Under the pieces are notes generated by a model, which searched no databases, was not told the origin of the DNA, and saw nothing but the letters and a program-made list of their open reading frames with translations. The position numbers were made by a program, and so were the translations under genes. A stretch of 46,185 nucleotides of DNA from a virus (Duplodnaviria > Caudoviricetes), in IMG/VR virus record IMGVR_UViG_3300012844_000024, positions 1-46,185 of that record. One strand, given 5' to 3'. Shown piece after piece: positions 1 through 46,185 of the stretch; position 1 is the first letter of the stretch; each line of letters opens with the position of its first letter.

Positions 1-1185
1 TTACAACGCGGTGTCTAGAGGTGATGTTGTCATAACGCTGGCATTAGTTGCAAAAAGAGCCTCTGCGCGCCCTCCGGCTCCCACGTCGGCAGAGGGCATC
101 CAGCGACCATAAACCTTGGCGATCATGGTCCAGTCTTTGTGACCCATTTGCTGAGCAACCCACATCGGATTTTCGCCAGCGCTGAGCATCATCGAGGCGT
201 ATGTGTGTCGGCTCTGGTAAGGGCGCCGCCACCGTACGCCCGCTTTTTTCATTGCGGGAACCCAAATCACTCGGTAGATGTAGCCGGCATGTCGCCATGG
301 TTCGCCAGTGATGGTGTTCAGGAACACATGCTTTCCGGCCAGAAAGGTCAGTTCCTTTTGCTTGAGCAGTGCCTCTCTTGCAGGGCCAAGCAGCTTAACC
401 GTTCTCCTGCTAGATGCGGTTTTGGTCGACTCGGGAACCTTGGCCGCCCTGGTCTTGGCCCGAACTATTCGGATTTCCCCAGCGATCCAATCAATATCCC
501 CCCACTCCAGCGCGATTAGCTCACTAGGACGAAGGCCCGTCCAGAACGCGAACTGCAGCTGAGCCCACGTCTCCCCCCGCGCCGCCCTGAGCAGCGCCTC
601 CTGCTCCTCCCGGGTGAACGGATCTACGTCATCCTCCTCCTTGATCTTCTCCCGATTCTTGTATGCCCATCCCGAAAGCGGGTTGCTCTCAATGATTTCG
701 TCCTCTACTGCGTCATTGAGCGCCGACCGAAAGCAGGTCTGAACTGTGGTCAGCCTACTGTTCGAAACCTGGTAATCGGACAACTGATCCTTGATTACCT
801 TCTTGTTGAGCTCTCCGAGCGACAGATCCCCAAACATTGGCTTGAGTATCGATCTGATGATTGACCGGTATAGGGCCGTGGTGCTCGATTTGAAGGTCTT
901 CGTTTTCCGCTCCAGCCATTCGTCCAGGTAGACGCCGATATTCTGGTTTGAGCTGGCCCTGGCAAACTGGGCGGCGCGCTTTGATCGCGGGAATGTGGCG
1001 GCGTAATCGAATGTTCCATTTGATATGGCGTACTCGATTGCCGACTTGTGCTGCTCCGCCTTTTTCAGGTTAGCGGCGGTGGGCTTGAGCTGGACCCGCT
1101 CCCGGCACCGGACGCCCTGGTATTGGAATGTGATTTCGATACTACTTGAAGACGCGGGCCTGACGCCTCCCCCATCTCTACCCAT
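1..1185 (-). CDS. int: Tyrosine integrase with N-terminal arm-binding domain
   Basis: Catalytic motifs TGLRPSE, YQSRHTY, QMGH, VYG; N-terminal SIEITFQYQGVRCRE arm-binding segment. Confidence 0.95.
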   Translation of the reverse strand: MGRDGGGVRPASSSSIEITFQYQGVRCRERVQLKPTAANLKKAEQHKSAIEYAISNGTFDYAATFPRSKRAAQFARASSNQNIGVYLDEWLERKTKTFKSSTTALYRSIIRSILKPMFGDLSLGELNKKVIKDQLSDYQVSNSRLTTVQTCFRSALNDAVEDEIIESNPLSGWAYKNREKIKEEDDVDPFTREEQEALLRAARGETWAQLQFAFWTGLRPSELIALEWGDIDWIAGEIRIVRAKTRAAKVPESTKTASSRRTVKLLGPAREALLKQKELTFLAGKHVFLNTITGEPWRHAGYIYRVIWVPAMKKAGVRWRRPYQSRHTYASMMLSAGENPMWVAQQMGHKDWTMIAKVYGRWMPSADVGAGGRAEALFATNASVMTTSPLDTAL

Positions 1186-1343
1186 GAGTAATACCCCTCA
1201 ACGTCAATTAGGATTCTTCCGTCAGGCGCTTTACGCCAGACCATGTGCTTCGGCCATTTGCCGTCGCGGATTTTGGTCCTTATGGCGTCAGGTGTGTAGC
1301 CAGATTCTCGGGAGAATTGTTCCACGGTCTTGTATCGGACCAT
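1065..1343 (-). CDS. xis: Excisionase
   Basis: MVRYKTVEQFSRESGYTPDAIRTKIRDGKW...WRKAPDGRILID winged-helix pattern; overlaps the int 5' end; GAGG upstream of ATG 1343. Confidence 0.8.
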   Translation of the reverse strand: MVRYKTVEQFSRESGYTPDAIRTKIRDGKWPKHMVWRKAPDGRILIDVEGYYSWVEMGEASGPRLQVVSKSHSNTRASGAGSGSSSSPPPLT

Positions 1344-1354
1344 TGCGGGCCTCC

Positions 1355-1531
1355 TCAGGCTAAGAAGCGGTGCCCGACCTTCGCCGCCCGGGCGGCTTCC
1401 TCGGTGCGGAACATGAGCTGGGTTTTGCAGGTGCTGCCCCAGGCGTTGTACTCGACATCGACCCACCAGTGGCCGAACTTGCGGTACGGCTCGCCGAGGA
1501 TCTTCGTGACGTAGCAGTCGATCAGGTTCAT
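1355..1531 (-). CDS. Hypothetical phage protein (58 aa)
   Basis: MNLIDCYVTKILGEPY...; GGAG RBS; in the leftward operon. Confidence 0.7.
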   Translation of the reverse strand: MNLIDCYVTKILGEPYRKFGHWWVDVEYNAWGSTCKTQLMFRTEEAARAAKVGHRFLA

Positions 1532-1568
1532 GGATGGCTCCACGCCGCCAGTGGCGGCAGGTTGGCGG

Positions 1569-1946
1569 TCAGGCCATGGCCGCAGTGATGGTCCGCTCGA
1601 AGCGCGAAGCCAGTTCGGCGTTGACCTCGGCCTTTGCCAGGCTGTCGGCGGTGCCCTTGGCACGGTGCAGGGCTTCGTACTTGCGCAGCTGGGCAGCGGC
1701 TTCGATCAGATCCCTCAGCAGCAGGGGCGCCGCGGCGATCAGCTTGGCGTTGGCCCGGCGCAGATCCCGGCTGAGTTCAGCAGGTCCGATCTCGGTGAAG
1801 GTCACGCAGTCGCCGCAATCAGCGATCATCCAGCCGTCAGAGGGAAGCGCCTTCACGCCATCACCACTGTCGGCGCCCAGGCCGGTGAAGACCTCGGTTT
1901 CGTTCAAGACTTCCCATGGGCCGGGCGTGTGTTTGTGATTCGTCAT
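1569..1946 (-). CDS. Hypothetical phage protein (KHTPGPW...ANAKLIAAAP family)
   Basis: Motifs KHTPGPW and ANAKLIAAAP are common in phage early ORFs; GGAGAG RBS. Confidence 0.8.
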   Translation of the reverse strand: MTNHKHTPGPWEVLNETEVFTGLGADSGDGVKALPSDGWMIADCGDCVTFTEIGPAELSRDLRRANAKLIAAAPLLLRDLIEAAAQLRKYEALHRAKGTADSLAKAEVNAELASRFERTITAAMA

Positions 1947-2000
1947 GGCAATAGCTCTCCATGCCCGCGCATGTCAGCGGGCTTGAGTTTTAGGGGGGGG

Positions 2001-2774
2001 TTAAGCGCGCGCTTCGAACAGGTCGATCTGCGCCGCCGGGGTATCGCGGATGGTGATGGCATCGGCAACACGCTGCTGGGCGGTACCGAAGTGCGCCTCG
2101 TCCTGCTCAATGCCGATGAAGCGCCGGCCCAGCTGGATGCTGGCGACGCCGGTCGTGCCGCTGCCCATCGTGTTATCGAGCACTACCTGGCCGGGGTTGG
2201 TGTAGGTAGCGATCAGAAACCGCATCCAGCTGACTGGCTTTTGAGTCGGATGGAAGCTGCCGGTCTGCTTATCGCTCGAGAAGAACTGCACCGAGCGCGG
2301 GTACCGGTCCGTGGAGTCGTACTCGGTGAGCGACAGGGCCTTGCCGTAGCACTCCGAGTTGACCGTCTTGCGCTTGGCTGTGCGCCGCTCGTGGCCGCTG
2401 GTCATTTGTGGGTTGTACACAGGCTGTCGGCGGTAGAAGACCTGGGCGCTTTCATGGGCCCGCAGTGGCTGCTTCTTGGCGTTGAGGAAGCCGGTTGCGT
2501 TGCCTTTTTCCCAGATCCACTCGTAGCGGTAGTCGCGAGGGTTGCTGGCTACCACCAGCGAACTGAACGGCTGGGCCGCGCAGAGAACGATGGCCGCTTC
2601 GGGCTTGGCAATTCTAAAGTACTGCTCCCACAGGGGGGCAAAAGGAATCACCACATCCCAAGCGCACTGCGTTGTGCCATAGGGCAGATCAGCCAGCACC
2701 AGGTCGACGCTGGCGTCTGGGATCGACCTCATCACCTCCAGGCACTCGCCGTGGTACAGGCTGACTTCGCTCAT
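2001..2774 (-). CDS. Orphan N6-adenine/N4-cytosine DNA methyltransferase, beta class
   Basis: Motif IV DLPY precedes HPTQKP and the SAM motif DNTMGSGTTG. Confidence 0.92.
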   Translation of the reverse strand: MSEVSLYHGECLEVMRSIPDASVDLVLADLPYGTTQCAWDVVIPFAPLWEQYFRIAKPEAAIVLCAAQPFSSLVVASNPRDYRYEWIWEKGNATGFLNAKKQPLRAHESAQVFYRRQPVYNPQMTSGHERRTAKRKTVNSECYGKALSLTEYDSTDRYPRSVQFFSSDKQTGSFHPTQKPVSWMRFLIATYTNPGQVVLDNTMGSGTTGVASIQLGRRFIGIEQDEAHFGTAQQRVADAITIRDTPAAQIDLFEARA

Positions 2775-2821
2775 CGCGGCCCCCTGTAGATCAGGTAGGC
2801 CATGTAGGCGAGGGCGATCAT
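2771..2821 (-). CDS. 16-aa hydrophobic minigene MIALAYMAYLIYRGPR
   Basis: ATGA overlaps with both flanking genes and fills the gap exactly. Confidence 0.45.
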   Translation of the reverse strand: MIALAYMAYLIYRGPR

Positions 2822-3198
2822 GCTGCCTCCTGCATGCTGACCGGCTCAGCGCCATCGGCAAGCAGAATGCGCATGCCGATCTCCTTAGCAATGTGCACCT
2901 CCAGACGAGCGCCGCGCGACCGCGACCAGCCCGGTAGCAGCATCATCGCTTCGCAGGTCGAGAGCCGGCCGATATCGAAGCGCAGATAGTCCTCCCACTC
3001 GGCACCGTTGACGTGGCCGTGCTCGGCCGGGTTTTCAACGTGCCAGCCCTCGGCGCGCATGGCCGCAGCCATGGCATGGAAAGCCGGGAAGTTGAACTCG
3101 GGTAGGCCGGTCATGGGTCCGGCGATGTAGACGCGCTTGGTCCGATCTTCGGTGAGAAGCACGGTGCGCTCTGCGCTGGTTACAGAAGATTCAGTCAC
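2818..3198 (-). CDS. DUF4406-like protein (nucleoside deoxyribosyltransferase-like fold)
   Basis: RVYIAGPMTGLPEFNFPAF...NPAE...LPGWSRSRGARLE. Confidence 0.85.
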   Translation of the reverse strand: MTESSVTSAERTVLLTEDRTKRVYIAGPMTGLPEFNFPAFHAMAAAMRAEGWHVENPAEHGHVNGAEWEDYLRFDIGRLSTCEAMMLLPGWSRSRGARLEVHIAKEIGMRILLADGAEPVSMQEAA

Positions 3199-3446
3199 AG
3201 CTGATACCTCTCATCAATCCAACGCCCAGGCGCCAGTGCGGGTGTAGGTTCGGGTTGTGTTTCGTGCGGGGAGAGCTGGCGATCGTTGCCGGCCTGCAGC
3301 TGGCTGTCCGGGATGCAGCTGATGCCGACCCCGTTGGGCAGGTAGCAGGTGACGCCGCGCTGGCTGTCGTGCTGCACGTCGATGACGTTCTCGGTTGCGC
3401 TGGCGCCGGTGGCCAGCAGCAGGAGGCAGAGGGCGAGGCGAGTCAT
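3195..3446 (-). CDS. Small secreted protein with signal peptide
   Basis: MTRLALCLLLLATGASA signal; HDSQRGVTCY...GISCIP. Confidence 0.75.
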   Translation of the reverse strand: MTRLALCLLLLATGASATENVIDVQHDSQRGVTCYLPNGVGISCIPDSQLQAGNDRQLSPHETQPEPTPALAPGRWIDERYQL

Positions 3447-4033
3447 GCCTGGGCCTCCTGGCGCTCGCTGGCAACCATATCGATGAATGCTTGGGGCAGT
3501 TCAACCGCTTCGAAGCCTGGCGACCAGGACAATGGCGGGCACTTGGCGATCATTTCGTTAAGCAGCTCGAACGCAGCAAGCAGCTGATCGTCATTCACCT
3601 CGCCGTCTTCCGGCAGGTCATCGCAGAAGTGGTCGTTCGGATCGATCTGCCTGGGATAGTTCGGGGTGCAGAAAACCAGCCTCAGGTCGGCCAGGTCCAC
3701 TTCATGCTCGATGAGGTAGTCCCGCAGATCTTCCTCGTCGAAGAAGTACTGGTCGCCGTCGTATTCAGTGATCGCTTCGCCGGCCCACAAGCGCTTAGGC
3801 ATGGCTGCGAACTTGGCAGCCCGGCTCTCTGCATGACAGGTCTCGCACCACCCGTTCGTTGCATGAATGGGATGCTCCGGGTTTTTGGCGCAGCGCCGAT
3901 GCGTTGACCCGCAGTAGCGGGCCATGTGCTCGTCCTTCCCCCAGAACCGGCCGGAAGGATCGACCCAGCCAGTAACGGTCTGGATGCTGGCGGCTTCGGG
4001 GGATTCGTACATCACGACTTTTTCTTCGCACAT
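3443..4033 (-). CDS. Hypothetical phage protein, Cys/His-rich N-terminus
   Basis: 196-aa ORF with AAGGA RBS; coupled to the next gene. Confidence 0.85.
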   Translation of the reverse strand: MCEEKVVMYESPEAASIQTVTGWVDPSGRFWGKDEHMARYCGSTHRRCAKNPEHPIHATNGWCETCHAESRAAKFAAMPKRLWAGEAITEYDGDQYFFDEEDLRDYLIEHEVDLADLRLVFCTPNYPRQIDPNDHFCDDLPEDGEVNDDQLLAAFELLNEMIAKCPPLSWSPGFEAVELPQAFIDMVASERQEAQA

Positions 4034-4114
4034 GGTGATTCCTTGGCCGCCATATCGCGGCAGTGAATAGAGGGGAGAGGGGTTACATCTGGGCGGAGCA
4101 CAAATGTGCTCCAG

Positions 4115-4492
4115 TCAGGATTTCTTCTTGGCCTGGCGCGCCTTGAAGCGTTCGTATGGGCCGTCAGGCAAGTCGGCGATGGCGTTGGCAGCCTTGATCA
4201 GCAGGTCACCCAAGGCGGTGCGAGCCTTCGGCACAAAAGCTCTGTACCGTGTGCCGGGCGGGTAATAGGCAGACCACCCCATGCGGCTGCAGAGCTCCTA
4301 CGCTTCGTTAAGTCCGGCATTGCGGCCATCGGCGAAGGCCTTGGCACGGCGCGGGTCCATCCACTCGAGCTCGCCGTTGACCAGCTGATCTATACGCTGA
4401 TCGCGCTCGGTAAGATCGGCCTGGAGCTTAGCGACGAGCCGCTCCAGGTGGTCGCTTTGATTCTGGTCAGGCAGTTGGGTCTGGCTGTTCAT
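4115..4492 (-). pseudogene. Hypothetical gene split by an in-frame TAG at 4298-4300
   Basis: Frame continues NEA*ELCSRMGW...RQAKKKS to TGA at 4115-4117. Confidence 0.6.
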
Positions 4493-5121
4493 AGCTGCCG
4501 CTCCAAGGCGCCTCTCGCTACCGTGCCATCCTCGATGAAGTCCGGCTCCTCGCCACGCCACAGAATGTTCAGGGGCTCGCCGCTCACGGTGTCCCAATCA
4601 CCACTCTCGAAGTGGTAATGCTCGCGGTCAGCGTAGAACTTCAGGGCAGCGCGCAGCCGCTCAACCTCGCCAGGATCGGCTTGGGCGAAAACATCTCGCA
4701 CTGGGTATCCAGCGTCCTCAGTGTTCTTCCGGTGATCCTTGATACGGTCGTCACCGTTCCACCACTTTCCGTCTTGGTAGAACTGCCAACCCGCCGGCTC
4801 GCTCTGGCGCTGCTCGGCAGGTGCTGCGCCGGTCATCGGCCCCAGGCCAACAATCGGCAGCCCAGTCGCCGCCGCATCCCGCTCTGCCTCTTCTTTGGTC
4901 CACCAGATGGCAGTACCAACCATCCAGGCTATAGGCTCGGGGTGGGGCTGCGGGGCTGGCGCTGCGGCAAGCATCGCGCGCCATGTCGGGAAAATCCCGT
5001 TCACTTCTTGCGCTGCAGCCAGCATTTTGCGCGTTGGCTCGCGCGGCACGCTTACCATATCGATGATCCCCTCGATATGGTCATGCTGCTCGATGGTGCT
5101 GGATCGGTTTTCTGTGGGCAT
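4489..5121 (-). CDS. Hypothetical mosaic phage protein
   Basis: VPREPTRKMLAAA / WRAMLAAAP / EPIAW modules typical of phage early genes. Confidence 0.8.
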   Translation of the reverse strand: MPTENRSSTIEQHDHIEGIIDMVSVPREPTRKMLAAAQEVNGIFPTWRAMLAAAPAPQPHPEPIAWMVGTAIWWTKEEAERDAAATGLPIVGLGPMTGAAPAEQRQSEPAGWQFYQDGKWWNGDDRIKDHRKNTEDAGYPVRDVFAQADPGEVERLRAALKFYADREHYHFESGDWDTVSGEPLNILWRGEEPDFIEDGTVARGALERQL

Positions 5122-5142
5122 GGGTGTCTCCTGCTGGCGGCG

Positions 5143-7035
5143 TCAGGCCGCCAGGCGCTGGTAGAGTTCGATGAGGTCGGATGCGTTCGCCGCGACAAGG
5201 GCCCGGGCTTCGTCCTTGCAGACACTGTTGCCCAGCAGCTTCACCTGGTCAGTCTTGCTGATGGCTTTCCAGTAAAGCTGGCCGGTCACTTCATCGAGGA
5301 ACAGGCCTCGGTCGATGATGTAGTCCGGTCGGAAGCCTTGGGCGCGTTTCAGCTCGTGCGGCTGCAGCATGCGCAGGGTAATGTCGATCAGCACGTAGTC
5401 GCCGACCATGACGAGATCGGCGTGCTCGGTGAAGTGCTGCGGCAGGTATTTGCGGAGAAACGCCGCACACTTGCGGGCACTGGCCAGTTGTTCGTCTGTC
5501 AGCGTGTGGCTGTGTAACTGGACGACCTCAACCACAGCCATGCGATCCTTGGACGGGATCGTGTGGGCCGGCTCGCGAAGTGAGATCCCGTCCTTCTCGG
5601 CACCGTAGTACTTCACCATGTAGGCAGTGACCAGGCGCTGATTTGAGCCTTTGCCTAGGACGGTCGAAAACGGATCGTCAGCTGCGCGGCCGTCGCCCTT
5701 ATAGAAGCCACCATTGGCCTGCTCCAGGTGGGCGGAAGCGATAGCGTGGTGACCGCTGTTCTGCGTTATGCAACTGAGAGGGCCGCTTGTGGCACTACCC
5801 ACGCAGCCCTTGCGTAACGTCACTAGGGAGGCAGAAACCAGTGCCTGCTCACCGCGATTGGCGCCTGTTACCGTCATGGCACGGTCCGTGGCAGGGTAGC
5901 CTGATCGATCGCCATGGTGCGTCAGGTGTGTCAGATGCGCGCCGACCAACGCAAAGTGGCCTCCCTTGACTTGAGCAACTTGGGTTCGCAGTGGCTCAAG
6001 AGTGTCGAAAGTGCGCTGGGTCGACCCATTCGCATGCTCAGTAAGGCATCCCGCCATCGCCATCGTCGGCTGAACCAGGGCGTGATGGGTACCGCCACCG
6101 CTGATGGTCGAGGCTGGCTCATCGACGCTGTGCGTGCTGGTGTGCGCCTTCGAGGTTCCGCGCAGCGGGACTATGAACGGGTCATTGCAGGCCAGGGTGT
6201 GCCGCCACAGGCCTTTGGCGATCCGGTTCATGGTGTTCTCCACCAGAGCATCGTCGCGGAAGATCGTGCGGCCCTGCAGCTCCCAGTCAATGCACTCGGC
6301 GGCGGATCGCCAGGCCTGCTGACCCTTGCCGGGGGTCTTGTGATGCGTCGGCGCGGGCCAGACGATTGGCTTGCCGTCGCGCCGGGCGATGCCGTACAAG
6401 CGCTTGCGAATCGTAGGCGCGCCTTGGTCGGCTGCGACGCGCACCTGGTGCTCGAAGTTGTAGCGCAGGCCGCGCACCAGTGCTTCCTTGGGTACGTGGT
6501 CGCCGATTTCGGCCAAGATCTCAGGCAGGTCTGGGTGATCCTCTGGAATCCCCTTGCCCAGGACGTTCACGAACGCTTGGAATGTCCGGCCCTTTTCGGC
6601 TTTGACCGGCTTGCCCTCATCGTCGAGCGGCCCCCAGTCGGCAAACTCCTCCACGTTTTCGAGGAAGATCAGTCGCGGGCGCGTCTGGTATGCCCACCGG
6701 ATGATTACCCATGCCAGGCCGCGAATTTTACGGTCGCGTGGCTTCCCGCCTTTGGCCTTGCTGTGGTGCCGGCAGTCCGGCGATGCCCACAAGATGCCGA
6801 CCGGCTGACCTTTGGTAGCCAGGACCGGGTCGACCTCGAAAACATCCGCCACGTAGTGCTCGGTCTGCTGGTGGTTGGCGCGGTGCACGGCCAGGGCGAT
6901 TGGGTTGTGGTTTACCGCCACATCCGGCTCGCGGTACACCTCGGCGATGCCGCTGCTGGCGCCGCCGCCACCGGCGAAGAGATCGACGACCAGCTCCTTT
7001 TCGAAGGGCAGGGCGAGGGAGGTCATACAGGTCAT
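5143..7035 (-). CDS. Orphan C5-cytosine DNA methyltransferase with expanded variable region
   Basis: DLFAGGGG (I), ASPDC (IV), LENV (VI), RKRLY (VIII), ELKRAQGF (IX), LGNSV (X). Confidence 0.95.
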   Translation of the reverse strand: MTCMTSLALPFEKELVVDLFAGGGGASSGIAEVYREPDVAVNHNPIALAVHRANHQQTEHYVADVFEVDPVLATKGQPVGILWASPDCRHHSKAKGGKPRDRKIRGLAWVIIRWAYQTRPRLIFLENVEEFADWGPLDDEGKPVKAEKGRTFQAFVNVLGKGIPEDHPDLPEILAEIGDHVPKEALVRGLRYNFEHQVRVAADQGAPTIRKRLYGIARRDGKPIVWPAPTHHKTPGKGQQAWRSAAECIDWELQGRTIFRDDALVENTMNRIAKGLWRHTLACNDPFIVPLRGTSKAHTSTHSVDEPASTISGGGTHHALVQPTMAMAGCLTEHANGSTQRTFDTLEPLRTQVAQVKGGHFALVGAHLTHLTHHGDRSGYPATDRAMTVTGANRGEQALVSASLVTLRKGCVGSATSGPLSCITQNSGHHAIASAHLEQANGGFYKGDGRAADDPFSTVLGKGSNQRLVTAYMVKYYGAEKDGISLREPAHTIPSKDRMAVVEVVQLHSHTLTDEQLASARKCAAFLRKYLPQHFTEHADLVMVGDYVLIDITLRMLQPHELKRAQGFRPDYIIDRGLFLDEVTGQLYWKAISKTDQVKLLGNSVCKDEARALVAANASDLIELYQRLAA

Positions 7036-7118
7036 GTTGTGGTCCTTGCGTGCAGGCGCCGCCCTCGCCGGGGAGGCGTTATCGTTGAATAGGGGAAGGC
7101 GCTGGCGGGCAGCGCTGG

Positions 7119-7481
7119 TCAGGCGTTGGCGAGCAACAGCAGGCCGGTGTCGTCCGGGTCGTCGCCGAGCATCAGGTCAGAGGCGCGTAGCTCGCGGCCG
7201 ATGCGGAACTGATCAAGCCGTCGCGCCACAAAATCCGAAACAACAATTTCGTGGCGCGGCGCACTGAGGAAATGGCGGGCCGCTTCAGGCCCTAATTCAT
7301 GGATGCGGTGGATCAGCAGGGTCATGGCCTCGCCGTTTTCCTCGACCTGGGCCCATTCCATGATTTCGGCCAGGGCCTGGCGGGTGCCCGGGCGGGCTTT
7401 CATGCGCAGGTCTTCTTCCTGTAGGCGTTCGGCCTTGGCCCTGCGTTTCTCGTCACGCTGCTGCTGCGTCAGAGCCATCAT
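7119..7481 (-). CDS. Hypothetical phage protein
   Basis: ORF with GGAGG RBS in the leftward operon. Confidence 0.75.
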   Translation of the reverse strand: MMALTQQQRDEKRRAKAERLQEEDLRMKARPGTRQALAEIMEWAQVEENGEAMTLLIHRIHELGPEAARHFLSAPRHEIVVSDFVARRLDQFRIGRELRASDLMLGDDPDDTGLLLLANA

Positions 7482-7818
7482 CGCCTCCATTGCGCAAGAA
7501 GGTGGAGCCCGGCCCGATGTCGAGTAGGTCGCAAACCCGGTTGATGATCTTGAGCGCGGCGTCGAACACCTTGGCGTCGTCAGGCTCGCGGGCCAGGCGC
7601 TTCATGTTTGGCTGGTGCTCCAGGCAGACCTTGTCGACCAGGCGCCGGGCCAGTCGGCGCAGGTGATCGGCGCTGTCGTGCTCCCGCAGGCTCAGCGCAA
7701 AGGCTAGGGCCACATCATCAGGCCGGTACTGTCCGCCGCTGCGGGTGTTGTACAGCTTCTTGACCGGCCGATTCATCCAGGCCGGCAGGGTGACGACTCC
7801 AGAGGGTGCTTTCTGCAT
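7453..7818 (-). CDS. Hypothetical phage protein
   Basis: 121-aa ORF, AAGGAG RBS. Confidence 0.75.
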   Translation of the reverse strand: MQKAPSGVVTLPAWMNRPVKKLYNTRSGGQYRPDDVALAFALSLREHDSADHLRRLARRLVDKVCLEHQPNMKRLAREPDDAKVFDAALKIINRVCDLLDIGPGSTFLRNGGDDGSDAAAA

Positions 7819-7903
7819 GTCTGTGCTCCTTGAGGCCGCTGGGCGGCAGGTGGAACTGTTCTTGCCGCCGGCGCTGGCGGACCAGGTTGTTGATCCGCCT
7901 CAT
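7718..7903 (-). CDS. Possible Arg-rich small protein
   Basis: ATGA-coupled to the upstream gene, but overlaps the next gene by about 100 nt. Confidence 0.4.
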   Translation of the reverse strand: MRRINNLVRQRRRQEQFHLPPSGLKEHRHAESTLWSRHPAGLDESAGQEAVQHPQRRTVPA

Positions 7904-8088
7904 GCCGCGCTCGCCGCGTCGATCTGCTCGGTGATCTCAAACAGCTGCTGAGTCAGGTTCTCGATGGTCGCAGCGCCGCGCACACGTTCGGCGCGACTCC
8001 ACTGGCAGCTACGGTTGAACAGCAACTGCAGGTTCTGCTCCAGTTCCTTTCGGCGGTGGAGCAGGTCGAGGATGGTGGCGAGTGACAT
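7900..8088 (-). CDS. Hypothetical coiled-coil protein
   Basis: 62-aa ORF directly after ssb. Confidence 0.7.
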   Translation of the reverse strand: MSLATILDLLHRRKELEQNLQLLFNRSCQWSRAERVRGAATIENLTQQLFEITEQIDAASAA

Positions 8089-8090
8089 GG

Positions 8091-8615
8091 CTATGCACCT
8101 GCCAGGTGGTGGAGCGGGGCAAATGGGATATCGTCGTCGAAGCTTTCCTGGTCGGGCGGCGCGGCCTGCTGGTTCTGGTGCGGCGCCTGGCGCTGCTGGC
8201 TGTACTGCTGGCGAGGCTGCTGCCGTTGCTGCTGGGGCTGGCGCTGTTGCTGCTGACCACCGCCCTGGTTATCCGGCCGGCCGCCCAGCAGCTGCAGGGT
8301 GCCGTTGATGTCGACGTGCACCTCTGTGGCGTAACGCTTGACGCCGTCCTTCTCCCATTCCCGGGTTTTCAGCTTGCCCTCGATGTAACACTGGGAGCCC
8401 TTGCGCAGGTACTCGCCGGCGATCTCAGCGACCTTGCCGAACATCACCACGCGGTGCCATTCGGTCTTCTCGATCTTTTGGCCGGTCTGTCTGTCGTTCC
8501 ACGATTCGCTGGTGGCCAGGCTCAGATTGGTGACCGCGTTGCCATTGGGCAGGTAACGGACCTCGGGATCCTGGCCGCAGGCTCCGACCAGGATTACTTT
8601 GTTGATGCCCCTCAT
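8091..8615 (-). CDS. ssb: Single-stranded DNA-binding protein
   Basis: [21 protein letters not shown]; Q-rich linker; acidic DDDIPF tail. Confidence 0.97.
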
Positions 8616-9472
8616 GCTGCTTTCTCCGCGAGTTCGGCTTTGCGTTGATCTTTGGCGGCGTTCAGCTTCGCCAGGTGGTCAGGTGATTGCTCAAGGATTC
8701 GGTACGCGGCCGAGTACACGCTCTGCAGCTCCTGCATGGTCTCGGTGAGCGGGATCTTTGATAGAGCATCCTGCAGCGCAGTGGCCTGCAGATCGGCCTG
8801 CGATTTGCCGTCATTGAGCCAAGCCAGCAGGCGCCGCCCGGTTTCTTCGCTTATCACCTCGGGCTGGTCGAATAGCTTCGTCCGGTCCTTGCTGGCGATG
8901 GCGGCGTGGCCGTCGTGGGTGATGTCGAGCACCACAGTGAACTCGTAATCGGTGCCGTCCCGCTGCTCGGACTTCATGCCGAGCTTGATCACCTTCTTGC
9001 CTTCACCCTGGACCGTCTCGGTTTTGCTCCGCATGGTGCAGATGATGTGCAGCGGACTGGTCAGGATCTTGTCGGTCAGCTTGCGATGGCGCGGCGTGGT
9101 TTCGTTCCAGGCAGCCCAGGTGTTGCCTTTGAACTTCTGGTGCGCGAGTTTCTCGTTCGACTCCAGGCATCCGCCGGAACCGGTCCATTCGTGCGAGTAG
9201 CTGTCGATGATCAGCACGCCATACCCGGCCTGCTCAGCGGCAGTGATTGCTTCGGCGTAGCGCTCCGGCGAGTAGGGCGCGTGCAGCTCCAGCACATCGA
9301 AGTCGGCGATGTCGGCGTACAGCGATGCGCTGCCGTGCTCGGTGTCGATCACCGCGATCCGACCGCCCAGGCCCTTGGCCATGAGCAGCGCGGAGAAGGT
9401 CTTTCCAGACCCCGATGGCCCAGCAAGTGCCAGCCGTAGCTTGGCCTGCTTGCGTTCGGCTTTCTTGAACAT
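8612..9472 (-). CDS. AAA_24 / Sak4-like single-strand annealing ATPase
   Basis: Walker [13 protein letters not shown], Walker B LIIDS; adjacent to ssb. Confidence 0.88.
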
Positions 9473-9481
9473 GGGGTGCCC

Positions 9482-9628
9482 TCAGTTCGGTTGGTTGTCC
9501 CACTGCCGCTCAATGCGAGCGGCCTCGTCTTCGTACTCTTTGCGCTCTTCGCCCTGATACCGCTCAGGCGAGAACGATCCGACCGTCATCCAGTCGAGCT
9601 GGGCGGCCAGGCGGGGTGTTGTGTTCAT
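9482..9628 (-). CDS. Hypothetical 48-aa protein
   Basis: Hand translation MNTTPRLAAQLDW...WDNQPN; GAGG RBS. Confidence 0.6.
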   Translation of the reverse strand: MNTTPRLAAQLDWMTVGSFSPERYQGEERKEYEDEAARIERQWDNQPN

Positions 9629-9635
9629 GGTTGCC

Positions 9636-9752
9636 TCAGGAAGTGATGCAGCCCGCGTACGCGCTGGCGAGCATCCAAGCAGTGCAAAGTGAAAGGGTGA
9701 AGAAGCCCCCGCGCCACATGGCGAATCGCCTGGCGCGCTGGTAGCCGGTCAT
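9636..9752 (-). CDS. 38-aa single-pass membrane peptide
   Basis: Hand translation MTGYQRARRFAMWRGGFFTLSLCTAWMLASAYAGCITS; ATGA-coupled. Confidence 0.55.
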   Translation of the reverse strand: MTGYQRARRFAMWRGGFFTLSLCTAWMLASAYAGCITS

Positions 9753-9943
9753 GGGCGCACCCGGACAGCAATGCGCCGACCCTTCATGGTGGCTCCGAGG
9801 CGGCGGGTCAGGCTGGAGACTGGTGTCTCTCGTGGCAGACCGACGGCCTCGTTAAACGGCAGGCCGAAGCTGATCACCGCCAGGGTGCGCTCGATCTGCT
9901 CAAGCTGCTCATCAATGAGCGATTTCACAGGCGCGGTACTCAT
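9749..9943 (-). CDS. Hypothetical protein
   Basis: MSTAPVKSLIDEQL...; ATGA-coupled chain. Confidence 0.7.
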   Translation of the reverse strand: MSTAPVKSLIDEQLEQIERTLAVISFGLPFNEAVGLPRETPVSSLTRRLGATMKGRRIAVRVRP

Positions 9944-10170
9944 GCCACCCTCCCGTTCGCTTCCAGCCATGCTTCGTTGTTGCGGGCGATCGCCCGGTTC
10001 AAGCGCTCCGTGTAGCTGCGCTGCTTGGGCAGGTCGATTGCGCCGGTCAGCCCGGCCAGGTCGATCGCCATCATCAGCTCACCGCGCAGGCCCTCACTGA
10101 ATGAGGCGTCAATCGCCTCGAAGCGAGAGTCGATGATGGCCACAACCTCTTGGCGTGTGCCTCTGTTCAT
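9940..10170 (-). CDS. Hypothetical protein
   Basis: MNRGTRQEVV...; GGAGG RBS. Confidence 0.7.
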   Translation of the reverse strand: MNRGTRQEVVAIIDSRFEAIDASFSEGLRGELMMAIDLAGLTGAIDLPKQRSYTERLNRAIARNNEAWLEANGRVA

Positions 10171-10421
10171 GCTGTCCTCCGGGCGGCGCCTGAGCCGCAC
10201 ATGGCTTCCATCTTGTCGAGCGCCGAGGCGATCACCCGGCGGCTTTCAGTCCGCTGGCGCTCGTCGCGCTCACGGATCATCGTGTTCCAGGCCTGGTTGT
10301 TAGCCCTTGCCTGCGTTGAGGTGAGGTGGTCTGCCCAGGACGTGTCACCAAACAGCTGGTACTGGCGGTCGACCTCGCGCGCCTGGGCGCTGTCCGCGTA
10401 CAGTTCATGCTCGCGACTCAT
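10167..10421 (-). CDS. Hypothetical protein
   Basis: 84 aa; GGAGG RBS. Confidence 0.72.
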   Translation of the reverse strand: MSREHELYADSAQAREVDRQYQLFGDTSWADHLTSTQARANNQAWNTMIRERDERQRTESRRVIASALDKMEAMCGSGAARRTA

Positions 10422-10441
10422 GGTCGCCTCCAGGTGGTGGG

Positions 10442-10711
10442 TTACTCGGTGGGTGGGGAAGGGAGTGGATGCCAGTGCGTTGGCGCGGTAGTGATCCGGC
10501 CATGCATATCAACCCAACGCGGCTCGCGGCCTTTCTCTGTCTTGTTGTACATCTGTCGCTCATATCGCAACGGTCGAACAGACCCTTCCTGGAGGGCGAT
10601 TACCGTTTCCCCGCAACCCCAATTAGGCTTGCCTTCCAAACTTGGCAGCCTGTCGCTGCACTTGATCCAGCCGGCGCCGGCGCTCGGTTGCCATTTCCAT
10701 ATCCAAATCAT
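10442..10711 (-). CDS. DUF551-like protein
   Basis: WIKCSDRLP...THWHPLPSPP signature; GAGGAG RBS. Confidence 0.8.
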   Translation of the reverse strand: MIWIWKWQPSAGAGWIKCSDRLPSLEGKPNWGCGETVIALQEGSVRPLRYERQMYNKTEKGREPRWVDMHGRITTAPTHWHPLPSPPTE

Positions 10712-10907
10712 GTCGCTCCTCGCTGATCAGCTCAGCTACGGCACTTTCGATTTGGGCCATGGCCTGCTGCTCGTCAGCGGCGCGGCGAATCATCACGCGC
10801 AGCAACTGAATGGCCGCATCAAGGCGTGTTGGGTAGACATGGGCCGAAAAGCCGCTGCCTGAAGGCTCCTGAACCATGACCTGGCCGGAAACGTTCATTC
10901 CGCTCAT
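10623..10907 (-). CDS. Hypothetical protein
   Basis: MSGMNVSGQV...; GAGGA RBS after a hairpin; overlaps the next gene by 89 nt. Confidence 0.6.
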   Translation of the reverse strand: MSGMNVSGQVMVQEPSGSGFSAHVYPTRLDAAIQLLRVMIRRAADEQQAMAQIESAVAELISEERHDLDMEMATERRRRLDQVQRQAAKFGRQA

Positions 10908-10921
10908 TGGGTGATCCTCAG

Positions 10922-10997
10922 GACCGCATTGGCCAGGAGCCAGGCGCGGGTGACCAAACCCACCGTGAAAGGTGGCCTGGCGCCTGCCAATGCGGTC
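10922..10997 (-). other. Long intergenic stem-loop with branched top
   Basis: GACCGCATTGGC (10922-10933) / GCCAATGCGGTC (10986-10997) plus inner complementary arms. Confidence 0.7.
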
Positions 10998-11024
10998 GTT
11001 ATGTGAAGGGAAGGGGATGCGGGA

Positions 11025-11170
11025 TGCATCGGGGTGTGAACTGGCAGGAGCCAATCTCTGCATCGACCGGTGTTCGCTCCTCCCGATCTCGCTGGATAGA
11101 AGCTGTGCTGCTTGGCGGCAGGATTCAGTTCACACTCCGATGCAGCCTGCGATGGGGAGCAGGGCATCGG
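11025..11170 (-). other. 19-bp inverted repeat with a competing upstream hairpin
   Basis: 11025-11043 pairs with 11126-11144 (1 mismatch); a second GCATCGG copy at 11164-11170. Confidence 0.7.
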
Positions 11171-11203
11171 GCAGTTAACGGCAGGCGGCCGTGGCGCTGG
11201 TTG

Positions 11204-11398
11204 TCACTGTTGCTCTGCGGCGTCGGCAAGAGCCCTGAGCTGAGTCGCGCTGATGAAGATGGGCGCCTCGGCATCTTCAATCTCAAGGCAAATCCCGACT
11301 TCGGTACCGGTCCGGACCAGGGCAAAGCCTGGCTCGATTTCAAGCTGACCGCAGGCATGGCTGTTTTGGGCTTTCACTTCTTCGAAAACTTCGTTCAT
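11204..11398 (-). CDS. Hypothetical acidic protein
   Basis: 64 aa; GGAGG RBS. Confidence 0.65.
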   Translation of the reverse strand: MNEVFEEVKAQNSHACGQLEIEPGFALVRTGTEVGICLEIEDAEAPIFISATQLRALADAAEQQ

Positions 11399-11424
11399 CG
11401 CTTTGCCCTCCGGGGCGGTTGATT

Positions 11425-11991
11425 TCAGGTTGCGGCGAGCTGATCCGCCCTATCCAGAAGGGCAGCGCAGACACGCTCATCGAATCGGTCGGTGGTACGG
11501 TATTGGTCGACCGCTTGCCGGATGACGCCGGCCTTGGCTGTGGCCCAGGCCCTGTGCGCTTCGTGCGGGCAGTCAAAGCTGCCTACGCTGGTGCGGCTCC
11601 CATCCAGCCAGTGAACCCTTGCCATGAATGGCTTTCCGCGCCGAGTGCGAGCCACGCCTACGGGCAGATCACCGCGCTGGGATGGCCTGTCGATTGCCAG
11701 ATTGTTCAGGATGCTTGGCACGAACACCGACGTTTCCGGTCGGTAGATCTTCTCGCCGGGGCTCAAGATGTCCTTGTCCAGGTGATTGCCATGCCATGGC
11801 TGCTGTTCCATCCACGCCTTGAAGGCGCTGAACCGAAGCCACTGCTCGGCCACTTGGCATCCCTCATAGTGGCGGTCATCGCGCTCACCGAAGCAGCGCC
11901 GGAGAAGCCCTTTCCACCTGCTGTAGAACGGGCAGTTGTGATAGCGGGGCAGATCGTTGATACCGACCCCAAGAACCAATGCTCTTCCCAT
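11425..11991 (-). CDS. HNH-like homing endonuclease with AP2-like C-terminal domain
   Basis: YSRWKGLLRRC..W..FSAFKAW..HLDKD..YRPETSVFV..LNN; LPVGV...GSFDCPHEAHRAW. Confidence 0.75.
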   Translation of the reverse strand: MGRALVLGVGINDLPRYHNCPFYSRWKGLLRRCFGERDDRHYEGCQVAEQWLRFSAFKAWMEQQPWHGNHLDKDILSPGEKIYRPETSVFVPSILNNLAIDRPSQRGDLPVGVARTRRGKPFMARVHWLDGSRTSVGSFDCPHEAHRAWATAKAGVIRQAVDQYRTTDRFDERVCAALLDRADQLAAT

Positions 11992-12069
11992 GGGGACCTC
12001 CTGTGCATCAAAGCCGCCTCAGTGAAGTGGCTTTGATGCCGGCCCTGTCGCCAAGGCCAGCCAGTGAAA

Positions 12070-12270
12070 TCACACTGTGCGCTCCAGCACGCAGCATTCC
12101 TCGTAATGAGCCATCGCAATCGGCATGTGGTGGCTGTCGAGCGGCCATTTGCTGACGATGCAGCCTTGGCCGGCTGGGCAGTGGAAGACGAAAAGCTCCT
12201 CTGCGTCCTTGTCCATCTCCATGCTCACCCGTGCACCGCTGGTGAAGGAGTCCTCGATGATCGTGGTCAT
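12070..12270 (-). CDS. Hypothetical protein, first gene of the pL operon
   Basis: 66 aa; GGAGGA RBS. Confidence 0.7.
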   Translation of the reverse strand: MTTIIEDSFTSGARVSMEMDKDAEELFVFHCPAGQGCIVSKWPLDSHHMPIAMAHYEECCVLERTV

Positions 12271-12506
12271 GCTGTGTTCCTCCAGTGGATTCCCAAAGCA
12301 CCCGGTCGCCCAGGTGCTTCAGTGAATCGTTCTGTCCCATTACCGCCGGGATGGCGGGGCGCATTGCATGCCCGGGTCGTTCTCTCGGTTTAGGCGTTTC
12401 ACCTTCGTCAGCCGTACAGGGTTGTCCCTGTCGTGGGCAGCCTTTCGGGGCTGTCTGATCGCCGGTCGCCGGTAGAGGCAATGCGGTCTGTTGGTTGTTG
12501 CGCTGG

Positions 12507-12519
12507 TTGTTAAAGAGCG
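12507..12519 (-). promoter_or_regulatory. boxA antitermination element (nutL-like)
   Basis: Minus strand CGCTCTTTAACAA matches the boxA consensus; preceded by hairpin GAGGC-CCTCAA-GCCTC. Confidence 0.8.
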
Positions 12520-12569
12520 GTGAGGCTTGAGGGCCTCCGCAGTCCCTGGTGAGTGACTGCGATGGGCGA

Positions 12570-12611
12570 ACAATACCGCCGGTATTTCATGCGGTCAATA
12601 CCTCCGGTCAT
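12570..12611 (-). promoter_or_regulatory. pL promoter with operators oL1/oL2
   Basis: Minus strand TTGACC-17nt-TATTGT; operators AATACCGCCGGTATT (12572-12586) and AATACCTCCGGTCAT (12597-12611). Confidence 0.85.
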
Positions 12612-12628
12612 GTTTTTCTTCCGCCCAC

Positions 12629-12653
12629 AAAAAAGCCCGCGCTAGGCGGGCTT
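12629..12653 (-). terminator. Intrinsic terminator after the lipoprotein gene
   Basis: GCCCGC/GCGGGC stem with U-tract on the minus strand. Confidence 0.8.
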
Positions 12654-12670
12654 CCAGTAGTGCTGCCGGA

Positions 12671-12979
12671 TCACTCGTCAGGACTTGGCTTGGCGATGAA
12701 ATCCTTCGGGATGTACGGCACCTTGGTGACCTTCCCGTCCTTGGTCTCAAACGAGACGGACTTGGCGCCCCCGAACGCGGTCGCGTGGCTGTACACCCAC
12801 ATCTGGCCTTCCTCTCGGGATGTGACCATGTAGGGGTTGCCCATGATCTCGTAGAGCTGATCTTCGGTCATGCCGACCTTAACCTGACTGGCCTGGCCGA
12901 AGGTGAATGGCGTTCCCGCGCATCCGGCCATGGTTACGACTACAGCCACTAGAAGGAATCGGCGGATCTGGTGAATCAT
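12671..12979 (-). CDS. SmpA/BamE-like outer-membrane lipoprotein
   Basis: Lipobox MAGC; VKVGMTEDQLYEIMGNP...WVY motif. Confidence 0.82.
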   Translation of the reverse strand: MIHQIRRFLLVAVVVTMAGCAGTPFTFGQASQVKVGMTEDQLYEIMGNPYMVTSREEGQMWVYSHATAFGGAKSVSFETKDGKVTKVPYIPKDFIAKPSPDE

Positions 12980-13044
12980 GGTGAACTCCCTGTGTATTGA
13001 GTCCGCATCCTACCATTCTGGCTATCCGCCATCACTCAGGCATG

Positions 13045-13065
13045 AAAAAGCCCGCAGAGGCGGGC
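13045..13065 (-). terminator. Intrinsic terminator after the 333-aa gene
   Basis: GCCCGC-AGAG-GCGGGC with U-tract on the minus strand. Confidence 0.8.
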
Positions 13066-13092
13066 CATTCAATAAGGTGGAGAGGGACTGCC

Positions 13093-14094
13093 TCAATCCG
13101 GTGGATTTCGCCGTTCCACACCCACGACAATTGCCTGCTTTATCGCGCCATCAAGTACCTTGGCGTTGATGCTCAAAAAGACCGTGGTTCGCTCCCACTC
13201 AGCGTATTGCAGCACGTCCTTTTTTTCCTCGTTCAGCGATGTGTCTTCAACGATCGCCTCAAATTCATCGGAGGATCGATGCTTTCTGACCTTGACCTTG
13301 AACTCGTCAGGGTTTGAAGAATCAACCCGTACAATTCGATAAAAACCATCTAGGCGCTTTTCTGCTGCCTTCCTGCGAGCATTGGTCACAAGTTCCTGGG
13401 CGATGTCGCCAGATACTGTAATTCCGCTCACAGTTGCTTCATCTGCAGTCGAGAAACCTTTGAGCATCTCGGTGCGGGCGTCATAAACCTGGCGGCTGAC
13501 GCTCTCAAGGCGAGGCTGGGAAACCAGCAGCCTATTAAGAACCTCAAGCCTGGCCGTCTCCTGCTTAGAGAGAGCCTCAATCGTAGAGAGGGAATCCCGC
13601 TGCTCCTCGGTCTTAGCTTCTGCCGACCTCACGTCCTTGCGATAGTTGAGGTACGCGGCATACGAGGTCTTGCCTGCCCATAGCACGCCAAGACCCAATA
13701 TCGTCACTACCATCATTTCTGGCGGCATTGTCTCTCCGGCTTTCTCGGCGAATTTGATCAGGACCTCTTGAAAGTCGACCTCGAAAATCGATGATCCTTC
13801 TTCGACTTTGACCTCGATTTCGAGCTCGTCCCTCTCTTCTTTGGACAGGCGACGAGTGTCATCAGTGTCGTACTGCGCAATGGCATATGACTTGTATATG
13901 ACATTTTGCAGCTCAATGAAGGACTTCATCACACTTGGCGTGATGCTGGATTCAAATTTGTCGCCAACCAAGCGGACCTTGAGCTTAGGCCAGCCCTCAA
14001 GCTCTACGCCACCCTTGAAGCGCGCACCGTCAAGAAACTCTTGAATGACCTTGAATGCGTCGTCTTCATTTCGGATTTTGATTGCGTCTGCCAC
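13093..14094 (-). CDS. Uncharacterised 333-aa accessory protein with one central hydrophobic helix
   Basis: Long ORF directly downstream of cI; visibly lower GC; segment MMVVTILGLGVLWAG. Confidence 0.85.
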   Translation of the reverse strand: MADAIKIRNEDDAFKVIQEFLDGARFKGGVELEGWPKLKVRLVGDKFESSITPSVMKSFIELQNVIYKSYAIAQYDTDDTRRLSKEERDELEIEVKVEEGSSIFEVDFQEVLIKFAEKAGETMPPEMMVVTILGLGVLWAGKTSYAAYLNYRKDVRSAEAKTEEQRDSLSTIEALSKQETARLEVLNRLLVSQPRLESVSRQVYDARTEMLKGFSTADEATVSGITVSGDIAQELVTNARRKAAEKRLDGFYRIVRVDSSNPDEFKVKVRKHRSSDEFEAIVEDTSLNEEKKDVLQYAEWERTTVFLSINAKVLDGAIKQAIVVGVERRNPPD

Positions 14095-14136
14095 AGAATA
14101 TCCCTATTGGGCTGGTTCATGATGTCTATTGCCTAG

Positions 14137-14955
14137 CTACAAATCACCGCCGCGCCAGATCACTTTCCCGATGATCCGATGCTCATTGCCGTTGCTACGC
14201 AGGTGCGAGCGATCCGGATGCTCCCCCTTGTCCTCGTTGTCGCTGCGCAGCACCCATTGGCCAAGTGGGCCTTGTATCAGGCGCTTCACGATCGCACCAT
14301 CAGAGCCAGCCAGGACGAACACCTGGCCATCAGCTGGATCGATGCGGGACCGATCAACCAGCAGCACGTCACCATCATTGATGGTCGGCCACATGCTCTC
14401 GCCCTCGGCATAAATCACGATCAGCTGGTCTGCCTTTGCGCCTTTGACCTTAAGCCATTCGCGCTTGAACGCTAGGGTCGAGCGGATTTCGACATGCGGG
14501 TTCTCGCTGCCCAGGCCGGCAGCCGCTTTTGCATCGTACTGAGGTACGTAGGCGTATTTGCCGTCTAATTCTTCTTCGTCAGAGCCTTCCGGAAGAGGGG
14601 AGGCGGCAGGCGTCTGGCCTACATGTTCAAGGGGTTCGCTCCACTCCTTGGTGGGAGTTCCGACATTGGGATGGTAAAGCAGTGCATCCAGATCCTCTGC
14701 CAGTCTTGGACTGAATGCAGATACCGGCACCTGCAGGGCCTTTGCAAAAACCGAGGCCGCGCGGAGGCTTAGCGCAGTGCGCCCATTCATGAAGTGACTG
14801 ACAGCACCCTGCGTGACGCCATCGCCAAGCTCTGCGGCGATACGATCTTGTGTAAGGCCAAGCTCAGCGCGCTTCGCAGCGTAAAGGGCTTTCAGGCGCT
14901 TGCTGTCCTCCACCTGCCAATCAGCGAGTGGGACTTTTCGAGAGTTTTTCGTCAT
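14137..14955 (-). CDS. cI: CI-like repressor (HTH + S24 autopeptidase)
   Basis: LTQDRIAAEL..VTQGAVSHFMNG HTH; AAAG cleavage site; GESMWP serine and IVKRL lysine. Confidence 0.95.
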   Translation of the reverse strand: MTKNSRKVPLADWQVEDSKRLKALYAAKRAELGLTQDRIAAELGDGVTQGAVSHFMNGRTALSLRAASVFAKALQVPVSAFSPRLAEDLDALLYHPNVGTPTKEWSEPLEHVGQTPAASPLPEGSDEEELDGKYAYVPQYDAKAAAGLGSENPHVEIRSTLAFKREWLKVKGAKADQLIVIYAEGESMWPTINDGDVLLVDRSRIDPADGQVFVLAGSDGAIVKRLIQGPLGQWVLRSDNEDKGEHPDRSHLRSNGNEHRIIGKVIWRGGDL

Positions 14956-14961
14956 CTGCGA

Positions 14962-15033
14962 ATGATATGACCACCGGTATTGAGGGCACCAATAGCGGCG
15001 GTATTGACGAGCGACAATACCGGCGGTCATACT
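14962..15033. promoter_or_regulatory. oR region: three operators, pR and pRM
   Basis: ATGACCACCGGTATT (14967-14981), AATAGCGGCGGTATT (14991-15005), AATACCGGCGGTCAT (15016-15030); pR TTGACG-18nt-CATACT; minus-strand TATCAT just before the cI ATG. Confidence 0.85.
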
Positions 15034-15065
15034 GCTGCCGTAGATCCATTGTTGAGGACGTCGCA

Positions 15066-15260
15066 ATGCGCCGAATCCCGCTTTCAGAATTCGCAAAAGA
15101 GCACGGCCACACACGCGCCGCTCAGATGCTCGGCTGTACGCAGGGAGGCCTGAGCAAGGCCATCCGCGTAGGCCGCGATGTTTACGTGACTGTTGACGAA
15201 GACGGCACGGTTACCGCGCAAGAGCAGCGTCCGTTCCCGTCCCAAAAGTCCGCCGCCTAA
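15066..15260 (+). CDS. cro: Cro repressor
   Basis: Lambda Cro-like: IPLSEFAKEHGHTRAAQMLGCTQGGLSKAIRVGR...RPFPS; divergent from cI. Confidence 0.93.
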   Translation: MRRIPLSEFAKEHGHTRAAQMLGCTQGGLSKAIRVGRDVYVTVDEDGTVTAQEQRPFPSQKSAA

Positions 15261-15289
15261 CCATTTTTAAATCACAAGGAAATCCCTGA

Positions 15290-15499
15290 ATGCACCTGGA
15301 CCCCGCCAACAAACGCAGCGAAGTGATCAAGTCGCGTTGGAAGCCAGAGGAGGTAAGGAAGCTGCGCATGGAGGCCCGCATGGCCGGCATGCAACTGGCT
15401 ACCTACGTCCACGAGTTGGCCAACCTCGGCCGTCGTCTTGGCGCCGCAGACCTGCTTCGAGAAATGAACGGTGCCGGCGAGCAGGATAAATCGGCCTGA
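15290..15499 (+). CDS. Small RHH-like regulator A1
   Basis: VIKSRWKPEEVRKLRMEARMAGMQLATYVHEL strand-helix-helix pattern; AAGGA RBS. Confidence 0.7.
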   Translation: MHLDPANKRSEVIKSRWKPEEVRKLRMEARMAGMQLATYVHELANLGRRLGAADLLREMNGAGEQDKSA

Positions 15500-15517
15500 G
15501 GACCCTATGGAGGGCCT

Positions 15518-15721
15518 ATGCCTGAAACCACCTTCGAATTGCTGCCAATCGAGGTGAAGGCTGAGGTTCGACAGCTGGCTGCCGACCTCGGCTGGAGCCT
15601 GGAGAGATCGACTGATGAGTACCTGGAGATGAGTCGATCGCTAGCCATCCAGGAGCAATTGAGACAAATGCGACACAGGGCCCCAGTGCTGGGGCTGGTA
15701 GGACACAAAAAGGCCCTCTAG
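15518..15721 (+). CDS. Small regulator-like protein B1
   Basis: LPIEVKAEVRQLAADLGWSLERSTDEYL; GGAGG RBS. Confidence 0.68.
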   Translation: MPETTFELLPIEVKAEVRQLAADLGWSLERSTDEYLEMSRSLAIQEQLRQMRHRAPVLGLVGHKKAL

Positions 15722-15791
15722 GGGGCCTAAATGCGGGCAACCAAGTGCCTCTTTCAACTGGTCGACCAAGCACTGCGCAGGGGATCACCCG

Positions 15792-15998
15792 ATGGCCTAC
15801 GACGACAAAGCCCACCGCCACGACCACCAGGTCAAGGTCCGCTTGGATGACGAGGACTTCAACGAGCTCAAGGACTTTGCCCTGGAGCTCAAGGCGCAGC
15901 ACAGCGTGCTGGCACGGGAAATCATCCTAGCCGCGCTGGCGTTCAAGAAAGAGCACGGCCACCTGCCGCTGATCAACGAGAAGAAGGCCAGGGCCTGA
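15792..15998 (+). CDS. Small RHH-like regulator A2
   Basis: VKVRLDDEDFNELKDFALELKAQHSVLAREII. Confidence 0.75.
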   Translation: MAYDDKAHRHDHQVKVRLDDEDFNELKDFALELKAQHSVLAREIILAALAFKKEHGHLPLINEKKARA

Positions 15999-16018
15999 AT
16001 GGGTCCAGGGGAGGACGA

Positions 16019-16228
16019 ATGTCGCCTGCAAACGAAGCAGTACAGCACGACGTGAAGGTCGAGCAGTTCCGCCGATCCGACTTCCGGGAGCTGGAAGCCT
16101 GGGCGGAGGAGGCCGGCCTGACCCCCGACGAACTTGCATCGCAGATCGTCGGCATGGCCACCCGCTTCCTCTCGATGAGGGGCAAGCCCAAGAGCAACAA
16201 CGTTGTGCCGTTCGCGGCGCCGAGGTAA
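16019..16228 (+). CDS. Small regulator-like protein B2
   Basis: FRRSDFRELEAWAEEAGLTPDELASQIV; GGAGG RBS. Confidence 0.7.
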   Translation: MSPANEAVQHDVKVEQFRRSDFRELEAWAEEAGLTPDELASQIVGMATRFLSMRGKPKSNNVVPFAAPR

Positions 16229-16293
16229 CCGTCCGATCCCTAATTAGGGACCCGGGCGCCAGTCCCTCATAAGGGACGCCAAATCGCAGAGAC

Positions 16294-16319
16294 AAAAAAG
16301 CCGGGTTCGCGGCCCGGCT
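16294..16319 (-). terminator. Minus-strand terminator (oop/t0-like position)
   Basis: AAAAAA-GCCGGG...CCCGGC. Confidence 0.65.
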
Positions 16320-16349
16320 CTCTGCAATACACAACTTGTGAAGGGAATT

Positions 16350-17210
16350 ATGCATATGCAGACCCAAAGTGTACAGGCCCTCAACCGGCCCGCGCCACAA
16401 AATGCGAGACTCGATTCTGTGGTGCGCAATTCTGATGTGATCCCGTTCGACTTCGATGGGGCCGCTGTCCGCGTCATCACCGATGAGATCGGCGATCCAT
16501 GGTTCGTAGCAAACGACATCGCCGTGGCCCTGGGCTATGCCAAGCCAGAAAACGCAGTGGCCCGGCATTGCAAGGCGGCAACCACTACCCCGAAACAGGG
16601 TGGTGGCTTTATGACCATCATCCCCGAGCGAGATCTGTATCGCCTGGTGATGAAGTCGAAACTTCCTGCGGCTGAGCGTTTTGAAGAGTGGGTCGTTGGC
16701 CAGGTGCTGCCAAGCATCCGAAAGACTGGCGGCTTCTCCGTGCAGGCCCCGAACAACTCCAAGATCGTTGGCGAGCTGGCCATCCTTGAGTGTTTCGACC
16801 GCCTCCTCAAGCCGGCGCCGTCCAGCAAAATGCAGATGCTGACCAAAATCGCTGAGAACAACGGCCTGAATGCCCAGTTCCTGCCTGGGTATGCGGTTGA
16901 TGCCGCCCCCGATTCGCCTGATGGCTCCAGCATGGCCTCCAAGCCGCTGACCGCGCTCCTCAAGTTGCACGGCATGAAGTGCTCGGCTGCGCCGTTCAAC
17001 TGGAAGCTGCGCGACGCAGGGATCATCAAGCAGATGTCCCGGGTGAACTCGAAGAAGGAGACCGTCTACTTCTGGTCGATCACCGAGAAGGGCCTGCGCT
17101 ACGGCAAGAACCTGACCAGCCCCCAGTGCCCCCGCGAAACCCAGCCGCATTGGTATGAGGATCGCTTCGCCGAACTGGCCGACCTGATCGTCTCCGGGGG
17201 TGCAGCATGA
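16350..17210 (+). CDS. Antirepressor, Bro-N plus KilAC-like domain
   Basis: FDFDGAAVRVI..PWFVANDIAVALGY..AERFEEWVVGQVLPSIRKTG; C-terminal FWSITEKGLRYGKNLTSP..TQPHWY. Confidence 0.88.
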   Translation: MHMQTQSVQALNRPAPQNARLDSVVRNSDVIPFDFDGAAVRVITDEIGDPWFVANDIAVALGYAKPENAVARHCKAATTTPKQGGGFMTIIPERDLYRLVMKSKLPAAERFEEWVVGQVLPSIRKTGGFSVQAPNNSKIVGELAILECFDRLLKPAPSSKMQMLTKIAENNGLNAQFLPGYAVDAAPDSPDGSSMASKPLTALLKLHGMKCSAAPFNWKLRDAGIIKQMSRVNSKKETVYFWSITEKGLRYGKNLTSPQCPRETQPHWYEDRFAELADLIVSGGAA

Positions 17211-17617
17211 GCATTCATGACATGCCGGAGGGCATGAAATCCGAGTTCCTGGCCGCCTTCCGCGCTGAATTCGGCTTCGGCGAGATGACGGCCACGGCCA
17301 ACGATGATGCCGCCGCAATGCTTAAGGCTGCCGCATGGGCCTGGCAGGCCTCCCGCGAGGCTGTACAGGTCTCCGATATCAGCCTCGAAGTCGCGGCGCT
17401 AATGCAGCGTATCGACGACGAGGAGCGTGGCCAGGCGCTCCTGGCTGAAGCGTTCGTCCGCGAATCGGGGCGCGCCTCGATCTCCGCCCTTCAGCGGCAT
17501 TTCAAGATCGCCTATGGGTCTGCGTGCCGGCTTATGGATCGACTGGTTGCTGACGGCGTTGTGAGCGCAATTGACTCAGAGGGCCGTCGCCAAGTCCTGC
17601 CGAAGGTGGCGCCATGA
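17207..17617 (+). CDS. Protein with FtsK gamma winged-helix domain
   Basis: FVRESGRASISALQRHFKIAYGSACRLMDRLVADGVVS..GRRQVL. Confidence 0.82.
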   Translation: MSIHDMPEGMKSEFLAAFRAEFGFGEMTATANDDAAAMLKAAAWAWQASREAVQVSDISLEVAALMQRIDDEERGQALLAEAFVRESGRASISALQRHFKIAYGSACRLMDRLVADGVVSAIDSEGRRQVLPKVAP

Positions 17618-17787
17618 TGCGCGCGACCCCGGTTTCAATGCGCCGCGCCCTGGAGGCTGCGCGCACGTATGCCGAGCACGGCATCCTGTTCGTGCCGGTT
17701 CCTGTGTTCAACGAGGATGACCAATCCGACCTGGTTCGCCAGGTGGATGAGCGCCTTGAGCGAATGGCCAAGGAGCTCGACCAATGA
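17614..17787 (+). CDS. DUF1382-like small protein
   Basis: Hand translation MMRATPVSMRRALEAARTYAEHGILFVPVPV...; ATGA-coupled at both ends. Confidence 0.6.
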   Translation: MMRATPVSMRRALEAARTYAEHGILFVPVPVFNEDDQSDLVRQVDERLERMAKELDQ

Positions 17788-18578
17788 GCGTCCAGTCCAT
17801 GTCCTGGGCCTTGGAGCAGCGCGACATCGTAGACGCCACTGCGCGCTACGTGCTGCTGGTCCTGGCCAACTACGCCGACAAGAACGGTCGCGGGGCGTTT
17901 CCGTCGTCATCCAGCATCAGTGAAGACACCGGTCTGTCCATTCGCACGGTCAAGTACAAGCTCGACCACCTGTTGGAGATCGGCGTAATTCGCCTTGGAA
18001 ATCAGGCAATTGCCGGCGCCTACATCGACCGTCACGACCGCCGTCCGACCGTCTATGACCTGTGCGTAGAACGGGGTGCACCAGCTGCACCCGGTTCTGA
18101 CCGGGGTGCAAATGACGACACAACGGGGTGCAGCTCACGACAGAACGGGGTGCAAACCACGACAGAACGGGGTGCAGGAGCTGCACCCAATCCATCAATA
18201 AACCATCAAGGAACCATCAAAGAACCAAAAGCTTCTGTCGCTGACGCTCCAGGGGCGGTCCGGTTCGATCGGTTTTGGACGCTCTACCCCCGCAAGGTCG
18301 GGAAGTCCGCCGCTGAAAAGTCCTGGGGAAAACTCAAGGTCACTGATGACCTGTTCGGCCTGATGGTCAAGTCCCTGGCCGCTTGGTCCGTATCCGCCGA
18401 CTGGACTAAGGATGGAGGCCAGTACATCCCGCACGCCGCCACCTGGCTGAACGGCAAGCGCTGGGAAGACGAGCTGCCCAAGCCAGCAGCTGCGAACCAA
18501 TCCGCGCCCCGCCGCCAGAGCAATGAACCCGACTTCAACGACTCATCCTGGGCCGAAGGGCTGATGGTGCGCACATGA
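17784..18578 (+). CDS. Replication initiator (O-like, N-terminal HTH)
   Basis: VLLVLANYADKNG..FPS..ISEDTGLSIRTV; FWTLYPRKVGK; IPHAATWLNGKRWEDE; contains iterons. Confidence 0.9.
   Translation: MSVQSMSWALEQRDIVDATARYVLLVLANYADKNGRGAFPSSSSISEDTGLSIRTVKYKLDHLLEIGVIRLGNQAIAGAYIDRHDRRPTVYDLCVERGAPAAPGSDRGANDDTTGCSSRQNGVQTTTERGAGAAPNPSINHQGTIKEPKASVADAPGAVRFDRFWTLYPRKVGKSAAEKSWGKLKVTDDLFGLMVKSLAAWSVSADWTKDGGQYIPHAATWLNGKRWEDELPKPAAANQSAPRRQSNEPDFNDSSWAEGLMVRT
18071..18230. repeat. Replication origin: iterons plus A-rich tract
   Basis: CGGGGTGCA at 18072, 18102, 18124, 18146 and 18168 (22-bp period for the last four); inverted TGCACCC copies; then (A)CCATCAA repeats. Confidence 0.85.
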
Positions 18579-19300
18579 AATCAGCAAACCAACTGATGGC
18601 TGCGATGGCCAACCGTCCGCCAGAGCTGCACGGCGGTCCCGTGGTGGTGTCGCTGGAGACTGCTGAGGTGGTCAACGACCTGTTCCGCCGCCTGCGCGGG
18701 ATCTTCCCGGCCTGGCGCCAAGCCTGGCCGTCCACCGAGGCCCTGGCCGCGGCCAAGGAGGAGTGGATCAAGGAGTTTGCCTCGGAGGGCATCCGCACGC
18801 TCGAGCAGATCGAGTTCGGCATCGAGAAGTGCCGCAAGCTCAAGAAGCCTTTCGCGCCGAGCGTGGGCGAGTTCATTGCGATGTGCCAGCCGACGCCCGA
18901 GGACTTCGGCATGCCGGCGCCGGCCGCTGCCTGGGTCGAAGCCCTGCTGGGTGTGTACAGCCACGAGGGCGTGAAGATCGCCGCCGTGGCCACTGGCCTG
19001 TTCGACCTGCGCGCTGCCCAGCAGAGCGACAAGGGCCTGCAGGCTCGCTTCGACCGGGCCTACGACATCGTGCTGCGCCGGGCGAAGGAAGGCCAGCCTC
19101 TGGACGGCAAGATCGCCACCGGCATCGGCCACGACAGCCAGAAGAGCCTGAGCGATCTGGCCGACGAGTACGCAAGCCAGCGCCAGGCCCGCCTGCTGGA
19201 CCTTCAGCAGATCCCATCGAGCGCCGCCGCGTGCCGTGCACACCTGCTGGCCAAGTTGAACATCAAGCGCGCCGGGCAGCCGGCCGGGGAGGGGGTGTGA
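18575..19300 (+). CDS. Replication protein P (helicase loader)
   Basis: LFRRLRGIFPAW..AKEEWIKEF..GIEKCR..PSVGEFIAMC; follows O. Confidence 0.88.
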   Translation: MKSANQLMAAMANRPPELHGGPVVVSLETAEVVNDLFRRLRGIFPAWRQAWPSTEALAAAKEEWIKEFASEGIRTLEQIEFGIEKCRKLKKPFAPSVGEFIAMCQPTPEDFGMPAPAAAWVEALLGVYSHEGVKIAAVATGLFDLRAAQQSDKGLQARFDRAYDIVLRRAKEGQPLDGKIATGIGHDSQKSLSDLADEYASQRQARLLDLQQIPSSAAACRAHLLAKLNIKRAGQPAGEGV

Positions 19301-19497
19301 GCCTTATTCGCGAGAACCTCATGAAGGAAAAAGGCTACCGGCCTTACTGCGGCAACGGTTATTGCGGCGGCCTGATGCCGCGCACCGTTTGGACTGGCAG
19401 CCAGTTCAAGTGCAACAGCTGTCACTGGGTATCTCAGTTCCCGGCTGACTTCATCGCCGAGTACAAGGCCAAGTGGTACGCCGAGGAGAAGCACTGA
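19297..19497 (+). CDS. Small zinc-ribbon protein
   Basis: GTG start overlapping the P stop; CGNGYC...CNSC. Confidence 0.65.
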   Translation: MSLIRENLMKEKGYRPYCGNGYCGGLMPRTVWTGSQFKCNSCHWVSQFPADFIAEYKAKWYAEEKH

Positions 19498-19829
19498 TGG
19501 ACACCAACAAGATGCGCGAGCAGTTTGAGAGCTTCGGTCGCGATGTTTTGGACTGGTCGGATGATGAGTTTCGTCTGGCGTCAGATGGAAAGTCCTACTA
19601 CTGGGGCGCCACGGGTGAAGCCTGGGTGTTCTGGCAGGCCTCCCGCGAGGCCGTGGTGGTGGAACTTCCCAGGGTGGTTGGTTTCGAGGGCGCGTATGAC
19701 TCGTACCGCCATCATGAATTCGTCCCGAGCATGAGCGACATTGAGGATGCAGACGAGATCTTCGGCCTGTGCCGCAGGGTTGAAGTCAAGGAAGCGATCG
19801 AGGCCCAGGGCATGAAGGTGGCGCCATGA
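19497..19829 (+). CDS. Hypothetical protein
   Basis: MDTNKMREQFE...WQASREAVVVELP. Confidence 0.75.
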   Translation: MDTNKMREQFESFGRDVLDWSDDEFRLASDGKSYYWGATGEAWVFWQASREAVVVELPRVVGFEGAYDSYRHHEFVPSMSDIEDADEIFGLCRRVEVKEAIEAQGMKVAP

Positions 19830-20101
19830 CCATCGACAAAGAGAAGCTGAAGGCGCTGGCCGCGGCCGCGAACGCAGTAACGACGGACGTGAACATCACC
19901 ATGGCCGTTGGTGCAGACCCTGTTGAGGTAAAAGCCGTTCAGGACTATCTCCAGGTGGCTATGCCCAAGACCATCCTGGCCCTGCTCGCGGAAATAGAGA
20001 CCGTCCGCACTGAAGCGAAGAGGCAGGAGGAAGGGCTGAAGGAGATGCTGCGCCGCCAGAACAAGCAGATCTGCGCCCTCAAGGGGAAGCGCTATGACTG
20101 A
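19826..20101 (+). CDS. Ead/Ea22-like protein
   Basis: MTIDKEKLKALA...PKTILALLAEIE. Confidence 0.7.
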   Translation: MTIDKEKLKALAAAANAVTTDVNITMAVGADPVEVKAVQDYLQVAMPKTILALLAEIETVRTEAKRQEEGLKEMLRRQNKQICALKGKRYD

Positions 20102-20510
20102 CTTCGTGATGCACAGCATGGCCGACGCCAGTCGGCTGTTCGGCCTGCTGCAGGCCCAGGACTTCACCAAGCCCAAGAAGATCGTCATCAAGGACCAGGA
20201 CCGCAGCGGCGAGCAAAACAAGAAGCTCCACGCCTGCCTGAGCGATATCGCCAAGCAGGTCGAGCACGCCGGGAAGAAATGGGATGTCCTGATCTGGAAG
20301 CGCCTCCTGACGGCCGCCTGGCTGCGTGAGGCGGGCGAACAGCCTCAGCTCATACCGGCACTCGACGGCAACGGCTTCGACGTCGTGTACGAGCGCACCA
20401 GCCAGCTCAGCGTGAAGCAGTGCGCGAGCCTGCTGGAGTGGATTCAAGCTTTCGGCGCCGAGCACCAGGTGCGCTGGAGCCAGAAGGATCTGTGGGAGGG
20501 TCGTTACTGA
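20094..20510 (+). CDS. ninB: NinB/Orf recombination protein
   Basis: RSGEQNKKLHACLSDIAKQV..WKRL..TSQLSVKQCASLLEWIQAFGAEHQVRW. Confidence 0.9.
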   Translation: MTDFVMHSMADASRLFGLLQAQDFTKPKKIVIKDQDRSGEQNKKLHACLSDIAKQVEHAGKKWDVLIWKRLLTAAWLREAGEQPQLIPALDGNGFDVVYERTSQLSVKQCASLLEWIQAFGAEHQVRWSQKDLWEGRY

Positions 20511-21106
20511 TGCTTGCCAAGGAGATCAAGCCGAAGAAGTGCAAGGCGCCAGGTTGCGGCAAGCCCTTCAGGCCGACAATGACCACGCAGAAGGTGTGCA
20601 GCATCGCCTGTGCGCTGGCTGTGTCGAAGGATTCGAAGGTGCAGAAGGTGGCGGCCAGGGCCATCACCGCGCAGGCCCGTCAGGACCTCCAGGCGCGCCG
20701 CGAGAAGCTGAAGACGAAGGGGGAGCACCTGCGAGAGGCTCAGCAGGCGTTCAACGCGTACATCCGCGAGAGGGACCGCCTGGCGGGGTATGCGTGCATC
20801 TCCAGCGGCCGACCGCTCGACTGGAACGGAAATGCGGTGGATGCCGGGCATTTCCGTAGCCGGGGTTCTGCGCCACACCTGCGCTTTGACGAGAACAACT
20901 GCCACGCCCAGTCGAAGCACGACAACCGCTACCTGTCGGGCAATGTGGCTGAGTACCGCATCGGCCTAATTCAGCGTATCGGTATCGAGGCTGTAGAGGC
21001 CCTGGAAAGGGACCAATCAGTCCGGCGCTACACCATCGAAGACCTGCAGGCCATCAAGGCCCTGTACAGGCAGAAGCTCAGAGACCTGAGGAGGGCAGCA
21101 GCATGA
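20510..21106 (+). CDS. ninG: NinG/Rap endonuclease
   Basis: AFNAYIRERD..CISSG..DAGHFRSRGSAPHLRFDENNCHAQ. Confidence 0.92.
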   Translation: MLAKEIKPKKCKAPGCGKPFRPTMTTQKVCSIACALAVSKDSKVQKVAARAITAQARQDLQARREKLKTKGEHLREAQQAFNAYIRERDRLAGYACISSGRPLDWNGNAVDAGHFRSRGSAPHLRFDENNCHAQSKHDNRYLSGNVAEYRIGLIQRIGIEAVEALERDQSVRRYTIEDLQAIKALYRQKLRDLRRAAA

Positions 21107-21249
21107 CACCAGCATGGGGATTCTTGATTTTGGCCACCCTCATGGTAGTGGGCGGTGTGGCGTTGTCCTGGGCGGGCGCGGTTCGCCGCAAGCGGTACTA
21201 CGAAGAATTCATTTTGAGCAAGGCCAGGCGGGCAGGGGGTGGGCAATGA
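21103..21249 (+). CDS. 48-aa membrane peptide
   Basis: Hand translation MTPAWGFLILATLMVVGGVALSWAGAVRRKR...; ATGA-coupled at both ends. Confidence 0.6.
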   Translation: MTPAWGFLILATLMVVGGVALSWAGAVRRKRYYEEFILSKARRAGGGQ

Positions 21250-21926
21250 ACTATCAGAACGTGGTATCGGCAGTGGTCCGCGCACTGGCGGCCGAGACGA
21301 TCAACAGCGCCGGTGGCTGCAATGTCGAACCGCGCGTGCAGGCGAGCAAGCTCAAGGGCGAGATCTCTGGTAAGGATGCCGCACTGCTTGCTGACTCGAT
21401 CGTGCACAAGCTGCTGCATGCCCAGCTCAGCCCGCGACACTGGAATGCCCTGGTGGCGAAGTACAGCACGCACAAGGGGCGGAAGATCGATTCCATTGGG
21501 CGATTGGTTGCCATCGTGCCAACCCCGGCGCCGAAGCGCTTCACTCAGCAGGCAGTTCTGGTCTGGGCGGTACCGCAGCAAACGAAGGGCATTCAGCGCA
21601 AGGTGCCGCAGTTCAAGGCGCCTGACCCTCTCGAAAACGAACGGGAAGGGCAGTGGGATTGGCGAAACAAGGCTGCTGCTGCCGCCGCTGAGCGCGCCAA
21701 CAAGCACGCCCGGGCCGTGGCCGAGGTGAAGCCGGGGGAGATGATCGTCCTGGCCGAGTCGAACTACGACATGACCAATTGGGATTCACAAGGCCTGACC
21801 GAGCGCACTTACCAGCGCTGGAATCGGGCCATCAAGGGCGCTCTGGAGGCGCTGGTGAATGAGGCGCTGACCGAGGCGCAGCACATGCTTGAGGCGATTG
21901 GCGTTTTATCCGGTGAGGCGGCATAG
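21246..21926 (+). CDS. Putative late antiterminator (Q-position protein)
   Basis: Lies after ninG and before the late promoter; C-terminal HTH-like GLTERTYQRW. Confidence 0.65.
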   Translation: MNYQNVVSAVVRALAAETINSAGGCNVEPRVQASKLKGEISGKDAALLADSIVHKLLHAQLSPRHWNALVAKYSTHKGRKIDSIGRLVAIVPTPAPKRFTQQAVLVWAVPQQTKGIQRKVPQFKAPDPLENEREGQWDWRNKAAAAAAERANKHARAVAEVKPGEMIVLAESNYDMTNWDSQGLTERTYQRWNRAIKGALEALVNEALTEAQHMLEAIGVLSGEAA

Positions 21927-21957
21927 CGGAGAAGGCCTGATCAGACCAAATTAGGCC

Positions 21958-21987
21958 TTGCAATATCATGTCGCCATGTCGTAAATT
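21958..21987 (+). promoter_or_regulatory. Late promoter pR' with a direct repeat in the spacer
   Basis: TTGCAA-18nt-TAAATT; spacer contains CATGTCG-C-CATGTCG. Confidence 0.65.
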
Positions 21988-22326
21988 TGCCCCATCCTGT
22001 CATTCCTGCGCATCAGTAGGAGTGGCGATCGAGCAGGAAGCTGCGGCTCCGGGTTCGGCGGGTTGTTGATATTGGGTGGGCTGGCAGTATCTATGTGGTT
22101 CCTGCAAGCAGTAATTGACACACCAAAAGCTACGCAACAACCTGGACAAGAAGGAGACGGACGGATGAAGACACTCGTAAAGAAAACGTTGGTAAATTTC
22201 TCAGCAAATGCATCAACAGCCTTCCTCGTCAATAACCTGCCAGCCTTGACCATCTGAGTTCCTCGATATCTATCGAGAATGCTCAACGAGTAAAAGTGTC
22301 GCTTGTCCGGCACACTCAATCCCTGA

Positions 22327-22360
22327 AGCCCGCCAGTTAACGCTGAGCGGGTTTTTTATT
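22327..22360 (+). terminator. tR'-like intrinsic terminator
   Basis: AGCCCGC...GCGGGTT followed by T-tract. Confidence 0.8.
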
Positions 22361-22394
22361 GCCCAAAGAGGCCCTCAACAGTCCCGGAGGCAGA

Positions 22395-22658
22395 ATGTCC
22401 CGGTCAACGTGCTGGAGCCTCCTGGCCTTCGCCATGGCTCTTGCCAGCTACGCCATGCATCGCGACATCAGCGCGAACATCTTCCTCGGGTGCCTCTTCA
22501 TCATCCAGGGCCTCAAAAGACCCGACGGCTCACCCCAAGAGCGCCGGGCACTCTTCCTGGCTGCAGCGCTCAGCGTCGGCATCCTCATTTTTGCGGTATG
22601 GGCACTTACCACGGGCGTGGACTTCCGCGGCCCTGCGCCATTCCGCTACAAACACTAA
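22395..22658 (+). CDS. Small multi-pass membrane protein
   Basis: Three hydrophobic segments; GGAGG RBS. Confidence 0.65.
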   Translation: MSRSTCWSLLAFAMALASYAMHRDISANIFLGCLFIIQGLKRPDGSPQERRALFLAAALSVGILIFAVWALTTGVDFRGPAPFRYKH

Positions 22659-22668
22659 GGGACTGAAC

Positions 22669-23058
22669 ATGGCCGATGCCGCTACCCCAGCAGCTTGCGC
22701 GGTTGTAGGGGCTGGAGGTATCGCCCTTGCCAGCTGCCTACCAACGATTGACCTGAATGCTGTCGTCTGTGCGTTCGGGAGCTCTCTGCTCTTTGTCCTC
22801 TGGGCCAAAGACCTGACCCTATGGCAGCGCCTGGGTTACCTCCTGGTCGGCTGGATCGGCGGGTACTACGGCTCGGCCGAGATCCTGGCCCAGGCCTGGA
22901 CGAAGACCAGCGGCATCGCGGCATTCGGCTGCGGCCTCGTGACGGTCCTGGTGAGCATCAGCGTTCTGGAGTCGTTCAACACCGGCAAACTGCCGAAGTG
23001 GGTAACCGAGCTGCCAGCAGCGATTGGCAGCCTGTTCCCCAAGCGAGGGGGCCAATGA
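22669..23058 (+). CDS. Putative holin
   Basis: Several TM segments; first late genes. Confidence 0.7.
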   Translation: MADAATPAACAVVGAGGIALASCLPTIDLNAVVCAFGSSLLFVLWAKDLTLWQRLGYLLVGWIGGYYGSAEILAQAWTKTSGIAAFGCGLVTVLVSISVLESFNTGKLPKWVTELPAAIGSLFPKRGGQ

Positions 23059-23372
23059 CCCTAGACCAAACCATCACCCTGGCCCACGCCGGGTTCTGCG
23101 GCGGTATCTGCTTCGTCATCGCGTTCATGTATCGGCGGGGCGACTCGAGCTACAAGTTCCTGCCCAGCCTGTGCGCCTTCTGCCTGGCCTCCCTGTTCGG
23201 CCAGGAGTGGCTGAGCATCATCGGTGCAATCCTCCTGTACGGGCAGTGGCCGGCTACATCACTGCCTAGCACCCTGATATTTGGAATCCTGTTCATCCTG
23301 GCGCTGCGTTCAAGGGGCAACGTGGCCAGGCTGTTCGATCAGTCCAGGCAAAGGCCGCGCGCCACAAAATAG
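23055..23372 (+). CDS. Phage holin family protein (3 TM)
   Basis: FMYRRGDSSYK..PSL...RSRGNVARL motifs. Confidence 0.78.
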   Translation: MTLDQTITLAHAGFCGGICFVIAFMYRRGDSSYKFLPSLCAFCLASLFGQEWLSIIGAILLYGQWPATSLPSTLIFGILFILALRSRGNVARLFDQSRQRPRATK

Positions 23373-23403
23373 AGGTTCGCCATTTCGTGGCGCGAGGTAT
23401 CCA

Positions 23404-23928
23404 ATGACAATCAAGCAACCCGACTGGGAGGCGATAGAACGAGCCTACCGGGCCGGGTCGCTTTCTATCCGCACTATCGCCGAGCGTCATAGCATCAGCG
23501 ACACCGCGATTCGCTCCAAGGCGAGAAAGAACGGATGGACGCGAGACCTGAGTGACCAGGTACGCCAGGCAGCCAAAGCCAAGCTGGTTCGCACCGAAGT
23601 TCGCACTGAAGGTTCGCACTGCGAACCGCGAACTGATGATGAAATTGTGGAGGAGGCAGCCACAGAGGCCGCCTCTGTCGTGCTGGCTCACCGCACGGGT
23701 CTGGCCAACTGGCGTGCCATAGCCGACAAGCTGTCAGTGGCCTTGGCCGAGATCGATGTGAACGAAGACAACCTGGGTGACTTCTCCAGAGCGCTTAACG
23801 CCGGTGTCGATGCCCAGCTCAAGGTCATCAAAGGCGAGCGCCAGGCATACGGCCTGGACAGCGAGGAAGGCAACCGCACGGTCGATGATCTGGCCGCACT
23901 GATGGACGAACTATCGAAGGATGCCTGA
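23404..23928 (+). CDS. terS: Terminase small subunit
   Basis: PDWEAIERAYRAGSLSIRTIAERHSISDTAIRSKARKNGW HTH; precedes terL. Confidence 0.88.
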   Translation: MTIKQPDWEAIERAYRAGSLSIRTIAERHSISDTAIRSKARKNGWTRDLSDQVRQAAKAKLVRTEVRTEGSHCEPRTDDEIVEEAATEAASVVLAHRTGLANWRAIADKLSVALAEIDVNEDNLGDFSRALNAGVDAQLKVIKGERQAYGLDSEEGNRTVDDLAALMDELSKDA

Positions 23929-23930
23929 CC

Positions 23931-25418
23931 ATGAAGCCCGAGCACATGAAACTGCTCCGGGATAGGCTCTGGCGGCTGAACAACCTGTATTTCATCACGG
24001 ATAAGCAGGGCAAGAAGGTCCGCTTCCGCATGACGCAGGAGCAGATCGATTACTTCCAGGGGATGCACACCCGCAACATCATCCTCAAGGCCCGTCAGTT
24101 GGGGTTCACGACTCTGGTCTGCATCGTCCAGCTCGATGCCGCGCTGTTCGAGGCTGCCAAGTGCGCCCTAATCGCCCACACCCTGAACGATGCCAAGCGG
24201 CTGTTCCGGGAGAAGATCAAGTACGCCTACGATCACCTGCCCAAGGAGATCAGGGCAGCAAACCCGGCGCGCAACGATGCGGCTGGGGAACTGGTGTTCA
24301 GCAAGGGCGGGTCGCTGTACGTGTCCACCTCCTTCCGGGGCGGCACGCTGCGCTACCTGCACGTCTCCGAGTTCGGGAAGATCTGCGCCAAGTTTCCTCA
24401 CAAAGCCCGAGAGATCGTCACCGGCGCCTTTGAGGCTGTCGCCGCAGAGTGCTTCGTTACGATCGAGTCGACGGCGGAGGGGCGGGCGGGCTACTTCTTC
24501 GATTACTCGCAGAGCGCTGAGAAGCAGCAGCTGGCCGGCGTGCCTCTGGGCCTGCTGGACTGGAAGTTCTTCTTCTTCAGCTGGTGGCGCAACCCGTTGT
24601 ACTGGCTGGACCCTACCGACGTCACGATCCCTGATCGCCTGACCAAGTATTTCGACGAGCTGGGCGCCAAGCACGGCATCGTCACCAATCCAGGCCAGCG
24701 CGCCTGGTACAGCGCCAAGGAAAAGACCCTCGGCGACGACATGAAGCGCGAGTACCCGTCGATTCCTGCCGAGGCATTCCAGCAGACGATCGAGGGCGCC
24801 TACTACGCCAAGCAGTTCACCAAGCTTTACGCCGCCCAGCGCATTGGCAAGCTGCCCGACAACAGCCACCTGCCGGTGCACACGTTCTGGGACATCGGTG
24901 TGGGCGACTCCACTGCGATCTGGTTCGTCCGGATCGTCGGTGAAGAATTCCACGTCATCGACTTCTACCAGAACAGCGGCGAAGGCCTGCGGCACTACAT
25001 GAAGGTGCTGAAGGATCGCGGATACACCTACGGCGAGCACTGGGGCCCCCACGACATCGACAACCGGGAATTTGGTAGCGACGGCAAGACTCGGCGTGAA
25101 ATCGCGCGAGAGGGCTACGAGATCGACGGACAGCGCTACTCACTCACCTTCCAGGTGGTGCCAAAGCTGAGCATCGACGAAGGCATCGAGCAGGCTCGGG
25201 AGATCCTGCCCCGCTGCGCCTTCGATGAGGCCAAGTGCGAGGAGGGCATCACCGCCCTGGAGAGCTACCGCAAGGAATGGGACGACAAGCGCGGCTGCTG
25301 GAAAGACAAGCCGCTCCATGACTGGTCATCCCACCCGTCCGACGCCTTCCGCTACTTCGCCGTAGCCAAAACCAAGCGCTCCAGGGTTGAGCACATACCC
25401 GTCACGTTCACATTCTGA
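23931..25418 (+). CDS. terL: Terminase large subunit
   Basis: ILKARQLGFTT, LHVSE, ESTAEG, WDIG, SHPSDAFRY. Confidence 0.95.
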   Translation: MKPEHMKLLRDRLWRLNNLYFITDKQGKKVRFRMTQEQIDYFQGMHTRNIILKARQLGFTTLVCIVQLDAALFEAAKCALIAHTLNDAKRLFREKIKYAYDHLPKEIRAANPARNDAAGELVFSKGGSLYVSTSFRGGTLRYLHVSEFGKICAKFPHKAREIVTGAFEAVAAECFVTIESTAEGRAGYFFDYSQSAEKQQLAGVPLGLLDWKFFFFSWWRNPLYWLDPTDVTIPDRLTKYFDELGAKHGIVTNPGQRAWYSAKEKTLGDDMKREYPSIPAEAFQQTIEGAYYAKQFTKLYAAQRIGKLPDNSHLPVHTFWDIGVGDSTAIWFVRIVGEEFHVIDFYQNSGEGLRHYMKVLKDRGYTYGEHWGPHDIDNREFGSDGKTRREIAREGYEIDGQRYSLTFQVVPKLSIDEGIEQAREILPRCAFDEAKCEEGITALESYRKEWDDKRGCWKDKPLHDWSSHPSDAFRYFAVAKTKRSRVEHIPVTFTF

Positions 25419-25425
25419 GGCCACC

Positions 25426-26868
25426 ATGCCGAATTACAGCGCTACCCGGCAGGAGTACAACGACGCTCTGCCGAGCTGGCGCCTGGTCAAGCGATGCGTG
25501 GCCGGCGCCCGAGAGGTGCGAAAGCACGACGAATACCTGCCAATGCCGGATCCGACGAACCAGTCGGCCGAAAACCTCGAGCGGTACCGCCAGCTGAAAA
25601 AGCGGGCCATGTTCCTCAACGTGACCGGGCGCACGCGCACCGGCCTGCTGGGCGCCGTGTTCCGCAAAACGGCTGAGGTGCAGTTACCAGCTGGCGTGCA
25701 GTACCTGCTGGAGAACGCCAGCGGCGACGGCACCAGCCTCGAGCAACTGTCCAAGGAGGCTGTAGGCGAGTGCCTGGACACTGGTCGCGGCGGGTTCCTG
25801 ACCGATTATCCCAAGCTTGAAGGCGAGAGCGGCCGGCCACGAACAGCTGCAGAGTCAGCTGGCAATCAGGCCTGGGTGCACCATTACCCGGCCGAGAGCA
25901 TCGTCAACTGGCGTGAGGATGTGGTTCAGGGGCGCAAGCGGCTAACCCTGGTTGTGCTGCGTGAGCTGATCAACAAGCCCAGCGAAGATGGCTTCACCTT
26001 CGACCCGGTGGAGCAGTACCGGGCACTCTTTCTCGAAGGTGGCGTCTACAAGCAGCGCGTCTACAGCGAGGACGCACAGGAAGGCGAGGAGAGCATTCCC
26101 GCCGACCAGGCGGGCCAGGTCTTTGACCACATCCCGTTCCACTTCTACGGCGCCGAGAACAATGACGCTGCGGTGGACAAGGGGCCGCTGGAAGACATCG
26201 CCGACGTCAACATCCTGCATTACGGCAACAGCGCCACGGTGGAGGAGGCAGGCTTCATCAGCTCGCAGCCGACGCTGTTCATGACCACCAGCATCACGCC
26301 GGAGGACTTCGCCAAGTTCAACCCGAACGGCGTGCACATCGGCTCTCGACGCGGGATCAACCTGGGCGCCCAAGGCAGCGCCACCATGCTGCAGGCCAAG
26401 GAAACCCAGCTCGCTCTGGAGCTGATGCGCGACAAGCAGGACCAGATGCTGATGATCGGCGCCCGCATCGTCCAGAAGGGCGGCGGTGCCGAGACGGCAG
26501 AGGCCGTGCGCATCCGCTACAGCTCGGACAACAGCGTGCTGGGCACCATCGCCGGCAACGTATCCGAGGCGCTGAAACTGGCCATCCTCGACGCCGAGCG
26601 CTTCATGATTGGCCAACCTGACTTGACCGGGACGGTGTTCTGGCTCAATCAGGAGTTCTTCGACGAGGCCATGGATGCCCAGATGATCCTGGCCCAGGTC
26701 CAGCTTTGGCAGCAGGGCATCATCGCCAAGCGCGACCTACGCACCAACCTGCGCCAGGCCGGCACCATCGAGTCGGACCGCACGGACGACGATATCGACG
26801 ACGACATCGAGGCCCAGCCGCCGGTAGCGACCAGCGATCCCGTGACCGGTGGCGAAGATGAGCAGTGA
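25426..26868 (+). CDS. Portal protein (DUF4055-like)
   Basis: Size and position; YLPMP..RAMFLNVTGRT..HIPFHF. Confidence 0.9.
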   Translation: MPNYSATRQEYNDALPSWRLVKRCVAGAREVRKHDEYLPMPDPTNQSAENLERYRQLKKRAMFLNVTGRTRTGLLGAVFRKTAEVQLPAGVQYLLENASGDGTSLEQLSKEAVGECLDTGRGGFLTDYPKLEGESGRPRTAAESAGNQAWVHHYPAESIVNWREDVVQGRKRLTLVVLRELINKPSEDGFTFDPVEQYRALFLEGGVYKQRVYSEDAQEGEESIPADQAGQVFDHIPFHFYGAENNDAAVDKGPLEDIADVNILHYGNSATVEEAGFISSQPTLFMTTSITPEDFAKFNPNGVHIGSRRGINLGAQGSATMLQAKETQLALELMRDKQDQMLMIGARIVQKGGGAETAEAVRIRYSSDNSVLGTIAGNVSEALKLAILDAERFMIGQPDLTGTVFWLNQEFFDEAMDAQMILAQVQLWQQGIIAKRDLRTNLRQAGTIESDRTDDDIDDDIEAQPPVATSDPVTGGEDEQ

Positions 26869-27901
26869 AGGCTATCTGGCTGACGCGGCGACCCGCCACC
26901 AGGTCTACGTCCAACGGTACGCGGCCGGCAACCTGAAGCGGGTGGCCAAGTTCATCACCAAGGCCATCAACACGGCAAAGACTGCCGTTCGCGGCGGCCT
27001 GAGCGCCTACGGAACACGCCGTTACACCAGCGAGATTGAAGTCTTGCAGCGCGACCTGCAGGGCATCTACAGCGACCTCAAGGGCCAGGCAATGCTGGAT
27101 CTCGGCGAGTTTGCCGGGTACGAATCGGCGTTCAGCGCGCGCATGCTTGGTCAAGTGGTCACCGCAGTGGTCCAGACACAGGTTCCGGCCGCCGACCTTG
27201 TCGCAGCTGCTGCGCTGGCTGAGCCAATGCAGCTTGAGGCCCGGGCTGGGCTGCAGCGAATCAGCATTGCCGGTGCTCTTGACCAGTTCGGTACTGCCAA
27301 GTCGGCACAGATCGTGGGTGAAATCCAGATCGGTTCCGCCCTTGGCGAGACCAGCCAGCAGATCTCCCGGCGCCTGACCAGCATGCACCAGCTGCAGCAG
27401 GACCAGGCATCAGCGCTGGTGCGCACCATGACCAACCACATTGCTAGCACGGCTCGGGCCGAGACGTTCAAGGCCAACGAAGACATCCTGGCCGGGAAGC
27501 GACGCATCGCCACGCTGGACGGGCGCACATCGCCGTTCTGCCGGTCGATCGATAACACGGTGGTGCCATTCAGCGCACCGTCGCCGCCTTTCCACTGGAA
27601 CTGCCGGACCTCCGAGATACCGGTGCTCAAACCCGAATTTGAGCGTGAGATACCGGGCTCGGTCAGGCCGGCAGTGGGGCCGGATGGCGCTGAGCAGGTG
27701 TCGAGCAAGACGACATACCAGCAGTGGCTCGCCCGCCAGCCTGTCGCGTTCCAGATCGATGTCCTTGGGCCGGCCCGCTACAAGCTGTTCAGTAAGGGCG
27801 AGCTGACCCTGGACAAGTTCGTGGACCAGAACGGCAAGCAGATCACGCTGGACGAGCTTAGACAGCTTGAACCGCGCGCCTTCGAGCGCGCAGGACTTTG
27901 A
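26858..27901 (+). CDS. Minor head protein (SPP1 gp7 / Mu F family)
   Basis: LVRT..ATLDGRTSPFCRSID..PPFHWNCRT. Confidence 0.9.
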   Translation: MSSEGYLADAATRHQVYVQRYAAGNLKRVAKFITKAINTAKTAVRGGLSAYGTRRYTSEIEVLQRDLQGIYSDLKGQAMLDLGEFAGYESAFSARMLGQVVTAVVQTQVPAADLVAAAALAEPMQLEARAGLQRISIAGALDQFGTAKSAQIVGEIQIGSALGETSQQISRRLTSMHQLQQDQASALVRTMTNHIASTARAETFKANEDILAGKRRIATLDGRTSPFCRSIDNTVVPFSAPSPPFHWNCRTSEIPVLKPEFEREIPGSVRPAVGPDGAEQVSSKTTYQQWLARQPVAFQIDVLGPARYKLFSKGELTLDKFVDQNGKQITLDELRQLEPRAFERAGL

Positions 27902-27903
27902 AC

Positions 27904-27927
27904 AGCCGGCCATGAGCCGGTTTTTTT
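27904..27927 (+). terminator. Intrinsic terminator
   Basis: AGCCGGC/GCCGGTT plus T-tract. Confidence 0.75.
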
Positions 27928-27969
27928 ACGCCCGCGGCTGAGCCAACGGCAAATCATCCGGGGGATGAC

Positions 27970-28665
27970 ATGAAATACCTGATCGACAAAGCAGCATTCG
28001 ACGCACTCGAGCCAGCCCTGCAGGCCCTCTACAAGGCCCAGGGCGAAAACTACGTACTGGCGGTTGAGGGATTGCCTCAGTCCGAGGACGTGGAAGGCCT
28101 GAAGCGCCAGAACCAGACCCTGCTGGACGAAGCGAAGGAAGCCAAGCGCAAAGCGCGCGAAGCCCAGGATCAGCTGACCCAGAAGGAACTGGACGCAGCC
28201 AAGGCCCGGGGCGACTACGAGTCGCTCTACACCAGCAGCGAGCAGGCCTTGGCCGCCGAGCGCCAGAAGCTCGCAGATCTCCAGGCGGGCATCGAGAAGC
28301 GCGACCTGTCCGGGGCAGCTTCCAAGGTCGCGGCGCTGATCGCTGACGGCCCGAACGCCGAGATCCTGGCCGAGTTCCTCGAGCGCCGGCTGCGCATTGT
28401 CGATGGCCAGGTACGTGTCACCGATGCCAGCGGGAACCTGACGGTATCCACGCTGGAGGATCTCGGGAAAGAGTTTCAGAAAGAGCCGCGCTATGCCTCC
28501 CTGGTGCGCGGCTCCCAAGCCAACGGCGGCGGGGCTGCTGGTGGCAAAGGTGGCGGGGCCGCCAAAACCCTCAACGACATGAGCGAGCCAGAGCGCATTG
28601 CTCTGCAGCGCGATAACCCATCCGAGTTCCAGCGACTGCTGGACCAGGCAAAACGTAAGGAGTAA
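27970..28665 (+). CDS. Capsid scaffolding protein
   Basis: Coiled-coil with Gly-rich C-terminus; precedes capsid. Confidence 0.85.
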   Translation: MKYLIDKAAFDALEPALQALYKAQGENYVLAVEGLPQSEDVEGLKRQNQTLLDEAKEAKRKAREAQDQLTQKELDAAKARGDYESLYTSSEQALAAERQKLADLQAGIEKRDLSGAASKVAALIADGPNAEILAEFLERRLRIVDGQVRVTDASGNLTVSTLEDLGKEFQKEPRYASLVRGSQANGGGAAGGKGGGAAKTLNDMSEPERIALQRDNPSEFQRLLDQAKRKE

Positions 28666-28671
28666 GGCCCC

Positions 28672-29724
28672 ATGCCTATCACCACCATTGGTGACATCGT
28701 TACCGGCAACATCCCGGTACTCACCTCGTACCTCACCCAGGACCCGGTGGAGAAGACCGCCTTCTTCACCTCGGGCATCCTGACCCCGACCCCGTACGCC
28801 TCCCAGATCGCCAACGGCCCGTCGAACATCGCCAACATCCCGTTCTGGAAGGCAATCGACGCATCGATCGAGCCGAACTACTCGAACGACGTGTACGCCG
28901 ACGTTGCCGAACCGCGCGCGATCAACACGGGCGACATGCTTGCCCGGGTTGCGTACCTCAACGAAGGCTTCGGCCAAGCTGACCTGACCGTCGAGCTCAC
29001 CAGCCAGAATCCGCTGCAGTCCGTGGCGTCCCGCCTCGATAACTTCTGGCAGCGCCAGGCCCAGCGCCGCCTGCTGGCGACCTCGCTGGGCATGTACAAC
29101 GACAACATCGCAGCAACCGATGCCTACCACACCCAGAACGACATGGTTATCGACGTGTCGGCAGCCGGTGGCTTCGATGCCGGCGCCTTCATCGACGCCA
29201 CCCAGACCATGGGTGATGCGCTGATGGGGCCAACTGGCCAGGTGCTGGGCGTCATGGCCATGCACAGCTTCGTGTACGGCGACATGCGCAAGAAGCAGCT
29301 GATCGACTTCATCCGTGACGCCGACAACAATACCCAGATTGCCACCTACCAGGGCTATCAGCTGGTGATCGACGACCAGATGACCGTGATCGGCACCGGC
29401 AACGCCCGCAAGTTCATCAACGTGATCTTCGGTCGCGGCGCCATCGGCTACGGCGAGGGAAGCCCACAGCACCCGGTCGAGTACGAGCGCCAGGCGGCCC
29501 GCGGCAATGGTGGCGGTGTCGAGGTGTTGTGGTCCCGCAAAACCTGGCTGCTGCACCCGCTGGGCTACAGCTTCCTGAGTGCCACCATCACCGGCAACGG
29601 CACCGAAACCACCCCGCGCTCCGCGTCGTGGTCAGATCTGGCCTTGGCCACCAACTGGAACCGAGTGGTCGAGCGCAAGCACGTGCCAGTCGCCTTCCTG
29701 GTCACCGGCGTACCTGCCGCCTAA
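28672..29724 (+). CDS. Major capsid protein
   Basis: 350 aa after scaffold; ANIPFW..YER..GNGGG..LHPLG..NWNRV. Confidence 0.92.
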   Translation: MPITTIGDIVTGNIPVLTSYLTQDPVEKTAFFTSGILTPTPYASQIANGPSNIANIPFWKAIDASIEPNYSNDVYADVAEPRAINTGDMLARVAYLNEGFGQADLTVELTSQNPLQSVASRLDNFWQRQAQRRLLATSLGMYNDNIAATDAYHTQNDMVIDVSAAGGFDAGAFIDATQTMGDALMGPTGQVLGVMAMHSFVYGDMRKKQLIDFIRDADNNTQIATYQGYQLVIDDQMTVIGTGNARKFINVIFGRGAIGYGEGSPQHPVEYERQAARGNGGGVEVLWSRKTWLLHPLGYSFLSATITGNGTETTPRSASWSDLALATNWNRVVERKHVPVAFLVTGVPAA

Positions 29725-29766
29725 TCCACCCGGGGCGGTTCGCCGCCCCAATCAGGAGATGAACGC

Positions 29767-29937
29767 ATGGCTACCCCGAAAACTGGCAAGGGCCTGCCCC
29801 GATCCATGAAGAATGCAAAGCCCGCAGCGTCGACCGTGCAGGTTGCCGCAGATGCAACCAACGGCGTCACTGCTGGCGACCTTCAAGCCACCATCAGCGC
29901 GCTGGCCGCGCGGATCAAAGCACTGGAGAGCGCGTGA
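29767..29937 (+). CDS. Putative head decoration/fibre peptide (56 aa)
   Basis: Hand translation MATPKTGKGLPRS...LAARIKALESA; AGGAG RBS. Confidence 0.6.
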   Translation: MATPKTGKGLPRSMKNAKPAASTVQVAADATNGVTAGDLQATISALAARIKALESA

Positions 29938-30347
29938 TGAGCGACAACAATGTGAAGAAAACCCGTTTCGATGGCCTTGAAGTCGGCAGCGATGGCCAGG
30001 TGAAGCTCAAGTCTGCCGATGTGCCCGATTCGGAACTGCTTCCGGCAGATCCCCAGTCAGGTGGTGAGCACTTCAACGGCGGCGGCGAGCTGCAAGCACA
30101 GTTCCTGCGGCTCAAGGACGAAAACACAGGTCTGGCTGCCGAGAATCAGCAACTGAAGGCCCGCGTATCCGAGCTTGAATCGGCCGAAAGCGATCGCCTC
30201 GCGGCTGAGAAGGAAGAGCAAGACCGGCTGGCTGCCGAGAAGGAAGTCGAAGAGCTGAAGGCCAAGCTCGACGCCGCCGGCGTCACCTACCGCGCCAACG
30301 CCTCGAAAGAGTCGCTGCAGAAGCTGGTAGACGACCTGCCCAAGTAA
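29937..30347 (+). CDS. Coiled-coil protein with C-terminal HeH/LEM-like motif
   Basis: ELKAKLDAAGVTYRANASKESLQKL. Confidence 0.7.
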   Translation: MSDNNVKKTRFDGLEVGSDGQVKLKSADVPDSELLPADPQSGGEHFNGGGELQAQFLRLKDENTGLAAENQQLKARVSELESAESDRLAAEKEEQDRLAAEKEVEELKAKLDAAGVTYRANASKESLQKLVDDLPK

Positions 30348-30386
30348 CACCGGGGCTTCGGCCCCATTCATCTCAGCGGAGGCCTG

Positions 30387-30779
30387 ATGGCTACCTACAT
30401 TACCGTCGATGACGTCGACGCCATCCTGGGTCCAACCTGGGCGCCCGACGACAAGAAGGCCATGGCGGTAGCGCAGGCCAACGCATACCTCACCTCGCTG
30501 CGGCTGTGCGGCATCAACATGGATGCCGTGCCGGAGGAGGTGAAGCAGGCTGGGTCTCAGCTGGCCCTGGTTGCGTCCACCGGCCAGTTGTACCAGCAGC
30601 AGACCGAGGGCTCGCTCGAGGCCAAGAGCGTCAAGGCAGGCTCAGTGTCGACCAGCCGCACGTATGCCACGCTCGACCGGAGCAGCACGGGGGCGCAGCC
30701 AGAGGGTGTGCAGTTCGCCCTGGCCCTGGTCTCGCCCTGGCGCTGCAACCCGTTCACCTTCGCAGTTGATCGGGGTTAG
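30387..30779 (+). CDS. Head-tail adaptor
   Basis: YITVDDVD..VPEEVKQA..SVKAGSVSTS; position. Confidence 0.75.
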   Translation: MATYITVDDVDAILGPTWAPDDKKAMAVAQANAYLTSLRLCGINMDAVPEEVKQAGSQLALVASTGQLYQQQTEGSLEAKSVKAGSVSTSRTYATLDRSSTGAQPEGVQFALALVSPWRCNPFTFAVDRG

Positions 30780-30781
30780 CC

Positions 30782-31162
30782 ATGGGCTTGCGTGATGACG
30801 TTCAGATCGACCTGGCTGCGGCCTTTGACGATGACCTTGCCGATGCCGTGTTCCCATTCGCCGGCTCCTACATGGGCCCAGGGGTATGGGATCCAGTGAA
30901 CGAGACCACCACTGCCCAGCCTGTGACCTACAGCGGGCGCGGCGTCTTCGATAACTACGACAGCCGTCGGATCGACAACATCAACATTCTGGTGGGTGAC
31001 GTACTGCTGATCTGCCTGGCCAACGAAGTCACCGATAAGCCGGCGGTCGGCCACGAGATCACCGCCGACGACCTAATCACGGGTGAGCCTGTGAAATACC
31101 GCATCGTCAGTCCCGGCATCGACCCTGCCAAGGCCCACTACGAGATCCAACTGAGGAGGTGA
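30782..31162 (+). CDS. Head closure / head-tail joining protein
   Basis: Position; WDP...YEIQLRR. Confidence 0.72.
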   Translation: MGLRDDVQIDLAAAFDDDLADAVFPFAGSYMGPGVWDPVNETTTAQPVTYSGRGVFDNYDSRRIDNINILVGDVLLICLANEVTDKPAVGHEITADDLITGEPVKYRIVSPGIDPAKAHYEIQLRR

Positions 31163-31164
31163 CC

Positions 31165-31551
31165 ATGTCCAGAAGGGGCTGGAGCACACCGCCCAGCCTG
31201 TTCGCTGGCGTGGTGGAGGAGCAACTGAGCCAGCGCGTTCGAGTCATCGCAATCGCGCTCCTCAACGAAATCGTTCTGCGCTCGCCGGTTGACACCGGGC
31301 GTTTCCGTGGCAACAACATCGTCAGCGTCGGCGCGCCGGTTTACACCAGCACCGTCAACGTCGACCCAACGGGCGCAGAAACCCTCCAGGCGGGTGTGCG
31401 GGCAGTCACCGGCCTGGAGCCATACACGCAGGTCTTCATCCAGAACAATCTGCCGTATGCAGGCCCGCTTGAGGATGGCCATTCCCAGCAGGCCCCGGCC
31501 GGCATCTACGCGGTGTCGTTCAACGGCGTTGCCGAGGCCTACAGGACATGA
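31165..31551 (+). CDS. HK97 gp10-like tail completion protein
   Basis: SPVDTGRFRGN..NNLPYA..LEDGHS.QAPAG. Confidence 0.85.
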   Translation: MSRRGWSTPPSLFAGVVEEQLSQRVRVIAIALLNEIVLRSPVDTGRFRGNNIVSVGAPVYTSTVNVDPTGAETLQAGVRAVTGLEPYTQVFIQNNLPYAGPLEDGHSQQAPAGIYAVSFNGVAEAYRT

Positions 31552-31955
31552 CCTTCGAACAGATCAGGGCCATCGTCACTGGCCGCATGACGCAGTGGGC
31601 GGGCATTCCCGCAGACGCTGTCGATTACCCGAACAATCCGCAAGGGCCTTTCAACCCGGCTGGCAAGTCCATATGGGCACGACTGGCAGACGTACCAGGC
31701 CCGGCCAGCGCTCCAGAGACCGGCATCGGCCCGTGCGTGCGCCGCACCGGCATCATCATGGTTCAGCTGTTCGTGCCCAGCTACAAGGGCACCCTGGCCA
31801 TCACCAAGGCCGCCGACACGCTGGTGCAGCACTTTGAGTTCTACAGCGACCCGACCGGGCCATTCGACTGCTACGCGGCATCTGCTGCGACGATTGGCGA
31901 TGACGGCCATGGCTGGTACCAGGTCAACGTTTCAATACCCTATCGCGCCTACTGA
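31548..31955 (+). CDS. Tail terminator protein
   Basis: YPN..WARL..GIIMVQLFVP..WYQVNVSIPY. Confidence 0.8.
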   Translation: MTFEQIRAIVTGRMTQWAGIPADAVDYPNNPQGPFNPAGKSIWARLADVPGPASAPETGIGPCVRRTGIIMVQLFVPSYKGTLAITKAADTLVQHFEFYSDPTGPFDCYAASAATIGDDGHGWYQVNVSIPYRAY

Positions 31956-31964
31956 GAGGCAAGC

Positions 31965-32081
31965 ATGTCCAAGACAACCGTGGAGCTGCACCGCAGCTTG
32001 ATCCGCGCGGCTAAGGCTGCGCTTGCCGCCTGGGAGCGCTGGCTTTCAGCGAAGGAGGGCGGCGATGCAAGTCCGAATTGA
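31965..32081 (+). CDS. 38-aa accessory peptide
   Basis: Hand translation MSKTTVELHRSLIRAAKAALAAWERWL...; GAGG RBS. Confidence 0.55.
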   Translation: MSKTTVELHRSLIRAAKAALAAWERWLSAKEGGDASPN

Positions 32082-32244
32082 CGGGAAGGTCGTCGAGCGA
32101 TCCAGCTACTTAGTCCGCGACGATGAGCGCGGGCCTTTCGGTAGCGCCACGCGCGAAGAGCCTGACTTGCTCGATGGCGAGCAGGTTGTGTGGGCGCTGG
32201 GCGATCCAATTCCAACCATCATCAGGGTGCGCAGCCATGAGTGA
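32065..32244 (+). CDS. Hypothetical 59-aa protein
   Basis: MQVRIDGKVV...; AAGGAGG RBS. Confidence 0.6.
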   Translation: MQVRIDGKVVERSSYLVRDDERGPFGSATREEPDLLDGEQVVWALGDPIPTIIRVRSHE

Positions 32245-32437
32245 GAGCATGACCATTGAGTCGGTGCGCGAAGAGCGCCGCATGCTGGCCGAGCAGATAC
32301 TTGGCGCGATCAAGTCTTTCAGCGAAAAGACCGGTCTTGACGTCGAGTACGTAAATCTCAACTACCTGGACCACAAGCCCTTGATTGGGGCAAGCCACCA
32401 GTTCTTGGCATCGGTCGAGATAGAACTGAACATCTGA
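32237..32437 (+). CDS. Hypothetical 66-aa protein
   Basis: MSESMTIESV...VEIELNI. Confidence 0.6.
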   Translation: MSESMTIESVREERRMLAEQILGAIKSFSEKTGLDVEYVNLNYLDHKPLIGASHQFLASVEIELNI

Positions 32438-32531
32438 ACAACCTGAACCACCGGGCACGCTGACCAGACACGCCGAAAGGCCCCTCTGGTCGCCACGCCT
32501 CCCCGGATCACTACGATCTAAGGAGGCACCG

Positions 32532-33701
32532 ATGAGTTCGGGCGCTAAGGTCCAGCTGGCCTGGATCAAAGAAGCAACACCCGGCGTAACGCCGGCAGGC
32601 AACTGGAACGTGCTGACGCGAATCAGCAACGGCCTGATGCCGACCTTCAACTCGGAAGAGAACAACGAGATCGGCTTCACCCGCATGTCGCAGGGCACTG
32701 CCCAGACTACCGTGGACGTGGGCGGCGACATCGAGACGAAGTGGCGCTACGGCGCACTGGATGAGTTCATGGCCTCCTGCTTCGGCAAGGCCTGGGCGGC
32801 CAACGTCCTGACCATGGGCGACGACCGCATCACGTTCTCGATCGCCTCGTACGCGACCGACATCGGTGTGTCGGCCATTGCCCGCGGCGTGCAAGTCGCC
32901 ACCATGAACTTCGACTTCCCGGGCGACAACGAGGTTACGGTCACCACGACCATGGCCGCGCGCGCCTGGGATGACAAGGGCGACAACACGTCGTTCATCG
33001 TCAACGCCCAGTCTGAAGCCAGCCAGCGCCGATTCAGCTTCAAGGACATCAGCGGCCTGAAGATCAACGGCGTCCAGGTGGGAGAAGACAACGCCTGCGT
33101 CGACAGCTTCAACCTGCAGTTCGACAACGCGGTCCAGACCCAGCGCTGTATCGGCAACGGCAACCCGTACCCGGGCAACATCATTGCCACCACCTTCACC
33201 CCGTCCGGATCGATCACCATCAGCTGGTCGAAGATGGCCTACGAGCTGTGGAAGGCCCAGAAGGGTAACGACGCCATCAGCTTGGAATTCACCATCGGCA
33301 ACGCCGACGGCGGCTACAAGTTCCTGATACCTGAGATGGAAGTCACCGCAGACTGGCCTGATGGCGGATCGACCGACATCATCCAGGTGGAACTGAACTA
33401 CACCGCCCGCCGCGTGGCTCCGACCATCACCCGCCTGCCCGCGCCGATCGTTGTGGCGGCGGTGGATGTCACTCCGGCCACCCTGAGCTTGGCAGTTGGC
33501 GCTACGGGCGACCTCGAGGTCGTGGTCACCCCGGCCGGTGCCAGCCAGCAGGTCACCTGGACCAGTTCCGCCCCGGCGATCGCCAGCGTGAGCGAGACCG
33601 GCCTGGTCAAAGGCCTGACCGTCGGCACGGCCACTATTACGGCAACCAGCGCTGCAGACGGCACCAAGACCGACACCTGCGCAGTCACCGTCACCGCTTA
33701 A
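32532..33701 (+). CDS. Major tail tube protein with C-terminal Ig-like (Big_2) domain
   Basis: MSSGAKV...; C-terminal VTPATLSL..VTWTSS..IASVSETGLV..GTATITAT. Confidence 0.92.
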   Translation: MSSGAKVQLAWIKEATPGVTPAGNWNVLTRISNGLMPTFNSEENNEIGFTRMSQGTAQTTVDVGGDIETKWRYGALDEFMASCFGKAWAANVLTMGDDRITFSIASYATDIGVSAIARGVQVATMNFDFPGDNEVTVTTTMAARAWDDKGDNTSFIVNAQSEASQRRFSFKDISGLKINGVQVGEDNACVDSFNLQFDNAVQTQRCIGNGNPYPGNIIATTFTPSGSITISWSKMAYELWKAQKGNDAISLEFTIGNADGGYKFLIPEMEVTADWPDGGSTDIIQVELNYTARRVAPTITRLPAPIVVAAVDVTPATLSLAVGATGDLEVVVTPAGASQQVTWTSSAPAIASVSETGLVKGLTVGTATITATSAADGTKTDTCAVTVTA

Positions 33702-33758
33702 CCCTTTGCCCGGCGCGCCCTGCGGTGTGCGTCGGGCCTTTTACCGCAGAGGAATACC

Positions 33759-34199
33759 ATGGGCATCACCATTGCAAAGAAGCCTGAGCTTGACCTCAAT
33801 GGTCAGCGCTGGGTTGAGTTCGCTCCGGGCGCCGAAATACTGGTCGGATCCATCGCCAGCCCGATCTACAAGTCGCACCAAGCCTTGATCAATCGCCACC
33901 TTGCACTGATCAACCAGCAGGCTCGCGTCGGCACCTCCGAATTCAGCCTGGCCGACATCCCTGACGTAGAGCTGGAGACCGATGACGACCTGTTCATCGA
34001 GTTGGCTGCCAAGCACCTGATCAAGGACTGGAAGGGCGTTGACGTAGAAGAGCGCCCAGGCGAGCCTGCCCCATACACTCCCGAGCTGTGCATCCAGCTG
34101 ATCAAGCAGATGAACAGTGTCTACTTCCTCGCCCTGCGCACCGGCACCGACATCGCACGCCGCGTCGAGGAGAAGGCCGCAGCCACGGTGGAAAAGTAG
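33759..34199 (+). CDS. Tail assembly chaperone (G)
   Basis: LIKDWKGV..PYTPE; ends at slippery G GAA AAG. Confidence 0.85.
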   Translation: MGITIAKKPELDLNGQRWVEFAPGAEILVGSIASPIYKSHQALINRHLALINQQARVGTSEFSLADIPDVELETDDDLFIELAAKHLIKDWKGVDVEERPGEPAPYTPELCIQLIKQMNSVYFLALRTGTDIARRVEEKAAATVEK

Positions 34200-34564
34200 T
34201 CGCGGCATACCTGTGGGGCAGGGAGTGGGCCGGGCCCGAGAACGAGAAGAAGCGCTGGAAGCATGAGCGCCTTGGCGTGAAGGTTCAGGAGCCGCCAGAG
34301 ATTGACGGGGTAACCGCAGAGATCCTGGAGGCCTACGCCTACATCAGTCGATCCAGGCAGTACGTTGGCATGCTTGGTGCGCCCGCACCTATCCCTCCGT
34401 CAGCCATTACTGAATACCTTGACCGTTACCCCACGGCGATATGCCGCGAAGAGCTCGACGCCGCCGTCTTCGCGCTGGATGATCAGTTCCGTAAGAGCTG
34501 GGACGAGCAGCAGGAGAAGGTCCGGGCGGAATCCGAAGGCAAGGGCGGGACAAAGAGGCGGTGA
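34190..34564 (+). CDS. Tail assembly chaperone frameshift extension (T of G-T)
   Basis: Open -1 frame VVAAYLWG..SRSRQY..PIPPSAI..ALDD with no evident independent start. Confidence 0.75.
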   Translation, partial: GKVVAAYLWGREWAGPENEKKRWKHERLGVKVQEPPEIDGVTAEILEAYAYISRSRQYVGMLGAPAPIPPSAITEYLDRYPTAICREELDAAVFALDDQFRKSWDEQQEKVRAESEGKGGTKRR

Positions 34565-34618
34565 CATCCAGGCGGCTGACATGTGTTAAATTCTGATCAT
34601 CTTTCAGGGAGATCGAAC

Positions 34619-34945
34619 ATGTCGGATTTTCTCGCTTTCTTGATGGCAGTCACCGCCTTCATTCTTTATTTTGCGCCAACCTTCGTAGCGGCTAAGCGGA
34701 AACACCCGAACGGCACGCCCATTGCCTTGTTGAATATTTTCCTTGGATGGACTTTCGTTGGCTGGCTGGTAGCCCTTATCTGGTCTGCTTCGGCAATCAA
34801 AACTGAAGTGCCGACCCATCCTGCGACTGAATCGAAACCCAGCAATCGCTATGGCGACCTGGAGAGGCTAGCTGCCCTCAAGGAAAAGGGGAACATCAGC
34901 GAGGCTGAATTCAACCGAGAAAAGTCAAAGCTACTCGGAAGCTGA
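34619..34945 (+). CDS. Superinfection immunity protein (T4 Imm family) with SHOCT-like tail
   Basis: LYFAPTFVAAKRKHPN..LNIFLGWTFVGWLVALIWS; LERLAALKEKGNISEAEFNREKSKLL. Confidence 0.88.
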   Translation: MSDFLAFLMAVTAFILYFAPTFVAAKRKHPNGTPIALLNIFLGWTFVGWLVALIWSASAIKTEVPTHPATESKPSNRYGDLERLAALKEKGNISEAEFNREKSKLLGS

Positions 34946-34965
34946 CCTCCGGAAAGACAAACAAC

Positions 34966-34989
34966 AACCCGCCTTGAGCGGGTTTTTTT
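34966..34989 (+). terminator. Intrinsic terminator of the immunity moron
   Basis: AACCCGC/GCGGGTT plus T-tract. Confidence 0.8.
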
Positions 34990-35005
34990 ACGCCTGGAGA
35001 AAGAT

Positions 35006-38005
35006 ATGGCGCAGGAATCCCGCCTCGCGGTAACGATCGACTCACGCGGGGCCAAGCGCAACGCAGATGACCTTACAGGGTCGCTTGAGGGGATGACGCG
35101 GGCCGGGGATGCTGCAGCGGCATCGGCGGATGACGTCTCAGGCAGCCTGGAGGATCAGCGCAAGGCTCTCACCCAGCTGTTGGGTCAGATCAACCCCACC
35201 ACTGCAGCCCTGGGTCGGCTGGACGACATGCAGGAGCGACTGGCCAAGTTCAAAAAGGCCGGGATCGTTGAGAGCGACACATTCGTCGAGTACACGCAGC
35301 GTATCAACACCATGCGGGACGCGCTGGGCGAAACCTCGGACGGCATGAACAAGGCCGGGATGTCGGCGAAAGCCTACAACGCTGCCCTCAGGGGAATTCC
35401 TGCGCAGTTCACTGACATCGCAGTGAGCCTTCAGGGAGGGCAGGCTCCACTCACCGTGTTCCTTCAACAGGGTGGGCAGCTCAAAGATATGTTTGGCGGA
35501 ATCGCCCCGGCTGCCAGAGCGATGGGCGGATACATTCTTGGCCTGGTCAACCCATTTACCGTCGCAGCTGCGGCTGCAGCAACGCTAGGCCTGGTCTTCT
35601 ATGACGTAGAAAAGCAGATCTCAGCGTTCAATAAGGCCTTGTTTTCTGGTTCTGCTGACTCCGGTCAGACGGTAGAAAGCATGGCCGTGATTGCCATGTC
35701 GGTTGCCGATATCACTGGAGACCTGTCCGAAGCCAAAAACGCAGTAATAGCCCTTGGCGCAAGCGGGAGGGTCAGCGAGATCCAATTCCGGAATCTTGCG
35801 CAGGCATCTGCTTCGATTGCGCAGTTCACTGGGCAGAGCGCCACGGATGTGGCGAAGTCATTTGGCGGGCTTGGAGATAGCGCCACCAAGGCAGCGCAAA
35901 AAATCAGTGAGCAGTACGGGCTCATAACCTCTGCGCAATATGAGGTTATTGCTGGCCTAGAGAGCCAGGGAAGGAAGCAGGAGGCTCTGGATGCCCTCAG
36001 CGAGAGTCTTAATGCCAATGCCCAAAAAAGGCTTCAGCGTTACCGAGATTCCTTGTCCGAGCTTGAGCGCGACTGGGATGATGTAGGCACTGCGATCAGC
36101 AATGCCTACAGCAAGATAAAAGCCGAGCTGTTCCCCGATGACAACAAGCAGATAGAGATAGCGCAAAGGATTCTTGATACAAGGAAGCAGGGCGGTTTCA
36201 CAGGCGCGCTTTCCAACTTGTTCAGCTTCGGGGACAACACAAACCAGGCTCTTCGCACTCAGATCAAGACACTTACGGAGCGCCGAGAGGCTGCAGCGGC
36301 TGCCGCCCAGGCAGAGTCGGCCGAAACGGATGCCAACCAGGGAAGAATTGCTGCCGCTGCGCGCTGGGCAAGCTCACAGCTTGAGTACCTCGACAAAGAG
36401 TCGAGAAAGCGCAGCGAGATCGCCGAAGCCCGAGAGCTTGGGCTGAAAGCAGGGCGAAGCGAGGAGGAGATCGCTAAGCGGATCGTTGCGATCGAAAGCA
36501 AGTACGCGGACAAGGCGAAGCCGAAGACGCCGCGCGAGGATAATCGAGGTGTCGCTGAAGCTCAGAACACCTTCTCTCGCCTGTACAGCCAGTACGACCC
36601 GGCCGCCCAGGCTGCCCGTGCACTGACCAAGGAACAGGAGCAACTGGACCTGGCCCTGAGCAAGGGCAAGATCAGCCAGGAAGAGTACGGAAAAGCGCTG
36701 GCCCAGGCCTCGCTGAACTATGCCGCCGCCATCAAGGGTGCCCAAGGCCTCACTCAGGCCGAGCAGTACCGGGCGCAACTTGAGCGGCAGCTGGCCGGGC
36801 AGCGCAGTGAGTACAGCATCGCGGCAGCCGGCGTCGGCATGGGCGATCAGCAGACGCAGCGCATGCAGCAGCGCGTGCAGTTGGAGCAGCAGACCAACGA
36901 CCGCATTCTGCAACTGCGCACCGAACTGGCCAATGCCACGACGGAGAAGCAGCGGCAGGACCTGCAGGCGCAGATCGACCTTGAGCAGGAATACCTGCCC
37001 AAGCGCCTGGCTGCACTGCAAACGGGCTTCGCCCAGTACGATGCAGCGATCTCCAGCCCGCTCAATGGGTGGAATGCGGCTTTGGCCAACTTCCAGGTGA
37101 GCGCAGCAAACGTGGCCGGGCAGACGCAGGCCTTGTTCAGCGGAGCGTTCGGCAGCATCCAGTCAAGTGTCGGCAGTGCTTTCGAGAGCATGGCCCTGGA
37201 CGGCCAGACCTTCGGCGAATCTGTCTCGAATATCACACGCAGCTTGTTCGGCAGCGTCATCAACTCGCTCGGCCAGATGGCGGCTCAGTGGGCCGTGAAC
37301 CAGGCAATGCAGGTGGTTTTTGGGCAGACGTCGGCGGCGGTAGCAGCCCAGCAGATCGCCCAGGTTGGCGCTGTGACGGCGGCAGAGACATCTGGTGCGG
37401 CCGCCGTGGCCACTGCAAAGGTCGCTGCCGATGGCGTAGCTACCGCTTCAAGCCTTGCCTCAACCGCTACCACCACTGCCGCACAAACGGCTGCAGCTGG
37501 CACCACCTTAGCGGCATGGCTGCCAGCAGCTCTGGTTGCCTCCATCGGGTCCTTTGGTGCGGCCGCAGTGGTTGGCGGCACAGCGCTTCTGGCGGCGTTC
37601 GCGCTCATCAAGGGCTTCGAGTCTGGCGGCTACACCGGTGGTGGCGGGCGCAAGCAGGTCGCCGGGGTGGTGCACGGACAGGAATTTGTGGTTAACGCTG
37701 AAGGCACGAAGCGCAATCGGGCTCTCCTTGAGGCAATCAACGCTGGAGAGCGGGTTTCGGTAGCTGGTAGTGGCGGTTCCATGCTCTCAACCAAGGCCTC
37801 CGGCGGCACCCAGGCGCCTGTCACGACTCAGACAAGCGTCACCGTAAACCTGATCGAAGATCGCTCCCGAGCCGGCACAGTCGACCAGCGCACCGCTGAA
37901 AACGGCCAGCTTGAGATCGACGCCTTCGTCGCTGACATCTGGGGCGGTGGTGAGCGGGCCCAGGCCATCGAAGCGGCCTACGGCCTGTCGCGCAATCCCA
38001 CGTAA
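35006..38005 (+). CDS. Tail tape measure protein
   Basis: 999 aa, Ala-rich helical; PAQFTDIAVSLQGGQAPLTVFLQQGGQLKD; GGYTG..AGVVHGQEFV. Confidence 0.95.
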   Translation: MAQESRLAVTIDSRGAKRNADDLTGSLEGMTRAGDAAAASADDVSGSLEDQRKALTQLLGQINPTTAALGRLDDMQERLAKFKKAGIVESDTFVEYTQRINTMRDALGETSDGMNKAGMSAKAYNAALRGIPAQFTDIAVSLQGGQAPLTVFLQQGGQLKDMFGGIAPAARAMGGYILGLVNPFTVAAAAAATLGLVFYDVEKQISAFNKALFSGSADSGQTVESMAVIAMSVADITGDLSEAKNAVIALGASGRVSEIQFRNLAQASASIAQFTGQSATDVAKSFGGLGDSATKAAQKISEQYGLITSAQYEVIAGLESQGRKQEALDALSESLNANAQKRLQRYRDSLSELERDWDDVGTAISNAYSKIKAELFPDDNKQIEIAQRILDTRKQGGFTGALSNLFSFGDNTNQALRTQIKTLTERREAAAAAAQAESAETDANQGRIAAAARWASSQLEYLDKESRKRSEIAEARELGLKAGRSEEEIAKRIVAIESKYADKAKPKTPREDNRGVAEAQNTFSRLYSQYDPAAQAARALTKEQEQLDLALSKGKISQEEYGKALAQASLNYAAAIKGAQGLTQAEQYRAQLERQLAGQRSEYSIAAAGVGMGDQQTQRMQQRVQLEQQTNDRILQLRTELANATTEKQRQDLQAQIDLEQEYLPKRLAALQTGFAQYDAAISSPLNGWNAALANFQVSAANVAGQTQALFSGAFGSIQSSVGSAFESMALDGQTFGESVSNITRSLFGSVINSLGQMAAQWAVNQAMQVVFGQTSAAVAAQQIAQVGAVTAAETSGAAAVATAKVAADGVATASSLASTATTTAAQTAAAGTTLAAWLPAALVASIGSFGAAAVVGGTALLAAFALIKGFESGGYTGGGGRKQVAGVVHGQEFVVNAEGTKRNRALLEAINAGERVSVAGSGGSMLSTKASGGTQAPVTTQTSVTVNLIEDRSRAGTVDQRTAENGQLEIDAFVADIWGGGERAQAIEAAYGLSRNPT

Positions 38006-38014
38006 GGAAAGCCC

Positions 38015-38161
38015 ATGACTACCGAAACCGAAGAGGCCGACGACGGGCCGGGCGCAACTGTGCCCGACCCTGAGCCCGCTCAGCCCGACGAGAAAGAGCT
38101 TCTGCTGCAAAGGCGGCTCGCCCGCATCGAGGAAGCGCTGGGCCTCAGCCCGATCACCTAA
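38015..38161 (+). CDS. 48-aa acidic peptide
   Basis: Hand translation MTTETEEADD...RRLARIEEALGLSPIT; AAGGA RBS. Confidence 0.55.
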   Translation: MTTETEEADDGPGATVPDPEPAQPDEKELLLQRRLARIEEALGLSPIT

Positions 38162-38180
38162 AACGAACCTCAGCTGAGGA

Positions 38181-38657
38181 ATGGCAATGATTCAATACCC
38201 GGCAGAATTGCCACTTCCTCTGCAGGAGGGGTATGGCCTGAGCACGGTTGATCCGATGCGGGCGACGCCAATGGTTACCGGGCGGACGAGGTACCGGATC
38301 AGGACAAGGAAGCCGCCGACATCCGCACGGTTCACCTTCAACTTCAGTGCGGAAGAGGCGGCACAGTTCGAGGGCTGGCACACCTGGGCCATTAACCTGG
38401 GCTTTGACTGGTTTGAGATGCCGCTACAGACCCCTCTGGGTCTGCAGGTGCATCAGGTGCACTTCAAGGGCATGTACACCGGCGGCGAGCTTGCGCAGAT
38501 CAAACGCTGGCGTTTCTCAGCCGACCTGGAGTTCAAGATCCGCCCTGTTCAGACTGAAGACCAGTACATCGGCGTGTCGGTCGGCATGCCGCTCGACCAG
38601 TTCAACACCAATCTCTCTGGCAGCCTGGACAAGTGGTACACGAGGTACTTCGGATGA
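38181..38657 (+). CDS. Distal tail protein
   Basis: YPAELPLPLQEGY..GRTRYR..FEGW..GFDWFEMPL. Confidence 0.78.
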   Translation: MAMIQYPAELPLPLQEGYGLSTVDPMRATPMVTGRTRYRIRTRKPPTSARFTFNFSAEEAAQFEGWHTWAINLGFDWFEMPLQTPLGLQVHQVHFKGMYTGGELAQIKRWRFSADLEFKIRPVQTEDQYIGVSVGMPLDQFNTNLSGSLDKWYTRYFG

Positions 38658-39133
38658 GCCTGATCGAAGAGTGTTACGCCTCTGGGCGGGGGGAGCTGGT
38701 CGACACCATAGAGGCGCGGGAGGAGGGTGGCGCCGTCTCCCACCTCTACTGCTCTGGATGGGAAGACCGGGTGTGCACCACGGAGGATGGCCGCACGCTC
38801 ACCTTCATAGCGATGGCCATGGACCTGGCCTTGCCCAAGAACGATAACAGCGCGTTTCAGAACCTGGTGCTTGGCCTGGACAACGTGACGGGCGAGGTCC
38901 AGGAGGTGGTTGAGGCTGCCAAGGCGGCTGACAAGCGCTTCATCATCACCTTCCGGCGTTACCTGGCCGAGGATCTGTCATTCCCGAGCGAGCGGTACCG
39001 CATGACGCTGCTCAGTCGTGAATATGAGGACGACGTGGCCAAGCTCACCGCCGGCTTTTTCGACCTCCTCAACACCAACGGTCTGCGCACCGTCCTGACC
39101 ACCTCTCTGGCACCTGGCCTGAAGTACATCTGA
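38654..39133 (+). CDS. DUF1833-like tail tip protein
   Basis: LDNVTGEV..RRYL..PGL; position. Confidence 0.78.
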   Translation: MSLIEECYASGRGELVDTIEAREEGGAVSHLYCSGWEDRVCTTEDGRTLTFIAMAMDLALPKNDNSAFQNLVLGLDNVTGEVQEVVEAAKAADKRFIITFRRYLAEDLSFPSERYRMTLLSREYEDDVAKLTAGFFDLLNTNGLRTVLTTSLAPGLKYI

Positions 39134-39135
39134 CC

Positions 39136-39540
39136 ATGATCGAGAAATTCATGCGCGCCCCGTATCGCGAGGGTGCACGGGGACCTATTGCCTTCGACTG
39201 CTGGGGGCTGTGCATCGCGGTGCGCCATCAGGTGTTCGGCCTGCCGCTGCTGCCCAGCCTCGGCGCCGTGGGCAAGAACAAGCTCAGGGCCAACACCGAG
39301 GCCTATCACGATCTGCGCCATGGCATGGAGGAATCCCAGCCAGAGCCCGGCGCCATTGCAGCAGTGTTCCGCGGTGCGCTGTGCCTGCACGTAGGCGTGG
39401 TCGTGGAAAGCGAAGGCCGACTGAAGGTGCTGGACACAAACCCCGGGGGCGCCTGCCTCCGGACAACCGGCGAGTTCGAAGCCGCTCATCCCAAGGTGGT
39501 CTATTACCGTGATCGAGTTCTACCCGAACAAGCTGAGTGA
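39136..39540 (+). CDS. NlpC/P60-like tail tip protein
   Basis: PYREGARG..FDCWGL..HVGVV. Confidence 0.85.
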   Translation: MIEKFMRAPYREGARGPIAFDCWGLCIAVRHQVFGLPLLPSLGAVGKNKLRANTEAYHDLRHGMEESQPEPGAIAAVFRGALCLHVGVVVESEGRLKVLDTNPGGACLRTTGEFEAAHPKVVYYRDRVLPEQAE

Positions 39541-42500
39541 TACGGCGCCGCTCGGCACCTGGAAGACCGACCGCCGCATGTCGATCGAGGAATGGCTGAA
39601 GGCCTTGGCTCCGTCGTATGAGCGCCGGGAAAGCCCGCCGATCAGCGTTGTCCTAAACGGTGAGGTGATCGAGCAGCACCTGTGGCACAAGGTGAAATTC
39701 AAGCCGTCTGACCTGCTCCAGATCTACCGCGAGCCGAAAGGCACCGACCCTTTCTCGATCACCTTCGCCCTGTTCAAGGGCGCCAAGGCAGTGCTCAAGG
39801 CGATCATGCCAAAGATGCCTGGCATGCCATCCAGCGCCGGCACCCAGCAGGGCGACCCGCTGATGGATGCCAGCGCCAAGGGCAACAAGGTCAAGCTGGG
39901 CGACCCTGTGCGGCAGATTGCCGGCCACCAGCGGGTGTACGGATCGTATCTGGCCCAGCCTCGCCGGGCGCATGTTGCGGCGCGCGACCAGCGCGTGGAG
40001 ATGCTCCTGTACATCGGCGAAGGCGAGTACGACATTCCGCTGGCCAAGGTGAAGGTGGGCGAAACCCCGCTGATCTCCCTGGGCGCCGATGCGACGTTCA
40101 CGATCTACCCGCCAGGCGCTGATCTCTCTGCCGATCCGGCCCACATCAACTGGTTCAACGTGCCCGAGGTAGGCGCCAGTTCCAGCGGCTCTGCTGGCCT
40201 GGAACTGACCATGGCCACCGACCTGACAAGATCGGCGACCGCATCGGCCTACCAGTTCGTTGGCGACACCATCAGCGTGCCGGCCGGATCCGGCCAGTTC
40301 CCCGCTGACTGGTCGAACGGGATCATCGTTCGCGTGCTCGCCCCCTACACCTACACCGTAATTGACGGCGGTGCAGGGCGCGACATCGTGCGCGGGCCGC
40401 TGGAAATGCTGAACCCCACAGCTGGCATGCTGATCGAGGTGGCCGGAGCGAACGCGGGCCTGTACGTGGTGCACAGCTACACGCCATACACGCCAGCAGT
40501 GCCAGCCAACCCCGGAACAGCATCGACGCTCACCGGTTCAGCCGCTCCCAGCCGTTACGACTTCAACGTCACACCGCTGAGCTTCACCATGTTCCGTGGC
40601 GCAACCAGCTACCCGATAACACTGAACACCGCGACCACCAACCTGGCTGGGCTTGTGTCAGCGCTCAATACGCAGTTCAGCGGCAAGCCGTTCCAGGCAC
40701 AAGTGAGCGGCAGTGTCCTTCGTATCGTCGAGGTGACACCGTTTGCCGGCCAGGCTCTCACCGCAACTGGCGCGACAACCATCCTGGGCGCCTCACCTGT
40801 GGGAGCCACGGGCACGGCCACCACCAGCGCCATTCCTGAGCAGCCGGCGGAAATGACGCTGGACTATGACGGCGGTTCGCCAGTGGTTGGTCTCGCGCTG
40901 GGGCAGGGTCTTGCCACCATCGGCCCGCGCGGGCTGCGGTACCGGATCACGGCATTCAGCACGAGCCTGCTCGAGGTGGAGCGACTGACCTCTTCCGGGT
41001 CGACCGATGCAGGCTGGCCTGGCTTCAACGCCATGCAGACCGTTAACGGACTGATCACGCTGGACGCTTCCAACCTGCAGGGCGGATACCGTGGGCCATT
41101 TGCCTGCTGCCCGGAGAACGAGAAGGTCACAGAACTGGAGTGGACGGTCACCTACGCCAACGGCCTTGCCGGTATCGGTCGGGAAGGGCAGATCTACGAG
41201 ATTCCGACCTACTACCTGTTCGAGTACCGCGACATGGACGTGGCCGGGGCGTGGACGCAGCTTCAGTACATGAACACGGGTGGTTCGCTCGATGCCCAAG
41301 GCTTCACCGAGCGCGTGTCGCTGCCATACGCGATGCGAGCCGAGGCCCGTATTCGTAAGCAGTATGTGGACCGGCCTGGCCGGATCAACGATGAAGCGCG
41401 GGATGACGCCACCTGGACGGACCTGCGCGGGCGCATGCAGAACTCGCCCACCAGTTACCCCGGCCTGACGGTCATGACCTGCAACATCCGTGGCGGTGAC
41501 CGGCTTTCTGCTCAGTCGGAGAGCCAGGTAAGCGTCGAGGCAACCCGCATCCTGCCGCTGATGGAGGGCGGTACCGGGCCAAGCCGCGACATCGTGCCGT
41601 ACTGCATCTACCAGCTGAAGCAGCGCGGGTACACGGATGATGACCTGGACCTACCCGAGTGGCAGGCCTTCCATGAGATCTGCGTGTCCCGTGGCGACAC
41701 GTACGATGAGACCCTGGATGCGACGATCACGGTCAAGGACATGATCAACAACGCGCTGGCGTGCAGCTTCGGTGAGCTGGTGACCTTCCGGGGCCTGTTG
41801 CGCCCGGTTCGCGACAGTGCACGGGCCGCGTTCGACGTGACCTACGGACCTAAAACGCAGACCTACTCACCGCAGAACATGACCAAGATGCTCAAGATCA
41901 GCGGATCCATGCCGTCGATCAACGACTTCGACGGCGTGGATGTGGAGTACTTCTCGCGCATCACCTGGGCGTGGGAGACGGTCGAGTGCCGCTGGCCAGG
42001 TGACCTGGGCACCAAGGTCGAGAAGATCAAGATGTCCGGCATCAGTGACAGGACTAGGGCCTGGCGTATCGGCATGCGCCGCCGCGGACACCAGAAGTTC
42101 CGCACCGACATCTACACCTGGGAAACCGAGATGGATGGCAGCAACAGCGGCTACCTGAGCTTTGCAGCCGTTGCAGATGACGCGCCGAAGCGGTGCCAGA
42201 GCGCAATCCTGCTGGGCTTCGCTGTTACCGGATCCGGCACCCTGCTGCAATCCTCGGAGCCGCTGGACTTCAGCGCGGGCGGCGAGCACCTGATAGGAAT
42301 GCGCAAGCTGGATGGCACGCTATCTGGACCGTTCACGGCGACGCAGGTCGACCAGTACACCGCCAGGGTCGACGCGCTCGACTTCACGCCGGTGGTCGAC
42401 GGCTCGCTTGAGCCGCCGCACATCCTGTTCGGCCCGGCTGCCCGGTGGGCGTACCCAACCCTGATCACCAGCTCAGACCCAGCCAACGGCAACGTCGCCA

Positions 42501-42562
42501 TGAAGGGCATGCCCTACGACGCCCGTGTTTACACCTACGACGACCAGTCGCCACCCGCTTGA
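39509..42562 (+). CDS. Central tail fibre / host-specificity (J-like) protein
   Basis: 1017 aa after NlpC; N-terminal assembly domain; ends YDARVYTYDD. Confidence 0.85.
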   Translation: MIEFYPNKLSDTAPLGTWKTDRRMSIEEWLKALAPSYERRESPPISVVLNGEVIEQHLWHKVKFKPSDLLQIYREPKGTDPFSITFALFKGAKAVLKAIMPKMPGMPSSAGTQQGDPLMDASAKGNKVKLGDPVRQIAGHQRVYGSYLAQPRRAHVAARDQRVEMLLYIGEGEYDIPLAKVKVGETPLISLGADATFTIYPPGADLSADPAHINWFNVPEVGASSSGSAGLELTMATDLTRSATASAYQFVGDTISVPAGSGQFPADWSNGIIVRVLAPYTYTVIDGGAGRDIVRGPLEMLNPTAGMLIEVAGANAGLYVVHSYTPYTPAVPANPGTASTLTGSAAPSRYDFNVTPLSFTMFRGATSYPITLNTATTNLAGLVSALNTQFSGKPFQAQVSGSVLRIVEVTPFAGQALTATGATTILGASPVGATGTATTSAIPEQPAEMTLDYDGGSPVVGLALGQGLATIGPRGLRYRITAFSTSLLEVERLTSSGSTDAGWPGFNAMQTVNGLITLDASNLQGGYRGPFACCPENEKVTELEWTVTYANGLAGIGREGQIYEIPTYYLFEYRDMDVAGAWTQLQYMNTGGSLDAQGFTERVSLPYAMRAEARIRKQYVDRPGRINDEARDDATWTDLRGRMQNSPTSYPGLTVMTCNIRGGDRLSAQSESQVSVEATRILPLMEGGTGPSRDIVPYCIYQLKQRGYTDDDLDLPEWQAFHEICVSRGDTYDETLDATITVKDMINNALACSFGELVTFRGLLRPVRDSARAAFDVTYGPKTQTYSPQNMTKMLKISGSMPSINDFDGVDVEYFSRITWAWETVECRWPGDLGTKVEKIKMSGISDRTRAWRIGMRRRGHQKFRTDIYTWETEMDGSNSGYLSFAAVADDAPKRCQSAILLGFAVTGSGTLLQSSEPLDFSAGGEHLIGMRKLDGTLSGPFTATQVDQYTARVDALDFTPVVDGSLEPPHILFGPAARWAYPTLITSSDPANGNVAMKGMPYDARVYTYDDQSPPA

Positions 42563-42603
42563 TTTAAACCGGTCCCTGTTCAGGGTCATAAAGAGGAAAG
42601 ACT

Positions 42604-44886
42604 ATGGCCACCGGCGCAGAATCTCTGCAGCTGTTCAACCAGCTTGTTGCATCGGCAAATTCGCTGTTCCTGTCCGACGAAGACTTCGTCACCATCAATG
42701 GCATCACCAAGCCGACGCTGAAGAAAATCTATGCAGAGTTTCTGGCCAGTGTTGGAGTCTATGCGACCGTAGCGGAAGGCCTGGCTAACACCAGCGGCAC
42801 CGGAACCAACAATCGGTTCTTCAGTGTTCCGGCAACAGGCGACAAGGCGGAAACTCGGTACCGCAACGATGCAGGGGTAGCGGTTGAAATTAACTCTATC
42901 CTGTCGTTCCTGGCGGATGCACTGACCGTAAACCGCGGGAAAGCCTTCCCACTGAAGCCGATGACGCGGGCGGGCGGCGTCTCGTCAGCGAACGATGTTT
43001 TGAATCGCTTGGTACTGAGTGTTCGCGTTGTCGGTGACGCGCAGTACATTCAGGGTAAATACTTCCGTGTCGCCTACTTCCAGAACGGCGCAACGATTGG
43101 AGGAAATACCGGAAACGGCATCATTCTGGAGGAGTTCGATGCCGCGACCTACGCCGCTACTGGAACCGCAGTAACGATCCACAACTACACCGATGGGGAC
43201 CCTGGCATCAACCGAACGGGAGGGGTTCAAACCTTCTCTGTCGTACCATCCCAAAGGCCCAAGCTGCGCTTCATCATCACCATCGACGCCGCTGCATTGC
43301 CAGCATCCGGCACCCCAGTAAACGCGCTGACCTCGCCTTTCGGCGGATTCTCCTGGATCATCGAACAGTCCGGCTATCTCGCGATTCAGGGTATGGGAGA
43401 CTCGATAGCGATCAACCGTTATCGCGTATACCCGCTCAAGACCAGTGCTCGGAATGGGGCAACCAGTGCCGATCCTACAGCTTTCATGGCCACACTCCTC
43501 GATGTCCAGGTGAGCGGGGCGAGGGCGGGGAAGTTGTATCGGGTCGCGTACTTCAAGAACGGGACAACCGCACTACCTGGCCCTGCTGACGGGTGGATCA
43601 TTGAAGAGTATGACGCGCTCAACTACGAGACCGCTGCAAACCCTTCGCTTACAGTCGTCAACTACACGGACCCAGCACCGACCATAGCGCGTTCCGGCGT
43701 GCAGACCATTGTGCTTTCCAGTCCAGTAGTAGCGGGCTTGTCGTTCCGAATCACCCTCGACACTGCATTGCTTCCTGCCTATGGCACGCAGATCGCGAGC
43801 AATCTGTCATTCCAGGCAGGCTACAGCTTCATCATCGACCCGCAGCGCTACATCGTAGCGACAGCTGCATCGACTTCGACGCTGCCAGTTCAATGGTCTC
43901 TAGATAATTCGGGAAACCTGATCGTGTCATGGGCAAGCAAGGACAGTTGCTACCGTGTGCGGTTTGGCCTTCTTGGCGTAAATCAGATGCCGAACATCCT
44001 GGCTACCAGCTGGGCACCAGGCGCTGACCTTACCAATGCGGTTTGGACTGTTCTCAATACGACTGGCAGCGACTACCTGCCACCAATGCAGGTGGCCGCG
44101 CAGGCGAACGGGGACGGCGGAACGCTGGCTTTCACTGGTGGCGCACACGGATCGAACGGGGATGCCACCGGCAATCCTACGGCCCGCAGCACTCTCTATC
44201 AGGCATATGCCGATGGTCAGCCGATCCTGCCAGGGACTTCGGGGCGTGCGGCCTGCGTCAACATTCAGCTCGTTGAGGAGCTGATGGGTTACAACACCAA
44301 AACGACTGGGAGATACATAGTTCGCCGCGCGTACTCCATTGATGTGACCCCGGCAGGGGTGGTGCCTACAGCATCGGTGACTGCACTGGAGCCAATTTCA
44401 GTCCTTACCGATTACGGCCTGCAAGGAATCACCTTCGGTTACCAAGGGACGCAACTGGTACTGGGAGGCCAGAATAATGCCCGCGTGCCGTTTGTGAATG
44501 GCGCCCAGTCGCAGTCTGGTGCGAAGTCTGCCTATCCCAATGCCTGGGCCGTGGTTTTCCAAGAGCCCACCCACGGCCAGATGACGCTATGGATGGACAA
44601 AAGCTATGCGGACGGGGACGGCAAGTACGTTGACCCGGCTGGCGTACTGGTGCGCGGCGAAGCCACCACCAAGTGGTACTTGGGCGTTGTCCTTCCAGCA
44701 ATTAGCGGAACTCAAACCCCGCACGACTTTGCGGCAGGAGCGGGCTACAAATACCGCGCAGGGCTGTCCTGGCAGTCGAACGGCATGCAGCCGACTGGCT
44801 ATGACTCCCTGATCGCCATGAAGATTAAAGGTGAAAACACCTTTGCATACGGTTTGCCGGACGGATCATTCGTTCGAGTCAGCTGA
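42604..44886 (+). CDS. Tail spike / receptor-binding protein
   Basis: N-terminal anchor YATVAEGLA..FFSV..YRNDAGVAV; beta-rich remainder with an internal duplication. Confidence 0.8.
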   Translation: MATGAESLQLFNQLVASANSLFLSDEDFVTINGITKPTLKKIYAEFLASVGVYATVAEGLANTSGTGTNNRFFSVPATGDKAETRYRNDAGVAVEINSILSFLADALTVNRGKAFPLKPMTRAGGVSSANDVLNRLVLSVRVVGDAQYIQGKYFRVAYFQNGATIGGNTGNGIILEEFDAATYAATGTAVTIHNYTDGDPGINRTGGVQTFSVVPSQRPKLRFIITIDAAALPASGTPVNALTSPFGGFSWIIEQSGYLAIQGMGDSIAINRYRVYPLKTSARNGATSADPTAFMATLLDVQVSGARAGKLYRVAYFKNGTTALPGPADGWIIEEYDALNYETAANPSLTVVNYTDPAPTIARSGVQTIVLSSPVVAGLSFRITLDTALLPAYGTQIASNLSFQAGYSFIIDPQRYIVATAASTSTLPVQWSLDNSGNLIVSWASKDSCYRVRFGLLGVNQMPNILATSWAPGADLTNAVWTVLNTTGSDYLPPMQVAAQANGDGGTLAFTGGAHGSNGDATGNPTARSTLYQAYADGQPILPGTSGRAACVNIQLVEELMGYNTKTTGRYIVRRAYSIDVTPAGVVPTASVTALEPISVLTDYGLQGITFGYQGTQLVLGGQNNARVPFVNGAQSQSGAKSAYPNAWAVVFQEPTHGQMTLWMDKSYADGDGKYVDPAGVLVRGEATTKWYLGVVLPAISGTQTPHDFAAGAGYKYRAGLSWQSNGMQPTGYDSLIAMKIKGENTFAYGLPDGSFVRVS

Positions 44887-44893
44887 ACACGAT

Positions 44894-44916
44894 GCCCGCC
44901 AAGTGCGGGTTTTTTT
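44894..44916 (+). terminator. Intrinsic terminator
   Basis: GCCCGC/GCGGGT plus T-tract. Confidence 0.78.
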
Positions 44917-44931
44917 GTGCCTGGAGAAAAC

Positions 44932-45420
44932 ATGGCCAGACTCACCGAAACCCAGGCCGGAGACGCGAACGTGCTCCGGTTTCTGGACCTGATCGCTTTC
45001 TCTGAGGGTACCTCTACCGTCAGGGGTAGCGACGACGGCTACAACGTGCTGTATGGCGGCGGCCTGTTCACTGGCTATGCCGACCATCCGCGCAAAAAGC
45101 TGACGCTCCCAATCAACGGCAAACCGGTGACCAGCACCGCTGCCGGCCGGTACCAGCTGCTTGAGCGTTACTGGGATGCCTACCGTGCAAGCCTGCGCCT
45201 GGCTGGAGGCTTCACGCCGGAGAATCAGGACCGCATTGCGCTGCAGCAGATTCGCGAGCGCCGTGCGCTGGACGACATCAAGGCCGGCCGCATTCAGCAG
45301 GCGATCGCCAAGTGCTCGAACATCTGGGCAAGTTTCCCGGGCAACACCTACGGGCAGAACCCGCACCGCCTGGACAAGCTGCTCGGGCGCTGGGTGGAGC
45401 TCGGCGGGGCGCTGGCATGA
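44932..45420 (+). CDS. Endolysin, lambda R-like lysozyme/transglycosylase
   Basis: FLDLIAFSEGT..DHP..STAAGRYQ..F.PENQD..IWASFPG..YGQ. Confidence 0.93.
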   Translation: MARLTETQAGDANVLRFLDLIAFSEGTSTVRGSDDGYNVLYGGGLFTGYADHPRKKLTLPINGKPVTSTAAGRYQLLERYWDAYRASLRLAGGFTPENQDRIALQQIRERRALDDIKAGRIQQAIAKCSNIWASFPGNTYGQNPHRLDKLLGRWVELGGALA

Positions 45421-45947
45421 CCTGGCTCGGCGCGGTACCGGCTTGGTGCTGGTGGTTGATCGCGCTGGTACTGGTGGGTGGAGGCCAGGAAGTTCGCGTG
45501 GGAGCGGGAAAGTCTGAGACGGCTGCCGCCCGAGGCGAAACCGCATCTGCGCGTAGCGAGCTCGCCGACTACCGCCTTGAGGTATCCGAGCGCGACCGGC
45601 GCGCCGCCGCCCAGGCCAGAACTGAAGAACAGCGCCGCCAGGCTTTGGCGGACGAGGAGGGAGAGCGTGCACGACAACAACTGGAACTGGCCCAAGGTCG
45701 CGCCACTGCTGCTGAGTCTGCTGCTGGTGGGCTGTACGACGAGATCAAGCGACTGCGGGATGGCCAGCGAGCCACCTGCGACACCATCGCTGCCCAGCAG
45801 CGCCAGGCAGGAACCTCTGCCGTCGTGGTGCTCGGGGGATTGCTTGAAGACGCTGACCGAATGGCGGGCAGCTGCGCAGCAGCGCTTGAGCGAAGTCGAA
45901 TAGCTGGGTTGGCGTGCGAGTCGATCTATAATGGCCTGACCAAGTGA
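45417..45947 (+). CDS. Rz: Inner-membrane spanin (Rz, DUF2514-like)
   Basis: N-terminal TM, coiled coil, AGLACE.IY. Confidence 0.85.
   Translation: MTWLGAVPAWCWWLIALVLVGGGQEVRVGAGKSETAAARGETASARSELADYRLEVSERDRRAAAQARTEEQRRQALADEEGERARQQLELAQGRATAAESAAGGLYDEIKRLRDGQRATCDTIAAQQRQAGTSAVVVLGGLLEDADRMAGSCAAALERSRIAGLACESIYNGLTK
45667..45903 (+). CDS. Rz1: Outer-membrane spanin lipoprotein nested in Rz
   Basis: +1 frame; GTG start after GAGGAGG; LLLSLLLVGC lipobox; Pro-rich. Confidence 0.75.
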   Translation: MHDNNWNWPKVAPLLLSLLLVGCTTRSSDCGMASEPPATPSLPSSARQEPLPSWCSGDCLKTLTEWRAAAQQRLSEVE

Positions 45948-45960
45948 GCAGGGCATCGAA

Positions 45961-46185
45961 GTGGACAAGCGCACCTTCATAGGGATGGTCGAGGCCGGCG
46001 AGCCGCTGATTCAGCAGGCCATCGATGCCATGCGCCTTTACCACGAGGCCCAGGACTATGGGGCGCCGGCGGAAGAGATCGAGCGCCTGCGCCTGCTCGC
46101 CGAGTCGCTGTTCCAGGCGGTATCCGACTACCAACTTCGCGCTGTGGCCAAGGCTCGGGGCAAGGAATTGCCGCCGCTGCACTAG
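45961..46185 (+). CDS. Hypothetical 74-aa protein
   Basis: Complete ORF at the window end. Confidence 0.65.
   Translation: MDKRTFIGMVEAGEPLIQQAIDAMRLYHEAQDYGAPAEEIERLRLLAESLFQAVSDYQLRAVAKARGKELPPLH

Follow-up and report, generated by a model that had tools for sequence, protein, structure and literature searches.

Leaders that begin with a boxA element are known from several systems. NusB, NusE (S10), NusA, NusG and SuhB assemble on boxA, protect long untranslated transcripts from Rho and help them fold; rRNA operon (rrn) and CRISPR array leaders rely on them without the phage protein N. In phage lambda, pL is followed by nutL (boxA and boxB), a structured leader cut by RNase III, and N, and phage HK022 carries put, an RNA of two hairpins that is found at each early promoter (putL and putR) and does not need Nus factors. 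The early leader of T7 runs from promoter A3 through boxA and the R0.3 hairpin to gene 0.3; T7 R sites are RNase III processing sites, and we take R0.3 to be one and the T7 boxA to be functional. Rfam also holds models of C4-type RNAs. According to the available part of PMC5725501, Nus factors act without N on non-coding transcripts and chaperone rRNA folding, the effect of boxA depends on context, and Nus-dependent translational repression via structured spacers is discussed. The available part of a preprint (10.64898/2026.07.09.737519, citing Stringer 2020) adds that boxA heads CRISPR arrays. Given Nus action without N, the CRISPR array boxA and the T7 boxA, a boxA without N is not new.

Here, we describe the pL leader of a lambdoid provirus. 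The window, the whole stretch of DNA that was analyzed, comprises 46,185 nt (IMG/VR record IMGVR_UViG_3300012844_000024), a 46-kb provirus record with an estimated completeness of 93%. A first-pass annotation had singled out a boxA leader RNA in a phage without recognizable N; this RNA proved to be real, covarying, uncatalogued and placed directly behind a genuine boxA. The first transcribed item in these temperate Pseudomonas phages is a well-conserved RNA fold and not a protein gene.

The leader and its provirus setting

PHROG matches gave a lambdoid layout, with cI (14137-14955, - strand), rightward cro, antirepressor, P, ninB and ninG genes, and a left operon with HNH, Sak4-like ATPase, ssb and methylase genes. 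The features of the leader, in order of transcription, were as follows.

12629-12653, - strand: intrinsic terminator ending the cI-side genes, just upstream of pL (GC hairpin and U run; 116 nt before boxA)
12570-12598, - strand: pL-type sigma70 promoter TTGACC-17-TATTGT (consensus scan; start inferred)
12539-12560, - strand: 5'-terminal hairpin GCAGUC/GACUGC (folding; sequence not conserved, variable between phages)
12522-12537, - strand: hairpin GAGGC/GCCUC directly before boxA (folding)
12507-12519, - strand: boxA CGCTCTTTAACAA, identical to the 12-mer of Pseudomonas rRNA operon leaders
12486-12506, - strand: C/A-rich single-stranded spacer (folding and homologue comparison)
12360-12485, - strand: conserved 126-nt domain closed by CGCAUUGC/GCAAUGCG (folding and covariation)
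12478-12485/12360-12367, - strand: helix P1 (covariation)
12469-12474/12369-12375, - strand: helix P2 (covariation)
12462-12464/12386-12388, - strand: helix P3 (covariation)
12455-12461/12406-12411, - strand: helix P4 (covariation)
12438-12453, - strand: helix P5 (covariation)
12413-12433, - strand: helix P6 (covariation)
12392-12404, - strand: helix P7 (covariation)
12376-12385, - strand: 3' strand NGY-GAAYGAC of a k-turn-like internal loop (column counts; partner CGAC at 12465-12468)
12343-12357, - strand: short hairpin CCGCC/GGCGG following P1 (frequent among homologues but not universal)
12288-12328, - strand: long hairpin with GCGA loop (RNase III-type processing site, predicted by analogy)
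12070-12283, - strand: Shine-Dalgarno GGAGG (12279-12283) and first ORF, 66 aa (PHROG 27409, function unassigned there)

All leader elements named in the first-pass annotation (pL, hairpins, boxA, CAA spacer and closed domain) were recovered in place on the - strand, as were two further hairpins downstream of the domain, CCGCC/GGCGG at 12343-12357 and the long one at 12288-12328. The pL promoter was the sole promoter-like match on the - strand of positions 1-12700, and its position relative to boxA was the same in homologues; transcription is predicted to start near 12563, with boxA ~44 nt past the predicted +1 on the transcribed strand. The terminator upstream of pL was recovered by a custom scan and missed by a stricter one. 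Folding of the leader gave a z score of -4.1 (0/200 shuffles as stable), and folding of the 126-nt domain gave -3.0 (1/200 shuffles as stable). The 12288-12328 hairpin (18 bp, -28 kcal/mol) is a long, nearly continuous helix between genes, and 86 of 103 loci had a hairpin of -4 kcal/mol or lower in the 32 nt preceding boxA (a count without shuffle control). The first ORF had been called acidic, Cys-rich and not N-like, in agreement with its composition (11 D/E against 4 K/R, with 4 C) and with the lack of a match to any Pfam family.

The boxA was the single match in the window with up to 2 mismatches allowed. Exact copies of GCTCTTTAACAA in three host genomes lay almost exclusively in rRNA operons, paired with a spacer boxA 2 kb further on, and the rrn boxA stood 160 to 167 nt before 16S in 3/3 operons checked. 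The phage element thus equals the host rrn boxA, lies near the transcript 5' end and is conserved in homologues. As in rrn and CRISPR leaders, the identical 12-mer lies near the start of a transcript rich in untranslated RNA units, here predicted to be processed, and no phage antiterminator protein was found; unlike them, it belongs to a phage early operon in which the cargo, a short uncatalogued RNA, precedes protein genes, and the window has no boxC-like GTGTGGG after boxA as in rrn leaders. The 12-mer also occurs in T7, 64 nt past A3, an early promoter for host polymerase; a hairpin and the first gene follow, likewise without N. The T7 leader differs in that no 126-nt multijunction domain (no match to the domain model R1) stands between boxA and hairpin.

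Several structured RNAs in the early-left transcript had been suggested, and the 10.9- to 11.2-kb stretch did also beat its shuffles. This second non-coding folded stretch (10900-11204, - strand; z score of -3.7) contains a long imperfect duplex at ~10925-11000, and its matches among GenBank phages were limited to the first ~80 nt (18 records). Past the first ORF, intergenic hairpins of a UUCACUG type lie at 12041-12071 and 12008-12040 (- strand), and the former piece recurs in several RNA runs. At 16290-16375 (- strand), antisense to the start of the antirepressor gene, a promoter-like TGTACA-17-CATAAT is followed by an intrinsic terminator; this element looks like a sar-type antisense RNA of ~50 nt. 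The usual Q position after ninG is held by a 227-aa ORF (21243-21926, + strand; PHROG 3412 of unassigned function, no Pfam match) with relatives in 4 of 13 domain-bearing regions and in phage D3.

Fold and conserved core of the 126-nt domain

The domain has seven helices, in the order P1, 3x1 loop, P2, asymmetric loop, P3, junction, P4 and junction, which form two stacked three-way junctions (P3-P4-P7 and P4-P5-P6); P1 and P2 together make 14 bp. The multibranch domain of the first-pass annotation held, as 12360-12485 covaries, and its third arm, in which the CGG preceding CUGACGA was paired with the CCG that follows AAA, did not. Covariation instead places CUGA-CG opposite CG-A-UCAG in P4. 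P3 is formed by CCG and the 12462-12464 CGG, and P6 is closed by the CG that precedes G-CUGA.

Covariation, put forward earlier as a check on the fold, was present. Of the 29 representatives, 21 were aligned with MAFFT without fitting to a model; the other eight carry insertions. Read against a hand-set structure, this alignment gave 95.4% paired cells and double changes in 20 of 39 pairs, with 0/500 shuffles as high and 26 to 35% for slid structures. In 55 rows aligned with the model, and hence leaning to it, 95.8% of cells were paired and 30 of 39 pairs were doubly changed. The nine pairs of highest corrected mutual information were all model pairs, and mutual information gave no signal of a pseudoknot inside the domain, with no non-nested pair standing out. 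No Rfam model matched at gathering score across the window, so the uncatalogued status of the domain holds; at E values up to 10, positions 10400-12700 gave 4 chance-level matches and no ribozyme or riboswitch. Two motif readings were rejected. The hammerhead-like CUGACGA has its CUGA within helix P4, where it covaries (CUG/CGG, 13 versus 8 rows), and neither a G before AAA nor an Rfam match was found; the GG of candidate CsrA-type GGA loops is base-paired within P6, and several members do not have it.

The strongest conservation lies in the inner loop and junction and not in the P1/P2 stem; the sequence of P1 varies freely while its pairing stays. Bases that are unpaired yet invariant or nearly so are concentrated in the junctions and in the P2/P3 loop, where CGAC faces NGY-GAAYGAC, and the P2-loop-P3-junction core is kept while arms P5 and P6 are replaceable. 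That bases of the loop and junctions are conserved, with no extended unpaired seed, suggests a three-dimensional fold rather than a base-pairing small RNA. The loop of P7 is often a boxB-like GAAAY (~30 to 38 of 55 rows per position) and is not conserved in a third of the members.

The P2/P3 loop keeps the pattern Y-(G/U)-A-C/G-A-R-Y-G-A-C in 53 of 55 rows. A 3-nt bulge, A-(A/G)-Y, is followed by G1b and A1n, invariant in the same 53 of 55 rows; position 2n is G or U, 3b:3n is C:C and 4b:4n is C:G. The C helix departs from the k-turn rule, with G:C and not C:G at -1b:-1n, and a single canonical pair after the loop is followed by a further 3-nt bulge. In the available part of PMC8191799, C:C at 3b:3n goes with good folding, and the inverted G:C at -1b:-1n impairs ion-induced folding. 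By these rules the loop may take up kink-turn geometry; given the G:C at -1b:-1n and the single pair before the further bulge, we infer a k-turn-like element and do not claim a demonstrated k-turn. Among the k-turn orphan motifs of Weinberg et al. (2017), Actinomyces-1 shares the tandem G.A loop, C:C at 3b:3n and C:G at 4b:4n (available part of PMC8191799); the domain differs from those motifs in the inverted -1b:-1n (G:C), its overall fold and the lack of an Rfam match.

Distribution of the domain and exchange of the insert behind boxA

Close homologues of the leader were all from Pseudomonas temperate phages. A blastn search gave 31 GenBank phage records (27 strong; duplicates counted), with conservation confined to boxA and the domain, and a pattern scan of IMG/VR gave at least 120 loci (~440 stretches estimated), with 4 of 130 pattern rows plainly chance. 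A second pattern, taken from the 3' half and not relying on the 5' 12-mer, brought in variants as well as five remnants truncated at the 5' end. Among 151 Pseudomonadaceae genomes the domain model matched in 16, a figure that includes the centre genome and a weak remnant; among 151 class-level genomes it matched in the centre genome only (1/151). In 100 sources checked, matches were restricted to Pseudomonas genome or phage loci, so pattern hits in genome contigs were mostly chance.

A boxA-like match (one mismatch allowed) stood within 135 nt of the domain in 103 of 104 distinct loci, 91 of them with one of three canonical forms; the 104 derive from 111 loci after four were dropped (three chance, one 3'-truncated) and duplicates merged. 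With boxA present in 103/104 loci, the domain was not found away from boxA, and within the window it occurs once, at pL, with no second copy at pR or in the late region. Downstream, 100 first ORFs fell into 57 families, and the distance to the first gene ranged from 51 to 995 nt. The spacer between boxA and domain was short in 71 of 103 loci and long in 32 (45 to 85 extra nt), and the long-spacer inserts were mostly a hairpin and H-type pseudoknot of ~66 nt. This module was seen in L007, L008, L010, L022, L030, L376, L378-L380, L382, L385 and L386, with compensatory changes in both stems by eye (for example CUCCUGG/CCAGGGG, CACCUG/CAGGUG and CAUCGG/CCGAUG) and no Rfam match in L007 and L008; some copies start with an AUG frame of 2 to 3 codons, and in others either the AUG or the stop is missing. 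Within the domain, L019, L030 and L042 carry a hairpin inserted into the P2/P3 loop, and L387, L388, L449 and L467 carry a single hairpin in place of P5/P6. Five loci (L137, L146, L150, L223 and L224) are 5'-truncated, running from the P5 3' strand through P1 only, beside an oppositely oriented gene; they are likely decayed prophage remnants.

The place behind boxA is filled with different uncatalogued RNAs by different phages. Similarity of loci L432 and L471 to the window extends past boxA's end only after a gap: it covers the part up to and including boxA and resumes at the 12328-12288 hairpin, with another insert between; D3 keeps hairpin and boxA and continues with another folded RNA, and at least 5 further insert types stand behind a Pseudomonas-type hairpin and boxA. 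Among 121 phage loci chosen by boxA alone, 30 clustered with the domain family (20 of the first 80 by R1). The domain model had no match in 15/15 whole records with a Pseudomonas-type boxA and other inserts, and with filters off it found nothing better than E 0.65 in lambda, HK022, T7, D3, two host rrn stretches and five other-insert loci. Rfam searches of 20 other loci, including other occupants of the slot, returned only the 4 tRNAs of D3. Other occupants were noted in L426, L431, L432, L453, L460, L471, L485, L492, L496, L509, L527, L539 and D3 (L371:16700-16930). A loop motif common to all occupants was sought and rejected as not enriched (5/40 versus 4.4 expected); L432/L471 and L460/L485 have a similar 3' loop strand, so some of these inserts may be distant cousins of the domain.

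Nine RNA-labeled runs contain the leader stretch. Contigs from five metatranscriptome runs of five studies (X2, X5, X8, X10 and X12) cover the leader, which is weak evidence of presence only, as such contigs give no ends, strand or level; some show other sequences behind the same boxA. In X6 the stretch lies inside a 35-kb contig that may be DNA. Among raw-read runs, X21 gave 0 reads and X24 gave 103, all on short shared hairpins outside the domain. A literature search, whose reach took in little of the primary D3, put and T7 boxA work, found no paper describing the 126-nt domain. PMC10690425, the largest survey of phage RNAs, gave no match in the 3 of 6 supplement files searched, and the domain may be among its 8,495 candidates; the available part of PMC8508860 has no passage on antitermination.

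Comparison with antitermination systems and possible roles

Like lambda, this phage has the order pL, boxA, large folded domain and first gene, and the domain occupies the place of boxB and the N leader. It differs in having no boxB hairpin 7 to 10 nt after boxA (an unpaired C/A-rich spacer lies there), no N, no nutR equivalent (neither a second boxA nor a domain was found on the pR side) and no sequence or structure match to the lambda leader. The N families PF11438 and PF25694 were absent from the 93%-complete provirus record, whereas the lambda N control matched both; Arg-rich ORFs numbered 7, scattered, with none common to loci. Intrinsic terminators are also far fewer than in lambda: the custom scan found 0 in the 9 kb downstream of the window's boxA, against 4 in a 5.5-kb stretch of lambda. 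Across 14 domain-bearing left regions (125 kb; the 9-kb span may overrun some prophages), it found 8 on the sense strand versus 21 on the opposite strand. The terminator before pL was recovered in 9 of these 14 regions, so the scan misses some; a second scan agreed on the scarcity in both early operons.

HK022 put is also a folded RNA that starts the early operon of an N-less lambdoid phage, and a put-like RNA antiterminator had been offered as a precedent. Here the domain is single-copy and not at both early promoters, has seven helices and stands behind a perfect boxA, and R1 with filters off had no match in HK022 25,000-40,751. The put-like reading is weakened by the single occurrence of domain and boxA, at pL only, by the few intrinsic terminators, by other RNAs behind the same hairpin and boxA, and by the T7 boxA without N. 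The second precedent, a c4-type cloverleaf (P1 c4/P4 CI antisense RNA), failed, as no C4-type Rfam model matched and two stacked three-way junctions do not make a cloverleaf. A candidate ncRNA system, also raised at that stage, fits the evidence better than a put-like antiterminator. By its sequence features, the leader agrees with boxA leaders of rrn, CRISPR and T7 type and departs from nut/N, put, c4 and hammerhead.

Our tentative reading, with a probability of about 0.42, is that the exact host boxA recruits Nus factors without N and that the 126-nt domain is an exchangeable cargo RNA, processed free and protein-binding. From what is established for Nus factors, the host complex would load at boxA and protect and fold the untranslated RNA; RNase III, by analogy with T7 R sites, would cut the 12288-12328 hairpin and leave a stable leader RNA of ~250 nt. 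The domain, to judge from its anatomy, would be a compact three-dimensional fold bound by a protein, most likely the host's, and the freed RNA would act alone as a decoy-type RNA in the first moments of infection or induction. Identity of boxA with the rrn element, a covarying fold, fixed position, varying downstream genes, insert exchange, absence of N families and scarcity of terminators are observed. Near-invariant bases in the k-turn-like loop and junction, in place of a long seed, point to a compact fold recognized by protein, and 57 first-gene families argue against gene-specific cis control. The single-copy domain, and the other insert flanked by the same hairpin and boxA and the same downstream hairpin in L432/L471, favor a cargo. 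Against it, the domain was never found away from boxA, and an independent RNA gene might move between slots in the way ORFs do. The raw-read runs also showed no processed ends, and the k-turn-like loop has the inverted pair at -1b:-1n. If the cargo reading is true, the slot is a list of RNA accessory genes, likely directed against host functions or defenses, that protein-centered annotation has missed.

This strict coupling to boxA is explained more naturally if the domain acts in cis, docking on the boxA-Nus-RNA polymerase complex, replacing boxB and N and making transcription processive over the 12-kb left operon, with the other inserts as alternative modules, as boxB plus N and put are among coliphages. 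We hold such docking to be possible, if doubtful. It would suit the site directly behind boxA in 103/104 loci in the place held in lambda by boxB and the N leader, the absence of N36 and N_peptide families, the often boxB-like P7 loop and the context-dependent effect of boxA (available part of PMC5725501), for which the domain could be that context; it would explain early transcription control in lambda-like phages without N. It fits poorly with the few intrinsic terminators available for read-through, a pR operon with neither domain copy nor boxA, unrelated RNAs behind the same boxA, a P7 loop unconserved in a third of members and a ~66-nt pseudoknot that can separate boxA and domain. A broader proposal, on which we are slightly more skeptical still, is that Pseudomonas lambdoid phages swapped protein N for RNA, with boxA-loaded Nus factors and an interchangeable docking RNA; the slot would then be a menu of RNA-only transcription factors, with the 126-nt domain as the commonest module seen here. 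A phage protein unrelated in sequence to N might instead bind the domain. One recurrent left-operon family (7119-7490, - strand; basic N-terminal helix) is present in 9 of 13 regions with the domain. It was counted in 18 of 27 records that carry the domain and is missing from 9/27, but 8 of 15 Pseudomonas-type boxA records lacking the domain have the family too (seven boxA records of unassigned type, with 1 match, left out); we therefore rejected it as the cognate protein. The family could be linked only to a RepB regulator of ribbon-helix-helix type (16% of one cluster), and the body of its product is likely ribbon-helix-helix; no early gene of the window reached more than 8 of 13 diverse domain-bearing regions by tblastn, so that a disguised N of this kind seems very improbable.

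Processing or translation control after the manner of the lambda N leader is unlikely, though less so than such a protein: P1/P2 would form an RNase III frame, and a boxA-Nus loop would hold back first-gene translation, or set its timing, until the cut. The long stem around an inner multihairpin domain in the lambda pL leader, the free sequence and kept pairing of P1, and the Nus-dependent repression via structured spacers discussed in the available part of PMC5725501 speak for this, whereas P1 and P2 make just 14 bp, the inner loop and junction rather than the stem are most conserved, the first gene and its distance (51 to 995 nt) vary widely, and R1 finds nothing in the lambda leader. A new self-cleaving ribozyme or ligand-binding aptamer could also account for the compactness of the fold, its pair of three-way junctions, the k-turn-like loop and the near-invariant bases left unpaired. 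Phage intergenic regions often contain ribozymes, yet the absence of Rfam ribozyme or riboswitch matches even at E 10, the paired and covarying CUGACGA, the lack of a pseudoknot signal and the lack of an expression platform or fixed downstream gene make this improbable. Least credible is a passive structured spacer or recombination module that merely hides untranslated RNA from Rho; the exchangeable insert and the five truncated remnants (L137, L146, L150, L223 and L224) would be expected of it, but mere pairing does not need unpaired nucleotides kept near-invariant across a bacterial family.

Outside these phages, boxA-headed leaders were noted in apparently non-Pseudomonas phages (L422, L425, L444, L446, L488 and L501; T7-like L428, L436 and L441), and several of these have long stretches free of ORFs. 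With ~980 stretches estimated, boxA appears widespread at the early promoters of phages.
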